Origin: Candidatus Wolfebacteria bacterium
GTDB lineage: Bacteria; Patescibacteriota; Minisyncoccia; UBA6257; UBA9933
Length of the DNA stretch: 54,982 nucleotides
Assembly (NCBI GenBank): GCA_024654025.1
Contig: JANLIR010000004.1
Coordinates: forward strand, 1 to 54,982
Reading direction: 5' to 3'
Part shown: positions 1-54,982 of the stretch, piece after piece
Position numbering within the stretch: the first letter of the stretch is position 1
How the letters are laid out: every line of letters begins with the position of its first letter
Translations under genes and position numbers: made by a program
The notes under the pieces: model-generated
Told to the model about the DNA's origin: nothing
Seen by the model: only the letters and a program-made list of their open reading frames with translations
The model's database searches: none

Positions 1-1
1 C

Positions 2-1084
2 ACAGGAAAAGTCGGACACATCTTCAGACCGAAAATAATTGACTCAGCTGGAACAGAGGTCTGGGGAGATTTGCACATTGAAAACGGAATACTCTCGGTA
101 ACTATTCCGCAAAACTTTTTAGATAAAGCGGTTTATCCAGTAATAGTTGACCCGACTTTTGGATACACAACCATAGGAGCGACAGGCGGGGCAACTCCAG
201 CAAACTATTTAGTAGGAACACGGGCGAACCCCACCGTCACCGCAACCGGAACAGTGGACAGTATTTCGATTTACGGTTCTGGGAGTGGAGTGAATTTTAA
301 AGGAACCGTGTTGAATACATCAATGAACATAATAACTAACGGAGTAAGTCCCTCTGGTTCTTTTGGGGCGGGCGCTGGCTGGGTTTCGGCTAATTACACG
401 ACAAAACCGACTGTTAGCACGGGGACTGATTATTATTCAGGAGCCGTTGTTAATGGAACTGCCACTATTTATTACGACACAGGGGGTGGGGCAACGGATG
501 CCTTTTATGACGCAACTAACAACTTCACAACCCCTACAAATCCAACGGACGCTTTAGATAACCCAGTTTTACTTTCTGTTTATTTTACTTATACAGCTTC
601 GACTACGGCAACAGTTTCCTGTTCTGCTCCCACTTCAACTTCCTTTGGCGCTTTAACTAACGCGAGTGTTTTTACTTCAAGTCCCAACGCTTCCACGACA
701 ATGTCCTGCAGTGGCACTTCGGCTGGCTGTACGCTCTATATGAAAGACGCGGGCAGTGGCTCTAATCCCGGATTGTGGAAAAGCGCTTCACCGACTTATC
801 TCATTGTTTCTGCTGACGCAACTTTATCTGCTGGCGCTGATGGTTATGGTATTCAGGCAACGACCACAGCTGCCGGCTCTGGCGGTACCTTAAGTTTCAA
901 TTCCAAATATAATAAAACCGGCAATGATGTTGGCGGATTGACCCTTACCAATACGATTTTGGCTTCATCAACTGTTGATGTTACAAACCGCGAAGCGGTG
1001 GTAACTCATAAAGCCGCTGTTTCAAGCAATACTTTGTCCGGAACATACAGCGATACGATAACTTACAGTTGCCTAGTAAATTAG
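2..1084 (+). CDS. Secreted surface protein, 5' end cut by the window edge; C-terminal ~165-aa Cys-bracketed beta-rich module
   Basis: The frame is open from nt 2 (no stop upstream of the TTG at 71 used by the ORF track), so the gene starts outside the window. The protein is Thr/Ser/Ala/Gly/Asn-rich. The segment ATVSCSAPTSTSFGAL...GTYSDTITYSC aligns colinearly with the C-terminal two thirds of ORF 1069-1830. Confidence 0.6.
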   Translation, partial: TGKVGHIFRPKIIDSAGTEVWGDLHIENGILSVTIPQNFLDKAVYPVIVDPTFGYTTIGATGGATPANYLVGTRANPTVTATGTVDSISIYGSGSGVNFKGTVLNTSMNIITNGVSPSGSFGAGAGWVSANYTTKPTVSTGTDYYSGAVVNGTATIYYDTGGGATDAFYDATNNFTTPTNPTDALDNPVLLSVYFTYTASTTATVSCSAPTSTSFGALTNASVFTSSPNASTTMSCSGTSAGCTLYMKDAGSGSNPGLWKSASPTYLIVSADATLSAGADGYGIQATTTAAGSGGTLSFNSKYNKTGNDVGGLTLTNTILASSTVDVTNREAVVTHKAAVSSNTLSGTYSDTITYSCLVN

Positions 1085-1830
1085 GGGATAGAGGTTATCC
1101 ACAATTGCAGTACAATTTAATATGCTATAATAAAATTATAAATTATGATAAAAATTATTTTACGTTTTACGAGAGAGAGAGAGAGAGAGAGTACTTACCG
1201 GCCATTGGTTTAACACTCGTTGCGTTATTAATAATCGGCGGGTGGTTTTGGTCGTCTTTAGAAATCTTAGTGGCGCCTCCTGAATACGCCAGCGCCGCAA
1301 CAACTTCCGCGGTAACAGTTAGCGCTTCGGTAACGGCTACTATTAGTTGTTCTACTAACGCTACTTCAACGGCTTTCGGCGCTTTAACCAGCGCGTCTAT
1401 TTCAACCGCTTCTCCAAACGCTTCTACGACAATATCCTGCGCGAACTCCGCGCCTGGCTGCACGCTTTATGTAAAAGACGCGGGTAATGCCACCAATGGC
1501 GGTTTAGCTACTACCAGCCCGGCCTATCTTATTCCTTCGCCTAATGCCGCTTTTACCGCGACCGCAACTTTAGTTGCCGCTACTGAGGGTTATGGTATTC
1601 AGGCGGCGACGACTACGGCTGGAAGCGGAGCCATTTTTACTGTTGGCGCTCGTTATCTTCAAACCGGAGATACAGTCGGCGGTTTAGTTGTGACTAACAC
1701 AACTCTTGTTTCGACTAGCGCCACGTCTTCGGGTCGCGAAGTATTGATCACTCATAAAGCCGCTATTTCCGCTTCAACACCAGCCGGCAGCTATAGTGAC
1801 ACCATCACTTACGAGTGCACAGCAAACTAA
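1069..1830 (+). CDS. Secreted or membrane-anchored surface protein, paralog of the C-terminal module of the upstream gene; start codon unresolved
   Basis: It has a hydrophobic N-terminal segment LPAIGLTLVALLIIGGWFW followed by ASA. The module ATISCSTNATSTAFGAL...GSYSDTITYECTAN is colinear with the upstream protein. The frame contains only TTG starts (1069, 1105); the only nearby ATG (1145) is out of frame across the GA repeat. Confidence 0.6.
   Translation: MPSKLGDRGYPQLQYNLICYNKIINYDKNYFTFYEREREREYLPAIGLTLVALLIIGGWFWSSLEILVAPPEYASAATTSAVTVSASVTATISCSTNATSTAFGALTSASISTASPNASTTISCANSAPGCTLYVKDAGNATNGGLATTSPAYLIPSPNAAFTATATLVAATEGYGIQAATTTAGSGAIFTVGARYLQTGDTVGGLVVTNTTLVSTSATSSGREVLITHKAAISASTPAGSYSDTITYECTAN
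1123..1131 (+). promoter_or_regulatory. Extended -10 promoter element TGCTATAAT
   Basis: Exact TGnTATAAT lies 13 nt upstream of the ATG at 1145. Several other genes in the window show the same promoter style. Confidence 0.4.
1171..1191. repeat. (GA)10G dinucleotide microsatellite
   Basis: Read directly: gagagagagagagagagagag. It lies between the ATG at 1145 (frame 2) and the signal-peptide-like hydrophobic segment of ORF 1069-1830 (frame 1). Confidence 0.95.
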
Positions 1831-1843
1831 GATTGAGCTATCC

Positions 1844-1872
1844 ATTCTAACGACGTCGGACGTCGTTAGAAT
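1844..1872 (+). terminator. Perfect 14-bp-arm hairpin between the surface-protein genes
   Basis: ATTCTAACGACGTC g GACGTCGTTAGAAT, followed by an AT-rich stretch; it begins 14 nt after the stop at 1830. Confidence 0.55.
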
Positions 1873-1884
1873 AATATTTACACT

Positions 1885-2805
1885 ATGCGCCGACTTTTCT
1901 TGCCCTATCTTTTTTCGTTTTTAATCGTCGCGTTTGTAGTTATCGCGCCGGCGTCTGTTTTGGCAGTGACGATTGGACCGGCAAAAATTGAGTACCGCGC
2001 CGATCCGGGAACCGTAATTAAAGATACGCTCGTTCTTGTCAATGACAGCAACGCAAAACAAACTTTATATTCATCTTTTGAAAAATTTACCGAAGTAAAT
2101 GGCGAAAAGAAGTTTTTACTTGGCGAGCCAACCGAGTTGGCAAACTGGTTTAATCTTCCCAAGAGCGTAACGCTTGAGCCGACCGGACAAAAAAGCATTC
2201 CTTTCACCGTTGAGATACCGAAAAACGCGCCTCCGGGCGGACATTTTGCCGTAATCTGGTGGGGGACGGCGCCACCAGAAGGGTCAAAACAAGTATCTAT
2301 CGTTACTCGCGCCGGAATTTTGGTCTATCTTCGGATTTCCGGCGAAGTTAACGAGTCCGCCGAGATTTTGAAATTCGCTACTGAAGGAGAAAAATTTTTC
2401 TGGAGCAAAATGCCGGAAAATTTTGCCGTTCTTTTTAGAAACAGCGGCAATACTTATCTCAAGCCACAAGGTGAAATTTTAATAAAAAACATATTTGGGG
2501 GAAAAGTCGCAACTTTCGGCATAAATGAAGTTAGTTTAATTTTTCTGCCGGATACCGAAAATAATTTGAGGATTGCCAAAAAATTTGAGAAAGCGCCGAT
2601 TGCCTTTGGTTTTTATAAAGCGGAACTTACTCTTCGTTGGGGAGAGAAACCGGAATCAATCCAGAAAAATATTTGGTTCTTTGTGTTTCCGTGGAAGCAG
2701 GTGTTGGGCGGCATTATTATTTTAGCCATTTTATTCTTCGGTCTTAAAAAAGGAATTAAAAAATACAATCAGTGGATAGTTTCTAAATACACTCCTAAAC
2801 AGTAG
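1885..2805 (+). CDS. Cell-surface protein with signal peptide, DUF916/DUF3324-like Ig-fold body and C-terminal TM anchor
   Basis: Signal peptide ends ...APASVLA. The body (PGGHFAVIWWG, RAGILVYLRISGE) resembles the WxL-cluster-associated DUF916/DUF3324 proteins of Firmicutes. C-terminal TM segment VLGGIIILAILFFGL is followed by a basic tail. The family call is from memory of the motifs. Confidence 0.45.
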   Translation: MRRLFLPYLFSFLIVAFVVIAPASVLAVTIGPAKIEYRADPGTVIKDTLVLVNDSNAKQTLYSSFEKFTEVNGEKKFLLGEPTELANWFNLPKSVTLEPTGQKSIPFTVEIPKNAPPGGHFAVIWWGTAPPEGSKQVSIVTRAGILVYLRISGEVNESAEILKFATEGEKFFWSKMPENFAVLFRNSGNTYLKPQGEILIKNIFGGKVATFGINEVSLIFLPDTENNLRIAKKFEKAPIAFGFYKAELTLRWGEKPESIQKNIWFFVFPWKQVLGGIIILAILFFGLKKGIKKYNQWIVSKYTPKQ

Positions 2806-2821
2806 ATTAGGCCACTAATTT

Positions 2822-2896
2822 ACACTAATATTAAACTAATGAACACTAAAAGAATTTTATTAGTGTGTATTGGTTTTATATTGGTGTTTTTTAGCG
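2822..2896 (+). repeat. 75-nt signal-peptide module, copy 1 (paired with 4824-4898)
   Basis: Hand alignment gives 64/75 identical positions with 4824-4898. It spans the promoter-proximal region and signal-peptide codons of 2839-3864. Confidence 0.8.
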
Positions 2897-3864
2897 CGTT
2901 AAAAGCATCTGCCGACTCGGTCAATATTACCGCCTCGGTTAACTCGGTTTGCGGGAACGGAATTTTGGAAAACGGAGAGCAGTGTGACGGGACGGCCTTT
3001 GGTGGCGCATCATGCGTATCGCAGGGCTTTAGTGGAGGCACGCTTTCATGCGCTGCTTCGTGCACTTTTAATACTTCTCAATGCACTTCCGCGCCGCCGC
3101 CCTCTGGCGGAGGAGGTGGCGGAGGCGGCGGTGGATATGTCGCTCCAGTTACCAGCGCTATTTTTAACGGCAGGGCGTATCCCAAAAGCACGGTAACGCT
3201 TCTCAAGGATGCCCAGATTGCCGCCACAACCATCGCTGGCGCGGACGCTAATTTTCAGATAAGTGTTTCCGGTCTTTCTGGCGGTAACTATATCTTCTCG
3301 GTTTATAGCGAAGACAGTAAGGGTAATCGGTCGTCTCTCTTGACTTTTCCGGTGAGCGTAACTTCAGGCGCCACTACAAAAGTGAGTGGTATTTTTATTG
3401 CGCCAACAATTACGGTTGACAAAAGCGAAGTCAAAAGAGGAGATGATATTGCGATTTTTGGCCAGTCAGTTCCAAATAGCGAAATAACTATTTCTGTTAA
3501 TTCTGACGAGGAATTTTTTAATAAAATCAAGGCAGATGCCGGTGGCGTGTATTTGTATAATTTTGACACCTCGCCGCTTGAAATAGCGCAACATTTTACC
3601 AAATCAAAAACCGCGCTAAACGGCGAGATTAGTTCTTTTAGTAAAACCATAAGTTTTGCCGTCGGCACTAAAAATGTCGCCAAAGTCACGCAAGAGTTTT
3701 TGAAAGGAGATTTGAACAACGACGGCCGAGTAAATCTCGTTGATTTTTCTATTGTTGCGTATTGGTATAAACGACCTTCGCCGCCAGCTTCTGCTGATTT
3801 GAATGGCGATGGCAAAACTGACCTTGTTGATTTTAGTATTATGGCGTTTTATTGGACAGGGTAG
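2839..3864 (+). CDS. Secreted protein: signal peptide, Cys-rich repeat, Gly10 linker, Ig-like domains, C-terminal dockerin
   Basis: Signal peptide ends ...ALKASA. CGNGILENGEQCDG...C matches the Myxococcus-type Cys-rich repeat. The C-terminus GDLNNDGRVNLVDFSIVAYWY...ADLNGDGKTDLVDFSIMAFYW is a duplicated Ca-binding dockerin type I signature. Confidence 0.75.
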   Translation: MNTKRILLVCIGFILVFFSALKASADSVNITASVNSVCGNGILENGEQCDGTAFGGASCVSQGFSGGTLSCAASCTFNTSQCTSAPPPSGGGGGGGGGGYVAPVTSAIFNGRAYPKSTVTLLKDAQIAATTIAGADANFQISVSGLSGGNYIFSVYSEDSKGNRSSLLTFPVSVTSGATTKVSGIFIAPTITVDKSEVKRGDDIAIFGQSVPNSEITISVNSDEEFFNKIKADAGGVYLYNFDTSPLEIAQHFTKSKTALNGEISSFSKTISFAVGTKNVAKVTQEFLKGDLNNDGRVNLVDFSIVAYWYKRPSPPASADLNGDGKTDLVDFSIMAFYWTG

Positions 3865-3914
3865 CCATATTTCGCTTTGCGAAAATGAAATTTTCAATTT
3901 TTAAATAAATTACA

Positions 3915-4820
3915 ATGACCAAAAGCCAAAAATCAAAAATTGCCATACCGCTGATAATCTTTATGTTATTTTTTGCAATACCCGTTTTTGCGGCGGAAAT
4001 TTATTTTGATACAAAAACCCAGGAGATAAAAGTAAATCAATTGTTTGAAGTCGTCATTTTTATCAATACTGACGAAGAAAGTATAAATGCCGTTGAGGGC
4101 AAAATTGTATTTCCGGAGAAACTTCTTAAATTAAAAGAAATAAGAGACGGCAACTCAATTATTAATTTTTGGATTGAACGGCCCAGGGCCAAAAATGGAG
4201 AAATTCTATTTTCCGGGATTATTCCCGGCGGTTATATGGATAAAAAAGGCCTGATTTTTTCAATAATTTTTCAAGCAATACAAGAAGGCCGGGGTTCAAT
4301 AGAAATTCGCGATATAAAAGCGCTGCTCAATGATGGGAAGGGAACAAAAGCGGACACAACAATTTCTAATTCACAATTTGCAATCTCGGGGCAGGAGCCG
4401 GCATCTCGACCCGCAGTATTTGAAAAAAAGGATATTGATATGCCGGAAACATTTGAACCAACGGTGGCGAGCGATCCGGCAATATTTGACGGCAAATACT
4501 TTTTGGTGTTTGCGACACAGGATAAGGCGTCGGGTATTGATTTTTATGAGGCAAAAGAATCCAGGCAAGGGCTTTTTTCTATATTCAAGAGTTGGATGCC
4601 GGTTGAAAGTCCTTTTGTTCTGAACGATCAGGAGTTACGGAGCTTCATTTTTGTCAAAGCGATTGATAAAGCCGGAAATGAAAGAATTGCCGTGGTTGAG
4701 CCGAGATATCCGATAAAGTGGTATTATGAGGCGTGGTGGATTTGGATTATAATAATATTAGCAATAATTTTTACCCTCATTTTTATTAAAAGGAATTTAT
4801 GGAACAAAATAATCCATTAA
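3915..4820 (+). CDS. Cohesin-domain protein with C-terminal TM anchor
   Basis: A signal peptide is followed by AEIYFDTKTQEIKVNQLFEVVIFINTDEESINAVEGKIVFPEKLLKL, which is cohesin-like in pattern. There is a KAIDKAGN beta-sandwich motif and a C-terminal TM segment WWIWIIIILAIIFTLIFI. Confidence 0.6.
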   Translation: MTKSQKSKIAIPLIIFMLFFAIPVFAAEIYFDTKTQEIKVNQLFEVVIFINTDEESINAVEGKIVFPEKLLKLKEIRDGNSIINFWIERPRAKNGEILFSGIIPGGYMDKKGLIFSIIFQAIQEGRGSIEIRDIKALLNDGKGTKADTTISNSQFAISGQEPASRPAVFEKKDIDMPETFEPTVASDPAIFDGKYFLVFATQDKASGIDFYEAKESRQGLFSIFKSWMPVESPFVLNDQELRSFIFVKAIDKAGNERIAVVEPRYPIKWYYEAWWIWIIIILAIIFTLIFIKRNLWNKIIH

Positions 4821-6574
4821 TTAACACTAATATTAGATTAAATTACACTAAAACAATTTTATTAGTGTTTATTAGTTTTTTATTAGTGTTTTTTGGCGGG
4901 GTAAGCGCGGCTTCGGCGGCGACTTTATATTTTTCTCCTTCTTCGGGATCTTATACTGTCGGTCAAAACTTTTCCGTGTCAGTTTATGTTTCAAGCGCTG
5001 ACCAGGCGATGAATGCCGCTTCCGGCGTGATTTCATTTCCGCAAGACAAGCTTGAGGTAACCTCTTTTTCTAAAAGCAATTCTATCTTTACTCTCTGGGT
5101 GCAAGAACCGGCGTTTTCTAATGACGTTGGCACGGTTAATCTTGAAGGCATTGTGCTTAATCCAGGATTTACCGGCGCGACCGGAAAAATTATTACCGTA
5201 AACTTTAAAGCAAAAGCAGCAGGTAACGCGCTTCTAAATTTTTCTTCCGGTTCAGTATTAGCCAATGACGGCAAAGGAACAAATATTCTTACAAGTTTGG
5301 GAAATGCGCAATTTAACTTGGGCTATGCTGGTCCATCGGTTCCCGAAACCACTACTCCATCAATTACGCTGGGCACGCCGCCTGCTCCGCAAATTTCTTC
5401 TCCCACGCATCCCGATCCTAATAAATGGTATGCCAACAACAATGCAAAATTTATGTGGTCAGTGCCGTCTGACGCTGTTGCCACAGGGCTTTTGTATGAC
5501 AAATATCCCAATAGCCAGCCGAGAGTGGTTTATGAACCGGCAATCTCGGAAAAAGAAATCAGTGACTTGAAAGACGGAGTTTATTATTTTCATGTTCAAT
5601 TCAAGAACAACAAAGGATGGGGCGCGATTTCGCATTTTCGGTTTCAGATTGACACCCAGCCGCCGGAACCCTTTGACATAAAATTTATTGACGGCGAAAA
5701 AAGTAGTAATCCCCAGCCAACCGCAGTATTTGATACCACTGACTCGCTTTCAGGAATTGAATATTACAAAATTAAAATCGGCGAAGGAGATTTCTTTGTT
5801 ATAGCGCCGGAAGTTGTAATAAAAAGTAATCCTTATACTTTACCTCTGCAGATGCCGGGAAAACGCAGTATTTTAGTTCAGGCCTACGATAAAGCCGGCA
5901 ATTATACCGTTAATAGCGCTGAATTTGTTATTAAGCCGATTCTGGTCCCGACAATCACTGATTATACTAATAAGATAACCAAAGGAGACCCTCTGATAAT
6001 ACGAGGTAAGGGCGTTTCAAATTCAACTATAACAATATTTTTAAAATCCGATGAGAACAATATTTTAAGTCAAAGTGTAGAAAGCGATAAAGACGGATTT
6101 TTCAATTTAATCTGGCAAGGTAAAGTTGAAAACGGAGTTTACGCTTTATGGGCAGAAGCCACGGATGAGCGCGGCGCCCACAGCGAAAAATCGACGACCC
6201 ACACTCTCATTGTCAAAAAAGGGCCAATAGAGCAATTTTTCGCAACGCTCCTTCCGTACTTGGCGATTATTATTTTAATATTGGCAATAATTCTTCTGAT
6301 AATTTATCTAATTATGAATTTTTGGCGAAAATACGTGGAATTGCATAAAAGAATCAAAAAAGAATCGCAAGAGCCGGAAGCCGCTATTTCCGAGTATTTC
6401 GGCGTTCTTTTGAAAAATATCCGTTCTTATCTTCGATTGTTGGAAGGAGCGAAAACAAGAAAAGAATTATTAGAGCGTAAAAAAGAAATAATTAACCAGA
6501 TAAAAAACGACTTGGACAGCATAGAGGTTCTTATTCTTAAAGAAATCAAAGACCTTGAAGATAGAGGCAATTAA
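4799..6574 (+). CDS. Cohesin-domain surface protein with Ig/FN3-like repeats, TM anchor and cytoplasmic coiled-coil tail
   Basis: The cohesin-like N-terminus is LYFSPSSGSYTVGQNFSVSVYVSSADQAMNAASGVISFPQDKLEV...ITVNFKAKAAGNALLNF. It also has a YDKAGN motif, TM segment LLPYLAIIILILAIILLIIYLI and a Lys/Glu-rich tail. The ATG is preceded by AAAGGAA and overlaps the upstream gene by 22 nt. Confidence 0.65.
   Translation: MEQNNPLINTNIRLNYTKTILLVFISFLLVFFGGVSAASAATLYFSPSSGSYTVGQNFSVSVYVSSADQAMNAASGVISFPQDKLEVTSFSKSNSIFTLWVQEPAFSNDVGTVNLEGIVLNPGFTGATGKIITVNFKAKAAGNALLNFSSGSVLANDGKGTNILTSLGNAQFNLGYAGPSVPETTTPSITLGTPPAPQISSPTHPDPNKWYANNNAKFMWSVPSDAVATGLLYDKYPNSQPRVVYEPAISEKEISDLKDGVYYFHVQFKNNKGWGAISHFRFQIDTQPPEPFDIKFIDGEKSSNPQPTAVFDTTDSLSGIEYYKIKIGEGDFFVIAPEVVIKSNPYTLPLQMPGKRSILVQAYDKAGNYTVNSAEFVIKPILVPTITDYTNKITKGDPLIIRGKGVSNSTITIFLKSDENNILSQSVESDKDGFFNLIWQGKVENGVYALWAEATDERGAHSEKSTTHTLIVKKGPIEQFFATLLPYLAIIILILAIILLIIYLIMNFWRKYVELHKRIKKESQEPEAAISEYFGVLLKNIRSYLRLLEGAKTRKELLERKKEIINQIKNDLDSIEVLILKEIKDLEDRGN
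4824..4898 (+). repeat. 75-nt signal-peptide module, copy 2
   Basis: See 2822-2896. The position equivalent to the ATG of copy 1 reads AAT here, so this gene starts 13 codons further upstream. Confidence 0.8.
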
Positions 6575-6594
6575 CTTTATTATAAGTCCTCCGC

Positions 6595-7653
6595 ATGGTT
6601 AAAAAGAGTTATAAAAAGATAACGGTTTTTGTGATGATGTCAGGAGGAGTTGATAGCTCTGTGGCTGCTTTTTTACTGCAAAAACAAGGTTATAAAGTTA
6701 TTGGTTGTTTTATAAAAGGTTATAACCTTGACGGCTGTCAGGAAAAAGATGCGGAAGATGCCCGCCGGGTTGCCGAATATTTGAATATTCCGTTTTACGC
6801 AATTGATTTGGAAAATGAATATAAAAAACTTGTAGTTGATTACACGGTACGTTCTTATAGAAAAGGCATTACTCCAAATCCGGATGTGATGTGCAATAAA
6901 GAAATAAAATTCGGTTTGTTTCTTAAAAAAGCCATCGAATTGGGAGCGGATTATGTAGCCACGGGACATTATGTGCGGCTCAACCGATCGGCCTCACCTT
7001 TGTTTTCTCTTTTTGCCGCTAAAGATAAAAATAAAGATCAATCATATTTTTTGTGGACTTTGAATCAAAATCAGCTTAAGCGTTGTTTGTTTCCTATTGG
7101 CGATTATGAAAAACCGATGGTAAGGAAAATCGCCAAAAAAGCAGGGCTTCCCACAGCCGAGAAAAAAGATTCTCAAGGAATTTGTTTTTTGGGGAAAATT
7201 TCGATGGAAGATTTTTTAAAAAAATTCATTTCGCCCAAAAAAGGCAAAATTGTTAATTTGGAAGGGGAAAAAATAGGCGAGCATCAGGGAGTTTATTTTT
7301 ACACCATTGGCCAGCGGCACGGACTTGGCATTGCCGCTAAAAAGCCTTTTTATGTGGCGGAAAAAGACGCGGTTAATAATATTATAAAAGTTGCCGAAGG
7401 CAGAGATGATCAGAACTTATTTAAAAAAGAGGTCTATTTAAAAATGGTTAATTGGTTAAGCGACGAAGCGCCCAAAAAAAAATTAGAGGTTTTAGCAAGG
7501 GTAAGATATAGGCAACCGTTATTTGAGGCAAATTTTTATCCGGGCATCAGCCGGCTTGAATTTAAAAATCCCCAGAAATTCGTGGCTCCTGGCCAGTCAG
7601 CGGTATTGTATAATAAGAAAGGAGAAATGCTGGGAGGAGGAATTATTGTATAG
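6595..7653 (+). CDS. mnmA: tRNA 2-thiouridine(34) synthase MnmA
   Basis: PP-loop SGGVDSSVAA, NPDVMCN, DQSYFLW, and typical length (352 aa). Confidence 0.9.
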   Translation: MVKKSYKKITVFVMMSGGVDSSVAAFLLQKQGYKVIGCFIKGYNLDGCQEKDAEDARRVAEYLNIPFYAIDLENEYKKLVVDYTVRSYRKGITPNPDVMCNKEIKFGLFLKKAIELGADYVATGHYVRLNRSASPLFSLFAAKDKNKDQSYFLWTLNQNQLKRCLFPIGDYEKPMVRKIAKKAGLPTAEKKDSQGICFLGKISMEDFLKKFISPKKGKIVNLEGEKIGEHQGVYFYTIGQRHGLGIAAKKPFYVAEKDAVNNIIKVAEGRDDQNLFKKEVYLKMVNWLSDEAPKKKLEVLARVRYRQPLFEANFYPGISRLEFKNPQKFVAPGQSAVLYNKKGEMLGGGIIV

Positions 7654-7673
7654 TAGATAACGTGATACCAATC

Positions 7674-7751
7674 TACGAATGCGTGCGAATGATACGAATA
7701 AATACGAATTCGTATCCCATTAGTATCATTAGTAAAATTAGTATATTAGTA
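7674..7751. repeat. Two sets of helically phased short direct repeats: 4x (T)ACGAAT/GCGAAT and 4x ATTAGTA
   Basis: ACGAAT-type units start at 7675, 7685, 7694 and 7704, with an inverted copy forming the palindrome ATACGAATTCGTAT at 7702-7715. ATTAGTA units start at 7719, 7728, 7737 and 7745. Confidence 0.85.
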
Positions 7752-7762
7752 TCATATTAAAC

Positions 7763-8572
7763 ATGATTATTTTACTCTACGGCCCGGACAATTACAGGCG
7801 AAGCCAAAAATTAAAAGAAATAACTCATAGTTATGAGCAAAGGCAATCTCTTTTTTCTCTGGAGCGGTTTGATTTTGATGACAGCGAGGAGTTCTACCGG
7901 TTTAAGGATTTTGCCGGCCAGCAGCTTATTTTTGAAGGAAAAAAACTCGCCGTATTGGAAAATGCCTTTAATCTTGAGGAAAAAGAATTAAAGTTGCTCA
8001 AAGAAGCTTTAAAAGAAAATGTTAAAAATGAAAACGTAATTTTGATCATTTCCGACAGCCGTGAACTTCCGGGCGAATTAAAATTTGTTTTAGATGAGGC
8101 TATCAAAACGCAGGAATTTTTGGATCTTGACGAGGAAAAAACGAAATTTTTTATGAGAAGCGAAGCGAAAAAGAGAGGAGTGGAATTTAGCTTAGCCGCG
8201 GAAAATTTTCTTTCCGCTTTTTTCAAAAACAACACCTGGGGTCTGATTACCGAAATTGATAAGCTTCAGTCCCTTCATCAAGAATCCGCCAAAATAGAAG
8301 TCAGCGATCTTGAAAGAGCCGGAGATTTTTTCAAATCTTCCGATATCTATAATTTCATAAACGCCGTTTCACGGAAAGAGAGCCCATCCGAAAAATTAAA
8401 AAGTTTGGAAAACCTTTTTTTGAATCACGAAGAACCGGCAATGATTTTTAATTTTCTGGCCGCTAGCCGTTTTTTAAGTTTTGATCTATTGAAAAAAATG
8501 GCCGACTACGATGTTTTGGTAAAGTCAGGCCGAATAGATTACGAAACCGCGCTTTTAGATGCCTGTCTTTGA
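7763..8572 (+). CDS. holA: DNA polymerase III delta subunit (HolA)-like
   Basis: The N-terminus MIILLYGPDNYRRSQKLKEI and overall helical AAA-lid-like pattern are typical of short HolA proteins. The call is moderate. Confidence 0.5.
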   Translation: MIILLYGPDNYRRSQKLKEITHSYEQRQSLFSLERFDFDDSEEFYRFKDFAGQQLIFEGKKLAVLENAFNLEEKELKLLKEALKENVKNENVILIISDSRELPGELKFVLDEAIKTQEFLDLDEEKTKFFMRSEAKKRGVEFSLAAENFLSAFFKNNTWGLITEIDKLQSLHQESAKIEVSDLERAGDFFKSSDIYNFINAVSRKESPSEKLKSLENLFLNHEEPAMIFNFLAASRFLSFDLLKKMADYDVLVKSGRIDYETALLDACL

Positions 8573-9139
8573 TTACTCAATTAGCCCGAATTCCCGAAAA
8601 GATTGCTGATAAATTTTTAAAACCCTAACTGCTTCTTCAAAAGTAATTTTAAAATCTTCTTCTTTGGCTCTAGCGGCAATTTTGTGGGCTTCGAGCAGTT
8701 CTTGGCTGTTGGTTATCTTTTCCGAAGTTAAATGACTCAAGCGTTCTTCCAGATCTTCTCCGGGATAAGCGCCGGCTTTTAGGACTTCGTCTAAAATTTT
8801 ATCCGCTTCCTCCAAGGCGATTTTTATCTGCGTTTCGTTTTTTGTTTCAAGGCGTTTTTTGATTGTTTTCCAGGCCTTTACGGAGTAGCGTTTTCCAAAA
8901 TCCCGAAGCCCGAAATATTTAACTTCCAGAGACGCTACTTTTTCATCAATGAGGTTAAGTTTTATAATATAAAAAACTACCAGCCAAACAAGAATGGCCG
9001 ATAAAATAAAAGCGATAAAATTTAACAGCCAAAGCTTATCTAGATAAAAATTAACCAGATTGGCAAAAAACTCCGCGATAAATTTATTGAGTGATATTAT
9101 TAATTCGTTCATATAATTTTCCAATTTCCAAAATATCAT
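8573..9139 (-). CDS. Hypothetical membrane-anchored protein (one or two N-terminal TM helices, helical C-terminal domain)
   Basis: An ORF with TM segment LLNFIAFILSAILVWLVVFYII and no recognisable catalytic motif. It overlaps the gatA 3' end; the true start may be the ATG at 9112 (MNELII). Confidence 0.5.
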   Translation of the reverse strand: MIFWKLENYMNELIISLNKFIAEFFANLVNFYLDKLWLLNFIAFILSAILVWLVVFYIIKLNLIDEKVASLEVKYFGLRDFGKRYSVKAWKTIKKRLETKNETQIKIALEEADKILDEVLKAGAYPGEDLEERLSHLTSEKITNSQELLEAHKIAARAKEEDFKITFEEAVRVLKIYQQSFREFGLIE

Positions 9140-10544
9140 TTTCTCTAAAATGTTTGCCTATAAGTTGAAATCCAACAGGCGGGCTCTCCATGGGCCTTGT
9201 CGGAATGGATATTGCCGGAAGCCCTGCTAAGTTTACAGGAATGGTAAATATATCCGAAAGATACATTTTTAGGGGATCATCGGTTTTTTCGTTAAAATGG
9301 AAAGCCGGAGTGGGAGAGACTGGAGTTAAAATAACATCAACTCCATTTTCGGACGAATCAAATGCCTTATCAAAATCTTCTTTTATCAATTTCCTCACTT
9401 TTTGGGCTTTAGCGTAATAAGCGTCGTAGTATCCGGAAGATAAAACAAATGTTCCTAAAATAATTCTTCTTTTAACCTCTGGTCCAAAACCCTCCCCGCG
9501 CTGTCGGAAATAAATTTCTTTCAAGCTTTCAGTTTGCGATCCGCGACTCGCTATCCGCGCGTATCTTATGCCGTCAAATCTGGTTAAATTAGCGCTTACT
9601 TCCGCCGGCATAATAATATAATAGCAAGAAAGAGCGTATTTGGTGTATGGCAAACTTATTTCCTTAAATTTTATACCGGATTTTTTTAGCGATTCAATTG
9701 CTTCGTTAATGGCTTTTGATGTTTGATTGTCTAGTCCTTCTATAAAATATTCTTTCGGTAAACCGACAACCAATTCTTCGGGTTTTTTCTGTTTGTAACC
9801 TGTCGTTTGCAGTTGTGCCGATGTCGCATCCATCGAGTCAAATCCTTTTATGGCGTTAAATAAGATTTCCGCGTCCTCGACTGTTTTAGTTATTGGCCCT
9901 ATTTGGTCTAAACTTGAAGCCATTGCCATCAGTCCGTAACGAGAAACTGCTCCGTAAGTCGGTTTGAGTCCCACTACTCCACAAAAGCTTGCGGGTTGCC
10001 TTATTGAGCCGCCTGTGTCTGATCCAAGCGCTGCCACAGCCATATCTGCTGCCACAGCGGCTGCGGAACCGCCCGAAGACCCTCCCGGCACTCGGCTTAA
10101 GTCGTGAGGGTTTTTTGTTTTTTTAAAAGCGGAATTTTCCGTTGACGAACCCATGGCGAATTCGTCCATATTGGTTTTCCCCAAAAAAAGAGCGTCTTCA
10201 TTTTTCAGTTTTTTTATAACTGTTGCGTCATAGCTGGCTTTGTAATTTTCTAAGATTTTTGAGGCCGAAGTGGTGATTTCGTTCTCAATCAAAATATTAT
10301 CTTTTATTGCCAAAGGAATTCCCGTTAGAGGGGCGAGTTTTTCTCCTTTTGCCGCTTTTACATCGGCCTCGCTGGCTTGTTTTAAGGCGGGTTCTTTTAG
10401 AAGCAAGAGATAGGCGTTTGTTTCCGGGTCCTTTTTTTCGATATATTTAAAATATTCTTCGGTGATTTCAAAAGCCGAGAATTTTTTTTCCGTCAATCCC
10501 TCACGGAAATTTTTAATGGTTAAATTTTTGAGATTCGTGTTCAT
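9084..10544 (-). CDS. gatA: Glutamyl/aspartyl-tRNA amidotransferase subunit A
   Basis: Amidase signature GGSSGGSAAAVAA, length 486 aa, and gatC immediately upstream. Confidence 0.92.
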   Translation of the reverse strand: MNTNLKNLTIKNFREGLTEKKFSAFEITEEYFKYIEKKDPETNAYLLLLKEPALKQASEADVKAAKGEKLAPLTGIPLAIKDNILIENEITTSASKILENYKASYDATVIKKLKNEDALFLGKTNMDEFAMGSSTENSAFKKTKNPHDLSRVPGGSSGGSAAAVAADMAVAALGSDTGGSIRQPASFCGVVGLKPTYGAVSRYGLMAMASSLDQIGPITKTVEDAEILFNAIKGFDSMDATSAQLQTTGYKQKKPEELVVGLPKEYFIEGLDNQTSKAINEAIESLKKSGIKFKEISLPYTKYALSCYYIIMPAEVSANLTRFDGIRYARIASRGSQTESLKEIYFRQRGEGFGPEVKRRIILGTFVLSSGYYDAYYAKAQKVRKLIKEDFDKAFDSSENGVDVILTPVSPTPAFHFNEKTDDPLKMYLSDIFTIPVNLAGLPAISIPTRPMESPPVGFQLIGKHFRENDILEIGKLYERINNITQ

Positions 10545-10566
10545 ATTCGCGCTAATTAGCGATTTA

Positions 10567-10863
10567 TTATTCGAAAACGGGAGGTATCTTCAAAAAATCA
10601 CCCTCTTTTTCAGGAAATGAATTTATGAGAATATCCCGATTTTTTACCAGCTCTTTGTTTGTTTCGTCTTCTCTTGTCGTGTTTTTTAAATCAGTTCCGC
10701 CAGCCATTGGGGGAATTTTTTCCGTGTCTAGTTCTCGAAGTTCTTCAAAAAAATTAAGGATTTTTTTGAGGTCCTCAACGAGCTTGTCCTCTTCTTTTTC
10801 GGTTATTTTTATTCTAGCCAAATCTGCCAGATGTTCCAAGGTTTTTTTGTCTATTTGAGTCAT
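10567..10863 (-). CDS. gatC: Glutamyl/aspartyl-tRNA amidotransferase subunit C
   Basis: 98 aa, with LADLARIKITEKEEDKLVEDLKKILNFFEEL typical of GatC, directly upstream of gatA. Confidence 0.88.
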   Translation of the reverse strand: MTQIDKKTLEHLADLARIKITEKEEDKLVEDLKKILNFFEELRELDTEKIPPMAGGTDLKNTTREDETNKELVKNRDILINSFPEKEGDFLKIPPVFE

Positions 10864-10906
10864 TTCTTAGTATTTTATATTTTTTAAGCATTTATGCAAA
10901 TAAAAC

Positions 10907-10960
10907 CCCCCGTATTGTAAGGCAAAAAAATAGGAAAGAAACACCTTTGTGATACGGGGG
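10907..10960 (-). terminator. Hairpin CCCCCGTAT/ATACGGGGG with T-run on the minus strand
   Basis: A 9-bp GC-rich stem with a large loop is followed on the minus strand by GTTTTATTT. It lies just downstream of the stop of 10988-11320. Confidence 0.5.
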
Positions 10961-10987
10961 TAGTGAATAAGGGAGGGGCGGGGCTTT

Positions 10988-11320
10988 TTACTTCGGCTCA
11001 GTCAAGTTTACGATGTAAACATCTTTACTGTCGGTGGTTTCGTGATTAATTTTAAGGTGTCGCAGAATTCTAATGAAGACTCCTTTTAAGTTCAACACAG
11101 CTTTTGTTTTGTCGGGTTCTTTTTTATAGTCCGCAAAGTGGACGTAGAGCTTCCCACATATTTCTTCCGAAGAAACAAGTTCAGAAGTAAATCCCTGGAT
11201 CTTACTCAATTTTTTTAATAAGACCACAATCTCTTGCGGGTTATCCTTGATCGTTGTCGAGTTAAAGCATTTTTTGGAACAAGTCGCCATTTGAGTAAAA
11301 AGACTTTGGGCTATTGCCAT
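10988..11320 (-). CDS. Hypothetical protein
   Basis: A 110-aa ORF with coding-like composition and no motif recognised. Confidence 0.4.
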   Translation of the reverse strand: MAIAQSLFTQMATCSKKCFNSTTIKDNPQEIVVLLKKLSKIQGFTSELVSSEEICGKLYVHFADYKKEPDKTKAVLNLKGVFIRILRHLKINHETTDSKDVYIVNLTEPK

Positions 11321-11399
11321 GATTCATCCCCCCTTATTTAGAGAATTTTATTCGAATATGCTTTTAAAAGAGTAGCAAGGTAATTTCGAAAAAACAAGA

Positions 11400-12239
11400 T
11401 TATTTTCTAATGCCAAAAATTTTAAAAGCGTTTTGAGTTATTTGTCCGCTTATTTCTTCAAGCGAGGCATTTTTTAACTCAGCCATTTTTTGGGCGGTTT
11501 CTTTTATGTAAGTCGGCTCGTTTCTTCTCCCGCGATAGGGTTCTGGCGCGACATACGGAGCGTCTGTTTCTAAAAGTATTTTTTCTAAAGGAATAAATTT
11601 TATAATTTCGTCAAATTGGCGATTGTAGGTGATTAACCCTCCGAATGTGAAGTAAAAACCCATTTCCAAAAGTTCTTTTGCGTCGTCAATAGTTCCGGTA
11701 AAAAAATGGATTATCCCCGGGGTAAAATTTAGTAGTTGGGAGCTAGTAGTTAGGACAGAGATTAAATCAGGAAAGGCTTGGCGACAATGAATCATAAGCG
11801 GCTTCTTTAATTCATCAGCCAACTTAATATGATTTATAAAAATTTCTCTTTGCTTATTCTTAATTTCCAATTCATTATTTTCAATTCTATAGTAGTCCAA
11901 TCCGCATTCTCCGATTGCCACGACTTTTTCGTTCAAGGCTAAATTTTTATAAAATTCATAATCAAAATCTTCACTTCTCGAATTAAAACCGTTTTCTCCA
12001 TCGATTTCTTGCGGATCTAAATAAACGCTGTTGGTGTGGATCGGGTGAAGTCCGACCGCGGCATAAACGCCCTCAGGATATTTATTCGCCAATTCCACCG
12101 CATTTTTAGAGGTGTCTTTTTGGCTGCCGACATTGGTTAGCCAAATATCGTTTTCTAGTGTTCTTTTTATAACTTCATCACGGTCTTTATCAAAGGCCGA
12201 AAATTGAAGGTGGGTATGGGAATCGAATAAGAAAGGCAT
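11400..12239 (-). CDS. tatD: TatD-family metal-dependent hydrolase/DNase
   Basis: Motifs DSHTHL, ECGLDY, HCR and ETDAPY. Confidence 0.88.
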   Translation of the reverse strand: MPFLFDSHTHLQFSAFDKDRDEVIKRTLENDIWLTNVGSQKDTSKNAVELANKYPEGVYAAVGLHPIHTNSVYLDPQEIDGENGFNSRSEDFDYEFYKNLALNEKVVAIGECGLDYYRIENNELEIKNKQREIFINHIKLADELKKPLMIHCRQAFPDLISVLTTSSQLLNFTPGIIHFFTGTIDDAKELLEMGFYFTFGGLITYNRQFDEIIKFIPLEKILLETDAPYVAPEPYRGRRNEPTYIKETAQKMAELKNASLEEISGQITQNAFKIFGIRK

Positions 12240-12262
12240 GGGGATAGAATTTGGGAAAACGA

Positions 12263-13699
12263 CTATTTCAGGCGGGGGAAAAGATTCTCGCCTTTTTGGT
12301 TATTTTGAATGCTGGTTAAAATTTTATCCGATGTTTTAGGAAGAAACGGCAAAAGAAACTCGGCGGATTTTTTAAGTATTAAAACCAAGCCGGTCAAAAC
12401 ATCTTTTTTGTTTTCGGGGTTTTCCCAGGGTTTTTCGTTATTGACTATTAAGTCGCCGTATCCGATAAGTTCCCATATTGCGGTTAGAGCTTCGTTGAGT
12501 TTAAATTCCTCTATTTTTTTATTAACGGCGCTCTCTATTTCTTTTATTTTTAAAATTATTTCTTCTTTTGGTTGGAAATCTTTTAGATCAATTTTAGTAG
12601 CCATTGTCAGGACGCGCGCGGCAAAATTTCCCAGTCCGTTGGCCAAATCGGAATTGTACCGTTCTTTGAGTTTTTCTTCGGTAAGGTCGCCATCGTCAAG
12701 AGTTGGTATTTCTTTTAAAAGATAATAACGTACCGCTTCGGCGCCGTATTTTTCAATCAACTCAAAAGGGGACATAACGTTTCCCAATGACTTAGACATT
12801 TTATGACCGTTTGAAGTGATAAAACCGTGGGCCACTATGGTTTTGGGTATTGGCAATTTTGCCGATAAAAGCATGGCTGGCCAAATCGCCGCGTGAAATC
12901 TCAAAATATCTTTTCCTATTAAATGAATATCAGCAGGCCAAAATTTATCAAATAATTCGTTTGAATTCGATCCGTATCCAATTCCGGTTATGTAATTAGT
13001 AAGCGCGTCGCACCAAACATAAATAATCTGGCTTTCATCGCCCGGCACCGGAATGCCCCAGGAAAGTTTTTCTTTTGGCCTTGAAAATGAAATATCTTCC
13101 AATCCTTCGTTTAGGAGCGAGAGAATTTCATTTTTGCGGGACTCAGGAACAATGTTTAGCTCTCCGGAGTTAATTTTTTCTTTTAACGCTTGGGAGTACT
13201 TAGAAAGTTTGAAAAACCAGTTTTCTTCTTCAACGATTTCGACCTCCTTCAAGTGAATGGGGCATTTATTTCCATCAATAAGAACCTTTTTGGTTTTGAA
13301 TTCTTCGCAACCAACGCAATAAAGGCCTTGGTATTTTCTTTTTTCCAAATCTCCGTTTTCCGCTATTTTTTCCCAAAGATTGGAGACTCCCGGCCAATGT
13401 TTTTCTTTATCCGTGGTTCGGATGAAATAGTCGTTGGAAATTTCTAATTTTTGGCAAAGTGATTTGAATTCGGCGCTGACCTCGTCTGCGAATTCCTGCG
13501 GGCTTTTGCCACTTTTCTTCGCCGCCTCATAAATTTTTTGGCCGTGTTCGTCGGCGCCGGTCAAAAAAAAGACATCCTCCTTTTTGTTCCGGTGATATCT
13601 GGCTAAAACGTCGGCCTGCGCGAATTCCAGAGCGTGGCCTATATGAGGGGAAGCGTTTGTGTAAGCAATCGCTGTTGTAATATAAAACTTCTTTTTCAT
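12263..13699 (-). CDS. metG: Methionyl-tRNA synthetase (short form)
   Basis: HIGH motif (SPHIGHALE), KMSKS motif and a CxxC knuckle (CVGC...CP). Confidence 0.92.
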   Translation of the reverse strand: MKKKFYITTAIAYTNASPHIGHALEFAQADVLARYHRNKKEDVFFLTGADEHGQKIYEAAKKSGKSPQEFADEVSAEFKSLCQKLEISNDYFIRTTDKEKHWPGVSNLWEKIAENGDLEKRKYQGLYCVGCEEFKTKKVLIDGNKCPIHLKEVEIVEEENWFFKLSKYSQALKEKINSGELNIVPESRKNEILSLLNEGLEDISFSRPKEKLSWGIPVPGDESQIIYVWCDALTNYITGIGYGSNSNELFDKFWPADIHLIGKDILRFHAAIWPAMLLSAKLPIPKTIVAHGFITSNGHKMSKSLGNVMSPFELIEKYGAEAVRYYLLKEIPTLDDGDLTEEKLKERYNSDLANGLGNFAARVLTMATKIDLKDFQPKEEIILKIKEIESAVNKKIEEFKLNEALTAIWELIGYGDLIVNNEKPWENPENKKDVLTGLVLILKKSAEFLLPFLPKTSDKILTSIQNNQKGENLFPRLK

Positions 13700-13740
13700 T
13701 AAAAAACTGTTAGTCGTAGTCGTTAGTAGTGGGTTATTAT

Positions 13741-14763
13741 TTAAACCGCGAGGCGCTGATGCCGGTGTTTTTTATCGGTCCAGTCGTTTATAAGCTCTTG
13801 AAACACGGCCGCCACCGGAATCCCTAAAATAAATCCCGCAAAGCCGGCAAGGGTCGCGCCTGCCAGAAGCGCGAAGGCGACAACAACCGGATGAATATCA
13901 ACTGTTCTTTTCATAACAATCGGAACTAACAAGTGGGACTCGGTTTGTTGGAGAATTACGAAAAGTATCATAACTTTGATCGCTAATGGCAGCGAAACGG
14001 GTACAGCCATCAAAAACGCGAAAATCCCAGCGACAATCGGTCCGATAAAGGGAATAATTTCCAAAAGTCCCGCCAAGAGACCTATGGCCAAACTGAAATT
14101 TACGCCCAGCGCTTTCATTCCCAAAAAAGTGGCAAAACCGATTATGAAGCTCAAAATAACCTGCGCCTGCAGCCATTTGCCTATTTTTTTCCTTGACCTA
14201 TGAAATACGTCAACCGCGTAATCTTCCTGGCTTGACGGCAAAATGGATCTTAAGAAATTTTCTACTCCGTCGCGATTCAATGCTAAGAAAAAGGAAACAA
14301 CAACGGTTGTTATTGCCAGAACGATATTTTTGAATATTGAAGGAATTAAACCGGTGATTGAAAGATCGCCGCTGAAAAACATGGAAGTCAAGCGGTCCAA
14401 AACTTCTCCTGCGCTTGCCGTTATTCTGGAGATTCCTGGGATTCCGGACAGCGCGTTTTGCATTTTATCGAGGTTGCTGAAAATATTTCTCAGTTCAATG
14501 ATGCTGATCGGTATTATAGTGTAAAGAATCACCGCGAAAAGAAGGAAAAATGTTATAAAAATGAAAATAAGCCCTAAAATTCTGGGGATTTTGCGTTTTT
14601 CCAGAAAGGTTAAAGGCGCGTCAATGGCTGAAGAAATTACTATGGCCAGAAGAAAGATCACTAAAATGTCGCGGACAAGGTAAAGAGTAATGGCTAAAAC
14701 CAGCATAAACAGGACTCTCCAAAGCGAGGTCCAAGTGATTTCTATGTGCTGGTTTTCTACCAT
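13741..14763 (-). CDS. AI-2E/PerM-family transporter
   Basis: Multiple TM helices and the conserved C-terminal pattern LLEIIPFIGPIVA. The start was moved to the ATG at 14763 (MVENQH), which removes the overlap with nifS. Confidence 0.7.
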   Translation of the reverse strand: MVENQHIEITWTSLWRVLFMLVLAITLYLVRDILVIFLLAIVISSAIDAPLTFLEKRKIPRILGLIFIFITFFLLFAVILYTIIPISIIELRNIFSNLDKMQNALSGIPGISRITASAGEVLDRLTSMFFSGDLSITGLIPSIFKNIVLAITTVVVSFFLALNRDGVENFLRSILPSSQEDYAVDVFHRSRKKIGKWLQAQVILSFIIGFATFLGMKALGVNFSLAIGLLAGLLEIIPFIGPIVAGIFAFLMAVPVSLPLAIKVMILFVILQQTESHLLVPIVMKRTVDIHPVVVAFALLAGATLAGFAGFILGIPVAAVFQELINDWTDKKHRHQRLAV

Positions 14764-14855
14764 TAAATTTATAATAATGCCTATGATTTTAAATAGCAAT
14801 GTTTTTAGTGTTTTTGGTTTTAAACAAGGTTTGAAACAAGCCAAATTTCGGTATA

Positions 14856-16145
14856 ATGAAAGAACATATGAAAGGAAAGCAATATTACTTTGATTACGCT
14901 GCCACAACCCCGCTTGATAAGTGGGTATTTTTGAAAATGAAGCCGTATTTTTCGGAAAATTTTGGAAATCCGTCTAATTTGTACGAATCGGGCCGTAAGG
15001 CTAAATTAGCAATTAGCGAAGCGATTAATAAAATAACCAAAGTTTTAAATTGCGCTCCGGGCGAATTTATTTTTACAAGCGGAGCCACCGAGGCTGACAA
15101 CTTAGCGATAGCCGGCATAGCCCGAGCTAATAAAGAATTCGGCAATAAAATAATTATTTCGGCCGTTGAACACAAAGGCATAATGTCTGTTTGCGACGCG
15201 CTTAAAAAAGAAGGATTCGAAATAGTAAAAATTCCGGTTGATAAGTTCGGAACAGTTGATTTAAAAAAATTAAAAAAAGAAATTAACTCAAAAACTATTT
15301 TGGTTTCCATTACTTATGCCGACAGCGAAACCGGCACGGCGCAACCGGTCGCAGAAATCGCCAAAATTATCCGAAAATTTAGGGAAGGAAAACACTCTAA
15401 ACCCTACACCCTGAACCCTATACCCTATTTCCACACCGATGCCAGCCAAGCTGCGCCGTATCTCGATATTAATATTGAAAATATAGGCGTGGATTTAATG
15501 ACTTTGTCAGCCCATAAAATTTACGGGCCAAAGGGAATCGGAGGATTATACATAAAGAAAGGAATAAAAATAAAACCGATAATTTTTGGAGGCGGACAGC
15601 AAAGTCTAAGATCAGGTACGCAAAATGTTCCGGCAATTGTCGGTTTTGGCGAAGCGATTATATTAGCGGAGAAAAATAAAAAAGCAGAATTTAAACACGC
15701 AAAACAATTAAGAGATAAACTTGAAAAAGGAATTTTTAAGATTATTCCTAAAGTCGTTTTAAACGGCCATTCTAAAAATCGTTTGCCTAATTTTTTAAAT
15801 ATTTCAATTTTGGACATTGAAGGGGAGGCGCTGTTATTATATTTAGATGAAAAAGGAATCGCGGTTGGCACTGGTTCTGCCTGTAATTCTGAAAATTTGG
15901 AGCCGTCGTATATTTTATCCGCTCTTGGCCGGTCGTACGAATATATTCACGGCAGTGTCCGTTTTACGATGGGGAAATATACGACAGATTCGGATATAAA
16001 CTATGTTTTAAAAAATCTGCCGGAGATGGTGAAAAAACTCCGCCAAATTTCCCCTTTGAATTTAAAAATAAAAAAACCTAAAAAAATTAGCCAGCTCAAG
16101 GCCTTTGTCGGAGGCAAAACCCCGCATTTTTTAAGAAGAAAATAA
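14856..16145 (+). CDS. nifS: Cysteine desulfurase (NifS/IscS class)
   Basis: DYAATTP, PLP lysine motif SAHKIYGPKG and the active-site loop GSACNS. The start is 14856 or 14868. It contains a ~16-aa insertion (FREGKHSKPYTLNPIP) and a basic C-terminal tail. Confidence 0.88.
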   Translation: MKEHMKGKQYYFDYAATTPLDKWVFLKMKPYFSENFGNPSNLYESGRKAKLAISEAINKITKVLNCAPGEFIFTSGATEADNLAIAGIARANKEFGNKIIISAVEHKGIMSVCDALKKEGFEIVKIPVDKFGTVDLKKLKKEINSKTILVSITYADSETGTAQPVAEIAKIIRKFREGKHSKPYTLNPIPYFHTDASQAAPYLDINIENIGVDLMTLSAHKIYGPKGIGGLYIKKGIKIKPIIFGGGQQSLRSGTQNVPAIVGFGEAIILAEKNKKAEFKHAKQLRDKLEKGIFKIIPKVVLNGHSKNRLPNFLNISILDIEGEALLLYLDEKGIAVGTGSACNSENLEPSYILSALGRSYEYIHGSVRFTMGKYTTDSDINYVLKNLPEMVKKLRQISPLNLKIKKPKKISQLKAFVGGKTPHFLRRK

Positions 16146-16148
16146 TAC

Positions 16149-16841
16149 ATGTCAAAAAAATCGTTAATCGCGAAAAAGAAAGGCCCGGACGTTGTCAATA
16201 AATTTACCGGCGGAAACTGGGTTTATACGAAAGAAGTAAAGGAGCATTTTTTCAACCCGCGGAATTTATTGTGGGAAATGCCTAAAAATAAATCTGGATT
16301 TGACGCTGAAGGAATTATCGGCTCGCCTGCATGTGGGGACATAATGAGAGTGTGGCTTAAAGTTGACCCAAAAAAAGACAAAATTATCGAATTTAAATGG
16401 CGGACATTCGGCTGCGCCAGCGCCATTGCCGCTACTTCCATGCTTTCCGTAATGGCAACCGAAAAAGGAGGAATGAAAATAGACAAAGCGTTAAAAATTA
16501 AGCCGCAAGACATAATGAAACGGCTTGGCGGTTTGCCGGATAGAAAAATCCACTGCTCGGTTTTAGGCGACAAAGCGCTTAGAGCCGCGATAAATGACTG
16601 GTTCAAAAAAACCGGCCAATACGAAAGAATTATTGTGGAAGGTTCGCGCGTGATTGACCCAAACACTAAAGTCACGGAAGTCGATATCGAATCCGCTGTT
16701 ATTGAAGGAGTCAAAACAATCGAGGACCTTCAAAAAAGGACAAAAGTCGGAATCGGCAACCCCGCGTGCCTCGACGAAGCCGAACAACTGTTAAGATTTT
16801 ACCGGGAGAAGTATTTTGGAAAAGATGGAAAACAAGGTTAA
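16149..16841 (+). CDS. nifU: NifU-type Fe-S scaffold: IscU-like N-domain plus BFD-like [2Fe-2S] domain
   Basis: GSPACGD, FGCASAIA and HCS are the three IscU cysteines. A C-terminal segment GIGNPACLDE is BFD-like. Confidence 0.85.
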   Translation: MSKKSLIAKKKGPDVVNKFTGGNWVYTKEVKEHFFNPRNLLWEMPKNKSGFDAEGIIGSPACGDIMRVWLKVDPKKDKIIEFKWRTFGCASAIAATSMLSVMATEKGGMKIDKALKIKPQDIMKRLGGLPDRKIHCSVLGDKALRAAINDWFKKTGQYERIIVEGSRVIDPNTKVTEVDIESAVIEGVKTIEDLQKRTKVGIGNPACLDEAEQLLRFYREKYFGKDGKQG

Positions 16842-17043
16842 AGAAATTTTGGAAAAAGTCAGGCCTTATATCCAAATGCATGGAGGCGACGTTGTGTTTG
16901 TGGAAATTAAAGATAACGATGTTGTTTTGCAGGTTTTCGGCGCTTGCAAAGATTGCCCTTTATCCGATTTAACTTATAATAAAATGATAGGAGGGCTTCT
17001 TAAAGAAGAAATCCCTGAAATTAAAAAAGTCGTAATAATATAA
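16816..17043 (+). CDS. Nfu / NifU C-terminal domain protein
   Basis: HGGDVVFVEI...GACKDCP is the CxxC motif of the Nfu fold. The probable start is the ATG at 16825. It overlaps nifU in another frame. Confidence 0.8.
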   Translation: MEKMENKVKEILEKVRPYIQMHGGDVVFVEIKDNDVVLQVFGACKDCPLSDLTYNKMIGGLLKEEIPEIKKVVII

Positions 17044-17051
17044 ATTTTAAA

Positions 17052-17312
17052 ATGGCAAACCAAAAAGAATATATTCGAAATCGCGCGGATTCAAATATAA
17101 GTAAAATCGTTATTGATCGCGATCTTTGCATTGGAGCGGCATCATGCATCGCTGTTTCCGGATCCACTTTTGAATTGGACAACGAAAACAAAGCAGTGGT
17201 AATCGGCGCTGATACGGCTGATGACGAAACATTAAAAATGGCCGCCGAGTCTTGTCCCACAAAAGCGATTTTGCTTTTTGATAAATTGGGAAAACAGATT
17301 TATCCAGCCTAA
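17052..17312 (+). CDS. Small single-cluster ferredoxin
   Basis: CIGAASC...ESCP cysteine pattern, 86 aa. Confidence 0.75.
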   Translation: MANQKEYIRNRADSNISKIVIDRDLCIGAASCIAVSGSTFELDNENKAVVIGADTADDETLKMAAESCPTKAILLFDKLGKQIYPA

Positions 17313-17332
17313 ATAAAACTTGAAAGGCAGTT

Positions 17333-18586
17333 ATGGAAAAATACCAATACTTAATCATTGGTGGGGGGGTGGCGGGTTTTACTGCCGCTGAAACACTAAG
17401 GCAAAAAGACGCCGGAAGTTCTATCGCCGTTATAAACAGCGAACCGTACGCTTTATATTCTCGGGTGATGTTATCAAAACCCGACTTTTTTTTGGGTAAA
17501 ATTCCTTTTGATAAAATATGGATGAGAGGCCAGGATTGGTACGAGAAAAACAACATAACTTTTTTTGGCGGAAAAACAGCCGCATCGCTTGACCCGAATA
17601 ATAAAATCGTAAAACTTTCCGACGGTTTGGAGCTGGGCTACGAAAAACTGCTTATTGCCACCGGAGTTTGCGCCAGAAAATGGGGTATTTCTGGATCTGA
17701 AAAAGAAGGCGTTTATTATTTGCGGACGATTGATGACGGAAAAAAAATAATGGAAGCCATTAAAACCGCTAAACGCGCTGTTGCTATAGGCGGCGGGTTT
17801 ATTAGTTTTGAAATGGCGGATTTATTTGCTTTGGCAAAAATAGAAACAAGCGTTGTTATCAGGGAAAATTATTTTTGGGAGCCGACTTTAGACGAGGCGT
17901 CAGGAAAAATGATTGAAAAAGTTTTAACCAATAACGGCGTTAAAATAATAAACAATGCCGAAGTTCAGGAAGTCATAGGAGCGGAGAAAGTTGAGGGCAT
18001 TGTTTTAAAAGATGGAAGAAAAATAGAATGCGATATGGTTATTTGCGGAATTGGAGTTGCTTGTGATCTTAACTGGTTTGCTTCATCGGGAATAAAAACA
18101 AATCGGGGAATTTTGGCAAATGAATATCTTCAGACCAATTTACCCGACGTGTGGGCGGCCGGAGATATTGCCGAATACAACGATTTGCTTTTGGAAGAAA
18201 ATATCCAGCTGGGGAATTGGGTCAATGCCCATGAGCAGGGAAGAATCGCCGGATTAAACATGGCCGGTGTCCACGAACCGTTTAAATTCGTTTCGTTTTA
18301 TACAACCCAAGGAATGGGAATCTCCGTCGCTTTTGTCGGCGATGTCCGGCTGGGCGAGGATAGAATTATAATAAAACGAGGATCTCCCGAAATAAATTCT
18401 TATGCCCGGATAATTATCGTGGGCAAAGAACTTGTAGGCGCTACTTTAATAAATAGAACAAGCGAGCTTTCGGTAATAGCTAAACTTATTGAAAACAATA
18501 TTGACGTTTCTCAAAAATATAAAGAACTTGAGAATCCAAATTTTGATTTAAAAAATCTTCTCGTGGTAGAAACAAAGGTTAATTAG
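17333..18586 (+). CDS. FAD-dependent pyridine nucleotide-disulfide oxidoreductase (ferredoxin/rubredoxin reductase-like)
   Basis: Two Rossmann motifs are present, IIGGGVAGFTAAE and AIGGGFISFE, plus AAGD. It lies directly downstream of the ferredoxin gene. Confidence 0.8.
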   Translation: MEKYQYLIIGGGVAGFTAAETLRQKDAGSSIAVINSEPYALYSRVMLSKPDFFLGKIPFDKIWMRGQDWYEKNNITFFGGKTAASLDPNNKIVKLSDGLELGYEKLLIATGVCARKWGISGSEKEGVYYLRTIDDGKKIMEAIKTAKRAVAIGGGFISFEMADLFALAKIETSVVIRENYFWEPTLDEASGKMIEKVLTNNGVKIINNAEVQEVIGAEKVEGIVLKDGRKIECDMVICGIGVACDLNWFASSGIKTNRGILANEYLQTNLPDVWAAGDIAEYNDLLLEENIQLGNWVNAHEQGRIAGLNMAGVHEPFKFVSFYTTQGMGISVAFVGDVRLGEDRIIIKRGSPEINSYARIIIVGKELVGATLINRTSELSVIAKLIENNIDVSQKYKELENPNFDLKNLLVVETKVN

Positions 18587-20633
18587 TCATAACTCTTGCG
18601 TCTACTATTTTTGTCTCATTTTCCGTTGCCATAACCGGATTCAAGTCGATTTCCTGGATTTCCGGGTGCTCAAGAGATAATTTTGAAACAGAAACAATAA
18701 GATTTTCCAGTTTTGCAAAATCAACAGATTTTTCTCCCCGAAGCCCTTTTAAAATAGGATAGCCCTTTATTTCTCCGAACATTTTTTGCGCTTCTGGTTT
18801 ATTAACCGGCGCGATTCGCGAAGAAACGTCTTTTAACGCTTCCGTAAAAATTCCTCCCATGCCAAAAACAATAACCGGTCCGAAAGTTTTATCTCTTTTC
18901 ATTCCAATTATTATTTCTTTGCCTTTCGCCATTGGCTGGATAATCATTCCGTCTATTTCTAATGCGTTAGCATTAGCCCTGAGCGAAGTCGAACGGGACG
19001 CCTTAATAGAATTGGTAATTTCATCCCAAGATTTTTCCGCCTCCACTAAGTTTTTAATATCCAATTTCACCCCCTTGAATTCGGTTTTATGGATTACATC
19101 CAGGGACACGACTTTCATAGCCATCGCTGATCCGCCGAATTTATTTATCGCGCTTGCTAATCCAGATTTTTCTTTTACAAATTCTCCTTCAAGCGAAATT
19201 CCATAATTACTAAAAAGTTTTTTTGTTTCTTCAAAATCTAAAAGTGAAAGATAAGAGACGGGAGAAGCAAGATGAGAGGAGCGCAATTCTTTACTGTTAT
19301 GCTGTATCATAACATCTAAAATTTCTACAACATCCCGGCTGTCGCCGAAATTCACAAGCCCGTTTTTCTTAAATTCCAAAAGCGCTTTGTAAATCGCTTG
19401 TCCGCCTATAAAAACCGGTAAAATCGGTTTTTTCTTGGCAAATTCGCCGAGCAATTTCGCCGTTTCTTCGGCTTGTGTCATCATCTGCGGAGTAAGTACG
19501 GCAATAATCGCGTCAATATTTTTTTCTTTGGTTAAAATATTTAAAGTTTTTGCGTAGCGGTCGCTTAAAGCATCGCCGATAATATCAACCGGATTATTTA
19601 TCGCAGCCATCGCTGGTAAGACTTTTTTAAGCGCGGTTTTGGTTGAATTTTTCAAGCTTGCTAATTCCAATGATTTGGAAAGGTCTATTAAATCCGCTGC
19701 TATAACTGACGGGCCGCCGCCGTTGGTTAAAACCGCTATTCGTTTTAAGGGCTTGAAAATGTCCATATGAAATAGCTTTGCGAAATTGAAAAACTGCCGT
19801 ATAGAGTCCACGGTTATAATGCCGGACTCGCGGCAGGCAGCGGCAAAAACCGAATCTTCCGGAGCAAGCGATCCGGTATGCGAAGCTACTGCGGCTATTC
19901 CTTTCGCGCTTCGGCCCGCTTTTAAAACTACAATCGGTTTTTTACGCGTTATTTTTTTAGCCAGCCGCATAAACTTTTTGCCGTCGCTTACCTTTTCAAG
20001 ATATAAAAGTATGGCTTTAGTGTTTTTGTCGTTTGCCAGATATTGTAAAAAATCTATTTCAGTTAATCCAGCTTCGTTTCCCAAGCTTATAAATTTCGAA
20101 AATCCGATGTTTCGGTTTTTTGCCCAATCAAGCATTGCCGCTCCCAGCGCGCCTGACTGTGAAACAAAAGCAATATTTCCCTTCAGTGGCATTTCGGTTG
20201 AGAAGGACGCGTTAAGATTGGAATAAGAATCAATTATTCCCAAGCAATTTGGCCCGAGTAGGGTGATTTTATATTTTTTTGCTATTGATTTTATTTTTTC
20301 TTCAAGTTCCAAGCCGTTTTTCCCGGCTTCTTTGAATCCTGAAGAAATAATAATTACATTAGAAATTTTTTTCTTTCCGCATTCTTCAAGTACTTGCGGG
20401 ACAATGTCTGCGCGAAGCGCTATTAAGGCCAGATCGATTTTATCTTTTATATCAAGAACTGAAGCGAAAGAGGGGAGATTTAAGATTTTTTTATATCCTG
20501 GATTTACCGGATAGATTCTTCTTTTATTTCCTGCCAGTAAATTTTTAACTAAAGAATAACCAACTTTATCTTTATTGGGCGAAGCGCCGATAACAGCAAT
20601 TGATTTTGGATTAAAAAGGTTTGATAGGTTCAT
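18579..20633 (-). CDS. ADP-forming acetyl-CoA synthetase (fused alpha-beta, NDP-forming acyl-CoA synthetase family)
   Basis: N-terminal CoA-binding domain (IAVIGAS...VYPVNP), the phosphohistidine segment SHTGSLA and a C-terminal ATP-grasp part. It is 684 aa and last in the OFOR operon. Confidence 0.88.
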   Translation of the reverse strand: MNLSNLFNPKSIAVIGASPNKDKVGYSLVKNLLAGNKRRIYPVNPGYKKILNLPSFASVLDIKDKIDLALIALRADIVPQVLEECGKKKISNVIIISSGFKEAGKNGLELEEKIKSIAKKYKITLLGPNCLGIIDSYSNLNASFSTEMPLKGNIAFVSQSGALGAAMLDWAKNRNIGFSKFISLGNEAGLTEIDFLQYLANDKNTKAILLYLEKVSDGKKFMRLAKKITRKKPIVVLKAGRSAKGIAAVASHTGSLAPEDSVFAAACRESGIITVDSIRQFFNFAKLFHMDIFKPLKRIAVLTNGGGPSVIAADLIDLSKSLELASLKNSTKTALKKVLPAMAAINNPVDIIGDALSDRYAKTLNILTKEKNIDAIIAVLTPQMMTQAEETAKLLGEFAKKKPILPVFIGGQAIYKALLEFKKNGLVNFGDSRDVVEILDVMIQHNSKELRSSHLASPVSYLSLLDFEETKKLFSNYGISLEGEFVKEKSGLASAINKFGGSAMAMKVVSLDVIHKTEFKGVKLDIKNLVEAEKSWDEITNSIKASRSTSLRANANALEIDGMIIQPMAKGKEIIIGMKRDKTFGPVIVFGMGGIFTEALKDVSSRIAPVNKPEAQKMFGEIKGYPILKGLRGEKSVDFAKLENLIVSVSKLSLEHPEIQEIDLNPVMATENETKIVDARVMTN

Positions 20634-20644
20634 TTTGTTTTCGT

Positions 20645-21424
20645 TTATGCATAAAGCGATTCTTCGAAAGTTGGCTTTTCTACTTTATAAAAAACTCCCA
20701 AGGCGATTTTTTCCTCCTGCGCCGTGACTTTTTTAATAGCGGTTTCAAGTTTTTGAGAGGGATATTTTTTATCAATCCAATAAGTGTGGTCTTTGTAAAA
20801 ATCACGGGTGTCATAAAAAGTGATACAGGGTTGGATAATATCCATAAAAGAAAATCCTTTATGCTCAATTGCCTGCCTCATGATTTTTTTAGTGCCTTCA
20901 ATATCTCCTGCGTAAGTACGGGCCACAAAAGTTGCGCCGGAGGCAAGCATCAAAAGAAGGGGATTAAAAGGCTCCTCTATACTTCCTGAGGGCGTGGATT
21001 TGCCTTTAAATCCTTTAGGGCTTGTGGCCGTTGCTTGTCCGGTAGTTAGGGCAAAAACCTGGTTGTCGTGTATAAAAAGATTTACATCCGAATTTCTTTT
21101 TGCCGCGTGTATTAAGTGTTCGGCTCCTTCTGAGTATGAATCGCCGTCTCCGCTAAAGCCCACCACTTGAAGATTGGGATTGGCAATTTTTATTCCCTGC
21201 ATTGTTGGAAGTAACCGTCCGTGAAGCGAAGTAAAAGTATTTATGTTTAAATAATCGGTGATTTTTCCGTGGCAACCTATTCCGCCAACCGCGACAAGAT
21301 TTTCGAGTTTTAAGCGCCCTTCATTTCTTAGTTCTTCGACCAGTTTTCTAAACGCAACTAAAATAGCCGAGTTCGGGCATCCGGGACACCAAGTTATTTT
21401 TGCGTTTGTGGCTAAATTTTCCAT
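20645..21424 (-). CDS. 2-oxoacid:ferredoxin oxidoreductase beta (TPP-binding) subunit
   Basis: WCPGCPNS, GGIGCHG and GDGDSYSEG motifs. Confidence 0.9.
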   Translation of the reverse strand: MENLATNAKITWCPGCPNSAILVAFRKLVEELRNEGRLKLENLVAVGGIGCHGKITDYLNINTFTSLHGRLLPTMQGIKIANPNLQVVGFSGDGDSYSEGAEHLIHAAKRNSDVNLFIHDNQVFALTTGQATATSPKGFKGKSTPSGSIEEPFNPLLLMLASGATFVARTYAGDIEGTKKIMRQAIEHKGFSFMDIIQPCITFYDTRDFYKDHTYWIDKKYPSQKLETAIKKVTAQEEKIALGVFYKVEKPTFEESLYA

Positions 21425-21425
21425 A

Positions 21426-23165
21426 TTATAAAATTTCGTTTAATTGTTTTGCTAATTCAATCACTTCGAACGGCAAAGAATCATATTTCAAAATTTTGTT
21501 TTCAATATTAATTCCAGTTTTTTCTCGAATAACTGAAGCTAATTGCCCAGTGCGGTTATTTTCAACGATAATTATATTTTTAGCGTCTTTTAAATTTTCT
21601 GTTACTTTTTCTGAATCAAATGGTGACATCCAGAGTATTTGCAGAAATTTCGGCTGTTTTTTTAAATATTTTCCCGCTTCCAAAACCGCGCCTTTTGTTG
21701 ATCCCCAAAAAACAATCACGTTTTTTGATTTTGGGTCGCCATAAACTTTTACGGTATCGTATTTGGAAAATTCTTTTTCCAATTGCTTTAATTTTGAAAA
21801 GCGTTTGTCGCCCATAGCTTTTACCAGTTTTGGGTCTTCGGTTGAAATTCCCTCTTCGGTGTGTTCATAGCTTGTGGCCTTGATGACCGCCCCCGCCGTT
21901 CCCGGAAACGCCATTTCCGATACACCGTCCTCGGTTATTTGATAACGTTTATACCCACCACTAATATTTTTGGCAACTTTCCCTTTTTCAACGGCGATTT
22001 TACTAATATCCAAAATACTTGTTGAAGAATTTTCGGATAAATGTTTATCCAATAAAACAATTGCCGGCACCTGGTATTTCCAGGTTAAATTTAGAGCGTC
22101 AGCCCCTGCTTTAAAAGCTTCTTCCGGGTCTCCGGGGGCAATAACAATGCGCGGAAATTCTCCGTGCCCTGAATTTATTATGAATTTCAAATCGCCTTGG
22201 GCAGTGTGAGTGGGTGAGCCGGTAGCAGGCGCCTGCCTTTGTGAAACCGCGATGGCTATCGGTGTTTCGGACATCCCTGCTAAAGCAAACGCTTCTTGCA
22301 TAAGCGCGAAACCTCCTCCGGCAGTGCCTATGGCAGTCCGTTTTCCGGCATAAACTGCGCCAAGCGCCATATTGATAACCGCTATTTCATTTTCCGGATG
22401 TATTACTTTAAATAATTTTTTCCCGGATTCTTTTAAAAATCGGGATTGTTTTGCCAAGTAATGCAGGATTGAAGTTGACGGCGTCATTGGATAAGCGATA
22501 TAAAAATCAAGCCCAGCTGCTAAAAGTCCTTTTGCAAAAGCAGTATTTCCATCCGCTAATTCTTTTCCGCCATCTCCATTGTGTTCCATTCGTCGGGAAT
22601 GCCGGAACCCAAGATTTTCCAGATGTTTATATCCTTTTTCCGCTAGTGTTACGTTTATTTCATATCCTTTTTCTTTGAAAACACGGCGGAGAATTTGGTC
22701 TATTTCGCCAAAGGGCAAATCAAGTAAATAACAAACAGCGCCCAGCGCTACGGAAGTCCGGGTTATTGCCGGGGCGTTTAATTCTTCCGTTGTTTTTATC
22801 ATAGGAAGGAGCATTGCGTTTTGACCGAACATTTTTAAATCTTCGGCATCGAATTTTTCCGAAAAAACAACTGCGTCTCCGTTTAACTCGTTTTTATGAA
22901 GATGCATTGTTTCATCGTTTAACGCGATCAAAACGTCTATTTTTGAATAATCGTTATAAATTTTTTCTTTGGAAAAGCTGATGCGGCTAAAATTATGCCC
23001 GCCTCTGATAAGAGACGGGTAATCAAAAGAAACAAAAACTTCAAAACCGAGTTTCGTAAGAAACCGGCCTAAATTCGTGCCTGCTTCACGTACGCCGTCT
23101 CCGGCCGCTCCGCCAACGGCAACCGTAAAAATATTAGGGGACTGATTTTTCTTTTTCCAGAACAT
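21426..23165 (-). CDS. 2-oxoacid:ferredoxin oxidoreductase fused gamma-alpha subunit
   Basis: The N-terminal gamma-like domain (GGAAGDGV...GGHN) is followed by the alpha domain (GNTAFAKGLLAAGLDFYIAYPMTPST). Only 1 nt separates it from the beta gene. Confidence 0.9.
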   Translation of the reverse strand: MFWKKKNQSPNIFTVAVGGAAGDGVREAGTNLGRFLTKLGFEVFVSFDYPSLIRGGHNFSRISFSKEKIYNDYSKIDVLIALNDETMHLHKNELNGDAVVFSEKFDAEDLKMFGQNAMLLPMIKTTEELNAPAITRTSVALGAVCYLLDLPFGEIDQILRRVFKEKGYEINVTLAEKGYKHLENLGFRHSRRMEHNGDGGKELADGNTAFAKGLLAAGLDFYIAYPMTPSTSILHYLAKQSRFLKESGKKLFKVIHPENEIAVINMALGAVYAGKRTAIGTAGGGFALMQEAFALAGMSETPIAIAVSQRQAPATGSPTHTAQGDLKFIINSGHGEFPRIVIAPGDPEEAFKAGADALNLTWKYQVPAIVLLDKHLSENSSTSILDISKIAVEKGKVAKNISGGYKRYQITEDGVSEMAFPGTAGAVIKATSYEHTEEGISTEDPKLVKAMGDKRFSKLKQLEKEFSKYDTVKVYGDPKSKNVIVFWGSTKGAVLEAGKYLKKQPKFLQILWMSPFDSEKVTENLKDAKNIIIVENNRTGQLASVIREKTGINIENKILKYDSLPFEVIELAKQLNEIL

Positions 23166-23411
23166 AGTGTGAGTTATTAAGAAAATTATAACATATTTTT
23201 TTAATTGAAATAAAATGTTGTTAATTAAGCTTTCTATTTTTTCTCATTTACTACGACAGCAGCAGATGAGAGGAAATAAGAGTATAAAAATAAGAGGACG
23301 ACGAGCCATAGTTTCATTGAGCTTGTTTTATTGGGAATGACGACTGCGCGGCTTGGCGGTAATTTGAATGTTATGCTTTAGCATAACACTTGGTTATTAA
23401 ACCTTGGCTAG

Positions 23412-23440
23412 TTGACGTTTTGCTATAGTTATGATATTAT
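23412..23440 (+). promoter_or_regulatory. Sigma70-like promoter TTGACG-17-TATTAT
   Basis: Read directly; about 70 nt upstream of the GGAGG-led TTG start at 23512. Confidence 0.45.
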
Positions 23441-23511
23441 TAAAATAGTCAATTTTGCCTCAATTACTCGCAAAATTTTTAAAATAAAATACTGATTGAT
23501 GGAGGTGTTAC

Positions 23512-24147
23512 TTGTTAGAAATTCTGAAAAGCACGGTGGAGTATCAGAATTGGGGATATAACGCCTTAACTTTCAGCGCGATCGGGACTTTCTTATTCAC
23601 CTTTTTACAGATGTGGAGTTTTGGCCAGCAGAGTAAACTCATCTGGGCAAGTCGTTCGGGCGAATCCGTATCCGTCATAATGTTCAGCTACTGGTTTTTC
23701 TACTGGATGGCATTTTCGCTGTACGGGATTGCCGGTAAAAGCATCGCTATTATTTTCAACGGTCTGATGTTTTTGGTAACGGCGCCGATTATCCTGGGTC
23801 TTTACAAGTTCAAAGGATTTTCTCGACAGGAGAAGATTTTATTCGGCGTTTTCGCATTGATTCCCGTCGCGATGTTTTTTTGTCCTCAAACACAGAAGCC
23901 AACCTTACTGCTAGTTCTTCTTATGGGAGTTTTGTTTTCAATCACTCTCCAGCCGTATGAAATTTGGAAAAAGAAGAGTGCAGGAAAAGTGGATCCGAAG
24001 CTGCTCGCGGTTTTTGCAGTAACGGCAGTTTTCTGGTTCGTATACGGAATCGTCATAAAAGATATTCCGCTTATGATTTTCAACCCATCGGCAATCGTTG
24101 TGCTTCTGATAACTTTGGGGCTGTGGCGGAAATACAGACAAAACTGA
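23512..24147 (+). CDS. Seven-TM PQ-loop/SWEET-like membrane protein
   Basis: TTG start 6 nt after GGAGG. There are two internally similar 3-TM halves (QMWSFGQQSKLIWASRSGESVS and LQPYEIWKKKSAGKVDP) joined by a linker helix. The family call is from pattern only. Confidence 0.4.
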   Translation: MLEILKSTVEYQNWGYNALTFSAIGTFLFTFLQMWSFGQQSKLIWASRSGESVSVIMFSYWFFYWMAFSLYGIAGKSIAIIFNGLMFLVTAPIILGLYKFKGFSRQEKILFGVFALIPVAMFFCPQTQKPTLLLVLLMGVLFSITLQPYEIWKKKSAGKVDPKLLAVFAVTAVFWFVYGIVIKDIPLMIFNPSAIVVLLITLGLWRKYRQN

Positions 24148-24161
24148 AAAGGGGAATTTTT

Positions 24162-24536
24162 ATGCCACTCGTACAGATTTTTACTACTCGTTCTATTCTA
24201 TCGGCAGGTGGCGACAACTCGGTTAAGCCCATGCTTACGGCTCTGCCTAAAATTATTGCGGAGCATCTAAGCATTCCGGTCGCCGGTGGCAAATTAACCC
24301 CGAACGATATTATTGTCCGAGTAAATCAACGGAATGACCACGATTATTTTCCTGAGCACTTTGAGGTGATTATTGAAGCGCAGGAGTTTCCGGAGCGTCT
24401 TGCCAATTTGAATGAACGCGCGGAAAAGATTGCGGATGATCTTTATTTTCTCACTCCGCGAAACATCTATCCGAGCGTATGGCTTACGTTCAAAAAAGGC
24501 GTTTTTGTTGAGACGCGCGGCAGGTGTGATCGTTGA
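24162..24536 (+). CDS. Tautomerase-superfamily-like protein (N-terminal Met-Pro)
   Basis: ATG at 24162 is preceded by AAAAGGGGA. The N-terminus MPLVQIFTTRS resembles Pro-1 tautomerases (4-OT/MIF). The longer ORF-track version (23964) overlaps the upstream gene and is rejected. Confidence 0.3.
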   Translation: MPLVQIFTTRSILSAGGDNSVKPMLTALPKIIAEHLSIPVAGGKLTPNDIIVRVNQRNDHDYFPEHFEVIIEAQEFPERLANLNERAEKIADDLYFLTPRNIYPSVWLTFKKGVFVETRGRCDR

Positions 24537-24551
24537 ATTCAGCTTGCTTGT

Positions 24552-24590
24552 GACGCACGCCCCAATCATTGGGACACGGCGTCTTTTTTT
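24552..24590 (+). terminator. Rho-independent terminator
   Basis: Bipartite GC stem (GACGC...GCGTC enclosing CCCAA tca TTGGG) followed by T7. Confidence 0.7.
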
Positions 24591-24605
24591 ATTTTCAAAA
24601 AGCCG

Positions 24606-24614
24606 TGTTATAAT
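24606..24614 (+). promoter_or_regulatory. Extended -10 TGTTATAAT upstream of the hydrogenase genes
   Basis: Exact TGnTATAAT, 13 nt upstream of the ATG at 24628, right after the terminator. Confidence 0.5.
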
Positions 24615-24627
24615 TTATAAAAATAAA

Positions 24628-25110
24628 ATGGACGAAGCTGAAAAAATAAAAATCGGGTGGTTTTCATTTTCCTGCTGCGAGGACAACACCATAGTGATGA
24701 CTGAAGTAATGAACGATCATTGGCAGGAGTGGAAGAAAATTTTTGATTTTCGCCATGTGCGGGTTTTGAAATCAAAAAATATCTATGATGAATTCGACAT
24801 TGCTTTTATAGAAGGCGCGATTGCTTCCGATGGGCAAGAAACGCAACTAAAAGACATAAGGAGCCGTTCAAAAAAACTTGTCGCAGTAGGCGCTTGTGCG
24901 GTGGTGGGGTTGCCCGCCGGCCAGAGGAATACATTCACGGCCGAACAAAACCAAAGTATTCAGTTTTTAATAGACAGATTTAAGGCGCTACCGAAAGTTT
25001 TGCGCGTTAAAGACGTGGTTAAGGTGGACGCGGAAATCCCGGGATGCCCGATGAGTCCGGACAATTTTTTAAAGGTTGTTAATGATTTAGTCGCTGAACT
25101 ACAAAAATAA
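24628..25110 (+). CDS. NiFe hydrogenase small subunit, minimal NuoB-like form (proximal cluster only)
   Basis: Four-Cys pattern FSCCED, GACAVVG and GCPM. It is 160 aa and lies directly upstream of the large subunit. The start was moved to the internal ATG at 24628. Confidence 0.75.
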   Translation: MDEAEKIKIGWFSFSCCEDNTIVMTEVMNDHWQEWKKIFDFRHVRVLKSKNIYDEFDIAFIEGAIASDGQETQLKDIRSRSKKLVAVGACAVVGLPAGQRNTFTAEQNQSIQFLIDRFKALPKVLRVKDVVKVDAEIPGCPMSPDNFLKVVNDLVAELQK

Positions 25111-25111
25111 T

Positions 25112-26410
25112 ATGCATAGTTTCAATTTATCTTTAGAACATATCACAAAAATAGAAGGCAATGCTTCGCTTTCGGTTAAAGTTGAAGACGGCAAGGTTAA
25201 AGACGTTAATTTCAAAACAATGGAATACAAGCGTTTTTTTACCGAAGCAATGAAAGGTAAATCCATCGCCGCGCTTCCGGCGCATTTGGCGAGAATTTGC
25301 GGCACTTGTTCTAACGCGCATATTATTTGCAGTATTGAGGCGTGTGAAAATGCGATTGGTATAACAGCGACAGAGCAGACGAAAATTTTAAGAGCTTTAA
25401 CTTTGCACGGGCTTATTATAAGAGACCACGCGCTTCATTTGTATTTGTTTTCGATGCCCGATATTTACGGTAAAGACGCGTTTTTAGATTTTGACGAAAA
25501 TAATCCCGAGGAGCATCAATTACTTCACGACGGGTTTGAAGTAAAAGCCGCGGGAAATTTTTTGGCAACTTTAATTTCCGGCCGAAGTGTTCACGCGACT
25601 TATCCGGCAGTGGGAGGATTTTTGCATTTTCCCGATAAAGCGGGCATAGACGAGGCTATTAAAAAACTTCAATCAGTCCGGCCCGCGATTTTGCGTTTGA
25701 TAGAAGTTTTTAAAAACGCGCCGTTTCATTTTGACAGGAAAACCCAATATATGGCGCTCGTTCCCGAATATAGCTACGGCTATATAAATGGAAGTATTAA
25801 AACCAGCAAAGGCGAAACTTACGGCGAAGATAAATTCAGAGACCATTTAGAGCACGTTGTTTTGCCTTATTCGCAGGCATCTGCTTATCAATACGACGGT
25901 GAAGGATATATGGTTGGGGCTTTGGCGCGCGTAAATCTCGCCAAAGATTTGCTTCATCCGGAAACAAAAAAATTTCTAAAATCACTTGGCGATATTTTAA
26001 ATCTTTTTCCGTCGACAGATATTTTTTATAACAATTTGGCGCAGGCGATTGAGATTTTGCATTCAGTGGACGAGTCAATTGATTTGTTGAGTAATAACAA
26101 TTTTGCGGCTGAACCGCTTATAAAAGCAATGCCCCGTGAAGGAGTAGGCATCGGAGTTATAGAAGCGCCGCGCGGCACTTTGTATCACAAAGTTGTTGTT
26201 GGCGCAGACGGATTGGTCAAAGAAGGGGAAGTGATAGTTCCAACCGGCCAAAATCAAATAAACATAGAAAGAGACGTTGCCACGCTTGTGCAAAATCTTT
26301 TACCTGATACGCCTAAAGAAAAAATCGAATTTGAAATCGAAAAACTTATCCGCGCGTACGATCCGTGCATGAGCTGCGCGGCCCATTTTCTTAAAGTGAA
26401 CTGGGAATAA
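25112..26410 (+). CDS. NiFe hydrogenase large subunit
   Basis: N-terminal Ni-binding motif RICGTCSNAH and C-terminal DPCMSCAAH, followed by a 7-aa tail (FLKVNWE). Confidence 0.9.
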   Translation: MHSFNLSLEHITKIEGNASLSVKVEDGKVKDVNFKTMEYKRFFTEAMKGKSIAALPAHLARICGTCSNAHIICSIEACENAIGITATEQTKILRALTLHGLIIRDHALHLYLFSMPDIYGKDAFLDFDENNPEEHQLLHDGFEVKAAGNFLATLISGRSVHATYPAVGGFLHFPDKAGIDEAIKKLQSVRPAILRLIEVFKNAPFHFDRKTQYMALVPEYSYGYINGSIKTSKGETYGEDKFRDHLEHVVLPYSQASAYQYDGEGYMVGALARVNLAKDLLHPETKKFLKSLGDILNLFPSTDIFYNNLAQAIEILHSVDESIDLLSNNNFAAEPLIKAMPREGVGIGVIEAPRGTLYHKVVVGADGLVKEGEVIVPTGQNQINIERDVATLVQNLLPDTPKEKIEFEIEKLIRAYDPCMSCAAHFLKVNWE

Positions 26411-26431
26411 TATTTGATGTTTTATTCCCAG
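26401..26431 (+). terminator. 10-bp stem hairpin overlapping the hydrogenase stop codon
   Basis: CTGGGAATAA (11-nt loop) TTATTCCCAG. No clear T-run follows, so terminator function is uncertain. Confidence 0.35.
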
Positions 26432-26474
26432 TTCATCCCGATCCGCCAGCTGACGGAGAGGGATCCTCAGATTT

Positions 26475-26843
26475 TTAAAGTTTAAGAATCACAGAAATTT
26501 CTTCAACCGCTTTTTCTTGAGAAATTGTCGGCGGAATGCCGATGATTTTTATTTTTTTCAATCGCCCGAGTTTTTCCAGGTATCTTAAATTGGAATAAGC
26601 GTCAAAATCGTGAAGTGACACATTTGGCGCTTTAGAAAAATTTTTCAAGTCTTCAAAAACTCTAATCTCTTCGATTCCCAAAACAGTGTCTATCACCGTG
26701 AGTTCTTCCGGAATTTCCCATTCTTCGTTCGGGTCTTTTATTTCAAACTTGATTTCCAGAAATTTTTTTTGAAGCTCGGGCAGAATTTTTAAAGGCAAAG
26801 AATCAATTTCAATTTCCGGATTTCCAAAAATATATATAATCAT
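26475..26843 (-). CDS. Hydrogenase maturation endopeptidase (HycI/HybD-like)
   Basis: 122 aa. GNPEIEIDSLP, VIDTV, SLHDFD and IIGIPP correspond to the GNxxxxDD, D, H and C-terminal motifs of the family. It lies adjacent to the hydrogenase genes. Confidence 0.6.
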   Translation of the reverse strand: MIIYIFGNPEIEIDSLPLKILPELQKKFLEIKFEIKDPNEEWEIPEELTVIDTVLGIEEIRVFEDLKNFSKAPNVSLHDFDAYSNLRYLEKLGRLKKIKIIGIPPTISQEKAVEEISVILKL

Positions 26844-26850
26844 ATATTAA

Positions 26851-27582
26851 TTACAGGGTTTGGTTGGCGAGTGTTAAATTACGAAGCGTGTATTTTTTTA
26901 AATTCAACACCTGTTCGTCGGTTATGACTTCGCAAATAACACCCCAATGGATTGAAACTAAATTTCTAATCTTTATTTGTTCAATATCGTATTCTGCTTC
27001 CAGCTGGCGAACCAATTTTCTTTTTATGGGCGTTCCGATAAAAAGTTTTTTGTTGGCGTACAAAAGCGGTTCGGTTAAAACCGTTATAAACGGGCCGTCA
27101 ATTTCTATAACTTCCCCCCAGCTTACTCGGCATTCATCCATGCTTTCAAGCGTGTGTTCGCGGTCGTCGTGGCCAGTTCGTTTCCAGACATTAAAAACAT
27201 GAAAAGAATGATGCGGTACCGCGCCTTTAACGATTTTATCTTCGACGAATGAAAAAGATTTGCCACCCATTTTATGTTTTATTTTATGGTCTTCTAAAAG
27301 GTGGCGGTAAAAACTTTTCTGGTCAATTTTTTCTAAAAGCCCGTTGCCCAACCAATACGCTTCAACAACGCGGCCGTCAAAGGGGTCTCTTATATTATTT
27401 GTCCGAGCTATATAGCTAAGATAAGGATAAAGGGTTTGGAATTTGGAAATTAAATGCTCCAAGCCGGCGTCTTTGGCTCCTTCATTTATATAGGCCTTAA
27501 TTTCGCTATTTTTATCAGGGCCGCAATAATGCAAGCGATTGGGCCCGAAAGCGTATCGGCTGCAGCGCAAAATTCCTTCCAT
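26851..27582 (-). CDS. Conserved hypothetical protein; Cys-containing N-domain and HypC-like C-terminal segment (hypothesis)
   Basis: The N-terminus is CSRYAFGPNRLHYCGPD. The C-terminal part CRVSWGEVIEIDG...LVSIHWGVICEVITDEQ parallels HypC (C-x-x-x-P-G-x-I-x-x-I-D-G ... V-L-V-H-V-G-F-A). It appears co-oriented with, and likely co-transcribed with, the protease gene. Confidence 0.35.
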   Translation of the reverse strand: MEGILRCSRYAFGPNRLHYCGPDKNSEIKAYINEGAKDAGLEHLISKFQTLYPYLSYIARTNNIRDPFDGRVVEAYWLGNGLLEKIDQKSFYRHLLEDHKIKHKMGGKSFSFVEDKIVKGAVPHHSFHVFNVWKRTGHDDREHTLESMDECRVSWGEVIEIDGPFITVLTEPLLYANKKLFIGTPIKRKLVRQLEAEYDIEQIKIRNLVSIHWGVICEVITDEQVLNLKKYTLRNLTLANQTL

Positions 27583-27597
27583 GCTGTTTATGATAAG

Positions 27598-28536
27598 CTA
27601 AGCGCCGACAGAGGACAAATCTTTATTTCCGGCAAGGTTAGGGCTTTCAAAAGTTTTTTTGGCAAATACTATTATAAGAAACGTTCCACATACAAAAAGA
27701 ACTGAACTTAATAAATCTTTAAAGGTAAAGGCATGAGTGATAAATATTGCCGACAAAACATTTGTAACCAGAGTCGCTGGCACCAAAAGCGTTGCTACAT
27801 AAGTTGCCGGAGCGTGTTTAAGCGCCGTGTACCAAGTTGTGACATAACCGAACAAAAGCGCGCTGGTTAAAAATATCCAGCCCCATTGCGCTGGGTTCAT
27901 GTTGGGCAAGAGAAGCGTGTCGCCGCGAGAAAAAAGAAAAATAATTAAGATTAGCGATCCTATCGCCATTCTGGCGGCCGACACAACAGAACTGGATACA
28001 TCTTCCAGAGTTTTTTTAGCGATAATATTTTCAATCGCCCAAAAAAATGTTGCTCCAAGTATCATAAATTCGCCGGTATTGTATTTGAAACCGGTAAATC
28101 CGCCCACAAAAAGATTGGCGGCAAAAATAGTCGCGACTCCAAGCCATTGCCAACGATTCATCCGCTCTTTTAAAAACGGAATCGCCAAAACAAAAACCCA
28201 AAGAAACAGAGTTTTGTGAATAAGAGCCGCGTTAACGGCGCTCGTTTTTGAAAGTCCGGTGAAAAACAGGGCAAACGGAATTGACCCCCCGATAATTCCT
28301 ATTAAGATCAGTTTTAGACACTGATTTTTTGTCAAAGATTTTATTTCGGGCCATTTTTTCAGTCCAGTTAAAACGCCGATAAGCAATATCGCAACCAAGC
28401 TATTTTTTAAAACGGTAAAAAGTATCGGATCTTTAACGGCGGTAACCGCGGTTTTGTTTATAAAATTGCTTAATCCGGAAATAAAAGCGGTTGTCAGCGC
28501 GAGTATTGTTGCGTAGCGAAAATTTTTATTGCCCAT
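27598..28536 (-). CDS. EamA/DMT-family transporter
   Basis: About 10 TM helices in two similar halves, 312 aa. Confidence 0.7.
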   Translation of the reverse strand: MGNKNFRYATILALTTAFISGLSNFINKTAVTAVKDPILFTVLKNSLVAILLIGVLTGLKKWPEIKSLTKNQCLKLILIGIIGGSIPFALFFTGLSKTSAVNAALIHKTLFLWVFVLAIPFLKERMNRWQWLGVATIFAANLFVGGFTGFKYNTGEFMILGATFFWAIENIIAKKTLEDVSSSVVSAARMAIGSLILIIFLFSRGDTLLLPNMNPAQWGWIFLTSALLFGYVTTWYTALKHAPATYVATLLVPATLVTNVLSAIFITHAFTFKDLLSSVLFVCGTFLIIVFAKKTFESPNLAGNKDLSSVGA

Positions 28537-28626
28537 ATTGTAAATAGTTTACTAAAATATAATAGCTAACGCAATTTAAAATTAGCGCGGGTTTTTAAAG
28601 GAGTAAAAAGGGGTATAATTATAGCA

Positions 28627-29247
28627 ATGAAACGGCTAAATAATTTTAAGCTTAAAGAATTCGATATATTTGAAAAACTGGACACACCTTCAAAAATACA
28701 GGATTTTATCGATAATATTCCGATAAATTTTGAAAAAAACGGCGAGACCTGTCAATCTCCTTTGATGGTTTTAAAAAATAACAAAGCGCATTGTTTAGAA
28801 GGAGCGCTCTTGGCTGCCGCGATTTTTTTATATCACGGCAAAAAACCGCTTCTTCTTGATTTAGTGACTACTCCAAAAGACGATTATCACACCGTGGCCT
28901 TGTTCAAGGAAGGGAACCGCTGGGGCGCGATAAGCAAAACCAACCACGCGTTTCTTCGTTATCGCGACCCGGTTTACAAATCCGCCCGCGAACTGGCGAT
29001 GTCTTATTTTAACGAATATTTTTTAGACAGCGGCAAAAAAACCCTACGAAGTTATTCCGATTCTTTTGATTTAACTAAGTTTGGCGAAAATTGGTTGGTT
29101 GCGAAGAATAATTTATGGAATATCGCTGAAGCTTTGGATAATTCAAAACACCACGAAATTATAAATAAAAAAATGATTAAGCGTTTACGTTTGGCAGACC
29201 CGATTGAAATAAAAGCCAACAAGCTGGTTCAGTGGAGGAAAAAATAA
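28627..29247 (+). CDS. Transglutaminase/papain-like fold protein (putative Cys-His enzyme)
   Basis: Ordered Cys...His pattern (NKAHCLEGALLAAAIF, DDYHTVALF, WGAISK). The call is tentative. Confidence 0.35.
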   Translation: MKRLNNFKLKEFDIFEKLDTPSKIQDFIDNIPINFEKNGETCQSPLMVLKNNKAHCLEGALLAAAIFLYHGKKPLLLDLVTTPKDDYHTVALFKEGNRWGAISKTNHAFLRYRDPVYKSARELAMSYFNEYFLDSGKKTLRSYSDSFDLTKFGENWLVAKNNLWNIAEALDNSKHHEIINKKMIKRLRLADPIEIKANKLVQWRKK

Positions 29248-29289
29248 TATATTGATATTTAAGGCTCGCATGCGTATCTTTATAAAATA

Positions 29290-29988
29290 ATGGAATATCA
29301 AAAAGAAGAAACGATTATCTGTATACCGGGATTAGGCGGTCATAAAACCAGTTTTAAGGGCTATGACCAATTACTCAGTAATTATAAAGTCATATTCACT
29401 GAAATTACTGATCCAAAACCGTCATTTGAAAAGATAGCTCAAATTTGTGAAAAGGAGAAAAGTGTTATTCTTTTAACCAATTGTTACGGCGCTCAGCTGG
29501 GAATTTCTCTTATTAAAAAGTTTCCGGAGAAAATCAAAAAATTCGTAATAATCGAGCCGTTTTTTGCGGAATTTCATCTTTGGCGCCACCCAGCTCGCGT
29601 CGTTAATTTTATTTTATTCGCTCTTTTTTCCATACTTGACTATTTTTATTTGCGGCGCCGATTTTTTTATAATCCGGATTATGACCATCTCGCAAAATAT
29701 CCTATTTTTATCCAGCCGATTTTTGACCTGTCTTGGCATAACTGGACGTTTTATTTTAAAAAAAGCAACGACATACTTTATTTTCGTTTACCTAAAAATC
29801 CGGTTACGGTCCCGACTTTAATATTTTATTCCTCCAAAGGATTTACAAGAGATAAAAAAACGCGGGAGGCAATAAGATCGGTTTTCGTAAATTCTCAGGA
29901 GGCGGAAGTAAATCCCCAAACGCATCTTATAATAAAACACGCGAAAGAAACCATAGGGCAAATTTTGAGAGATTGGCTTTCGAAATAA
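29290..29988 (+). CDS. Alpha/beta-hydrolase-fold-like protein with atypical nucleophile elbow
   Basis: The N-terminal beta-strand/oxyanion region is ICIPGLGGH. NCYGA sits where G-x-S-x-G is expected. The call is weak. Confidence 0.3.
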   Translation: MEYQKEETIICIPGLGGHKTSFKGYDQLLSNYKVIFTEITDPKPSFEKIAQICEKEKSVILLTNCYGAQLGISLIKKFPEKIKKFVIIEPFFAEFHLWRHPARVVNFILFALFSILDYFYLRRRFFYNPDYDHLAKYPIFIQPIFDLSWHNWTFYFKKSNDILYFRLPKNPVTVPTLIFYSSKGFTRDKKTREAIRSVFVNSQEAEVNPQTHLIIKHAKETIGQILRDWLSK

Positions 29989-30007
29989 CGAGTGGTATTA
30001 TTGCTTT

Positions 30008-30757
30008 ATGATTTCAATCGTTATACCGGCGCTAAATGAAGAAAAATACATAGGAAGATTGTTGGATTCGATCGCCCAACAAGATTTTGATGAAGGAATA
30101 GAGATAGTTGTCGCCGACGCGGGCTCTACCGACGCGACAAAAAAAATAATTGAATCCCATAAAAGAAATTTTTTCAAGGTATTGATTGTAAAAGGAGGGA
30201 TGCCGGCAGTGGGCAGGAACAACGGCGCCAAAGCATCTTTAGGCGACCCGATATTTTTTATAGACGCCGATTTGATAATCCCGGAACGGGATTTTTTAAA
30301 AAAAGCGGTTGATTATTTTAGAAAGAAAAACTTAGACATAGCCGCCACATATTTAAGGCCAGATAGTGAATGGTGGGTAGATAAGCTTTTGTCGCATCTT
30401 TACAATATTTTTCTACAGATTATTAAATTTTTCCGTCCCTCCGGATCAATGTGTATCGCGGCAAGCCGGGAACTATTTAATAAAACCGGAGGCTATCCGG
30501 AGGACGTGGTTATGGCGGAAGACCATGATTTTGTTAACGCGGCCTCCAAAATAGGACGCTACGGCATTATTCCTTACGCTCCAATATTTTCTATGCGCCG
30601 ATTTAATAAGGAAGGGCGACCTCGCGTTCTTTATAAATATTTACTGTCCTCTTTGCATCTAATTTTTTTCGGCCCCATCAAAAAATCTATTTTTAAGTAC
30701 GAGTTCGGAAATTTTGATGAAAAGCATCATAATGAACGATCAAAAACGGCTCTTTAA
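30008..30757 (+). CDS. Family 2 glycosyltransferase
   Basis: ISIVIPALNEEKYI, VVADAGSTD, DAD and a downstream ED motif. Confidence 0.85.
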   Translation: MISIVIPALNEEKYIGRLLDSIAQQDFDEGIEIVVADAGSTDATKKIIESHKRNFFKVLIVKGGMPAVGRNNGAKASLGDPIFFIDADLIIPERDFLKKAVDYFRKKNLDIAATYLRPDSEWWVDKLLSHLYNIFLQIIKFFRPSGSMCIAASRELFNKTGGYPEDVVMAEDHDFVNAASKIGRYGIIPYAPIFSMRRFNKEGRPRVLYKYLLSSLHLIFFGPIKKSIFKYEFGNFDEKHHNERSKTAL

Positions 30758-30775
30758 AGAAATAAATTAGCTGGC

Positions 30776-31411
30776 GTGATTTATTCAATTTCTACTCAAA
30801 CGTTTATCGCATTAGTTTTAAAGTACAAATATTTTATTTTGTATCCGCTTGTTGTTACTGAAGGGTCTGTTGCTACAATGGCCGCGGGATTTTTGGCATC
30901 ACTTAAGATTGTAAATGTTTTTATTGCCTTTGCAATCATAATTGTCGGAGACATGACGAGCGATTTATTGTTCTACGGAGCCGGACAGTTAGGGGCGGTT
31001 TGGCAAAGAGCCGCCAAATTTCTTAGCCGTTTCGGTCTTGAATCCAGAAAGGAAAAATTTATCCGTTTATTTGACCGACAGGGCTGGAAACTATTCATTG
31101 TAGGAAAAATTACCCATTCTCTGGCGGGATTAATTTTAGTAGGCGCCGGTTATGCCCGCATAAGATTTTGCCGTATATTGTGGTATAGTTTCGTTGGCGC
31201 GTTTGTAAAAGCGGTTATATTATTTTTTATAGGATATTTGGCCGGAGCCGCCTACGAGCAGTATGCTAAATATCTTGAATCAGTCATAGTTATTTTGTCT
31301 TTAGGGTCGATATTTTTGCTTATAATTTTATTCCATCTTCCCAAACCCATCATTTCAAAAGTTATCGGACTGGAGGACGACAACTCCATAGAAGATTTAA
31401 AAAATGACTAA
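30776..31411 (+). CDS. DedA/SNARE-associated membrane protein
   Basis: GTG start. The pattern VVTEGSVATMAAGFLA...IVGDMTSDLLFYGAGQLG is typical of DedA. Confidence 0.55.
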   Translation: MIYSISTQTFIALVLKYKYFILYPLVVTEGSVATMAAGFLASLKIVNVFIAFAIIIVGDMTSDLLFYGAGQLGAVWQRAAKFLSRFGLESRKEKFIRLFDRQGWKLFIVGKITHSLAGLILVGAGYARIRFCRILWYSFVGAFVKAVILFFIGYLAGAAYEQYAKYLESVIVILSLGSIFLLIILFHLPKPIISKVIGLEDDNSIEDLKND

Positions 31412-32042
31412 TTTATTCAATCGCCATAAAATTTTCTGGTCAGATAAGAAGTTGATTGCGGAAGTGGTGATAGGCATTGTTTTGCTCTTTTTAAGCATGT
31501 ACGCGACTTATTGGGCTAATATCTATGTTGCTAGGCGCGCCAGTAGCTCGGTTACCGATATTTTACTTGATAATATTCCGGTGGTGGATGTGGACTTCCT
31601 TTATTCTACCGGGGCGGCAATTTTTATAATCATCGTAGTTATTGTGGCTTTTCAGGATCCGAGACGCATTTCTTTTATTTTAAAAAGTACAGCGCTTTTT
31701 TTCTTATTTCGTTCGGCGTTTATGATGCTTACTCATATAGGACCGCCTCAAAATATGTTGGTGAGTAACAGTGGCGATTTTTTTCACAAATTAAGTTCCG
31801 GGGACGATTTATTCTTCTCCGCTCATACGGGATACCCGTTTCTTATTGCTCTTATTTTTTGGAACCACAAGCGGCTGAAAGATTTATTTTTTGCGCTTTC
31901 GATAATTGGGGCGGTTATCGTCATACTCGGACATTACCACTATTCCATAGACGTTTTTTCGGCGTTTTTTATAACTTTCGGCATTTTCCAGATTGCTAAG
32001 AATTTTTTTAAAGAAGATTACAAAATGCTCGCGGTAACTTAA
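31404..32042 (+). CDS. PAP2_C / sphingomyelin-synthase-like lipid phosphotransferase
   Basis: SGDDLFFSAHTG and GHYHYSIDVFSAF correspond to the CGDxxxSGHT and HYTxDV motifs of the SMS/PAP2_C family. It has six TM helices. Confidence 0.5.
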   Translation: MTNLFNRHKIFWSDKKLIAEVVIGIVLLFLSMYATYWANIYVARRASSSVTDILLDNIPVVDVDFLYSTGAAIFIIIVVIVAFQDPRRISFILKSTALFFLFRSAFMMLTHIGPPQNMLVSNSGDFFHKLSSGDDLFFSAHTGYPFLIALIFWNHKRLKDLFFALSIIGAVIVILGHYHYSIDVFSAFFITFGIFQIAKNFFKEDYKMLAVT

Positions 32043-32103
32043 CGTACTACGTAGTATTGCGGTATTGGTATAAAAAGCGAAAAATTAAACATAGGAAATT
32101 GAG

Positions 32104-32140
32104 CCCCACCGACAACACAGGTCGCGCGGGGTATTTTTAT
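32104..32140 (+). terminator. GC-rich hairpin plus T-run after the PAP2_C-like gene
   Basis: CCCC-ac-CGAC (7-nt loop) GTCG-cgc-GGGG followed by TATTTTTA. Confidence 0.45.
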
Positions 32141-32158
32141 AAATAACAGAGATGATTT

Positions 32159-32614
32159 TTACCCATTGATTGTATCGTTTAATGTCTGAATGTATTTGCT
32201 TAACCATTCCTCGATTTCTAATAGAAACAAATCTTTATTGTCTGCTCCTTTTGACTCCGCTACTCTTCTGGCTAAATTAACTAAATAGTCTTCAATTTCT
32301 TCTTGCGGACCGCGAAGCCACAAATTATTTATAAACAAAAAAATCAAAAGTGAAGCTGTTGCGGTTCTTTTATTCCCGTTTTTGAACGGATGATTTTTTA
32401 TTAATCCATAGTACAAAATCGCTGCTTTTTTGTGGAATGTTGGATAATAAGGTTGTTTGGGGTTATTAAGCGCCGATTCAAGAAGGGCAATTTCATGGTC
32501 GTCAAATTTTGTCATCGGCTCTACTGACGAATCAAAAAGCGCCACCGCTATCGGGTGGCACATTTTTTCCATTAATTCTCTGTTGATAAAGTTAATATTT
32601 TCAGACTCTGTCAT
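32159..32614 (-). CDS. doc: Doc-type toxin (Fic fold, kinase subfamily)
   Basis: HPFKNGNKRTA matches the Doc variant of the Fic motif (compare P1 Doc HIFNDANKRTA). The preferred start is the ATG at 32614, which overlaps the antitoxin stop by 14 nt; the ORF track uses GTG at 32638. Confidence 0.8.
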   Translation of the reverse strand: MTESENINFINRELMEKMCHPIAVALFDSSVEPMTKFDDHEIALLESALNNPKQPYYPTFHKKAAILYYGLIKNHPFKNGNKRTATASLLIFLFINNLWLRGPQEEIEDYLVNLARRVAESKGADNKDLFLLEIEEWLSKYIQTLNDTING

Positions 32615-32768
32615 ATTCGGCAAGCCGTTCAAAAACACGACGATAATCTTTTATCGCTTTTTTTGCTCCTTCAATCGCTTTTTTTTCAAGCTCGGCTTTA
32701 TTGAGGGGCACTGTTTTGACTTCCTTTTTAGCGCTCTTTTTAAATATTTTTCCTAAAATCTTCCTCAT
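32601..32768 (-). CDS. Phd-like antitoxin partner of Doc (55 aa, absent from the ORF track)
   Basis: Hand translation gives MRKILGKIFKKSAKKEVKTVPLNKAELEKKAIEGAKKAIKDYRRVFERLAEYDRV. TGGTATAAT (32775-32783, minus strand) lies 6 nt upstream of the ATG. The stop overlaps the doc start, which is classic type II TA coupling. Confidence 0.6.
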   Translation of the reverse strand: MRKILGKIFKKSAKKEVKTVPLNKAELEKKAIEGAKKAIKDYRRVFERLAEYDRV

Positions 32769-32839
32769 ATTTCAATTATACCACTATGATTTTTAAATTC
32801 AATTATTTCGATATGTTTGTAAGAGGAGAGCACGAGCGT

Positions 32840-33802
32840 TTATTTTTTATCTTTAATGCTATTCAAGATTTTTTCTACTTTTTTTATGCTTTCTAAGTCG
32901 AGAATGGAAATAGCAATTGCGCGGGAGTCTATTTTTTTAAGAACTGTTAATTTTTTATTAAGCTCTTTTTGTGTTACAAGATCGCTCTTTGTAAGAAAAA
33001 GGCGTTCCGGTTTTTTAAGAAGTTTTTTGTTATACAAGCCCAATTCTTTGCGGATGGTCTTGTAGTCCTTTGAGGGAGCAGAAGATTCCGATGAAATAAA
33101 ATGAAAAAGAATATTTGTCCGCTCAATATGGCGGAGAAATTTAATGCCAAGCCCTTTGCCGCTTGACGACCCTTCTATGAGCCCGGGGATATCCGCGAGG
33201 ATAAGTTCGTAGTACGCGCCTAAGTTTGGCTCAAGCGTGGTAAATGGATAATTTGCCACTTTGCTTTTGGCGTTTGTGAGCTCGTTAAGTAAGCTTGATT
33301 TGCCGACATTTGGAAGTCCCACGAAACCGACATCTGCGATGAATTTAAGTTCAAATCTGAATTTGAAATCTTCTCCCGGCGTGCCTGTTTGCGCGTATTT
33401 CGGCGAGGTGTTACGGGGAGAACGAAAATGAAAATTACCTTTTCCGCCGATTCCGCCTTTTGCAAGGAGAATCCGTTCGCCGATTTTTTCAACGTTAATT
33501 TCACTGCCGTTTGTAAGGTTGTGAGCTACGGTTCCAACCGGCAGTTTCAAAACAAGGTCTTCTCCGTCTTGGCCGTCACGGAACTGTCCGCGGCCGTCCT
33601 GGCCGTTATCCGCGGTAAATTCTTTTTTAAAGCGAAACTGTTGGAACGCGCTCAAATCAGAAACACCTTCTCCATAAACGCTTCCGCCTTTGCCTCCCGA
33701 CCCTCCGGCGGGCCCTAAGCTCATTAAGTTTGTATTAAACGTCGATGCGCCTTTTCCGCCATGGCCAGCGTTTATTTTTATTTCTACATCATCGATGAGC
33801 AT
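32840..33802 (-). CDS. obg: GTPase Obg/CgtA (short form)
   Basis: Gly-rich Obg fold (GGKGASTF, GGSGGKGG), G1 GLPNVGKSS, G2 YPFTTL and G3 DIPGLIEG. Confidence 0.9.
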   Translation of the reverse strand: MLIDDVEIKINAGHGGKGASTFNTNLMSLGPAGGSGGKGGSVYGEGVSDLSAFQQFRFKKEFTADNGQDGRGQFRDGQDGEDLVLKLPVGTVAHNLTNGSEINVEKIGERILLAKGGIGGKGNFHFRSPRNTSPKYAQTGTPGEDFKFRFELKFIADVGFVGLPNVGKSSLLNELTNAKSKVANYPFTTLEPNLGAYYELILADIPGLIEGSSSGKGLGIKFLRHIERTNILFHFISSESSAPSKDYKTIRKELGLYNKKLLKKPERLFLTKSDLVTQKELNKKLTVLKKIDSRAIAISILDLESIKKVEKILNSIKDKK

Positions 33803-33839
33803 TGTTTTTTAATTATATTAAGATTGAAACTTAAACCCC

Positions 33840-33893
33840 TAAAGGATTCTTTGGGTTAATTTATTATAACAGATTGTCCCGCTCCGGTCAGGG
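33840..33893. repeat. Island repeat copy A (right half only)
   Basis: 44/54 identical to 36020-36073 by hand alignment. It carries TGTTATAAT on the minus strand (33863-33871). Confidence 0.8.
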
Positions 33894-33929
33894 AAAACAT
33901 CACTGTTGAAATGTGGACATTTCTAACAA

Positions 33930-34937
33930 TTAGTAATCCTCGTTAGGAAATATGAATTTCCTGGGTGGAGGCTTAATGTGTCGTATCTCAGAATCTATTT
34001 TTTTCAGAGAATCTTTTATTGATTCATTTTTTTCTTCTTCGGTAGATGTGTGTAACACGGTCATTCCAACCTTCTTTTTAATTTGTTCACTTTCGAGTGT
34101 GTATATTATTTCGTTTATTTTATTAAAAACCTCCTCGTATCTTATTAGATAAGGTGGCAGCTCTGCATACTTAAGATGTGTTATGAAAAACCGATGTACG
34201 GCTCGATTCCGAAAATCGTACAACTCATTTAGTTCCCCATATATATTTTTATCAATAATGTTCAAATCTTTTGCCATAGCTATGATATTTCTCTCGCTTA
34301 TATACTTCTTCCCTTTTTGGAAAATCAAATCTTCATTGACGGCCATAGTTTTTTTAATTATTTGCTCTTTAAGAACAATAGCCATTCTTAGTAGACCATC
34401 TATCAATGAGGCATAAAGAACAAGTCCCTCCATTAAACTACCTTCGGCACAAGCCTTTGTAAGCAATATACGTGCTGCTCCAATGGCCCTAAGAATATTG
34501 ACCAATGGATTTTTCTTGTTTTCTTTTTCGAGATCCGACTCCAACACCTTCATTCTTGCAATTCCCCTTATTACTGCCGATAAAAAATTCTCACCCTCTT
34601 TTCTAAGCTTTGAAGAAACACTCAGACTAAAATCTTTAGTTTTATCGTGTCCATAACCTACAGACCATCCACCTTTAAAATCGTAACAAGTTAACAAGCC
34701 ATGTTTAGTTTTGAAGACCCAAGTCCAAGTCGTTTTTTTATCAATAAACATAACACCGTCCGTGTCTAAATTAGGCGGGCCATATACCGTATTTAATAGA
34801 TCAAAAACTTCGTTTGCAGAAATATTAGAATCAAAGGGAGTGCCGCACAGAAAAGCCCCGCCGTATATCTTAATCTTAGGAGAGTATTCGAATCGCGAGA
34901 TGGGGAATTTTTTTCTTAGTTCATCTTTTAGGTCCAT
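33930..34937 (-). CDS. Two-domain protein with C-terminal HEPN-like domain (R-x4-H)
   Basis: The C-terminal helical region ends in LNELYDFRNRAVHRF (RNRAVH = Rx4H). The ~180-aa N-domain is unrecognised. The start was set to the ATG at 34937; the longer ORF-track version reads through repeat copy B. Confidence 0.5.
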   Translation of the reverse strand: MDLKDELRKKFPISRFEYSPKIKIYGGAFLCGTPFDSNISANEVFDLLNTVYGPPNLDTDGVMFIDKKTTWTWVFKTKHGLLTCYDFKGGWSVGYGHDKTKDFSLSVSSKLRKEGENFLSAVIRGIARMKVLESDLEKENKKNPLVNILRAIGAARILLTKACAEGSLMEGLVLYASLIDGLLRMAIVLKEQIIKKTMAVNEDLIFQKGKKYISERNIIAMAKDLNIIDKNIYGELNELYDFRNRAVHRFFITHLKYAELPPYLIRYEEVFNKINEIIYTLESEQIKKKVGMTVLHTSTEEEKNESIKDSLKKIDSEIRHIKPPPRKFIFPNEDY

Positions 34938-35018
34938 CTGTTTTATTCCATGAGAACTATTAGTAAAGCTGGCTATCCACAAACATCCCAGCTCCCCTTG
35001 ATACCGCGCTAACTGCTG

Positions 35019-35095
35019 CTGTGTTCTCCGGTCTGGAACCCACCAGAGCAAGACCGTTAAAGGATTTTTTGGGTCAATTTATTATACCAAATTGA
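35019..35095. repeat. Island repeat copy B (full length)
   Basis: 68/77 identical to 35981-36057. It contains the hairpin TCTGG-n6-CCAGA and TGGTATAAT on the minus strand (35081-35089). Confidence 0.85.
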
Positions 35096-35272
35096 CCCGC
35101 CTGTCTATCCATAGCACTTGGCGAAGGTGGGATGCTGGAGCTTATTTAAGGATTTAATTATATAACAATTTGCGTTTAAGATATATGTTTTTAATAGGAT
35201 TTTATGCTTTGACAGTTATCCACACTCTAATTGACTTCTAATACCGGAGGTTATATATTTAATATATAAACG

Positions 35273-35305
35273 CCCCAGCCAGCCGCAAGGTCCGCTGGGG
35301 TTTTT
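35273..35305 (+). terminator. Orphan terminator-like hairpin CCCCAGC...GCTGGGG plus T5
   Basis: Read directly. There is no ORF upstream on the plus strand. It lies 30 nt upstream of the NYN gene start. Confidence 0.4.
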
Positions 35306-35335
35306 AGTTATCAAAGTATTGTATATAATAATAAA

Positions 35336-35938
35336 ATGACAACTTTTTTACTAATAGACGGAGAAAATTTTAAGGGCAAAATAAGGGATGTTTTCAAAGA
35401 AGTTGGTAAAAACAAACCGATATGGCATGAATATGATTTTAAAGGCCTTCTTGATAAAGTTTTACAAGGAATAGATATAGAAAAATCTATTTTTTATTTT
35501 GCAAAGATTAAAGAAGACCCACAAACAAGGGAAAAGTCAAAACGGCTCATTGAAGAACAACGTTTATTAAAAACGCATTTAGAAAAACAAGGATTTGAAG
35601 TCATATTAACCGGTCGAGTAAGAGGTCATATGGAAAATAACGGCTCATCGGAAAAATCCATTCTTGTTTTCAAAGAAAAAGGCGTTGATGTAAAAATTGC
35701 GGTTGATATGGTTAGTTGGTCTTGCGATAAAAAAAGCGATCAAATTATTTTAGGCAGCTCTGACTCTGATTTACAACCCGCAATAAAAGAAATAAGAAAA
35801 AGAGGAACTAATTGTATTTATTTAGGTTTTGAAACACAACCGAATAAGGGATTAACTTATACCACAAATCGCACGATTTTAATTCGTAATTCCGAAATAA
35901 TGGAATTTGAAAGCAGAATTAATAAGGACACTTCTTAG
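35336..35938 (+). CDS. NYN-domain (LabA/PIN-like) ribonuclease
   Basis: LLIDGENF, GVDVKIAVDMV and ILGSSDSDLQPAIKEIRKRG. TATAAT lies 6 nt upstream of the ATG. Confidence 0.7.
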   Translation: MTTFLLIDGENFKGKIRDVFKEVGKNKPIWHEYDFKGLLDKVLQGIDIEKSIFYFAKIKEDPQTREKSKRLIEEQRLLKTHLEKQGFEVILTGRVRGHMENNGSSEKSILVFKEKGVDVKIAVDMVSWSCDKKSDQIILGSSDSDLQPAIKEIRKRGTNCIYLGFETQPNKGLTYTTNRTILIRNSEIMEFESRINKDTS

Positions 35939-35980
35939 AGCGGGCCAGAGCGCGATTTTACAACAATACTGTGTGCCTCA

Positions 35981-36074
35981 CTGTGTTCTCCGGTCTAGAG
36001 CCCACCAGAGCAAGGCCGTTAAAGGGTTATTTGAGTTAATTTATTATATCAGATTGAAGAGTTTCGGTCAGGGG
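35981..36074. repeat. Island repeat copy C (full length, longest)
   Basis: It matches copy B over the left and centre parts and copy A over the right part. TGATATAAT is on the minus strand at 36043-36051. Confidence 0.85.
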
Positions 36075-36137
36075 TTAAATATTTAAAGTTCAGAACTTAA
36101 ACTCGCTTTATCCGACCAATATTGATAAAATTATTTT

Positions 36138-36989
36138 ATGGCAAGGCACAGGTACAAAGACGATAGGGATTCAATATGGGATATTGCGGCTTCTCTTATT
36201 GGCCTTTATTTTCTTTGGCTTGTATTTCTTTACATTACAGATCGTACCGCGTACTGGAGACAATTTTGGTACTTTGTAGTGTTTCTTGTTGTTGTCATCG
36301 CTGGGTCTTTCGCGTGGAAAGAATTCCGATACCGAAGGAAACAGAAAAAGTTAGATAACCTTATAAACTCTATCAAACAAAACGGCTTAGAAGACGATGT
36401 TAAAAACTTCATTAATCGCTTCGGGATGCATAAAGGGAAGGACGACTGGAAATATTTAGACCATAGCTTCGATTGGGAGCAGCTGAAAATTTTTAGAAAA
36501 GTGTTAAATGAAAAAGGAACGCAACTTTCTCTCGATAAATGGGACGATGTACTTTCCTTGCTTCGCAATTATATTCACGACACAGGAGAGAAAGTTATTC
36601 GCGATAGCATCAGCTTAAACCCGAAAAAGTTTACAGACCTTTCCGGCCCGGAGTTTGAGAATCTTCTTTACCGTTTATTTGAAGCGATGGGATATACCGT
36701 TCAGCCTACAGGTAAGACAGGAGATCAGGGTGGCGATTTAATCGCAAACTTAAACGGGCAAAGACTAGTAATCCAAGCAAAATGTTATAGCGGAACAGTC
36801 GGCAACAAGGCGGTTCAAGAAGCAATAGCTGCAAAAAGGATTTATGACTGTAATAGGATCGTGGTTGCGACTAATTCAAGTTTTACTAAAGAGGCTTTTG
36901 AGTTGGCGAGGGTATGGAATGTGGAGCTTGTCAGTGGCGAGAAGTTAAGTGAATGGTTATTACAATACCTTAAAGAAAGTTGGGGTTAG
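36138..36989 (+). CDS. Membrane-anchored Mrr-like restriction endonuclease domain protein
   Basis: Two N-terminal TM helices and a C-terminal Mrr_cat pattern FENLLYRLFEAMGY...GDQGGDLIA...VIQAKCY...VATNSSFTKEA. TGATAAAAT lies 6 nt upstream of the ATG. Confidence 0.7.
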   Translation: MARHRYKDDRDSIWDIAASLIGLYFLWLVFLYITDRTAYWRQFWYFVVFLVVVIAGSFAWKEFRYRRKQKKLDNLINSIKQNGLEDDVKNFINRFGMHKGKDDWKYLDHSFDWEQLKIFRKVLNEKGTQLSLDKWDDVLSLLRNYIHDTGEKVIRDSISLNPKKFTDLSGPEFENLLYRLFEAMGYTVQPTGKTGDQGGDLIANLNGQRLVIQAKCYSGTVGNKAVQEAIAAKRIYDCNRIVVATNSSFTKEAFELARVWNVELVSGEKLSEWLLQYLKESWG

Positions 36990-37013
36990 GGACCGCATGA
37001 TAAAAATCTAAGT

Positions 37014-37088
37014 GCTGTGTACCTCAGTCTAGAGCCTCCTAGAGTAAGACCGTTAGTAATTTATTTAAGTAATTTTATTTTATCATCT
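37014..37088. repeat. Island repeat copy D (diverged, with a short deletion)
   Basis: CTGTGTACCTCAGTCTAGAGCCTCCTAGAGTAAGACCGTTAG... is colinear with copies B and C. The hairpin reads TCTAG-n6-CTAGA. TGATAAAAT is on the minus strand at 37077-37085. Confidence 0.7.
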
Positions 37089-37109
37089 CAACGTGTTTCG
37101 AGCACAAAT

Positions 37110-37796
37110 TTACTTACCCCTTTCTTTATCTATTTCTGATTGAATCCATGCATCTCCGGCGGCCTCAATTTCTTCCGGGGTCGGTTCAGCGTCTTGCATT
37201 TCTTTTTCTTCAAATTGTCTTCTGCGCTCGTCCAATGTTTCGCCCTCATACATCCAATAATCAGTACCTGCAACTCCATAATCATAGCCAAGAATTTTTT
37301 GTGCTGACGTAGAAAGGCTAGTTTTTTCATCATCAAATTCAATGGCACGATCGTTAATAACCTTTGCCTTTTTACTTTCATCGCGACTAAAAGCCAGCTC
37401 TGCACCAATTGGTATATCTACCAGACTAAATTTAAAAACCGATCTTCTTGCTCGTGCTTGATGTAGTGCTTGCCGATCTTCTTTGTCATCTATAAATTCC
37501 TTTTTTGGGGTTATATTTTCTATTTCAGCTAATTTTAGAGCCGCCACAACTCTCTCCGGACCTATTTGAAAAAACTCTCTTCTTGGATTTATCCGACTAT
37601 CATCAAAAGCATCGTGTAGTTGGTTTTCAACAAATGCCGCATCTTTTACAGTGCAGGCATAAAAACACGTGAAAGGGAGGGGAATGTTTGTTGATGTGCT
37701 CAACTCTCTAATTCTTTGTTCTAAGCTAGTAGAAGTTTTACCGATTTTTACATAACCGGGCATCGCTTCGTTTATGAGAACATATATGATATTCAT
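37110..37796 (-). CDS. T5orf172 / GIY-YIG-like domain protein
   Basis: IYVLINEAMPGYVKIGKT...RIRELS...LHDAF...REFF is typical of the T5orf172 family. The C-terminal half is acidic. Confidence 0.65.
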   Translation of the reverse strand: MNIIYVLINEAMPGYVKIGKTSTSLEQRIRELSTSTNIPLPFTCFYACTVKDAAFVENQLHDAFDDSRINPRREFFQIGPERVVAALKLAEIENITPKKEFIDDKEDRQALHQARARRSVFKFSLVDIPIGAELAFSRDESKKAKVINDRAIEFDDEKTSLSTSAQKILGYDYGVAGTDYWMYEGETLDERRRQFEEKEMQDAEPTPEEIEAAGDAWIQSEIDKERGK

Positions 37797-37919
37797 AATT
37801 TTTGACGTTTCTACTGTCTAATAAAACGAATTAAATAATTTCTATTGAAGACCTACTTCTGCTTTGCTACTTCGAGGCACTTGATTTTGCGAACGCTATC
37901 GCGTGGCAAAATCTAAGAG

Positions 37920-37990
37920 CTGCGGGGCTAGGAATCGGACCTAGATTTAGAGGTTCAAAGCCTCTCGTGCTACCATTACACTACCCCGCA
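37920..37990 (-). tRNA. tRNA-Gln (anticodon UUG)
   Basis: Hand-folded cloverleaf: acceptor UGCGGGG/CCCCGCA, anticodon stem AGAGG/CCUCU, loop CUUUGAA, T arm CUAGG-UCCGAUU-CCUAG. No CCA is encoded. Confidence 0.8.
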
Positions 37991-38055
37991 ATAAACAAAA
38001 ATATTTTAGCATTCATCGCAAAAATTGCAATTTTATGGTATTTTTGTTTTAAATT

Positions 38056-38514
38056 ATGGAAAACAAACAAAAATTGTTTGATTATTTAAAGTCTCAAAAT
38101 TTGATGTTTTTGTCTACTTTTGGCAATGAAATTTCCAGTTGTCCCGTTTATTACGCGATAGACAAGGATTTTAACATTTATTTTATAAGCGAACCCGAAA
38201 GCAAGCATTGCCAAAATATAAAAATAAATAATCAAGTGGCTTGTTCAATCGCGGATTCTCGGCAAACCGTAAAAGATAAAAAGATAGGGGTTCAATTACG
38301 TGGAGAGGCTCAAGAAGTTTCCGGAAGCGATAAATTGGAAGCCGTATTAAATCTTTGGAATTCTACCAACCCGGGGATTGAGTCAATAATCAGTATTAAT
38401 AATTTCAAAAATAAAAGTATAAATTCAAAAGCATATAAAATAGTTCCGGAAGAAATAAAGTTTTTTAACGAAGAGCTTTACGGAGAAGAGGGTTTTAAAA
38501 TGCTTAAATTTTAA
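38056..38514 (+). CDS. Pyridoxamine 5'-phosphate oxidase-like FMN-binding split-barrel protein
   Basis: Size (152 aa) and the pattern LMFLSTFGNE...PVYYAIDKDFNIYFIS...VACSI suggest this family. The call is moderate. Confidence 0.45.
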   Translation: MENKQKLFDYLKSQNLMFLSTFGNEISSCPVYYAIDKDFNIYFISEPESKHCQNIKINNQVACSIADSRQTVKDKKIGVQLRGEAQEVSGSDKLEAVLNLWNSTNPGIESIISINNFKNKSINSKAYKIVPEEIKFFNEELYGEEGFKMLKF

Positions 38515-38552
38515 AAGTAATTTCGGCGGCCAAGCCAACAAACAACTGACCG

Positions 38553-39677
38553 CTATTTAAGATTTTCAATAATCGCCACTTCCATCGGAACAATCGCGAA
38601 CGGACTGTATCGCATCTGGGTATAAGCGTCAATTAAGGATTTTATCAGTTTTATTGTTTTTTCTTCGCTGATTTTTTTGCTATGGGCTTTTATTTGCTCC
38701 ATCTCTTTATCCGTGAAAATTTTAACAAATTCTTTTTCCAAATTCGGGCTGAATTTTAAAACCAGAACCCGGCGGAAATAATGTATCAAGTCTTTGTTAA
38801 ATTGGACTAAATTATACCCCTCGTCGTTGATTTTGGATAAATATTCCAGCGCTTTATCCAGCTCAGCTTCTATTAAATAGCCGGCCATTTCCGCGATTTT
38901 AGAAAATCCGGTTCTGCTCAAAGCGGTTTCCACGCTCTCGACTGAAATTTTACCGAATGGTGAGCTTGCCGAACCCATTGTAAGAGACGCGATTTGGTCT
39001 AAAAGCGATTCTGCGTCTCTAAAACTTCCTTCGCTGGAAGCGGCGATTAATTCTAAAGCGGATTCGTCAAATTCTATTTTTTCCGCGCTGCAAATATTTT
39101 TAAGTTTCTGGATTATTTGAGGAAGGGGAACTTTTTTGAAATTAAATCTTTGAGTGCGGGAAGAAATTGTTGACGGAACTTTTTCGTATTCGGTTGTCGC
39201 TAAAATAAAAATTGCATGCGCTGGCGGCTCTTCTAAAGTTTTTAAAAGCGCGTTGAACGCTGGAGGAGTGAGTTGGTGGACTTCGTCTATAATAAACACC
39301 TTATATTTGTATGTAGTTGGTGAAAGTCTTATGCCTTCTTTTAAGTCGCGGATTTCATCTATGCCGCGGTTGGAAGCGGCGTCTATTTCTATAACATCAA
39401 GCGCGATGCCCTTGTCTATTTCAACGCACGCCTGGCATTTGTTGCAGGGCTCGCCTTTTTTGAAAAACTCCGGATCACTCTGGCGGGTAATACAATTGGC
39501 GAGCTTGGCTATTAACCTGGCTGTGGTGGTTTTTCCTGAACCCCTTTGGCCGTAAAAAAGATAAGCGTGTGCCAGCCGGTTTTGTTTGGCGGCGTTTTTT
39601 AAAATCTCCACAATCGGCTCTTGGCCGAGCAGGTCATCTAAAGTTTTGGGGCGATATTTGCGGTAGAGGGCTAACAT
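38553..39677 (-). CDS. dnaX: DNA polymerase III gamma/tau subunit
   Basis: YRPKTLDDLLGQ, Walker A GQRGSGKTT, Zn module CNKCQAC, DEVH box and SRTQ. Confidence 0.92.
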   Translation of the reverse strand: MLALYRKYRPKTLDDLLGQEPIVEILKNAAKQNRLAHAYLFYGQRGSGKTTTARLIAKLANCITRQSDPEFFKKGEPCNKCQACVEIDKGIALDVIEIDAASNRGIDEIRDLKEGIRLSPTTYKYKVFIIDEVHQLTPPAFNALLKTLEEPPAHAIFILATTEYEKVPSTISSRTQRFNFKKVPLPQIIQKLKNICSAEKIEFDESALELIAASSEGSFRDAESLLDQIASLTMGSASSPFGKISVESVETALSRTGFSKIAEMAGYLIEAELDKALEYLSKINDEGYNLVQFNKDLIHYFRRVLVLKFSPNLEKEFVKIFTDKEMEQIKAHSKKISEEKTIKLIKSLIDAYTQMRYSPFAIVPMEVAIIENLK

Positions 39678-39794
39678 TTGATTAAGCCAATTTTATACTT
39701 TAAAAAAGATATTTTCAAATAAAAATTAAGAATATTCGCAGGCCACCATACTCGCAATTTATGCCATTAGCTCGTCATCGTTCTCATTGACTTT

Positions 39795-39820
39795 TTGTTA
39801 TTTAAGCGTGAAAATAACAA
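39795..39820. promoter_or_regulatory. Perfect 9-bp inverted repeat TTGTTATTT-n8-AAATAACAA
   Basis: Read directly in the dnaX / 39864 divergent intergenic region. It is a possible operator. Confidence 0.3.
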
Positions 39821-39863
39821 TAGTAATATATTTTAAGCTGATAAGCGGAAAGGAGAAGATGCG

Positions 39864-40190
39864 ATGGTTATAAACACCAGGCTTTCGTCAGAGGAAATGA
39901 AGAATGCTCTGTTTGAAATTAAACGTACCTCCATGCCTTTTGTTGGGATCGGCGGCTACATCGTCAGAGAATCACACAAAGACAGCGGTATTATTGCATT
40001 ATTCGAGCTGAAAGATCCGAAGCGCACTTTTACAACTTTCGTTGACGGCGGCAAGGTGTATATGAACAAATCCGCTTTTCCGATTATCACCGCGGCCATG
40101 CTCGCGCAGGGGATTTGCTTCAAGGTTGAAGAAGACAATATCCCGAATGATATAAGAGAAAGAATCAGAAGGCACCTGGAGGAAAACTGA
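39864..40190 (+). CDS. Hypothetical protein
   Basis: A 108-aa ORF preceded by AAAGGAGAAG, with no motif recognised. Confidence 0.45.
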   Translation: MVINTRLSSEEMKNALFEIKRTSMPFVGIGGYIVRESHKDSGIIALFELKDPKRTFTTFVDGGKVYMNKSAFPIITAAMLAQGICFKVEEDNIPNDIRERIRRHLEEN

Positions 40191-40238
40191 TTTTGTTTTC
40201 TTTCTGTCTTCTGCGCTGTTTTCTATTTGCCGCATCCC

Positions 40239-40265
40239 GGCCACCTGAACATTATTAGGGTGGCC
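40239..40265 (+). terminator. Hairpin GGCCACC-n13-GGTGGCC
   Basis: A 7-bp GC-rich stem downstream of 39864-40190, followed by a T-rich stretch. Confidence 0.5.
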
Positions 40266-40284
40266 ACATTTATTTTATTTTCTA

Positions 40285-40339
40285 TTGATACTTCGGCTCC
40301 GTTCAGTATCAACCCTGAGTTTTTCGAACGGGTTGACTT
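40285..40339 (+). promoter_or_regulatory. Nested inverted-repeat element, copy 1 (three arms TTGATAC / GTATCAACCC / GGGTTGAC)
   Basis: Nt 40302-40339 are 38/38 identical to 50122-50159. Arm 3 overlaps the -35 of the grpE promoter. Confidence 0.7.
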
Positions 40340-40360
40340 AATCTATTTGTTTTTTATAAT
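40333..40360 (+). promoter_or_regulatory. grpE promoter TTGACT-16-TATAAT
   Basis: A near-consensus promoter. The -10 ends 8 nt before the grpE ATG and there is no SD. Confidence 0.65.
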
Positions 40361-40368
40361 CTTACGAA

Positions 40369-40881
40369 ATGGCAGACGAACTAAACAATCAAAAAGAGGA
40401 AGAAACCAAGCCGGAGGAAATCCTTCGACAGGCTCAGGATGATAACGAATTCGCTAAATATAAAAAAGAGCGGGACGAATATCTTGATGGCTGGCAAAGA
40501 GCGAAGGCTGAATTTATTAATTATAAAAAAGACGAAGTAAAAAGATTTGAAACGCTGGCGAAATTCGCTAATGAATCAATCATCCGCGATTTGATAAATA
40601 TTTTAGACAGTTTTGATTTGGCAATCCCGGCTTTAGAAAGCAAAGGCAAAGTCGAAAAGGGGATCTATCTTATACGAGCCCAGTTGGAAGACGCGCTCAA
40701 AAATTACGGCCTTGAAAGAGTAATTGTTTCGGTTGGGAATTCTTTTGACCCGGCGATGCAGGAAGCGGTTGCGGTTGTTGAGTCGGATAAACCATCGGGC
40801 ACGGTCGTCGAAGAAATTGAAAGAGGATATATGTTAAACGGGAAACTAATAAGACCAGCGAGAGTAAAAGTCAGTAAATAA
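40369..40881 (+). CDS. grpE: Nucleotide exchange factor GrpE
   Basis: The coiled-coil N-terminus and the LLNILDSFD-type motif ([11 protein letters not shown]) are present, and the gene is upstream of dnaK. Confidence 0.9.
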
Positions 40882-40898
40882 CTAATTTAAATTTTTTT

Positions 40899-42761
40899 AT
40901 GGCTAAAATTTTAGGAATTGATTTAGGTACAACTAACAGCGCGGTGGCGGTTATAGAAGGAGGAGAGCCGAAAATTCTGGAAAATCACGAAGGCGCTCGT
41001 ACAACTCCGTCAGTCGCGGCGTTAAGCAAGTCCAATGAACGCTTGGTAGGGCTTCTTGCTAAGCGCCAAGCTGTTGTGAATCCGAAAAACACAATTTTTT
41101 CGGTAAAAAGATTAATCGGCAGAAAATTTGGCGATTCATTAGTCCAACAAGACAAAACTTGGCTTCCTTTTGATATTCAGCAATCTTCAACCGGCGGGGT
41201 GGAAATAAAAATGTCCGCCACAGGCGGATCCGCCGTAGGAGGAGGAGACCGTTGGTATAAGCCCGAAGAAATTTCCGCTATGGTTTTAGGTAAGCTTAAA
41301 GCCGACGCCGAAGCCAAGCTTGGCGAAAAAATAACTGAAGCTGTTATAACAGTACCGGCTTATTTTGACGATTCACAAAGGCAGGCGACTAAAAACGCCG
41401 GAGAAATTGCGGGTCTTAACGTAAAAAGAATTATTAACGAGCCCACTGCCGCGGCGCTCGCTTACGGGCTAAATAAGCAAAAAAATGAAAAAATAGTTGT
41501 TTATGATTTTGGCGGCGGAACTTTTGATATTTCGGTTTTGGAAATCGGAGATGATGTTGTGGAAGTGAAAGCCACCGGAGGCGACACTCATTTGGGAGGT
41601 GATGATTTTGATAAAAAAATTATCGAGTATTTGGTTGATGAATATAAAAAACGAGAGGGCATTGATTTATCCAAAGACACACTGGCGATTCAGCGTCTCA
41701 AAGAAGCCGGAGAAAGGGCAAAGCACGAACTTTCCACCGCGGTTGAAACTGAAATCAACCTTCCTTATGTGACTTCCGACGCGGTCGGACCAAAACATTT
41801 TGTGATGAAAATGACTCGGGCAAAACTAGAAGAACTTGTTGGCGATTATATTCAAAAATCCATAGAGATTACGAAAAAAATTGTCAGCGAATCGGGATTA
41901 AAACTAACTGATATCAACGAAATTATTTTGGTCGGCGGCCAAACCAGAATGCCGGCAATTTCCGAAGCGGTTAAAAATCTTTTCGGAAAAGATCCTCATA
42001 AAGGAATAAATCCCGACGAAGTGGTGGCAATCGGCGCCGCGGTCCAAGCCGGAATTTTTCAGGGCGACGTTAAAGATGTTTTGCTTTTGGATATTATCCC
42101 TCTTTCTTTGGGAATCGAAACTTACGGCGGAGTTTTTACTCCATTAATAGAAAAAAATACAACTATTCCGACTGCTAAGGCACAAGTGTTTTCTACCGCC
42201 GCCGACAACCAGACATCGGTGGAGATTCATATTATTCAAGGCGAACGGCCAATGGCTTCTGACAATAAAACACTGGCGAGATTTATTTTGGACGGTATTC
42301 CGCCGTCTCCAAGAGGAGTTCCGCAGGTTGAAGTTACTTTTGATATTGATGCTAACGGTATTTTGAATGTGTCAGCCAAAGACAAAGCATCGGGCAAGAG
42401 CCAAGCGGTTAAAATAGAAGCGTCAACGCAGCTATCCAAAGGCGAAGTTGAAAAATTAAAAAACGAGGCGGTAATGCACGCTGAAGAAGATAAAAAGAAA
42501 AAAGATTTGATTGAAACCAAAAACCAAGCGGAGCAATTAATTTATGTATCTGAGAAATCGCTTCGCGACGCAGCCGGGAAAATCCCCGACGAGCTTAAAA
42601 ATTCTATAAACCAGAAAATTGATTCTCTAAAATCAATTAAAGACAGCGCTGATATTGAAGCGGTTAAGACCGCTACTAGCGATTTGTCCGCAGAGCTTCA
42701 AAAAATAGGACAGTCATTGTATAATAAAGACAATGATAATGGACAGGGGACTGCTGGGTAA
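40899..42761 (+). CDS. dnaK: Chaperone DnaK (Hsp70)
   Basis: [17 protein letters not shown] and VGGQTRMP. It contains a 10-aa insertion [10 protein letters not shown] (see findings). Confidence 0.97.
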
Positions 42762-43752
42762 ACAACCAGCGGCAGTTTCAAAAAATTCTGCGAGTTCAAG
42801 CGGAAATTATTCTTCTCAAATAAAAGTAGGGGCATTGATTTTTTTCGGCACCGCTTCAGCGCTGGCCTTCGGATATTTTTTAAGGGATTTTTTGCTTTGG
42901 GGAAATTCTTCGCTTCTTTATTCTTCTTTATCGGCCCTGGTTTTCTTGGTAGTTTTAGTTTTACAGCCGTTTTTTATTGATTCTCGCGAAGCGCTGACTT
43001 TCGCGGTTTTATTTGAAACATTGGCGATGACGGGAAATTTTGTAGATAAAATTTCCTGGACATTTATAATTGCGTTTGCTGTTATTTTTTTGACGCTACT
43101 TTCGGGTGTTTCAAATGGTTTAAAAGATTTGGAAGAAAGTTTAAAAGTGAGGTTTTGGCCCATTGTCCGAGCTGTTTTGCCAAAAGGAATCGTGGCAGTA
43201 AGCATTTTTATCAGTATTTTTTCTGTATTGCATTTTCAAACAGAGCCGAGCAAGTTTCTTATTTCCGAAGAAACCTTCAGTAAAGTTTTTTCCATAAACA
43301 CGCCTTTAATTCAAACGATTTTTCCGGGTATAGATCCGATAATGACAATGGATCAAGCTGTTAAAGTAATGACTCAAAATCAATTAAATCGGCTTCCGGA
43401 ATTCCAATCGCTCCCCAAAAAAGCCCAGGAGCAAGAATTAAAAAAACAATCGAATTTGCTGTTGGGAAATTTATCCCAATATTTTGGCGCCGAATTAAAT
43501 CCAAGGCTTAGCGTTAGTAGCGCGATTTTTGAGGCCCTAAAGAAAAAATTTGAATCTTTGCCGGACAACATAAAAACATTGGTTTTTGTCGGAGTGGGCG
43601 TTTTAATATTTTTAACAATCGAAGCGCTCGCTTGGCCGCTTAAAGTGATTATCGGATTTTTGGCTTTTTTGGTTTATGAAATTTTAATGACCGCCAAATT
43701 CGCGAAAATAACCATTGAAACAAGAAGTAAAGAAATTATAACGTTAGACTAA
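42733..43752 (+). CDS. Hypothetical polytopic membrane protein inserted between dnaK and dnaJ
   Basis: 339 aa with about 6 TM helices. It overlaps the dnaK 3' end by 29 nt. No motif recognised. Confidence 0.5.
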
Positions 43753-43788
43753 TTAGTAACTAAGCACGACCAACTACCAACTACAACA

Positions 43789-43819
43789 ACAAACACATTA
43801 TTTCGTGTTTGTGGTTTTT
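43789..43819 (+). terminator. Rho-independent terminator ACAAACAC-n8-GTGTTTGT plus GGTTTTT
   Basis: Read directly, between the membrane-protein gene and dnaJ. Confidence 0.55.
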
Positions 43820-43848
43820 GTCCGTAGTTTGTAGTATAAATAGCAATT

Positions 43849-45024
43849 ATGGCAAACGATTATTACAAAATTCTCGGCGTTAATAAAAGCGCTACCGAGG
43901 ATGAAATAAAAAAAGCATATAGAAAGCTTGCTCATAAATATCACCCCGATAAGCCTGGCGGAGACGAGAAGAAATTCAAGGAGCTCAACGACGCGTATCA
44001 AATTCTTTCCAATAAAGAAAAGCGTGCTCAGTATGATAGGTACGGAAGGGTTTTTTCTGCCGGAGGCGGGCCTGCTTCTGGTGGAGGGCCGTTCGGTTCT
44101 GCGCAAGGAGGACCCTTTGGAGGGTTTGATTTTTCCGCCCAAGGCGGACCAGCCTCTGGCTGGGATCCGAGTGATTTCGGATTTGGTTCTGATTTTGAGA
44201 TGGGCGATTTGGGAGACGTTTTCGACGCATTTTTTGAAGGAATGGGCATAAGGCAGAAAAGGCGCACTTATCACAGAGGATCTGATGTTCAGATTAATCT
44301 TGAAATTTCTTTAGAAGACGCGTTTAAGGGTTTGGAGAAAGAAATTAGTTATCCGACGGATGTTAGGTGTTCTAAATGCAACGGTTTGGGGCACGATTCC
44401 AAATCCGGATTTAAAAAATGTTCGGTTTGCGACGGCAGAGGGGAAATAAAAGAAGCGCGCAATACGTTTTTCGGAAATTTCACTCAAATAAAATCTTGTT
44501 CGGTTTGTCATGGCGCGGGGCAGATTCCCAATAATATTTGTGATTTATGCAAAGGCGCGGGAAAAAATAAAGGAGAAAAACGCGTAAAAGTCAGCATAAT
44601 TCCCGGAGTCAGCGACAACCAAATCATAAATATAAAAGGAATGGGACAGGCGGGCGAACGAGGCGCGGAAAGCGGAGATTTGTTCGTAAGGATTATAGTG
44701 AAATCGCACTCTGTTTTTTTCCGCGAAGGCGACAATTTAATTGTTAAAAAGAAAATCGGTTTAGTTGATTTGCTTTTGAGCTTGGAAGGAGCGGATAAAA
44801 AAATCGAAACTCCGACTCTTTCCGGGAAAAAAATAACAGTTGAAATTCCCGCGGAATTTGATGTGCGTCAGCCCATAAGAATTGCCGGAGAGGGAATGCC
44901 GCATTTTAACGGCTTTGGCAAAGGTGATTTGTTTGTTGTGCTTGAGGTAATAACGCCTAAAAAAATGAACTCAAAAGTTAAAAAAATCTTGGAAGATTTA
45001 AAAGAAGAGTTGGGCAGCGAATAA
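43849..45024 (+). CDS. dnaJ: Co-chaperone DnaJ
   Basis: J domain with HPD (KYHPDKP), a G/F region and four CxxCxGxG zinc-finger repeats. TATAAA ends 8 nt before the ATG. Confidence 0.95.
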
Positions 45025-45079
45025 GCCGAAATGTGTTGAAAAAAAAATTTAATCCGCTATAATCCGCTTATTCGCTTAT

Positions 45080-45153
45080 GCGCCCGTAGCTCAGCCTGGT
45101 AGAGCAACTGCCTTTTAAGCAGATGGTCGAAGGTTCAAATCCTTCCGGGCGCA
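45080..45153 (+). tRNA. tRNA-Lys (anticodon UUU)
   Basis: Hand-folded: acceptor GCGCCCG/CGGGCGC, D arm GCUC-AGCCUGGUA-GAGC, anticodon loop CUUUUAA, T arm GAAGG-UUCAAAU-CCUUC. No CCA is encoded. Confidence 0.88.
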
Positions 45154-45154
45154 C

Positions 45155-45625
45155 ATGAATTTTTTAAGAACTTTTTCTCTCACAGCGTTAATATTTTTTT
45201 TCAGCCTTCTTAATTTCTCCGGAATTTCTTTTTTAGGCGTAAAACCAAACTACGCTTTAGCTGCAATAATCGCGGTTTTATTTTTCACCGACGATATTTT
45301 GGAAAGCATTTTTTTGATAGCGGTTTCCGCCGCGGTTTTAAAATTTTCACCCGCTGCAGGAAAGGATATTTTAATTTACTCTGTCATTTGCATTGCGGCT
45401 GTTTTTATAAAAAAATATTTGCCGTGGAGAAATTTTGTGGACAATTTGATATTAATTTCTTTTTCCACTATTTTGTTTTACGTATTTTTGTTTTTTAGGG
45501 AAATAAATTCGGTTATTTTTCTTAAAGAAATCGTTTATAATATAGTGGTAGGCAGTTTGGTTTTTCTTATTCTGTCTAAAGTTAAATTTTTTAGCGTTCC
45601 GAAAGTTAAATTTTTTAAAAAATGA
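45155..45625 (+). CDS. Hypothetical small membrane protein (4-5 TM)
   Basis: A 156-aa hydrophobic ORF. Its only plausible start, the ATG at 45155, lies 1 nt after the tRNA-Lys discriminator base. Confidence 0.5.
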   Translation: MNFLRTFSLTALIFFFSLLNFSGISFLGVKPNYALAAIIAVLFFTDDILESIFLIAVSAAVLKFSPAAGKDILIYSVICIAAVFIKKYLPWRNFVDNLILISFSTILFYVFLFFREINSVIFLKEIVYNIVVGSLVFLILSKVKFFSVPKVKFFKK

Positions 45626-46266
45626 TTAATTCCGAATACGCAGAACTTATTAACAGCCTTATAAACGACGGCTATTTAAAAACGCCTTCTATAATAGAGG
45701 GGTTTAAAGCGATTGACCGCGTTGATTTTGTACCCGATGAAAATAAAAACGAAGCTTATGTGAATTCCCCTTTAGCCATTGGTTTTGGGCAAACCATCTC
45801 TCAACCGCTCACGGTCGCTTTTATGATTGAATTATTATCTCCAAAAGAAGGACAGAAAATTTTAGAAATCGGTTCTGGCAGCGGCTGGCAAACCGCCATT
45901 TTGTCATTTATCGTTAGTCAGAACAATGCTGCCGGTAAAGTTGTCGGCATAGAAAGAATCAATGAGCTTAAAGAAATGACAGAAAAAAATGTTGCTAAGC
46001 ATGGTTTTATTGAAAGCGGGGTTGCCCAAATTATTTTAGCCGACGGCTCAAAGGGCTACAAAAAAGAAGAACCGTTTGATAAGATAATAGCAGGCGCGGC
46101 GGCAAAAAAGGGCGTGCCGCAAGCTTGGAAAAAGCAATTAAAAATCGGCGGCAAAATAGTGGCGCCGGTTGACCAAAGCGTTATTGTTATCGAAAAAACA
46201 GAAAAAGACGCCTTTATCAAAAAGGAGTATTTTGGCTTTAGTTTTGTGCCGTTGATTTCAGGATAG
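45622..46266 (+). CDS. pcm: Protein-L-isoaspartate O-methyltransferase
   Basis: TISQPLTVAFMIELL and the SAM motif ILEIGSGSGWQTA. Confidence 0.88.
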   Translation: MINSEYAELINSLINDGYLKTPSIIEGFKAIDRVDFVPDENKNEAYVNSPLAIGFGQTISQPLTVAFMIELLSPKEGQKILEIGSGSGWQTAILSFIVSQNNAAGKVVGIERINELKEMTEKNVAKHGFIESGVAQIILADGSKGYKKEEPFDKIIAGAAAKKGVPQAWKKQLKIGGKIVAPVDQSVIVIEKTEKDAFIKKEYFGFSFVPLISG

Positions 46267-46285
46267 AGAAATTGATAAAGAAATT

Positions 46286-49200
46286 ATGGAAAATAAATCT
46301 CATTCAGAACCATCTCTTCAAGAAAGAATAGATGTTTTGCTCGCAAGAGCGGATAGTCTTGCCGCGGATATTTCGGGGCTTTCTTTAAATGACGAAGAAA
46401 AAGAAATATTTAAGGAAATCCAGGAATTCAGGGACAAAATCGGAAGTAATAAAGAAGGAGAAGTTGTCGATGTGTATAACGGCGAAGAATTAAAACAAGC
46501 GCAAAGAGCCAAGGACGACCTTTGGGACCTTAAAAAAATAATACTTGAAAGATTAAGTAATGAAGCGATTAACGCGCCAAAACCGCAAGAAAAACAAGAA
46601 ACAGCCGGAGATGTTATTCCCGATAAAATAAAAAATGACCCCGACTTTCAGAAAGTCCAAAAAGAAATTGAAGAGCGGGTTGCAATAACCGTTAGAAGTA
46701 TTTTAAAGCCCGACGAAAGCGGAAAACCGCGAGGTTATCGCGGTTCAGAAGAAGATGTGAGAAAAAAAGTTAGAGTAAACATAGAAATTGATACTTGGAA
46801 GAAATTTGTAAAAGAAAATCTTGAAAAATCTCAACAGTGGGCAGAGTTTATTCCCATTATTAAACCTATCTTAGAAAGATTGACAGGATTGCAACAGCCG
46901 GTCTCGGGAGGCGAGAAGGAAGGCGTTATTGAAGGAATTGGAAACAGGCCCAAAAACGCGCCATCAACTGAGATTGAAAGAGGGAAGGATTTCCCCAAAA
47001 AACCAAAAGACGAGTTTGCTAAGTTTGGCAATAAAACTCGCCCTGTTCTTACGGATGACGAAATGAGAACTATTGCGACAGCTAAGCCGCCCGCGGCGGT
47101 TGATGAAGAAAAACTTCGAAAAGAAGGTTGGGAGCAGGCAACGAGAGTAGTCGATAAACTTACCGACGAAAGGATTAGCGAAGCAAAAAAGAACGCACAA
47201 CACGCTCCGGAGGAATTAGAAGAGAAAAGAAAACAAGAAGCCGCGGATTTGGGAATCCCCACCGCGGAATTTTATAATGAAGCCGACAAAGAGCGCGCGC
47301 TGAAAGAAGAAGCGGAAAAACTTGGAATCTTGACAATTACTGAGAAAACGAAAGAAAAAATATCTACTGAGCAAGAAGTAAAGATGTTCGATAAAAAAGT
47401 AGTTGAGGGATTTTCAGAGCTTGGAATAAGCAGCGATGAAGTGTCTAAAATTGAAGGGTTTGAAACTCTTTCAATCGGCCAACAACATTTGATTTTAGAC
47501 GGATTTAGGCAATTTGTTTTCGGGCAAATCAAAGAACAGGCGCTTGAAAAATATAACCAAGAAGTAAAAGAGTCGGGATTTTTCAAAAAGATAGGGAAGG
47601 GCATCACAAAAAAATATCAGATTGCTAAACTGGAAAAAACAACAGCTAAAGATTTGTTGTCTTCCGGGCTTTCTCGGCACGAGAAAATTTTAAAACAATT
47701 AACCAAGGCCATCAGAGAGCAAGGCGTTGACGCGATTGTCAATGAAAACGGCGAAGTGGAAATTCAATACGCGTCGCTTTTAGATAAACTTATTCTTAAT
47801 CGTTTGAATCCGGAAGATAATGGGAAAATTGAAACATTTAATAAATCCGCAACGGCGCTGAGTAAAATTCCTTATGAGTGGTCGCTGGGCACCGCTTCCA
47901 AAAAACAGCGCCAGGAATTCGAAAAGATAAAAAAAGATTTTGAGATGGCGAAAATGGAAATTTTGAACTTGCCTTCGGCGCGGGCGGCGTACAATATAAT
48001 TGCTTCCAATTTAATAGATATAGAAAACAAATTACGTTTTAGCCAATTCATCAGCGTTCATCCTGAAGTTGAAAAAGAGCTTAGCAATATTCAGACGCAA
48101 AGCGCGTGGACAAAAATTCGTAAAGATATAATAACCGAGCGAGGCATTTATGCCGGTGTTGGATTTGGCGCGGCCGGTATGAACGCCGCCATAATGCTCG
48201 CTAGCGGATTTATTTTGCCAATCGGCACTGTTGTTTCCGGCGCCGCAATTGCCCGCTGGCGCGCTAAGGAAGCTTTAAATGAGCAGGATATTATGGCGCG
48301 AAAAAGCGCGGGCTTCCCTGAAGCGTCAGAAGAACAGCAAAAAATTCTTAAAGAGAAATCCAAAGAACTGGCAGAAAAAGAAGAATGGCTTAAAGCGAGA
48401 TTCCCAGAGTATGTTAAAGCAGAAAATGACTATCTTGAGGAAATTATTAAATTAAATAAAAAGGAAAAAGTTGAAGAAGCGCCGACAGCGCAAGAAGTGG
48501 AATTATTGGAGCAGCTGAAAAGCAAATACGAAACAGAGCGGCTTAGATTTGAAATTGATCCGTTGTTTCAAGAGTACAGCGCAAAAAAATCCGAATATGA
48601 AAAATTAAGAAACGGGATTTTCAAAAAAGAAAAAGGAGATGAGATGAAACAAAATGTAGCGAGCGCGGATTCCTTAACAAATAAAATCGAGAACTTAATT
48701 AAAAAAGTAGAAACGGAAAAAGACGTTCGTGAAAAAGAAAAGCTTATAGAATCTTTGAAAGTCCGTTTGGACTATTCTGATGAAAAACTAAGAGAAGGCC
48801 TTGTTAATTTCGGCTCAAGCGAAGAAAGATTTCTCAATAATTACAATTTAATAAAATCCATATCCAATGGATTTGTGTTTACCGATTCTTTGGGAAATTC
48901 GCAAATAAACAAGGAACTTCAGCAGAGACTAGACCGCTTTTTGTCGGCGAAAAAAGAAAAAATTTCCAAAGCCAGAAAGGATCATATTAGAATGAAAATG
49001 GAATTAGGCGCGCTTTACGCCATAGGGTTTTATGGTCTTGGTTTTTATGGAAGAAAAGCATTTAGTTCTGGTTATAATTTAGTGTCGGATTGGTGGCAAT
49101 CGTTTCCAAAGACAAGCCCGACTGTAGGAGGAGTGGGCGAATATGCTATGCCAAGCGAAAAAATTATCGGCAAAACGGGCCAAATTGGGCAAATGAGCGG

Positions 49201-50095
49201 CGGAAAACTAACGGCTGGCGTGGGAGTTGGCGCAGGAGTTGAGGCGTTAGCGCCCGCTGGAACGCCAAAAGCGGAAAGTTTGATGCAAGAAATTCAAGCT
49301 CAGCCAATCGGCAAGCGCGGACCCGAGGGAGCCATAATTGATTACTTTAAGAAAAATGAATGGGCAGCTCGGCAATTCGGTTACGATGAACATATGGATA
49401 TTAATAAATGGGCTGGAACTAAAGCTCATTGGCTTTGGCTTAAACATGCGCAAGACGCGATTAAAGATCCCAACATTGAAGATACCTTAAAAAAATTAGG
49501 ATACGCGCCTGAAGATTATATAAATGGTTACGAAGAAATGATGAGGCATGTTTCTAATGGCGGAGTGAAAATCGATATTTCCAAAGGCAATGTTGATTTA
49601 ATAGATATGGATTATTTGAAATTTAAGGCAGGTGGTTTAGAAGATGCGCCGTCTGGAATTCAAATTGACGAAGGTTCCCCTATAAGCCCTCAAATTGATG
49701 AAGGAACATTTGCAGTTGAAAATAATGCGGTTGAAGCAATTGATAATGCTATTAGTATAAGCGCGTTGCCGTCGGTGGAAAAATTCGTCTTCAGCGATCG
49801 TAATTTTTCCGTTGGAGAGTTTAGCGCTATTAAAAATATTTCCGTTGAAAAATTATTAAAAGAAATTCCGTCACGCGATGAAGCATGGGCGATATGGAGA
49901 GGGGAAGTAGAAGGAAAATCCATTAATTTGCCCCATTACGAAACTTATTGGTATACGCAGTTCAAGCGACAAGTTAATCTTGCCGAACAAATAAGGCAAA
50001 TCGCGAAAGCGCAAAAAATAAAACCGGAGATTTTAAAAAATATTTCTATTGGAAAGTTTATAGAAAAATATATAGCGCCTGGCCTCAAAAAATAA
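46286..50095 (+). CDS. Giant hypothetical protein (1269 aa): Lys/Glu-rich coiled-coil regions, internal TM hairpin plus one further TM, unknown C-terminal domain
   Basis: An uninterrupted ORF. Hydrophobic segments are GIYAGVGFGAAGMNAAIMLASGFILPIGTVVSGAAIA and LGALYAIGFYGLGFYG. No enzymatic motif recognised. Confidence 0.6.
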   Translation: MENKSHSEPSLQERIDVLLARADSLAADISGLSLNDEEKEIFKEIQEFRDKIGSNKEGEVVDVYNGEELKQAQRAKDDLWDLKKIILERLSNEAINAPKPQEKQETAGDVIPDKIKNDPDFQKVQKEIEERVAITVRSILKPDESGKPRGYRGSEEDVRKKVRVNIEIDTWKKFVKENLEKSQQWAEFIPIIKPILERLTGLQQPVSGGEKEGVIEGIGNRPKNAPSTEIERGKDFPKKPKDEFAKFGNKTRPVLTDDEMRTIATAKPPAAVDEEKLRKEGWEQATRVVDKLTDERISEAKKNAQHAPEELEEKRKQEAADLGIPTAEFYNEADKERALKEEAEKLGILTITEKTKEKISTEQEVKMFDKKVVEGFSELGISSDEVSKIEGFETLSIGQQHLILDGFRQFVFGQIKEQALEKYNQEVKESGFFKKIGKGITKKYQIAKLEKTTAKDLLSSGLSRHEKILKQLTKAIREQGVDAIVNENGEVEIQYASLLDKLILNRLNPEDNGKIETFNKSATALSKIPYEWSLGTASKKQRQEFEKIKKDFEMAKMEILNLPSARAAYNIIASNLIDIENKLRFSQFISVHPEVEKELSNIQTQSAWTKIRKDIITERGIYAGVGFGAAGMNAAIMLASGFILPIGTVVSGAAIARWRAKEALNEQDIMARKSAGFPEASEEQQKILKEKSKELAEKEEWLKARFPEYVKAENDYLEEIIKLNKKEKVEEAPTAQEVELLEQLKSKYETERLRFEIDPLFQEYSAKKSEYEKLRNGIFKKEKGDEMKQNVASADSLTNKIENLIKKVETEKDVREKEKLIESLKVRLDYSDEKLREGLVNFGSSEERFLNNYNLIKSISNGFVFTDSLGNSQINKELQQRLDRFLSAKKEKISKARKDHIRMKMELGALYAIGFYGLGFYGRKAFSSGYNLVSDWWQSFPKTSPTVGGVGEYAMPSEKIIGKTGQIGQMSGGKLTAGVGVGAGVEALAPAGTPKAESLMQEIQAQPIGKRGPEGAIIDYFKKNEWAARQFGYDEHMDINKWAGTKAHWLWLKHAQDAIKDPNIEDTLKKLGYAPEDYINGYEEMMRHVSNGGVKIDISKGNVDLIDMDYLKFKAGGLEDAPSGIQIDEGSPISPQIDEGTFAVENNAVEAIDNAISISALPSVEKFVFSDRNFSVGEFSAIKNISVEKLLKEIPSRDEAWAIWRGEVEGKSINLPHYETYWYTQFKRQVNLAEQIRQIAKAQKIKPEILKNISIGKFIEKYIAPGLKK

Positions 50096-50100
50096 TTTTT

Positions 50101-50159
50101 GGGTTGATACATTCAGTATGATTCAGTATCAACCCTGAGTTTTTCGAACGGGTTGACTT
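50101..50159 (+). promoter_or_regulatory. Nested inverted-repeat element, copy 2 (arms GGGTTGATAC / GTATCAACCC / GGGTTGAC)
   Basis: It starts 6 nt after the stop of the giant gene. There is a 10-bp perfect inverted repeat with a 15-nt loop containing a tandem ATTCAGTAT. The 38-nt core is identical to 40302-40339. Confidence 0.7.
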
Positions 50160-50331
50160 TCGATCTCTTTTGGATAAAAATCATTGTCTCGTCCGTCTTT
50201 TAGAAGGGAGAGAAGCTCTTTTTCATACCCATTGACTTCATAAATAAAAAGTTGTATTATATGAGTAGCGTTTTTGAAGCGGTGATTTTCTTGACTATAC
50301 CCATATCGGAGAAGAAAGGGAGGGAAAGAAG

Positions 50332-51102
50332 ATGAAACGCAATTTCTGGGTTGTTCTATTTATCGCGTTAGCGGTTTTATTGGTCGCGGATTCGATTTTT
50401 GCGGAATCCGCGAAGCCCGGTCGTCGCTACCTCAAAATCGGCGGGGCGCCGATGAATGAAAATCGGCAGTTGGAGCCCGGCGAGGAATTTATGCCGCCAG
50501 CCTCCAAAGATTTTTGGGCAATTACCAATTACCGGAGTAAGATTACCGGTAAAGTTGGAACTGCCCGGGGTTGGGTTCCGGCTGGCACTGTATTCGCTAC
50601 TGTGGTTACGGATGATCCAACGCTTCGAAAAGCGATATGGATCAAGGACTGTGGAAACGACGTCTTGAATCCGGAAAACAAAGCAATTTATTTTCGGGTT
50701 CAAGCAGACGTTCCGGCTGGTAGGCAGATTGCTGGAAGCGAATCATCAAGTGAGGGTCGCGCGTTTATTCCTACCACGCCGGTTGTTGCAAGAGCCTCCA
50801 CGCAACCAACAACGGAAAAGAAATGTTTCGGCAAAGGCACTTGGATGACTGGCGCTGGCACCCTTCTTACTGGCGTTGGTGTCGGAGTAGGCCACTGGGG
50901 TTATCTCTTGGCTGTACCGGGGTTGGCGCTAACGTATTTTGGAGCCAAGGATGAAGCCAGTGACCCAGCTTGTAAAGCGGTCGCCGCGGTAGTCGGCGGC
51001 ATCGGAGGGTATGCCGCGGGTCATACCTATAAAGTTTACGGCGAGGGAGGAGAACCAAACTCGTCGCTTGGCCCGTCGCCCCCCCCGCCGGGTAACAACT
51101 GA
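50332..51102 (+). CDS. Secreted protein with Gly-rich C-terminal membrane segments
   Basis: A strong SD (GGGAGGG), a signal peptide ending ...SIFAES, and C-terminal GxxxG-rich hydrophobic stretches (TGAGTLLTGVGVGVGHWGYLLAVPGLAL, AVAAVVGGIGGYAAG). Confidence 0.55.
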   Translation: MKRNFWVVLFIALAVLLVADSIFAESAKPGRRYLKIGGAPMNENRQLEPGEEFMPPASKDFWAITNYRSKITGKVGTARGWVPAGTVFATVVTDDPTLRKAIWIKDCGNDVLNPENKAIYFRVQADVPAGRQIAGSESSSEGRAFIPTTPVVARASTQPTTEKKCFGKGTWMTGAGTLLTGVGVGVGHWGYLLAVPGLALTYFGAKDEASDPACKAVAAVVGGIGGYAAGHTYKVYGEGGEPNSSLGPSPPPPGNN

Positions 51103-51123
51103 AGTTTTACGTAGCTCTTTTTC

Positions 51124-51155
51124 GGTAAGAGACGGACCCTGATCCGTCTCTTACC
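51124..51155 (+). terminator. Rho-independent terminator, 13-bp perfect stem
   Basis: GGTAAGAGACGGA ccctga TCCGTCTCTTACC, followed by a T-rich tract. Confidence 0.75.
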
Positions 51156-51199
51156 CCTATTTTCAAATTTTTGAATATTTGAAGATTTAAAAATAGGAA

Positions 51200-51228
51200 T
51201 TGACATATTTAATAATGTATAGTATAAT
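51200..51228 (+). promoter_or_regulatory. Consensus sigma70 promoter TTGACA-17-TATAAT
   Basis: Both hexamers and the spacing match consensus exactly. The -10 ends 6 nt before the ATG at 51235. Confidence 0.75.
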
Positions 51229-51234
51229 TGAGCT

Positions 51235-53343
51235 ATGAAAAATTTAATTTATAAAAACCCGAAAATAATCTTAGGCGCTTTAATTATAGGCGTTATTTTT
51301 CCGTTTTTGTCAGCAAGCGCTGCGGCTTTTAATACTGGTTCCGCTGATCCAGCCACTTTTCAAACATATAACTTTACTAATTCCGGAACCTGCACGAGTT
51401 GCTGGTCATCTTCTGTTTCGGCGAATCCTTCAGATGTTATTACCTTCAGAATTTATTATCACAATTCATCCAATGAGACTGCGGTAAATACTCGCGTAAG
51501 AGTTAATTTAACAAGCGACACACTTACTTCACGCACGCTTTCCGCGGAAGTTTTTGCAAATAATTCAGCCAGCGCGATGGGTTCGGTAACGATAAATTTA
51601 TCTTCAGCCCAAAGCTTAACTTTTAGGACAGGTTCTGTTAAATGGTATCCGGACAGGGGAACGGTAAATATGACAACTCGGCCGCTTATTTCCGGCCAAA
51701 ATGGAAGCGAAATAGTTTCCAGCGCAGGATTGAGCATCGGCGATATTGCTCCGGGATATGAACACGACGGTTACGTGACTTTAGCTTTAAATGTTGGCGG
51801 TTCAAACCAGCAAAACGGCAGCGCGCCGATTGTTAATACGAATATGGCGTATTCAATAACGCAAAACTCCGCCACTTTAAGCGGATCTGTTAATCCTAAC
51901 AGCGCCAATGCAACCGCGTGGTTTGAATACGGAACCACTCAAAGTTTAGGAACCATGGTTGGCAATCAATCAATTGGCAGCGCCAACTCAAGCCAAAATA
52001 TCACCGCTTATCTTTCCAACCTTTCTCAAAATACAACTTATTATTTCAGAACTGTTGCTCAAAATTCATTCGGCACCACGTATGGAGCGATAATGAGTTT
52101 TGTTACGACTTATCAGCAACAACAGCAGCAATTCGGCAACGCACCCATAGTCAACACAAATATGGCGTATTCAATTACGCAAAACTCCGCTACCTTAAGC
52201 GGCTCGGTTAATCCTAACAATTCTAATACAAATGTCTGGTTTGAATACGGGCCGACTCAATATTTGGGATATACCGCTGGCTACCAAACCTTAGGAATGA
52301 ATAATTATTTAAGCAACGCCACGGCATATTTGAATAATCTTTCTCCCAATACTGCTTATTACTTTAGAATCGCCGCGCAAAACGCTTACGGAACCAACTA
52401 TGGTTCAATGTTGAGTTTTAATACAATAAGCGGCACGGGTTATTCCGGCGGCGGGTATTATCAGCAGCAAAACGCCGCGCCTAGCGTGAATACTTTGCAG
52501 GCAACTTATGTTTATCAGAATTCGGCACTAATAAACGGATCAGTTAATCCTAGCGGATCTCTTACGACCGCGTGGTTTGAATGGGGAAGAGATTCTAATT
52601 TAGGCAGCAAATCCGAAAGCCGGGCTGTCGGAAGTGGCTATGACGCGCTCAATTTCAATTCTATTTTGAGCGGGCTTAGCGCCGGAACCAATTATTATTA
52701 TCGGGCTGCGGCGCAAAACTCGCTTGGAACAAGTTATGGCAATACGGTTGCTATAAAAACACAGAGTTATGATTACACTCCCGCGCCGGAGCAAAGAATA
52801 ATTACGCGAACGGTTGCGGTAAAAACAGGCGTGTCGCTGGACGTTTCGCTTGATAACGAAGAAGTTAATGCCGGAGACGATATAATTATTTCGGCAACAT
52901 TTAAAAACGACAATTCTTCGGCGATAAACGATCTTGTTTTAAAAATCGCGCTTCCGGCAGAAGTAAAATATTTAAGCGCCAGCCCAAGAGTTTCAAATAG
53001 AGAAAACGGAATATTAACTTTTAATCTTGGGAAAATTGGAGCTAAGACGCAAGGCATAGTTACGGTTAAAGTGAATGTTAACAGCGACGCGAAACAAAAT
53101 AGCATCTTAATTTTTGGAGGAACATTGGAATATTACGATAAAAATAATAATTTTCAGTCAATTGAATCTTACGCGACGGCCAGAGTGATTCAAGGGGAGG
53201 AAAACGGATTTGGAGCGTCGCTTTTAGACGCGCTTAAAGGAATTTTTACCAGTCCCTGGCTTTATATTGTTTTACTTTTGATCGCGGTTGGAGTAACGGC
53301 TTGGTATTTCGGAAAACGCTCGGTGATGAAATCGTCATTGTAA
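51235..53343 (+). CDS. Large surface protein: signal peptide, DUF11-like ends, three tandem ~100-aa FN3-like WFE(Y/W)G repeats, C-terminal TM anchor
   Basis: The repeats begin (S/N/A)AP(I/S)VNT...SG(S)VNPN...WFEYG...YYFR..AQN..GT.YG. The C-terminal TM segment is WLYIVLLLIAVGVTAWYF. Confidence 0.65.
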   Translation: MKNLIYKNPKIILGALIIGVIFPFLSASAAAFNTGSADPATFQTYNFTNSGTCTSCWSSSVSANPSDVITFRIYYHNSSNETAVNTRVRVNLTSDTLTSRTLSAEVFANNSASAMGSVTINLSSAQSLTFRTGSVKWYPDRGTVNMTTRPLISGQNGSEIVSSAGLSIGDIAPGYEHDGYVTLALNVGGSNQQNGSAPIVNTNMAYSITQNSATLSGSVNPNSANATAWFEYGTTQSLGTMVGNQSIGSANSSQNITAYLSNLSQNTTYYFRTVAQNSFGTTYGAIMSFVTTYQQQQQQFGNAPIVNTNMAYSITQNSATLSGSVNPNNSNTNVWFEYGPTQYLGYTAGYQTLGMNNYLSNATAYLNNLSPNTAYYFRIAAQNAYGTNYGSMLSFNTISGTGYSGGGYYQQQNAAPSVNTLQATYVYQNSALINGSVNPSGSLTTAWFEWGRDSNLGSKSESRAVGSGYDALNFNSILSGLSAGTNYYYRAAAQNSLGTSYGNTVAIKTQSYDYTPAPEQRIITRTVAVKTGVSLDVSLDNEEVNAGDDIIISATFKNDNSSAINDLVLKIALPAEVKYLSASPRVSNRENGILTFNLGKIGAKTQGIVTVKVNVNSDAKQNSILIFGGTLEYYDKNNNFQSIESYATARVIQGEENGFGASLLDALKGIFTSPWLYIVLLLIAVGVTAWYFGKRSVMKSSL

Positions 53344-53373
53344 TAATATAAAAACAATTAGTATTTAGTAGCC

Positions 53374-53403
53374 TTGACAAAATATATTAGATTGGACTAC
53401 TAT
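53374..53403 (+). promoter_or_regulatory. rplJL promoter TTGACA-18-TACTAT
   Basis: Read directly upstream of the leader. Confidence 0.45.
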
Positions 53404-53413
53404 ATTAGAGCTT

Positions 53414-53496
53414 CTGCAGAAAATAGGCGTTTGTAAAAATAATGTAAGACCTATTGAGGATGGCGATTTTCTGCGGCTTGAGGCCGCTTTTTATTT
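53414..53496 (+). promoter_or_regulatory. rplJ (L10) leader with mutually exclusive long-range stem and intrinsic terminator
   Basis: CTGCAGAAAAT (53414-53424) pairs with ATTTTCTGC(g)G (53466-53476). The latter shares GCGG with the terminator GCGGC-ttgag-GCCGC (53473-53487), which is followed by TTTTTATTTT. Confidence 0.5.
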
Positions 53497-53506
53497 TCAA
53501 ATTAAT

Positions 53507-54040
53507 ATGTTAACCAAAAGCCAAAAAACAAATATAATCAGTGATGTCAAAAATCTGTTAAAAGGCAGTAAAATTTTGCTTTTTACGGATTTTACGGGTA
53601 TCAGCGTAGAAGAGTCTAAATTTTTAAGGAGATTAGTCAATGATTTGGGGGCAAAATATAAGGTTATTAAGAAAAAACTTATGCGGGTTGCTTTTGAAAA
53701 TTCCCAAATTAGTTTTAATCCGGAAAGGTTTGAGAGTCAGCTCGGAACTATATTTTCTCCCAAAGACATTTCCGAAGTAGCGGGTCCGGTTTATAAATTT
53801 TTTAGTGAGATAGAAAAAAAGAGATTCTCCGCCAGAGGCGGATCCGCCTTTGGAGGAAAGATTTTGGGAGCGTACGATTTGGAAAAAGGCGAGTTTTTGG
53901 AAGGCGATTTTGTTAAAAAAATAGGGCAACTGCCGTCAAGGGAGATAATTTTAGGGCAATTAGCCGGTGTGCTTTCTGCTCCGCTTAAAATGTTTATGTA
54001 TGTTTTGGATCAAAAAATGAAACAAATGGTCGAAAAATAA
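53507..54040 (+). CDS. rplJ: Ribosomal protein L10
   Basis: N-terminal [31 protein letters not shown], and rplL lies downstream. It carries the insertion [10 protein letters not shown]. Confidence 0.9.
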
Positions 54041-54054
54041 CACTATCAAAAAAT

Positions 54055-54426
54055 ATGTCAGAAAAGTTTAACGATATAATTGAAAAAATAGAAAAATTAA
54101 CGGTTGTTGAGCTGGCGGAATTGGTAAAAGCCATTGAGGAAAAATTTGGAGTTTCCGCCGCAATGCCAATTTCTTCCGGAGCAGCCGGAGCAGGCGCGAG
54201 CGAAGCTGAGGAAAAAACTTCTTTTAATGTTATTCTTAAGTCCAGCGGAGAACAAAAAATTAATGTTATCAAAAAAGTTAAAGAAATAACCGGATTGGGA
54301 TTAAAAGAAGCGAAGGACTTGGTTGAGGGCGCACCGAAGGCGGTTAAGGAGGGAGTAAAGAAAGAGGAAGCGGAAGAATTAAAAAAGAAACTCGAAGAAG
54401 TCGGGGCAACCGTGGAATTGCAATAA
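54055..54426 (+). CDS. rplL: Ribosomal protein L7/L12
   Basis: N-terminal dimerisation helix, Ala/Gly hinge and the C-terminal domain [28 protein letters not shown]. Confidence 0.97.
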
Positions 54427-54435
54427 GCGCGATCT

Positions 54436-54456
54436 CCCGTTAATATTTCTAACGGG
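54436..54456 (+). terminator. Hairpin CCCGTT-n9-AACGGG after rplL
   Basis: Read directly. It abuts tRNA-Val and has no T-run, so it may be a processing or weak termination signal. Confidence 0.3.
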
Positions 54457-54457
54457 T

Positions 54458-54529
54458 GGGTAATTAGCTCAGTGGTAGAGCGCTTCGTTCACATCGAAGA
54501 GGCCACAGGTTCGATCCCTGTATTGCCCA
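54458..54529 (+). tRNA. tRNA-Val (anticodon CAC)
   Basis: Acceptor GGGUAAU/AUUGCCC, D arm GCUC-AGUGGUA-GAGC, anticodon stem CUUCG/CGAAG with loop UUCACAU, T arm ACAGG-UUCGAUC-CCUGU. No CCA is encoded. Confidence 0.88.
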
Positions 54530-54554
54530 CGTTTTTATTATTTGAATAATTATT

Positions 54555-54737
54555 ATGAGAAGTTGTGAAGTTTGCGGCAAGGGTTCTATTATTCGAGGCA
54601 CAAGAGTTAAGCTTCGCGGAAAATATAATCCTACCGCGCAAAATAGAAAATATCCGAATTTGCAGAAATTTAAGTTGCCGGACGGCAAGCGGGTTTTGGC
54701 TTGCACGGGTTGCATTAAAAAAAGCAAAAAAGTATAA
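54555..54737 (+). CDS. rpmB: Ribosomal protein L28
   Basis: 60 aa. The pattern MRSCEVCGKG...NRKYPNLQKFKL...ACTGCIKK matches the L28 pattern. Confidence 0.88.
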   Translation: MRSCEVCGKGSIIRGTRVKLRGKYNPTAQNRKYPNLQKFKLPDGKRVLACTGCIKKSKKV

Positions 54738-54802
54738 ACTAAAATTGCCTGAGCGGGCAATTTTAGTATAATTAAATATATGGGACCCCGCACCAAAAAT
54801 TT

Positions 54803-54876
54803 CGGGCTGTAGTATACCGGTAGTACGCATGCATGGGGTGCATGTAGACCGGGTTCAATTCCCGGCAGCCCGACCA
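54803..54876 (+). tRNA. tRNA-Pro (anticodon GGG), CCA encoded
   Basis: Acceptor CGGGCUG/CAGCCCG, anticodon stem CAUGC/GCAUG with loop AUGGGGU, T arm CCGGG-UUCAAUU-CCCGG, then ACCA. Confidence 0.88.
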
Positions 54877-54982
54877 ATTCAGTAATTGCTGAACGAAGCT
54901 CGAACCTTTTTTGAACGGAAAATGCTCGAATAGCTCCGCTCCGCGTTTCCGCCCGCCGAATTTCGGCGAGCAAAGCAAAACA

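Follow-up and report, generated by a model that had tools for sequence, protein, structure and literature searches.

A GA dinucleotide tract as a probable slipped-strand contingency locus at the 5' end of the coding sequence of a pilin-like surface-protein gene from the Candidate Phyla Radiation

The window, i.e., the whole 54,982-base stretch of DNA that was analyzed, comes from a Jorgensenbacteria-like groundwater bacterium of the Candidate Phyla Radiation (CPR; Patescibacteria), and a small surface-protein gene lies there between two genes for secreted proteins (Table 1). The last ~170 amino acids of the upstream protein are a paralogous copy of the body of the small gene, with 55% identity (positions 584-1081 in a tblastn search with the mature domain), and the order of a large paralogue followed by a small gene is common to most related loci. 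The downstream gene (1885..2805) belongs to the same conserved surface-protein cluster and gave a weak match to PF06030 (WxLIP_PGBD; E = 0.0099, 16.3 bits against a cutoff of 27.3); in Pfam, the neighbors between 1885 and 6574 show this match plus dockerin, Big_6, and Big_13 domains. The gene order recalls the WxL-type clusters of Firmicutes, of which the WxLIP_PGBD match is the only partner found. Membership in such a cluster was not accepted, since the small gene has no WxL match in Pfam and the match of its partner is below the cutoff. The hairpin after the stop codon is predicted to be terminator-like and would end a monocistronic unit. Direct reading revealed no hairpin or terminator between the stop of the upstream gene (1084) and the promoter of the small gene. 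An explanation by a riboswitch or leader RNA was dropped because an Rfam search of positions 900-2000 gave no family.

Table 1. Features of the surface-gene locus in the window, with tract lengths of related loci in the last row.
Feature	Position	Strand	Basis and remarks
Upstream gene, larger secreted protein	2..1084	+	Continues beyond the window start
Motif TTATCCACA, an exact match to the DnaA-box consensus	1095..1103	+	22 nt upstream of the -10 box
TTG start of the public NCBI annotation	1105..1107	+	241-aa product P0121; PGAP-style call
Putative extended -10 element TGCTATAAT	1123..1131	+	Direct reading; conserved in orthologous loci L052, L038, L111
Start codon ATG of the surface-protein gene	1145-1147	+	ON alleles P0001, P0122-P0124 translate from this ATG; conserved N-terminus M(I/K)KIILR
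Short 22-codon frame of the (GA)10 allele	1145..1213	+	ORF list, MIKIILRFTRERERESTYRPLV; TAA 1211-1213
(GA)10G tract	1171-1191	+	Direct reading; GA units 1171-1190, G1191
Gene body, out of frame with ATG 1145 here	1192..1830	+	ORF list; stop 1828-1830
Gene body, predicted membrane helix	about 1195-1251	+	Alignment and model
Gene body, linker with ASA/ATT, then predicted pilin-like beta-sandwich with 4 conserved Cys		+	Alignment and model
13-bp hairpin after the stop codon	1844..1872	+	Fold -16.9 kcal/mol, z = -3.95
Downstream gene, secreted protein with C-terminal membrane anchor	1885..2805	+	Syntenic in L030, L043, L111, L112
Family-gene tracts in related loci			L021 (GA)12, L038 (GA)13, L052 (GA)7, L030/31 (GA)6, L043 (GA)12, L024 (AG)14

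An extended -10 element at 1123-1131 had been proposed in the first-pass annotation of this DNA, and the claim stands in part: direct reading and conservation in orthologous loci support it, whereas a scan for -35-dependent sigma-70 promoters found no -35 match and did not call the element. The block TTGCAGTACAAT(T/C)TAATATGCTATAAT around the -10 is conserved in L052, L038, L111, L030, and L112. The motif TTATCCACA is present in exact form in about 30 of 71 distinct upstream regions of the family, and 45 exact plus-strand copies occur in 431 kb of loci, where ~1.6 would be expected; we read it as a conserved cis element of this surface-gene family.

The (GA)10G tract begins 24 nt 3' of the ATG at 1145 and separates this codon from the frame of the gene body (1192-1830), an arrangement already described at first pass and confirmed here by direct reading and by the list of open reading frames. 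It is the sole dinucleotide repeat of at least five units in the window, and a 13-base GA pattern with at most one mismatch, for which shuffled sequences give an expectation of 0.05, was found at this tract alone. When in frame, the tract encodes (Arg-Glu)n, which falls within the cytoplasmic n-region that precedes the membrane helix. As in contingency loci, the repeat is perfect, long enough to slip, and located inside a coding region, and it is best read as the hypermutable element of the surface-protein gene.

In the list of open reading frames, the body frame spans 1069..1830 (253 aa), with TTG codons at 1069 and 1105 and neither ATG nor GTG ahead of the hydrophobic segment; it is open from 1012. 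The frame of ATG 1145, for its part, ends at 1211-1213 after 22 codons. The earlier reading of both frames is thus borne out, and its arithmetic, by which one GA unit lost or two gained restores the frame, was right in alleles rebuilt in silico with 3-14 units: those with n = 3, 6, 9, or 12 give the full-length protein from ATG 1145, those with n = 4, 7, 10, or 13 stop after 18-24 codons, and those with n = 5, 8, 11, or 14 stop after 42-48 codons. In the rebuilt (GA)5/8/11 class, the body frame is left without any possible alternative start. In silico, a change in unit number toggles the gene between a full and a truncated frame, as in contingency loci, and ON proteins exist among real sequences (P0001, P0122-P0124).

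Orthologues at 60-75% identity start with MKKIILR..(RE)n..IGLT, and about 75 other family genes carry an ATG in frame ahead of the helix, which indicates that ATG 1145 is the real start of the surface-protein gene; among 78 distinct small family genes, that of the window is the only real one without such an ATG. The preference for this codon over the TTG starts, also expressed at first pass, is supported by these N-termini, by the lengths of the family proteins (205-230 aa, not 241-253 aa), and by the presence of the (GA)6 form, MIKIILRFTREREYLPAIG..., among called proteins (P0001, P0122-P0124). The public NCBI annotation calls TTG 1105 and thereby masks the frameshift. This TTG is probably not a real start, since its position is within the promoter region, ahead of the -10 box; in addition, its frame does not run on into the gene body in (GA)6 alleles (L030).

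The ON protein is 223-229 aa long, and its AlphaFold model (pLDDT 87) comprises a helix at residues 15-40 and strands between residues 63 and 224. In a Foldseek search against the PDB, the top matches were all pilus subunits (CfaB, CsuA/B, Fim, Pap, Caf1; E 0.01-0.5, TM 0.3-0.6). The best of them, CsuA/B (7zl4, 6fqa, 6fm5) and CfaB (4y2l), had Foldseek probabilities of 0.96-0.99 and were weak matches, with E about 0.01, TM 0.3-0.55, and 15-17% identity. The likeness to these chaperone-usher pilins consists of the predicted beta-sandwich, a C-terminal strand (..G.Y.DT.TY..), and, after the helix, the donor-strand-like segment AVTVSASVTATIS, in which hydrophobic residues alternate; the mature protein includes the segment ATTSAVTVSASVTATISCSTNATSTAFGALTSASISTASPNASTTISCANSAPGCTLYVK. 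The protein has no Pfam match at E ≤ 0.1 and no NCBIfam match, and its family is without a name; when the family profile was compared with PDB sequences, the best was the fimbrial protein 7lhi_F (E = 0.09). No PapD-like chaperone and no usher domain were detected with Pfam or NCBIfam among the neighbors at 1885-6574. Membership in the chaperone-usher class was not accepted, given that there is no profile match and that no chaperone or usher genes lie nearby. To our knowledge, CPR cells do not have the outer membrane that the chaperone-usher pathway needs. The product is predicted to be surface-exposed, with an N-terminal helix and an extracellular pilin-like beta-sandwich, a location suggested by these two elements and by the dockerin, Big_6, and Big_13 domains of the neighbors.

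Tract lengths in public runs were read from Logan contigs (17 runs, depth 3-18x), which drop rare variants, and the allele census is a sample among at least 600 metagenome stretches listed; alleles retrieved by protein identity, which are biased towards ON, were left out of the evidence on ON/OFF ratios. A search for RNA runs yielded none. A tract of exactly 10 units everywhere, the outcome that the first-pass annotation had set against its own proposal, was not found: the same species shows 5, 6, and 10 units, of which only 6 is in frame. The in-frame (GA)6 occurs in runs X2, X3, X4, X5, X9, and X10 and in contigs L030, L031, and L112. L030 and L031 derive from the Hainich groundwater wells H41/H43/H51, and L112 from ERR3858120. 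The (GA)10 allele of the window was recovered from X1 (a 1153-nt contig of depth 11 that spans 743-1895) and from X6 (a minor 39-nt contig), and (GA)5, which is in the other OFF frame, from the major contig of X6 (depth 6.6). The contig of X7 ends within its tract, after 8.5 units or more. As expected of a contingency locus, this variation includes ON and OFF lengths, at flanking identities of at least 99%. Over 1337 nt, L112 and the window are set apart by 5 substitutions and the 8-nt gap in the tract, with a protein body 100% identical, and the contigs of X1 (10 units) and X3 (6 units) differ at 2 SNP positions over ~800 nt. The ON form and two OFF frames co-occur in one study, with two alleles in one run, X6. 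Alleles of the species are 1, 4, and 5 units apart, and the intermediates 7-9 were not seen.

The repeat is not absent from orthologues either, which would have weakened the first reading: it is retained there in the same place, with different unit numbers. In a sister species, (GA)4 is found in P0126/L111, (GA)7 in L052, and (GA)13 in P0125/L038; P0125 and P0126 are identical except for (RE)n, and their DNA differs by 8 mismatches in 1388 nt and an 18-nt gap. Across 110 related loci (376 kb), all dinucleotide repeats of at least 6 units are GA tracts, and each of them lies at the 5' end of a gene of the family. Two further lineages carry (AG)9 (L113/114) and (AG)7 (L115/116), and a distant clade has a G8 run in the same spot of the n-region. 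Perfect tracts of 10-14 units are present in at least six separate lineages. In run X16, the contig of L021 breaks exactly at (GA)12, with low-depth side contigs. Co-existing tract lengths produce just such a break in a k = 31 graph, which is an indirect hint; the side contigs were not resolvable into lengths, owing to high-depth GA-repeat k-mers from other loci.

We consider it likely that the GA tract is a slipped-strand (SSR) contingency locus within the 5' part of the coding sequence of a pilin-like CPR surface gene, an instance in which the mechanism is known and the phylogenetic and ecological setting is new. Transcription would start a few bases after the extended -10, and translation from ATG 1145 would read the tract as (Arg-Glu)n before a single membrane-spanning or signal helix, in an n-region tolerant of any in-frame (Arg-Glu)n length. 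As replication added or removed GA units, the frame would change, such that lengths divisible by three (3, 6, 9, 12) would give the full 223-229-aa protein and other lengths would end translation after 18-48 codons. Under this model, the (GA)10 allele of the window is best read as the OFF state, and conspecific populations from other samples as ON, with (GA)6, or as OFF in the other frame, with (GA)5. The changes in tract length would arise by replication slippage and would be frequent and reversible within one lineage, and heterogeneity within populations is seen indirectly, in the two alleles of X6 and the contig break of X16. OFF alleles would presumably yield no functional protein; the (GA)10 class could still make some from read-through transcripts, since the body frame is open to TTG 1105/1069 and no terminator follows the upstream gene. 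Switching may be adaptive, for example by varying a structure for host attachment or phage recognition.

As the tract alleles sit on slightly different haplotypes, recombination between strains, rather than recurrent slippage, may be their source. A different explanation, which we regard as unlikely, is that the tract is unstable and serves no switch. It would then encode a tolerated, slippage-prone (Arg-Glu)n linker, and (GA)10 and (GA)5 would be ordinary loss-of-function frameshifts in a gene that is decaying or dispensable. In its favor, the consensus alleles found outside the window species are all in frame, a pattern that purifying selection would produce by itself; the tracts of several orthologues (P0006 and P0010-P0012) are decayed and interrupted, with EKEI, EKES, and EKEK, and the assembled contigs show no read-level switching. 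However, a neutral linker would not predict long perfect tracts that persist or re-form in at least six separate lineages, with G8 at the same spot elsewhere, in genomes of 40% GC without other such repeats. The occurrence of two OFF frames beside ON in one study also argues against this explanation, as does the OFF gene body, which is 100% intact and without secondary damage.

It is highly improbable, in our view, that the (GA)10 class is instead made by start-codon selection, i.e., as a 241-253-aa isoform with a longer N-terminus, initiated at TTG 1105 or 1069 on read-through transcripts from the upstream gene, so that tract length would choose between N-terminal isoforms. Such a product would be compatible with the open body frame, with the absence of a hairpin ahead of the promoter, and with the PGAP-style choice of TTG 1105 (P0121), and it would carry the peptide MQYNLICYNK.... 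Nevertheless, this codon overlaps the conserved promoter block and has no Shine-Dalgarno sequence ahead of it; the extension QYNLICYNKIINYDKNYFTFY has the composition of a translated AT-rich spacer, is unconserved (stops interrupt the corresponding frame in L052), and has a counterpart in 0 of 78 family members. Moreover, the (GA)5 class is without any start, so that at least the (GA)5 allele would be null.

Recoding, by which a ribosomal frameshift or RNA polymerase slippage on the GA tract would restore the (GA)10 frame, has very little to commend it beyond the repetitive tract immediately ahead of the frame junction. No structure is predicted downstream of the tract (fold z = +0.44) and there is no Rfam match, in-frame alleles dominate elsewhere, which would be needless if recoding were efficient, and the GA tract is not of the type known for slippage or frameshift sites. 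In the cases known to us, transcriptional slippage requires long homopolymeric A or T runs, and programmed frameshift sites require specific slippery heptamers with stimulators. Finally, it is scarcely credible that the 10 units are an assembly or sequencing error hiding an in-frame tract: dinucleotide repeats are error-prone in some library preparations and the contig comes from a metagenome assembly, but the Logan assembler independently recovered (GA)10 in X1 (depth 11) and X6, the 21-nt tract is shorter than k = 31 and is spanned by single k-mers, and a difference of 8 nt is atypical of Illumina error.

The preferred reading, a slipped-strand switch, has well-known counterparts, contingency loci being textbook features of host-adapted pathogens such as Neisseria, Haemophilus, Helicobacter, Campylobacter, and the mycoplasmas. 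The host-associated setting invoked in the first-pass annotation fits loosely, in that the bacterium is a probable episymbiont, from groundwater and not animal-associated. In Helicobacter pylori, hopZ, sabA, and babB are CT-repeat outer-membrane protein genes of the same type as oipA/hopH. In the latter, CT dinucleotide repeats lie in the 5' signal-peptide-coding region (PMC10564699). As in the gene of the window, a dinucleotide tract (CT being GA on the other strand) is found between the ATG and a hydrophobic export segment, its unit number sets the frame, ON or OFF, and length alleles exist among closely related strains. In contrast, the Hop proteins, which are beta-barrel porins from a diderm pathogen, have no relationship in sequence or fold to a single-helix pilin-like CPR protein, and their switching has been measured experimentally, whereas that of the window is predicted from sequences. 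Similarly, Neisseria opa genes carry CTCTT pentamers in the signal-peptide-coding region and Campylobacter jejuni has poly-G runs in surface-structure genes (PMC8437040, PMC11868660). The present locus would share with these systems a localized hypermutation, caused by slipping repeats near the start of surface-gene coding sequences and spread over a paralogous family, and the poly-G runs of Campylobacter find a likeness in the G8 runs of the distant clade. They differ from it in repeat unit, organism, and ecology, and for Neisseria and Campylobacter the rates of switching have been measured and the agents of selection (immunity, phage) are known. In Mycoplasma gallisepticum, GAA repeats upstream of vlhA act on transcription, outside the coding region. 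The vlhA case is alike in its purine-rich 5' repeat, its surface-protein family, and its small-genome, wall-reduced, host-dependent bacterium, and it differs in that the tract of the window is inside the coding region and would act on the frame.

Bacteria of the CPR are very small, for the most part uncultured, and believed to live attached to other microbes. No account of repeat-mediated ON/OFF switching in the CPR came up in a literature search. The nearest CPR case in the literature is the gene with in-frame repeats of a Gracilibacterium (PMC6851277). This hypervariable surface gene, with PTD repeats, was noticed via assembly problems, and it resembles the present one as a repeat-associated surface-protein gene of a CPR bacterium; it differs in that its 9-nt repeats are in frame and vary synonymously, with no switching of the frame. 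If the gene flips ON and OFF in groundwater, with similar repeats in its relatives across many CPR lineages, the conserved gene cluster would be marked as an environment-facing determinant under fluctuating selection. The state of the switch could be tracked in existing metagenomic reads. Such switches are probably under-counted in metagenome-assembled genomes, since automated annotation hid the present frameshift behind an upstream TTG (P0121).

More tentatively, repeat-driven switching might be built into the pilin-like CPR module throughout the family (by GA or G8, with a shared TTATCCACA promoter), including an attenuator in L043 and L024; we find this extension, which would cover many CPR lineages, doubtful. 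If it held, CPR episymbionts would hedge by stochastic switching of their surface, with host attachment set against exposure to phages or host defense. In these two loci, the GA tract is located in a small upstream ORF ahead of the gene, a position that recalls the vlhA repeats. One may speculate that the frame of the upstream ORF would decide between a ribosome that stops after the tract and read-through of a terminator-like hairpin. If true, this would be a transcription attenuator set by a repeat, an undescribed coupling of a contingency repeat to expression. The leaders of L043 and L024 fold into hairpins followed by U runs, with z scores of -0.94 and -0.43, which are not significant. In L043, a 1.2-kb insertion lies ahead of the upstream ORF, which may be the remnant of a displaced gene start.

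Direct reading of the window recovered, each at its position, all the features on which the first-pass annotation had built a candidate phase-variation switch in a surface-protein gene. In the 253-codon frame, the only possible starts ahead of the hydrophobic segment are TTG 1069 and TTG 1105. The GA tract is the sole dinucleotide repeat of at least five units within the 54,982-base window, and the expected count of a 13-base GA pattern is 0.05 in dinucleotide-preserving shuffles, which argues that the tract is not a compositional accident. When the gene was rebuilt in silico with 3 to 14 GA units, ATG 1145 was fused to the body (1192-1830) with 3, 6, 9 or 12 units (ON; 223-229 aa), whereas translation stopped early (OFF) after 18-24 codons with 4, 7, 10 or 13 units and after 42-48 codons with 5, 8, 11 or 14.

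Features of the candidate switch locus, its predicted protein and related loci
Feature	Locus	Position	Strand	Basis or value
-10 element TGCTATAAT	window	1123-1131	+	direct reading
ATG	window	1145-1147	+	direct reading
(GA)10 then G1191	window	1171-1190 (+ 1191)	+	direct reading
TAA stop	window	1211-1213	+	direct reading
22-codon ORF MIKIILRFTRERERESTYRPLV	window	1145..1213	+	mechanical ORF list
253-codon ORF, frame other than that of the 22-codon ORF	window	1069..1830	+	mechanical ORF list
13-bp hairpin	window	1844-1872		-16.9 kcal/mol, z = -3.95
Disordered n-region with Arg-Glu run	switch protein			AlphaFold model
One long helix	switch protein	residues 15-40		AlphaFold model
All-beta domain	switch protein	residues 63-224		AlphaFold model
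G8 run	L068/L069	1493-1500
G8 run	L080	312-319
G8 run	L109	283-290
G6 run	L009
Upstream ORF	L043	1316-1384		(GA)12 at 1355-1378
Upstream ORF	L024	~700-845		(AG)14 at 734-761

The runs containing this sequence were groundwater metagenomes, analysed as Logan contigs aligned to the window. The ON length (GA)6 was found in runs X2, X3, X4, X5, X9 and X10, in the Hainich well H41 assemblies L030 and L031, and in the related locus L112. The OFF length (GA)10 of the window recurred in X1 (1153-nt contig, 743-1895, depth 11) and in a minor 39-nt contig of X6; the main X6 contig (430 nt, depth 6.6) carries (GA)5, OFF in the other frame, and two tract lengths are therefore present in a single run. The X7 contig ends within a tract of at least 8.5 units. 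The window species has a single ON length and an OFF length in each of the two alternative frames; the body frame offers the (GA)5 class no other conceivable start, so this class is predicted to be a clean null. The expectation that tract length would differ among close populations was borne out, with 5, 6 and 10 units on near-identical DNA: L112 and the window are separated by 5 substitutions in 1337 nt and an 8-nt gap, with 100% identical protein bodies, and the contigs of X1 (10 units) and X3 (6 units), from the same study, differ at 2 SNP positions over ~800 nt.

The locus combines the sequence hallmarks of contingency loci, namely a tract, frame dependence, and natural ON and OFF length polymorphism, and it is probably a slipped-strand contingency locus of which the window represents an OFF state. 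The tract is placed after the start codon and ahead of the export/anchor helix; when in frame, it encodes an Arg-Glu run, hydrophilic and charge-neutral, on the side of the cytoplasm, and any length is probably tolerated there. We infer that replication slippage adds or removes GA units, and that it does so frequently and reversibly within a clone, the kinetic trait that defines contingency loci; two-thirds of the lengths would bring translation to an early end, OFF alleles would presumably lack the protein, and the switching may have adaptive value.

Long perfect repeats persist at this site in many lineages. In the sister species, the tract is in frame with (GA)7 in L052, (GA)13 in L038/P0125 and (GA)4 in L111/P0126, and other strains of this group have about 5 and 11 units, with compensating changes in the flanks. 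P0125 and P0126 differ only in the number of Arg-Glu pairs; at the DNA level, 8 substitutions in 1388 nt and a gap of 18 nt set them apart. The same spot holds (GA)4 in Candidatus Jorgensenbacteria (L001, L032-L034; 72% identity), (GA)12 in L021 (47% identity), (AG)9 in L113/L114 and (AG)7 in the GC-richer lineage of L115/L116. The flanks are conserved as TTTT(A)C-(GA)n-GTA, and all dinucleotide repeats of at least six units in 376 kb from 110 related loci are GA tracts 5' in family genes. In a distant clade, a G8 run (G6 in one locus) encoding Arg/Lys-Gly-Gly in the same n-region, in frame in all four G8 alleles seen, is a different type of repeat in the functionally equivalent place. Every consensus allele outside the window species is in frame, as would be expected of an unstable, unselected linker with occasional null alleles; however, this explanation is quite unlikely, because perfect tracts of 10-14 units have been maintained repeatedly and a second repeat type occupies the same place.

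The L021 contig of run X16 is broken precisely at the (GA)12 tract, with low-depth side contigs, a pattern that hints at co-existing lengths in a k = 31 assembly graph. Around L021 3045-3077, GA-repeat 31-mers of X16 reach a depth of 85-95, against 18 for the locus, and here as in X7, where a 351-nt contig matches window 1155-1191, other abundant loci have (GA)n then GTA(C/A) and different flanks. GA-tract family genes may therefore be much more numerous in the co-occurring CPR populations of these samples.

A protein search with the hypothetical in-frame form of the switch protein retrieved P0001 (225 aa, public assemblies), which is identical to the (GA)6 form as translated from the ATG (MIKIILRFTREREYLPAIG...), and 461 further relatives, nearly all of 205-230 aa. 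Orthologues (60-75% identity) begin with M-K-K-I-I-L-R, followed by a few residues, an Arg-Glu run and then the helix IGLTLVALLIIGGWFW. To survey the family starts, tblastn was used to find the mature domain in each of the retrieved loci, and the reading frame was followed upstream from there; among 78 distinct small family genes, all genuine ones except that of the window have an in-frame ATG before the helix. We conclude that ATG 1145 is the start codon and that the allele in the window is frameshifted. In the public NCBI annotation of this contig, the gene has been given TTG 1105 as its start (1105-1830; P0121, 241 aa), which masks the frameshift; repeat-disrupted genes in metagenome-assembled genomes may routinely be mis-started in like manner. 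It is very unlikely that a TTG start rescues the (GA)10 class, since TTG 1105 sits upstream of the -10 box, within a promoter block (TTGCAGTACAAT.TAATATGCTATAAT) kept in the sister species, and the N-terminal extension is not conserved, the matching frame of the sister species being blocked by stop codons. Recoding of the (GA)10 allele is highly improbable, as neither a known signal nor a downstream structure was found, and an artefactual (GA)10 is barely credible, given its independent recovery.

Known contingency repeats in surface-protein genes sit where the GA tract does, behind the start codon and ahead of the export/anchor helix. Functionally closest are Helicobacter pylori outer-membrane protein genes such as hopZ and sabA, with CT-dinucleotide tracts in signal-peptide-coding regions. 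The H. pylori gene oipA also has a CT tract (PMC10564699). Other close parallels are the pentamer repeats of Neisseria opa and the poly-G tracts of Campylobacter (PMC8437040; review PMC11868660). The nearest CPR case is a Gracilibacterium PTD-repeat gene, which varies in frame, in contrast to the ON/OFF frame change at the GA tract (PMC6851277). A full-text literature search turned up no published case of ON/OFF switching by repeats in CPR/Patescibacteria; the contingency-locus mechanism is already known, and its phylum-level and ecological setting would be new.

The switch protein matched no Pfam or NCBIfam model. It was modelled with AlphaFold (94 homologues, mean pLDDT 87), and in the family alignment four cysteines are conserved, as is the C-terminal motif ..G.Y.DTITYEC... 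The best PDB structural matches are all chaperone-usher-type pilus subunits (CfaB, CsuA/B, Fim, Pap, Caf1), with probability up to 0.99 but E ~0.01 and TM 0.3-0.55, and a profile search gave a fimbrial protein at E = 0.09; because these scores are weak, the predicted fold is called pilin-like, without membership of the chaperone-usher family. No chaperone or usher genes lie near the switch gene. After the membrane helix, a conserved alternating hydrophobic stretch (AVTVSASVTATIS; window 1297-1340, residues ~49-62 of the ON protein), unstructured in the model, is similar to the donor strand in pilins of the chaperone-usher type, and by this analogy strand-exchange polymerisation of the ON protein is a possibility.

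The gene belongs to a conserved cluster, with a larger paralogue upstream, a membrane-anchored protein with a sub-threshold WxL-interacting-protein match downstream, and dockerin/Big_6 and Big_13 proteins; the hairpin behind it is the predicted end of a monocistronic unit. The remaining window is ordinary CPR housekeeping (GatA, MetRS, IscS/NifU, PFOR, NiFe hydrogenase, DnaK/DnaJ, DnaX, Obg, MnmA). Its only G/C homopolymer of at least eight bases, a C8 run (51079-51086), codes for Pro-Pro-Pro-Pro in a secreted, glycine-rich ORF of 256 aa (50332-51102), seven codons ahead of its stop, where a frameshift would alter the last few residues only.

In L043 and L024, the GA tract belongs to a small ORF upstream of the family gene and is followed by a terminator-like hairpin with a U run, AGGTCG and the family gene. 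One frame stops directly after the tract (GAGTAA, GACTAA) and the two others read through the hairpin, whose fold scores are not significant. As a wider reading, this arrangement could form a repeat-set attenuator, which we put forward tentatively as a rather doubtful idea; alternatively, the tract ORF may be the remnant of a displaced gene start. An insertion lies directly upstream of the small ORF in L043. A conserved (A/G)AGGTCG motif, absent from the window, also occurs in the 5' leader of family genes without a GA tract (L002, L005, L008-L012, L027, L068, L080), 20-35 nt upstream of the ATG; it is Shine-Dalgarno-like, yet too distant for a normal ribosome-binding site.

The sequence TTATCCACA (= GTTATCCACA), identical to the DnaA-box consensus, lies at window 1095-1103, 22 nt upstream of the -10 box, with a second window copy at 35216-35224. 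GTTATCCACA is found ~22 nt upstream of the -10 box in family genes of many CPR lineages (L002, L004, L010, L012, L021, L024, L026, L035, L041, L042 and others) and matches exactly in about 30 of the 71 upstream regions of the family; the loci, 431 kb in total, contain 45 exact plus-strand copies, where ~1.6 would be expected. A regulator site and an unusual -35-region element are both possible roles for it. Downstream of the -10 box and ahead of the ATG, the window has a 7-nt tandem duplication (AAATTAT x2; 1134-1147). In the sister species (L052 1494-1503), the ATG comes just 6 nt after TATAAT, which suggests that its mRNA may be leaderless or nearly so, and the next window gene (ATG 1885) has a TAATAT box 7 nt upstream.

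Follow-up and report, generated by a model that had tools for sequence, protein, structure and literature searches.

Why four nuclease genes should lie together between two core genes, and how a cell keeps such enzymes harmless, are the questions raised by a locus of a Candidatus Wolfebacteria bacterium (assembly GCA_024654025.1, contig JANLIR010000004.1). The window analysed, a stretch of 54,982 nt, contains a gap of about 4 kb in which the ORF list places four nuclease genes, called A, B, C and D here (Table 1). The initial annotation regarded this gap as a candidate immunity island matching no named system. In our opinion, held with some reserve, it is an accessory hotspot holding four independent single-gene nuclease cassettes that most likely serve innate defence, each probably being self-controlled.

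Table 1. Features of the obg to tRNA-Gln interval (positions in the window)
Feature	Position	Strand	Description
obg	32840..33802	-	Core gene, left border of the hotspot; GTP1_OBG 3.7e-39, MMR_HSR1 8.1e-25
Partial junction repeat	33836..33893	-	Promoter half only; repeat family D6; nhmmer 4.6e-07
A	33930-34937	-	335 aa; N-terminal alpha/beta domain (residues 1-145) and HEPN-like RNase domain with RNRAVH motif, R243...H248
Junction repeat copy 1	35010..35115	-	Full length; upstream of A; nhmmer 5.1e-26
P1	35231..35259	+	TTGACT-N17-TATATT, near-consensus promoter predicted to drive the hairpin unit; promoter scan
Hairpin RNA (predicted)	35266..35305	+	About 40 nt with U-tract; conserved across the B family
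Hairpin stems	35273-35279 / 35294-35300 and 35282-35284 / 35289-35291	+	GCAA loop
P2	35320..35329	+	Extended -10 (TGTATATAAT); ends 6 nt ahead of the B ATG; read from sequence
B	35336-35938	+	200 aa; putative single-domain NYN/LabA-type RNase; PF01936
Junction repeat copy 2	35972..36077	-	nhmmer 5.1e-27
C	36138-36989	+	283 aa; two N-terminal TM helices, conserved helical linker, Mrr_cat PD-(D/E)xK nuclease
Junction repeat copy 3	37006..37105	-	Promoter half degenerate; antisense to C 3' end; nhmmer 1.1e-22
D	37110-37796	-	228 aa; putative T5orf172 (GIY-YIG-like) nuclease with conserved C-terminal domain
tRNA-Gln(ttg)	37919..37990	-	Right border of the hotspot; ARAGORN; Rfam 66.2 bits

Content and borders of the interval

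All four ORFs are present where they had been placed, and the flanking genes are indeed core genes: obg was confirmed by profile search, tRNA-Gln by ARAGORN and Rfam, and dnaX by tblastn matches in relatives (42-70% identical). The dnaX / tRNA-Gln(ttg) / obg order is conserved in several related Patescibacteria, and the distance from tRNA-Gln to obg ranges from 70 bp (locus L016) up to 8.6 kb, five of the loci having 0.8-1.6 kb and another five 3.6-8.6 kb. From 553 obg relatives confirmed by tblastn, 80 (57-85% identical) were kept; none of them carries A, C or D at the equivalent locus, and in 80 of 80 these genes are also absent up to 10 kb on each side of obg, contig permitting. The expected variation of the interval was thus borne out by the comparison, and what lies between tRNA-Gln and obg is an accessory hotspot of variable content.

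Its content in the relatives is diverse. Two of the intervals contain RM systems, and a GNAT gene was recognised by Pfam. In the nearest relative, whose Obg is 85% identical, another small ORF precedes obg, PD-ExK-like by eye and with no PADLOC match. Inspection by eye also suggests an ABC-F ATPase, a cation transporter, exonuclease III and a DNA glycosylase (3-methyladenine glycosylase). Since the GNAT gene and these ORFs look ordinary, the location by itself is no proof of defence.

The interval and its profiled immediate neighbours contain no integrase, and no duplicate of the tRNA-Gln 3' end was found, which does not agree with the tRNA being a classical integration border. As for the Phd/Doc pair suggested beyond obg, profile search confirmed a Doc/Fic toxin gene just past obg; the 55-aa ORF upstream of it gave no Phd/YefM profile match. 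It was correctly noticed that the ORF list of the interval includes no methyltransferase, ATPase or antitoxin-sized ORF.

The four nuclease families

Profile searches support the NYN, Mrr_cat and T5orf172 domains (PF01936, PF04471 and PF10544) proposed for B, C and D, and the catalytic residues checked in family alignments are intact in all four proteins. The HEPN domain proposed for A is supported by motif and fold and not by profile score: its HepT-like match (20.7 bits) is below the Pfam cut-off of 23.5, and the NCBIfam HepT score is likewise under its cut-off. The longest ORF of A extends to 35051, and its homologues begin at the ATG at 34937. R243-N-x3-H248 is invariant across 13 homologues, and R[NHD]xxxH occurs in 156 of the 159 profile matches. 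For the AF2 model (pLDDT 80), the top Foldseek matches in the PDB are the HEPN toxins HepT, SO_3166, AF_0298 and Csm6, with probability up to 1.0 and E of only 0.04-0.3. Judging by the RNxxxH motif and this fold match, A is a member of a rare HEPN family and a putative RNase.

A resembles HEPN RNase toxins, such as HepT of type VII HepT-MntA, in the Rx4H motif and the all-helical fold, but it has no MNT partner and differs from known HEPN toxins by its N-terminal domain, which spans about 145 aa rather than the 180 first estimated and has no PDB match in the structure search. Neither A nor its homologues match any PADLOC model, HEC-08 (HEPN + zinc ribbon) included; the likeness to HEC-08 lies in the C-terminal Cys-rich domain of the short A-family members, which are embedded in type I RM. 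Five of the six contexts of A homologues adjoin or fall inside RM or DISARM-like systems, among them two DrmD-like SNF2 + methyltransferase loci, a type I RM system and an OLD-like gene with HsdS.

C matches Mrr_cat (3.5e-27), and its nuclease domain matches the ZorD C-terminus and PDC-S02 in PADLOC. With Mrr-type (type IV, modification-dependent) enzymes and the ZorD C-terminal nuclease it shares the Mrr_cat core and the D...QxK signature, D196/D200...Q213-x-K215 being invariant in the family alignment. The canonical Mrr enzyme possesses an N-terminal winged-helix DNA-binding domain, whereas N-terminal to Mrr_cat no domain was detected in C beyond the two TM helices and the helical linker. 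The nuclease domain probably faces the cytoplasm because a basic KEFRYRRKQKK stretch follows TM2. There are 276 homologues at E <= 1e-5, and most of the 120 listed are full-length (~284 aa); their contexts are variable, and in one of them the C homologue immediately follows a type III Mod/Res pair, with serine recombinases close by.

D matches T5orf172 (6.1e-16) and also MUG113; Y5, R28 and E74 are invariant in the family alignment and Y15 is found in at least 90%. Its homologues number 1698 at E <= 1e-10, and the best 120 are 67-86% identical. PADLOC model PDC-S57 (PDLC05041) is matched along its whole length (6.3e-71, positions 6-209 of the 212 in the profile). The description of this model in bioRxiv 10.1101/2024.01.29.577857 presents it as a phage defence candidate, a single-gene T5orf172 protein from a guilt-by-embedding set, the PDC families being candidates only. 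D resembles PDC-S57 end to end and its homologues adjoin Abi_alpha, AAA_15/21 ATPase and methyltransferase genes and a serine recombinase; in the window, however, D adjoins tRNA-Gln and is not embedded in RM, BREX or DISARM. The D homologue in L084/L085 sits 60 nt downstream of a tRNA-Gln.

B matches NYN well above the cut-off (2.2e-15; 57.9 bits against 24.2) and the PADLOC HEC-09 model in part (2.5e-11, profile positions 29-147 of 203), with aspartates D8, D118, D124 and D145 invariant in the family alignment. HEC-09 is an NYN/MARF1-like protein embedded in Hma systems; B shares its NYN domain with the conserved aspartates but has no extra domain at its N-terminus and lies outside any Hma system. 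The HEC-09 passages of bioRxiv 10.1101/2024.01.29.577857 report that the NYN representative gave no protection from any phage tried and mention no associated RNA. With these PADLOC matches, the absence of a named system is only partly true: D matches PDC-S57 from end to end, B the HEC-09 model in part and C models of Mrr type.

That the four genes belong together, as the initial annotation implied, did not survive comparison. Out of 315 relatives of B, the 80 kept (67-81% identical) have no conserved gene neighbours and none has A, C or D at its locus (0/80); at C, D and A loci, these three were not seen with one another either. The four genes form no single system, every family occurring elsewhere without the others. 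Their association with defence is in agreement with the neighbours of A, C and D homologues, namely DISARM-like and type I/III RM systems, Abi_alpha, AAA_15/OLD-like genes and serine recombinases, and all four families are nearly absent from 2.9 million viral contigs.

The predicted hairpin RNA unit of B and the junction repeats

Repeats had been considered the sole candidate regulators in the interval; B proved to have an obligately linked one of its own. Directly upstream of it lies a unit of promoter, hairpin and U-tract (35231-35305), found in 79 of the 79 family loci having upstream sequence (among the 80 kept of 315), with no further occurrence in 1.35 Mb of control DNA. The -35 element reads TTGAC[TAC] in 53 of 65 B-family loci and matches TTGACA at five or more of six positions in 57, and its distance to the hairpin motif is fixed at 8 nt in 47. 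All 10 pairs of the hairpin are 100% paired over 63 distinct sequences, and G-U pairs are valid only on the + strand, that of B. Compensatory changes occur in 3 of the 10 pairs (8 cells), a modest signal since the sequence barely varies: nucleotide identity is 91% for the unit versus 68% for the B ORF.

This strict linkage means that B has a partner after all. No base-pairing between the hairpin and the B mRNA was found, which fits an RNA that binds protein. The unit is possibly an RNA antitoxin or regulator of B; it could also merely be an insulating terminator. P2, ending so close to the ATG, predicts a leaderless B mRNA, and TGnTAnnnT is positioned 6-12 nt ahead of the ATG in 47 of 65 B-family loci. 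The arrangement of promoter, short structured RNA, intrinsic terminator and same-strand RNase gene resembles the type III TA systems (ToxIN, CptIN, TenpIN), and here too the RNA is more conserved than the protein. The differences are that the hairpin is a single copy rather than a tandem array, that B is an NYN protein instead of having the ToxN/AbiQ fold, and that B has its own predicted leaderless promoter past the terminator. A conserved, predicted hairpin-RNA gene always accompanying a B-family NYN RNase, with no match in Rfam, is what is new here.

Of the four internal junctions, three are occupied by direct repeats of about 95 nt, and obg has a partial copy next to it. From their sequence, they are predicted copies of a promoter-plus-leader element. 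The partial copy holds CTGACC-17-TATAAT with TG ahead of TATAAT (promoter scan, 33891->33863) and is probably the obg promoter. Copy 1 carries on the minus strand an extended -10 (TGGTATAAT) and a leader ending GACCGGAGAACACAGC. The predicted minus-strand promoter of copy 2, again CTGACC-17-TATAAT with a preceding TG, points antisense into the B 3' end.

Cassettes, control and alternative explanations

We suggest that the hotspot collected four self-contained cassettes, separately acquired, whose families circulate among Patescibacteria and land in many contexts, typically beside RM or other defence genes. Most likely they would give the cell innate protection from phages or other DNA entering it, and a built-in control of its own probably keeps each enzyme harmless. 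In A, the N-terminal domain may act as a sensor or auto-inhibitor in the style of abortive infection. The hairpin RNA may bind or regulate B like a type III antitoxin; alternatively, the strong promoter and terminator of its unit may gate the leaderless B promoter. C may be a membrane-tethered Mrr-type DNase, probably limited by its substrate (modified or incoming DNA at the membrane), and the C-terminal domain of D may supply its specificity.

In conservation, B and D equal Obg (67-86%), so a selfish or housekeeping role would fit too. It is conceivable, though unlikely, that the cassettes act as selfish or addiction elements persisting through spread and resistance to loss, D being a free-standing homing-type endonuclease, B with its RNA a toxin-antitoxin addiction module and A a lone toxin. 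Homing endonucleases of the T5orf172 type have been described from phages (PMC10448857), and the missing defence effect of HEC-09 and the Doc toxin past obg would suit such elements. The high conservation of B and D in many unrelated contexts points the same way, as do the location of D directly downstream of tRNA-Gln in two of four distinct contexts and the small GIY-YIG genes flanking tRNA-Gln in L014, L025 and L084. However, genes of RM, DISARM-like, Abi and OLD type prevail in the neighbourhoods over intron, intein or phage-module boundaries, the families are scarce in viral contigs, and one role, selfish or defensive, does not exclude the other. We are still more doubtful about ordinary nucleic-acid metabolism in a reduced, nucleotide-scavenging episymbiont, where C would be a membrane nuclease processing acquired DNA, D or A repair or turnover enzymes, and B an RNA-processing enzyme with the hairpin as its substrate or regulator. 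Patescibacteria, to our knowledge, lack nucleotide synthesis. B, C and D are found widely among them, keep their lengths and are strongly conserved, and the two ORFs of the relatives' hotspot read by eye as repair genes add to this. Against it stand the neighbouring defence and mobility genes, the lack of conserved synteny of any of the four with core genes, the absence of A, C and D around obg in the relatives and the predicted cytoplasmic orientation of the C nuclease domain.

Cooperation of the four genes in one system, with the repeats as shared regulators or recombination sites of an integron-like array, is very improbable. The tight packing of the genes and the position of the repeats would fit it, and in L082 a NYN gene is found two genes away from an A homologue; that NYN protein, though, is only 22% identical to B and has no hairpin. 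The separate occurrence of the families, their mixed orientations and the lack of an integrase disagree with it as well, and the repeat was never found with these genes elsewhere (0 matches in metagenome and viral scans). With independent cassettes as the preferred reading, the junction repeats probably drive obg and A, and may in addition yield antisense transcripts over the B and C 3' ends and offer homology for cassette exchange. In relatives, their homologues occur only upstream of obg and in the obg orientation (L014, L010, L004 and L025).

Variability of the obg to tRNA-Gln interval

The interval between obg and tRNA-Gln(ttg) contains exactly the four ORFs which the initial annotation placed there, namely A (HEPN-like), B (NYN), C (Mrr_cat with transmembrane helices), and D (T5orf172), with the orientations -, +, +, - from A to D. 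The annotated lack of a methyltransferase or ATPase also holds for the ORFs of the interval, which include neither another ORF of useful size nor a recombinase.

Features of the obg to tRNA-Gln interval in window positions
Feature	Position	Strand	Description	Basis
obg	32840-33802	-	interval border	
Half junction repeat	33836-33893	-		
A	33930-34937	-	335 aa	
Junction repeat, full copy 1	35010-35115	-		repeat search
P1 promoter (predicted)	35231-35259	+	promoter of the hairpin unit	sequence, promoter scan
Hairpin	35273-35300, U-tract to 35305	+		
P2 (predicted)	35320-35329	+	extended -10 directly before B	
B	35336-35938	+	200 aa	
Junction repeat, full copy 2	35972-36077	-		repeat search
C	36138-36989	+	283 aa	
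Junction repeat, full copy 3	37006-37105	-		repeat search
D	37110-37796	-	228 aa	
tRNA-Gln(ttg)	37919-37990	-	other interval border	

The comparison set comprised 80 obg loci (of 553 relatives) from species-representative Patescibacteria genomes, with Obg identity of 57-85%. The order dnaX, tRNA-Gln(ttg), obg recurs among these loci (numbered L below), and the gap from tRNA-Gln to obg ranges from 70 bp (L016) and 0.84 kb (L003) through about 1-1.6 kb (L028, L029, L032, and L035), 3.6 kb (L056), 4.75 kb (L014), and 4.8 kb (L023) to 6.7 kb (L020) and 8.6 kb (L006). The content varies as well. Defence genes occupy some of the intervals: in L006 these are a type I specificity subunit, an N6 methyltransferase that includes an HSDR_N domain, and a LexA-like protein, and in L025 HaeII endonuclease, a C5 methyltransferase, and Vsr. 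The closest relative (L001, 85% Obg identity) has directly upstream of obg a different small ORF, PD-ExK-like by eye. Homologues of A, C, and D were found in none of the 80 obg loci, and distant NYN proteins are encoded in two. The obg to tRNA-Gln interval is thus a variable hotspot, and the earlier proposal of an accessory island is therefore supported. An exact look-up of the Obg protein, aimed at strains of the same species, gave no record.

The initial annotation referred to tRNA genes as common island borders; a border of the integrase type did not stand here. No second copy of the tRNA-Gln 3' 22-mer occurs in the window, with up to three mismatches allowed, and no integrase or recombinase is encoded in the interval or its profiled immediate neighbours; therefore, this is not a classical tRNA-integrase island. 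An integron cassette array was rejected because of the mixed orientations, the own promoter of B (C probably also has one), and the lack of a consistent fold in the repeats. Base composition does not indicate a foreign origin, the GC content of the island (0.32-0.42) being the same as that of the flanks.

Between the cassettes lie the junction repeats, direct repeats of ~95 nt found only in the island, with a half copy beside obg. On the minus strand, each copy can be read as a predicted promoter with an extended -10 and, after it, a leader that ends in GACCGGAGAACACAGC; the half copy probably supplies the promoter of obg. Copy 1 is located upstream of A, whereas the 3' ends of B and C are faced, in the antisense direction, by copies 2 and 3. 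An exact degenerate pattern recovers three copies in the window and none in the 80 relatives, metagenome contigs, or viral contigs, and the core motif was absent elsewhere in 1.83 Mb. In a profile search, weak homologues were detected only upstream of obg (L014, L010 with two copies, L004, and L025), always oriented like obg and in many cases immediately preceding an ORF; a widespread mobile element was therefore rejected. A tRNA fragment or structured RNA was rejected, since ARAGORN and Rfam gave no match and folding is weak and inconsistent (z = -2.6, -0.7, and -1.0); the repeats could not be identified as attC- or dif-like either, a comparison with dif by eye being unconvincing. We read the junction repeats as a putative hotspot-specific promoter-plus-leader element duplicating as cassettes accumulate. 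They may produce antisense RNA and may supply homology for cassette exchange.

The surroundings of the interval also differ among relatives. A PNPOx-like gene (window 38056-38514) lies between dnaX and tRNA-Gln; as the distance separating these two is just 26-72 nt in L006 and L023, it is a lineage-specific insertion as well, adjoining the hotspot. From the Phd/Doc pair annotated beyond obg, the Doc/Fic toxin was confirmed (window 32159-32768; TIGR01550, 5.8e-15), and the 55-aa ORF overlapping upstream of it gave no Phd/YefM profile match. The genes downstream of obg are other ones in L001, and variation thus extends to this flank.

Proteins A, C, and D

The HEPN assignment of A was retained for its motif and predicted fold and not for HepT membership, as A scores below the curated cut-offs of both HepT profiles (Pfam HepT-like PF01934, 20.7 bits, cut-off 23.5; NCBIfam HepT NF047751, 19.9 bits, cut-off 60). 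The sequence R243-N-R-A-V-H248 (RNxxxH), which agrees with the HEPN catalytic motif Rx4-6H, is invariant in 13 of 13 homologues obtained by word index, and R[NHD]xxxH occurs in 156 of the 159 hits of the profile search, which found 318 cluster representatives. The AF2 model of A (pLDDT 80) has a predicted all-alpha HEPN fold; its best Foldseek matches in PDB are HEPN proteins (HepT/MntA complexes, SO_3166, AF_0298, and Csm6), for which the probability reaches 1.0 and TM to target 0.67, the E-values being weak (0.04-0.3). No MNT nucleotidyltransferase antitoxin adjoins A, and the spaces that separate A from obg and from B contain no ORF of at least 40 aa, leaving aside a spurious N-terminal extension of A.

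The N-terminal domain, common to family members of ~330 aa, was modelled alone (residues 1-145; pLDDT 85.6, pTM 0.82) and could not be placed by fold, the best PDB match having a probability of only 0.16. In other members of the family, the HEPN domain stands alone (~180-200 aa) or a Cys-rich domain is added at the C-terminus. The family is rare (12-13 word-index homologues; the 318 profile representatives come from 1.84 billion), and no PADLOC model matches A or its homologues. In five of the six contexts sampled, the A homologue adjoins or sits within a defence system: two are loci with a DrmD-like SNF2 gene and a methyltransferase (DrmD model 2e-182 and 6e-210), of which the first or the second also has a serine recombinase and its counterpart UvrD, SNase, and NYN genes; a further context is a type I RM system; and in another, an OLD-like AAA_15/TOPRIM gene and HsdS flank the homologue. 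A TraG/TrwB-like region forms the remaining context. A functional link between A and NYN proteins was not drawn from the L082 locus, where the NYN protein is only 22% identical to B and lacks the hairpin described below; the 335-aa neighbour of a D homologue in L084 has no similarity to A.

The Mrr_cat assignment of C was borne out by PF04471 (3.5e-27, 95.2 bits, cut-off 21) and by the presence of the catalytic D...QxK; 28 sequences show no variation at D196, D200, Q213, and K215. Canonical Mrr type IV enzymes have an N-terminal Mrr_N winged helix, whereas C lacks it and has two hydrophobic helices and a helical linker, with no further Pfam domain in its N-terminal part. Because a strongly basic stretch follows these two helices, we infer that the nuclease would be tethered to the cytoplasmic face of the membrane. 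In PADLOC, the nuclease domain matches the ZorD C-terminus, PDC-S02 (one of the PADLOC defence-candidate families), and type IV enzyme models. There are 276 homologues at E <= 1e-5; among the best 120 of these, most are full-length (~284 aa) and several are labelled Patescibacteria in their sources. Their contexts vary, one being directly after a type III Mod/Res pair and two near serine recombinases.

D matches T5orf172/MUG113 well above the cut-offs (6.1e-16), in agreement with the initial assignment; Y5, R28, and E74 are invariant, and Y15 is present in at least 90% of sequences. It also gives, as a single gene, a full-length match to PADLOC PDC-S57 (PDLC05041; 6.3e-71, residues 2-198 against positions 6-209 of 212). 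Together with the partial match of B to HEC-09, this maps two of the genes to PADLOC candidate families and revises the statement that the island matches no named system. The PDC families comprise 145 candidate systems, which came to light as genes inside BREX, DISARM, or type I RM systems (bioRxiv 10.1101/2024.01.29.577857). At E <= 1e-10, D has 1698 homologues, of which the best 120 are 67-86% identical. Their neighbours include Abi_alpha, AAA_15/21 ATPases, and methyltransferases, as well as a small GIY-YIG gene, tRNA-Gln, and a serine recombinase. The conserved C-terminal domain of D may provide specificity.

Small GIY-YIG genes (~80 aa) and D repeatedly adjoin tRNA-Gln in different genomes (L084/L085 7620-8687; L014 5181-5577; L025 1543-1867). 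This recurrence suggests that the flanks of tRNA-Gln are a preferred GIY-YIG site.

The NYN gene and its upstream hairpin unit

B was correctly recognised as an NYN protein: it matches PF01936 (2.2e-15, 57.9 bits, cut-off 24.2) and a LabA-like NYN model in PADLOC, and its acidic residues D8, D118, D124, and D145 are invariant in 57 sequences. The match to PADLOC HEC-09 is partial (2.5e-11, profile positions 29-147 of 203); the N-terminal HTH-like domain of this family is missing, as NYN begins at residue 4 in B. HEC-09 is embedded in Hma systems, and the window contains no Hma genes. [quoted passage not shown] Among metagenome contigs, which come from Hainich and JGI sets, we confirmed 315 relatives of B and kept 80, which are 67-81% identical. 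No neighbouring family recurs in more than four of these 80 B loci; in one (L166), the B homologue is located within the dnaX/tRNA-Gln hotspot and adjoins a serine recombinase.

Nucleotide similarity between B loci reaches ~105 nt upstream of the ATG. The layout of this region was inspected in 67 non-redundant B regions, with promoter counts taken from 65 loci. It opens with a predicted near-consensus promoter, whose -35 box TTGAC[T/A/C] is present in 53 of the 65, and TTGACA is matched at five or more of its six positions in 57; a spacer of 16-18 nt and a TAnnnT -10 box follow. About 8 nt past the -10 begins a unit with the consensus ACACG-CCCCAGC-YA-GCC-GMAA-GGU-CC-GCUGGGG-UUUU. A second, extended -10 (TGnTAnnnT) is located 6-12 nt upstream of the ATG of B-family genes, which implies a leaderless B mRNA.

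The hairpin is conserved as a structure. Its ten pairs show standard pairing in 100% of cells over 63 distinct sequences, and sliding the partner columns lowers pairing to 20-55%. Both sides have changed at three of the ten pairs (A-U to G-C five times, C-G to U-A twice, and G-C to C-G once), and several pairs are G-U, valid only on the B-sense strand; therefore, the constraint acts on RNA. A covariance model built on these sequences finds a single copy directly upstream of B and on the same strand in 79 of 80 loci, the upstream region of the exception being cut off by a contig end; in L136, an additional weak copy lies downstream of B. Across the window and 1.35 Mb of control loci, no match except the window copy (78 bits) was significant, the next-best one scoring 18.9 bits (E 0.63). 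Between loci, the hairpin unit averages 91% identity, compared with 68% in the B ORF and 50% in the promoter spacer. The unit is strictly linked to B, with conserved sequence, structure, and promoter geometry, and it gives B a putative RNA partner which the initial annotation overlooked. It matches no Rfam family, permissive thresholds included, and our literature search found no paper tying NYN proteins to an RNA antitoxin.

We infer that the hairpin is transcribed as an RNA of ~40 nt, which would control or neutralise the B RNase, a reading about as likely as not. A putative RNA gene directly upstream of the toxin gene, on the same strand and ended by a terminator, is typical for type III TA systems, and it is predicted in 79 B loci; unlike those systems, the B loci carry one hairpin copy instead of a tandem array, and B is a single NYN domain outside the ToxN/AbiQ/CptN/TenpN families. 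An appreciable, though minor, chance remains with a hairpin acting only in cis, as a terminator or promoter-occlusion device, and a smaller one with other explanations. Base-pairing between the hairpin and B mRNA was rejected: duplex energies do not surpass those of shuffled controls (mean z = -0.05), with no consistent site. Our tentative reading, rather doubtful as a whole, is that the NYN gene and the ~40-nt hairpin RNA to which it is obligately linked form a new two-part type III-like TA/Abi module (NYN RNase toxin with a single-hairpin RNA antitoxin or regulator) widespread in Patescibacteria, and that A represents a new sensor-HEPN defence family travelling with RM and DISARM-like systems. 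The NYN-linked hairpin may represent a new RNA partner for an RNase and lends itself well to testing; such a partner would also explain the orphan-nuclease look of the HEC-09-type NYN gene.

In 12 of the 67 non-redundant B loci, a DnaA-box consensus TT[AT]TCCACA (in either orientation) lies ~10-25 nt upstream of the P1 -35, far above chance for a 9-mer (window 35216-35224; L094, L096, L111, L119, L123, L140, L155-L158, and L161). This hints that the P1 RNA promoter may be under DnaA control. Two C-family homologues (L088 and L090 5905-6000) have in common an upstream element of ~95 nt, which includes the hairpin CTTGCCC...GGGCAAG and, 7 nt ahead of the ATG, a TGTAGAAT box; it resembles the hairpin-plus-leaderless-promoter layout of B and is absent from C of the window.

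Role of the cassettes

The initial annotation implicitly treated the four genes as a unit. Their families are distributed independently, none of the 80 B loci encoding A, C, or D; therefore, we conclude that A-D are four independent single-gene cassettes and not one system, a single cooperative system being very improbable. The catalytic residues are invariant in all four families. Defence is probably the role of these cassettes and the best supported one. That they are selfish or addiction elements is unlikely, and a function of the cassettes in ordinary nucleic-acid metabolism is more doubtful still. Ordinary-looking genes occupy the interval in other relatives (GNAT by Pfam; ABC-F ATPase and cation transporter ORFs by eye). 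Carriage by phages, for example as decoys, was rejected: in 2.9 million viral contigs all four families are essentially absent, with no match to the hairpin, A, or B, one to D, and two to C, distant.

How four nucleases are kept harmless was initially left unexplained; for single-protein effectors, the missing antitoxin-sized ORF is no paradox. Sensor-domain HEPN proteins are normally latent, as established for Abi-type HEPN, and by analogy A would be latent too. Mrr-type enzymes are limited by their substrate, as established for Mrr, and the same would apply to C. For B, control would come from the hairpin unit.

The genomes of Patescibacteria (CPR) are tiny and, to our knowledge, carry few CRISPR systems, which is why their phage resistance is poorly understood. 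The tRNA-Gln/obg region is a recurrent hotspot, which different lineages fill with RM systems or stand-alone nuclease cassettes, and it offers a concrete place for mining CPR immunity. CPR metagenomes are rich in the NYN, TM-Mrr, and T5orf172/PDC-S57 families, so that what is learned from one member would apply to many others. The new elements here are the NYN-hairpin module and the A-type HEPN family, through which a putative sensor domain of unplaced fold joins the HEPN repertoire.

Two further repeats occur elsewhere in the window. An exact 38-nt repeat, TTCAGTATCAACCCTGAGTTTTTCGAACGGGTTGACTT, with the inverted repeat TCAACCC...GGGTTGA, is present at 40302-40339 and 50122-50159, one copy being 30 nt upstream of grpE-dnaK and the other upstream of a 256-aa ORF (50332-51102) with a signal-peptide-like hydrophobic N-terminus. 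Its sequence is not that of the classical CIRCE, and it may represent a shared operator. A 91-nt repeat (2812-2902 and 4814-4904; 84% identity), in which ACACTAAT/TTAGTGT words are frequent, extends across the starts of the ORFs 2839-3864 and 4799-6574.

Follow-up and report, generated by a model that had tools for sequence, protein, structure and literature searches.

Candidate-phyla-radiation bacteria have tiny genomes with few recognised mobile elements, which makes the route by which they gain accessory and anti-phage genes puzzling. The 55-kb stretch of DNA analysed here (the window), from a member of this group (Patescibacteria), had been predicted to carry four copies of an intergenic repeat in a single orientation, with a cassette boundary and a structured RNA among the options proposed, and the question raised by this locus is what such a repeat is.

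A repeat search of the window recovered all four predicted copies on the same strand, namely B (35019-35095), C (35981-36057) and D (37015-37091), with C 88% and D 66% identical to B, and, in a right-half family, A (33840-33893), which is 72% identical to B and 81% to C. A 34-nt consensus matched only at B and C in the 55-kb window (chance expectation, 0), and a profile HMM detected all four copies and nothing else there (E-values of 5e-21 for C, 8.5e-21 for B, 2.8e-12 for D and 5e-7 for A). One copy does lie in each intergenic gap, as had been claimed: obg/HepT-like, HepT-like/NYN, NYN/Mrr and Mrr/T5orf172. With 12-34% divergence between copies, and flanks unique to each, assembly duplication is ruled out. 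All four copies fall within one 4-kb island, the other 51 kb of the window being devoid of them.

The island occupies the interval between tRNA-Gln and obg and contains four genes, three of them of a defence-like type, each of which can be assigned to a putative module (E3 to E0, from the tRNA towards obg). The 3' end of tRNA-Gln(UUG) (37919-37990, minus strand; called by ARAGORN and Rfam) faces the island, which begins immediately beyond it, at 37919, and the gene would be the anchor of the island (the attB side). The E3 gene (37110-37796, minus) encodes a 228-aa T5orf172/MUG113 protein of the GIY-YIG superfamily (Pfam PF10544 and PF13455) that matches the PADLOC candidate defence family PDC-S57 (E = 6e-71); that of E2 (36138-36989, plus) a 283-aa membrane-anchored Mrr-type restriction endonuclease (Pfam Mrr_cat, 3.5e-27; PADLOC ZorD nuclease domain, PDC-S02 and mREase_IV); and that of E1 (35336-35938, plus) a 200-aa NYN/LabA-like nuclease (Pfam NYN, 2.2e-15; PADLOC HEC-09 and NYN). 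The gene of E0, presumably the oldest module (33930-34937, minus), encodes a protein of 335 aa whose HepT-like match is weak and falls short of the family cut-off (Pfam PF01934, E = 3.6e-4). Its homologues are 44-76% identical, and one adjoins a fragmented serine recombinase and an SNF2/methylase cluster; the idea that this cargo travels with the repeat was rejected, as homologues in two other contigs (L198 and L199) have no copy nearby. The conserved host gene obg (32840-33802, minus; Pfam GTP1_OBG; compared with L001) bounds the island on the other side. Exact look-ups of the NYN and Obg proteins of the window, made to compare strain variants, returned no record. The genes around the array are obg, Fic, tRNA-Gln, PNPOx and dnaX, with no IntI tyrosine recombinase or attI adjacent. 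No recombinase was found among the 41 window ORFs scanned, the ten longest being outside the Pfam scan, and tblastn with the large serine recombinase (LSR) of a related locus (L085) as query gave no match in the window. With none found there, the window modules would be non-autonomous.

The original prediction placed a covarying hairpin in the repeat core, and the G-C, G-U and A-U series is indeed present in B, C and D, but covariation fails across the family: the helix pairs in 55% of cells among 16 members, against a shuffled mean of 54.7%. The competing outer stem that had also been proposed (GGTCT/AGACC), taken together with an inner ACC/GGT stem, does pair in 87.5% of cells, yet it is nearly invariant and its covariation is not significant. 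Single-strand folding energies of C, D and three foreign copies were no better than those of shuffles (z-scores of +0.5 to +1.6 on both strands for C, D and the copies of L110 and L081), and only B folded significantly, because of a private perfect 10-bp palindrome, GGGTCAATTT-n8-AAATTGACCC, around TGGTATAAT. A structured non-coding RNA or cis-regulatory leader (riboswitch-like or sRNA) repeated before genes would accommodate a promoter followed by a conserved 40-45-nt segment, and the GGTCT/AGACC stem, which pairs in 87% of cells compared to 18-49% when its partners are slid. We nonetheless regard this reading as very unlikely, given that Rfam 15, run on the window and five foreign loci with gathering scores and even at E<=10, returned only tRNAs and chance-level hits, that RNAalifold gives -2.3 kcal/mol for the consensus and -0.12 for the covariation term, that two loci (L025 and L089) wholly lack the inner hairpin, and that the downstream genes are functionally unrelated. 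The structured-RNA option had rested on the covarying hairpin and, with its failure, is left without support.

The repeat was found at about 34 Patescibacteria loci and is a discrete unit of ~100 bp with sharp boundaries. On the minus strand it opens with the palindrome GACC-N5-GGGTC, together with an extended -10 box, and ends in a near-invariant stretch of 19-22 nt that resembles a tRNA T-arm, GGTTCTAGACC GGAGAACACAG|C, i.e. TCTAGACCGGAGAACACAG|C. Pairs of units within one genome have ~100 bp in common, stopping exactly at CACAG(C). Orientation is constant: all multi-copy arrays (7/7) are direct, and all 26 unit hits (E < 0.1) in loci with a ParB-methylase gene have one orientation relative to ParB. 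A miniature non-autonomous transposon (MITE or REP-like) scattered between genes would also be a discrete, sharply bounded element of this size, with several copies per genome in many Patescibacteria lineages. However, neither terminal inverted repeats nor target-site duplications were seen at the boundaries of within-genome pairs, every array is direct and the window copies are confined to their island, and we deem this explanation still less probable than a structured RNA. A strict 29-nt pattern found no match in the genome contig collection, nor did a looser pattern of a 16-mer plus gap in IMG/VR, and phage records had only chance matches to a foreign unit by blastn.

In the window, the right half of the unit, on the minus strand, contains a good extended -10 promoter-like site. 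Unit A (33835-33898, minus) consists of this promoter-side half only, with CTGACC-17-TATAAT and TG, and its homology to B and C ends after CCTTTA, the very point at which a half-copy in locus L107 breaks. Of the full copies, unit C (35981-36082, minus) also has CTGACC-17-TATAAT with TG and ends in ...TCTAGACCGGAGAACACAG; unit D (37015-37111, minus), the most diverged, has a TGATAAAAT -10-like box, followed by ...TCTAGACTGAGGTACACAG; and unit B (35019-35111, minus), by direct reading, carries TGGTATAAT. Matches to the promoter consensus thus occur in A, C and D, with the TG extension in A and C only and a weaker site in D, and in a whole-region scan such sites were no commoner than in shuffles. 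Terminator-like sites were absent from the units, except for a weak stem-plus-T-run on the plus strand at the edge of copy A (33838-33855). With the promoter-like site in the right half, and a co-oriented gene a short way downstream of about 25 of 34 units, the earlier contention that ordinary promoters do not explain the repeat is only half right.

Promoter-like sites of this kind could belong to a PeSL-type mobile regulatory cassette, in which homologous recombination between copies of a portable promoter and 5' leader shuffles genes with no dedicated recombinase. There is documented precedent for such cassettes (PMC2839356, PMC4122927), and they would fit the minus-strand sites, the co-oriented genes, the position of promoter-side half-copies directly before genes and the much closer similarity of copies within a genome than between genomes. 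We nevertheless consider this origin unlikely: units C and D of the window point into the 3' ends of opposite-strand genes, conservation within the unit is highest at the far end of the leader and not in the promoter, and the association with tRNA-Gln, the tRNA trailer repeats after units, the tRNA-Arg variant at a tRNA-Arg site and the permuted serine recombinase (all described below) are left unexplained. If the unit simply carries an outward promoter, this reading can be compatible with the one that we prefer, in which units delimit integrative cassettes.

The tRNA-Gln gene followed by obg, both co-oriented, is a conserved synteny in relatives, with a spacing that varies from 71 nt to 8.6 kb. 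Neither the empty 71-nt spacer (L016) nor one of 290 nt (L024) is unit-like, and no unit-like sequence was found in eight obg-proximal spacers that include the shortest ones. Copy A as the native promoter of obg was rejected: the short spacers of relatives lack similar sequence, and obg has its own -10 box, TAATATAAT, 9 nt upstream of its ATG. A tRNA-Gln lies upstream of units on the same strand at eight loci (the window, L002, L014, L025, L089, L091, L110 and L148), with L089, L091, L110 and L148 found independently of obg. As to the unit itself, ARAGORN did not call units as tRNA or tmRNA fragments, and two derivations from tRNA-Gln were discarded. Its end matches the 3' end of tRNA-Gln at 14/28 positions, no better than it matches other tRNAs, so that the likeness is generic to T-arms rather than a specific mimicry; and its right half bears no relation to the sequences that precede tRNA-Gln, which rejects a duplicated tRNA gene with its promoter.

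Sequences that flank the tRNA recur next to units. In the window, a 15-nt sequence comprising the last 4 nt of tRNA-Gln and its trailer (CAGCTCTTAGATTTT; 37908-37922, minus) has a second copy (CAGCACTTAGATTTT; 37003-37017, minus) straddling the 3' boundary of unit D, and the two would be the left and right junctions of E3. The pattern CAGCNCTTAGATTTT has just these two exact matches in the window, and local alignment of the tRNA and D regions is significant (p<0.002). Such a clean direct repeat exists for E3 only, and is absent for E1 and E2. The flank of unit B (CAGCAGTTAGCGCGGTATCAAGGGGAGC; 34991-35018, minus) matches a trailer type only, the 'type 1' trailer whose motif is found directly after tRNA-Gln in L025 and L089 and after units in L087 and L089, and the flank of unit C has no match. 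More extensive repeats were observed elsewhere: in L089, the sequences after the tRNA and after the unit are identical at 49/50 nt, with weaker likeness to ~80 nt, and in L148 a 36/38-nt repeat, with copies 16.6 kb apart, brackets an LSR/ParB element (score 66, null maximum 31). When long direct repeats were sought in 12 further LSR/tRNA loci, L148 remained the only significant case. The same trailer motifs recur in different genomes, in some places immediately following a tRNA and in others immediately following a unit. At two loci (L170 and L180) the element is found at a different target, tRNA-Arg(CCU), and the unit variant there contains GGGCACCA, with which this tRNA terminates at its 3' side. 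Most of 13 tRNAs that face an LSR have in their trailer, at a distance of 10-35 nt from the tRNA, GACC(C)GAG or a sequence very close to it, and the same motif opens the unit.

The relatives also provide a candidate enzyme. Full-size elements encode a large serine recombinase (as in L148, L170, L180, L085 and L139), a ParB-methylase and defence cargo. They are arranged as tRNA / gene / LSR, HTH, ParB-methylase ... defence cargo ... unit, and the far end is thus formed by the unit. An LSR with Resolvase, Recombinase and Zn_ribbon domains is present in about 45 of 80 ParB-methylase loci, and the element family (ParB-methylase, HTH protein, large serine recombinase or terminase) extends to at least 144 species. 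In L085 and L139 the LSR gene runs into the unit at its CACAG end, from which it is separated by 138 nt in L130; at other loci the LSR lies at the other end of the element and faces the 3' end of a tRNA, and the two positions are a circular permutation of the element. Modules of only 0.8-1.2 kb, bounded by units and directly after tRNA-Gln, were identified in L091, L002, L014 and L089, with cargo such as an LMW phosphatase (L091), a GIY-YIG protein plus a second gene (L014) and a ParE toxin-antitoxin pair (L089). Literature searches on Patescibacteria for integrons, for intergenic repeats or for prophages with serine recombinases turned up nothing of relevance.

Of the options first raised, the cassette boundary is supported: units delimit single-gene modules in a variable tRNA-Gln hotspot, the same arrangement recurs in other Patescibacteria, the tRNA trailer is repeated after units, and the unit is one end of serine-recombinase elements in relatives. 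The repeats are probably attachment-site arms of four small integrative cassettes serially inserted 3' of tRNA-Gln, each with a single gene and three of them with defence-like cargo. Each cassette would consist of a short trailer-like segment, one cargo gene and the ~100-bp unit, in which GACC-N5-GGGTC is a putative protein-binding palindrome and the -10 box part of a putative outward-facing extended promoter. Recombination would occur directly after the near-invariant T-arm-like stretch, where, by eye, no inverted-repeat relation was seen across the presumed crossover in L085. A new cassette would enter by recombination between its unit/trailer junction (attP) and the tRNA-Gln/trailer junction (attB, or an attB-like attL), and each arrival would push older cassettes towards obg, generating the modules E3 (T5orf172), E2 (Mrr), E1 (NYN) and E0 (HepT-like protein), with sites in one orientation regardless of that of the cargo gene. 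The enzyme would be the large serine recombinase of relatives, acting in trans, by which the window cassettes may still be mobile.

Several observations count against this cassette model. The large serine recombinases characterised so far act on simple ~50-bp sites that have a 2-bp core. The 100-bp arm, accessory motifs and repeats of 15-80 bp look more like the sites of tyrosine integrases, although no enzyme of that class was seen. The shared loss of the left half in copy A and the L107 half-copy is not predicted by the model, and the restriction of the direct repeat to E3, the absence of a recombinase among the window ORFs scanned, the HepT-like homologues without a unit and the generic nature of the tRNA likeness are likewise on the debit side.

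More tentatively, and with doubts that outweigh our confidence, the locus could reflect an integron-like gene-capture platform in Patescibacteria, with a tRNA 3' end (Gln here; Arg and others elsewhere) as dock, the ~100-bp arm and trailer as a cassette site with its own outward promoter, and an LSR from a ParB-methylase/terminase element, elsewhere in the genome or co-resident, moving single-gene defence cassettes in and out in trans. The locus and its relatives suggest a concrete route for gene gain in these bacteria, through a tRNA-anchored hotspot, a recognisable ~100-bp junction and a widespread element family, and the junction sequence is a practical handle with which to search uncultured genomes for variable cargo. 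Mobilisation of single-gene modules in trans, if it occurs, would also make the family a source of serine recombinases whose natural tRNA targets are defined.

Four known systems bear comparison with this locus. Like the PeSL cassettes of T4-type phages, which are promoter/stem-loop modules (PMC2839356, PMC4122927), the units are small conserved intergenic modules with a sigma-70-type promoter (here putative) that lie beside variable genes and mark break-points of gene exchange; PeSLs, however, have a real terminator and act by homologous recombination in phage genomes, whereas no terminator was found here and the setting is a tRNA site with recombinase-bearing elements. The tycheposons of Prochlorococcus are tandem tRNA-targeted integrative elements (bioRxiv 10.1101/2020.12.28.424599), and features in common are insertion beside a tRNA gene, flanking attachment-site repeats, later arrivals that push earlier ones deeper into the island, cargo-only and degenerate elements, and defence or adaptive cargo. 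The tycheposon repeat, in contrast, is a partial tRNA copy and the enzyme a tyrosine recombinase, whereas here the repeat is a conserved ~100-bp arm that is not a tRNA fragment, relatives showed no recombinase other than a large serine recombinase, and the window modules are single genes of ~1 kb.

The likeness to integron arrays lies in single-gene modules, each with one site of fixed orientation whatever that of the gene, an enzyme (here inferred) in trans and cargo that is often defence or toxin-antitoxin; mobilisation in trans would make the modules a second, independently evolved cassette system alongside integrons. That they form an integron-like array proper, with units as attC sites, folded in single-stranded form and recombined by an IntI-type tyrosine recombinase, is the least probable of the readings considered, even with a repeat length of 55-100 bp within the attC range. 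Three defining features already contradict it: there is no RYYYAAC/GTTRRRY core pair (by direct reading, the ends of B, C and D are CTGTGTT... and ...GGTCAGGG), no consistently stable hairpin on either strand, and no tyrosine recombinase in the window or the related loci inspected. In addition, homology between copies runs ~50 nt beyond any candidate crossover, and the anchor is a tRNA 3' end, not attI.

In the SCC and psi-SCC islands of staphylococci and enterococci, the large serine recombinases CcrAB and CcrC insert elements serially at the 3' end of one conserved gene. The window array would resemble these in being a series of modules split by same-orientation direct repeats, some without a recombinase, with the difference that SCC and psi-SCC elements target rlmH and have repeats of 15-18 bp, whereas here the target is a tRNA and the arm is 100 bp long and has a putative promoter.

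Four repeats in shared orientation had been proposed for the intergenic gaps of an accessory island, and a repeat search of the window confirmed them at those positions on one common strand: copies A (33840–33893), B (35019–35095), C (35981–36074) and D (37014–37088). B and C (35981–36057) were 88% identical and D (37015–37091) was aligned at 66% identity, and a family restricted to the right half joined A (33840–33893) with B (35058–35111, 72% to A) and C (36020–36073, 81% to A). Within the 55-kb window, a 34-nt consensus had matches at B and C alone (chance expectation 0), and a profile search of the window recovered exactly A, B, C and D. The island runs from tRNA-Gln (37919–37990, minus strand) to obg (32840–33802, minus strand), whose product has its closest relatives in Patescibacteria, which puts the organism in the candidate phyla radiation, and contains genes for a T5orf172 protein (37110–37796, minus), an Mrr-type endonuclease (36138–36989, plus), an NYN nuclease (35336–35938, plus) and a 335-aa protein whose HepT-like match is weak (33930–34937, minus). 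Just beyond it, directly 3′ of obg, lies another accessory-type neighbour, a Fic/DOC-family gene (32159–32638). Two other regions of the window (24412–26410 and 18579–23165) encode small and large NiFe hydrogenase subunits and, between two long ORFs, a TPP-binding pyruvate:ferredoxin-oxidoreductase beta-type subunit (20645–21424), genes of energy metabolism within a Patescibacteria genome that is otherwise minimal. A 341-aa protein (2839–3864) combines a bacterial Ig-like domain with a type I dockerin domain at its C-terminus, which is unusual for the group.

Read on the minus strand, the repeat is a unit composed, in order, of a (T)GACC-N5-GGGTC palindrome, a TGnTAnAAT box, CCCTTA, GGTCTCACC...GGT and TCTAGACCGGAGAACACAG|C. 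Its limits were defined by within-genome copy pairs in three comparison loci from other genomes or contigs (L110, L081 and L010), which have ~100 bp in common, from the palindrome to exactly CACAG(C). The pattern CTGTGTTCTCCGGTCT-N(1–30)-AGRCC matched 12 genome contigs, of which 10 belong to Patescibacteria and span several classes, with additional matches among metagenome contigs and none among IMG/VR contigs, and a profile HMM gave ~34 non-redundant unit loci at E<1e-3. An identical stretch of >200 nt containing the search 16-mer in seven metagenome contigs (L096, L098, L100, L112–L114 and L116) was rejected as a unit, being otherwise unrelated and a repeated sequence of another organism. 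Units are in direct orientation in all multi-copy arrays (window, L110, L081, L010, L120, L107, L146), and half-copies retaining the promoter side, window A and one in L107, are both truncated after CC(C/T)TTA. Most loci have a co-oriented gene shortly 3′ of the unit; window units C and D point at the 3′ ends of opposite-strand genes. Minus-strand promoter-like CTGACC-17-TATAAT sequences with a preceding TG occur in copies A and C; the site in D is weaker and lacks the TG. In seven loci, direct repeats of TGTCTCATTTGTCTCAT lie 10–40 nt upstream of the unit (for example L025 7270–7290, L090 3040–3075, L107 and L110), with inverted TGAGACA copies farther upstream; these repeats, of which the window has none, probably serve to bind a regulator or accessory protein.

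The original prediction also held that the repeat carries a covarying hairpin, UCUGG/CCAGA, which would suit a structured RNA. The G-C, G-U, A-U series at its fourth pair is real in B, C and D but does not extend to the family: in an alignment of 16 units from 14 genomes, 55% of cells in this helix were paired, compared with 54.7% in shuffles. Outer GGTCT/AGACC and inner ACC/GGT stems were paired in 87.5% of cells of the same alignment, being almost invariant, and their covariation measures were equalled or beaten by 45 to 137 of 500 shuffles. The RNAalifold consensus reached −2.3 kcal/mol, with −0.12 as its covariation term, single-strand folding of either strand of units C and D and of three foreign ones showed no gain over shuffles, and only unit B folded better than shuffles, owing to a private 10-bp palindrome. 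Rfam yielded zero matches to the unit at any threshold. On this evidence the unit is conserved at the level of sequence and not as a structure.

In relatives, tRNA-Gln lies 5′ of obg on the same strand at very different spacings, from 71 nt (L016) and 290 nt (L024) through 0.8–1.8 kb in several loci to a maximum of 8.6 kb, and the short spacers contain no unit-like sequence. This variable spacing, together with the unit-free short spacers, argues that the 4.1-kb island of the window is an insertion into a recurrent hotspot, and the latter that copy A is island-derived and not part of obg, which retains its own TAATATAAT box beside the ATG, as in L001. Units also occur within the tRNA-Gln-to-obg interval, co-oriented with the tRNA, in L010, L014 and L025, and tRNA-Gln lies upstream of units on the same strand in four loci chosen independently of obg (L089, L091, L110 and L148).

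In L089, L148 and the window, the sequence directly after the unit repeats that directly after the tRNA. The two L089 copies of CAGCACCAGTCAGCGAGCCTGCCTGCCGGCAGGCAGGTATCGRGGGACCA are identical at 49 of 50 positions, with weaker similarity to ~80 nt; those of L148 (CAGCASTCATATACTAAGTCAGGTGACCGAGACGCSTC) form a 36/38-nt repeat with copies 16.6 kb apart (score 66 versus a null maximum of 31); and in the window CAGCNCTTAGATTTT has exactly two occurrences, across the tRNA-Gln 3′ end (37908–37922) and across the unit D boundary (37003–37017; local alignment p<0.002). Such trailer motifs are shared across genomes, directly 3′ of either a tRNA or a unit. Type 1 (ACCAGTCAGCG...GGTATCGAGGGA) follows tRNA-Gln in L025 and L089 and the units of L087, L089 and window B; type 2 (TTAGATTTTGC...GCAAAATC) follows tRNA-Gln in the window, L014 and L004 and the units of L002 and window D; type 3 (CTAAGTCAGGTGAC) follows tRNA-Gln in L110 and L148 and the unit of L148; and the 19-mer CATGTGAGNCCGACCGAGG follows tRNA-Arg in L170 and the unit of L091. 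A conserved yet non-genic hairpin, GATTTTGC...GCAAAATC, is formed by the tRNA-Gln trailer in the window (37860–37918) and recurs after tRNA-Gln in L014 and after the unit in L002. In L170 and L180 the element is located at tRNA-Arg(CCU), where the unit variant carries GGGCACCA, a match to the 3′ end of this same tRNA. Over 28 positions the end of the canonical unit agrees with the tRNA-Gln 3′ end at 14 (TGGTTC, CC and C.CAGC among them); specific mimicry of tRNA-Gln was rejected, as a control with 97 tRNAs showed the likeness to be generic to T-arms.

With these boundaries the island can be read, from the tRNA towards obg, as four single-gene modules: E3 (37918–37015), bounded by the 15-nt CAGCNCTTAGATTTT repeat, with T5orf172 cargo and unit D at its end; E2 (37014–35981), with Mrr cargo and unit C; E1 (35980–35019), with NYN cargo and unit B; and E0 (35018 to about 33835), with a type 1 trailer, the HepT-like gene and half-unit A. 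In PADLOC, three of the four cargo proteins matched anti-phage families, known or candidate: T5orf172 (PDC-S57, 6e-71), Mrr (ZorD nuclease domain, PDC-S02 and mREase_IV) and NYN (HEC-09 and NYN). On the plus strand of E1 (35231–35305), a good promoter-like TTGACT-17-TATATT immediately precedes a GC-rich hairpin, CCCCAGCCAGCCGCAAGGTCCGCTGGGG, and T-run ending ~30 nt 5′ of the NYN start codon; this arrangement may represent an attenuator, a terminator left over in the cassette or a transcript of very short length. Modules of 0.8–1.2 kb lie directly 3′ of tRNA-Gln in L091 (LMW phosphatase), L002 (266-aa protein), L014 (GIY-YIG and one more gene) and L089 (ParE toxin–antitoxin pair), and inter-unit modules of 0.9–2.3 kb were found in L110, L010 and L081. 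Given these counterparts in other genomes, small unit-bounded modules seem to be a recurring class and not random debris. The 41 window ORFs scanned included no recombinase, nor did tblastn with the large serine recombinase of L085 match the window, so any mobility of the modules must rely on an enzyme in trans.

Full-size relatives do encode a recombinase. In five loci a conserved gene set, comprising ParB_N plus N6_N4 methylase, a small HTH or terminase-small-like protein and a large terminase, lies divergent from the unit and 0.4–3.3 kb away. At least 144 Patescibacteria species, drawn from many classes, carry the ParB-methylase at 65–79% identity (phage homologues, ~30%). All 26 unit hits in its loci have one orientation relative to ParB, at 0.4–7.8 kb, with restriction-modification and other accessory genes in between, and about 45 of 80 loci carry a large serine recombinase. 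Across L118–L197 the methylase is followed by a small HTH protein and then a large terminase or large serine recombinase (for example L148 7992–16162 and L170 7995–11397). This set, which adjoins the 3′ ends of various tRNAs, appears to be a prophage-like or defence-island element family that is very widespread in the candidate phyla radiation. The order in L148, L170 and L180 is tRNA, one gene, recombinase, HTH, ParB-methylase, cargo and unit, while the recombinase gene overlaps the CACAG end of the unit in L085 and L139, ends 138 nt from it in L130 and converges on it from 3.6 kb in L107. The two arrangements are identical on a circle, which puts the putative integration junction in the stretch from the 3′ end of the recombinase gene to CACAG. 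Every tRNA beyond the recombinase in ParB loci (Ser, Gln, Arg, Asp, Asn or Glu) has its 3′ end toward it, and in most such trailers GACC(C)GAG, or a near match to it, lies 10–35 nt from the end of the tRNA; this motif also opens the unit. For the HepT-like cargo, the closest homologue (66% identity; L198, 122–2424) lies beside a large serine recombinase broken up into three ORFs, after which come an HTH_17 protein and an SNF2 helicase/N6_N4 methylase/ResIII cluster; L198 is a further defence island with a decayed recombinase.

We consider it likely that the repeats are attachment-site arms, each with a predicted outward promoter, from serial site-specific integration at tRNA-Gln. The acting enzyme may be a serine recombinase supplied in trans, an assignment to which we give about even weight, and the promoter predicted in each arm might equally be active or silent. 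We infer that the window cassettes could still be mobile. Several features are an imperfect fit to attachment-site arms: copy A is without its left half, and neither C nor B is flanked by a clean repeat. Moreover, characterised serine integrases use simple sites, whereas the arm here is long, with accessory motifs and long repeats. We found no description in the literature of the unit or of such arrays in Patescibacteria. Among the closest known systems, integron cassettes are functionally similar, but the window array fails those defining features of integrons that were tested. The others are SCC/psi-SCC arrays, which are produced by serine recombinases; tycheposons, tandem tRNA-targeted elements in which newcomers displace older elements into the island (10.1101/2020.12.28.424599); and the PeSL promoter cassettes of T4-type phages (PMC2839356, PMC4122927).
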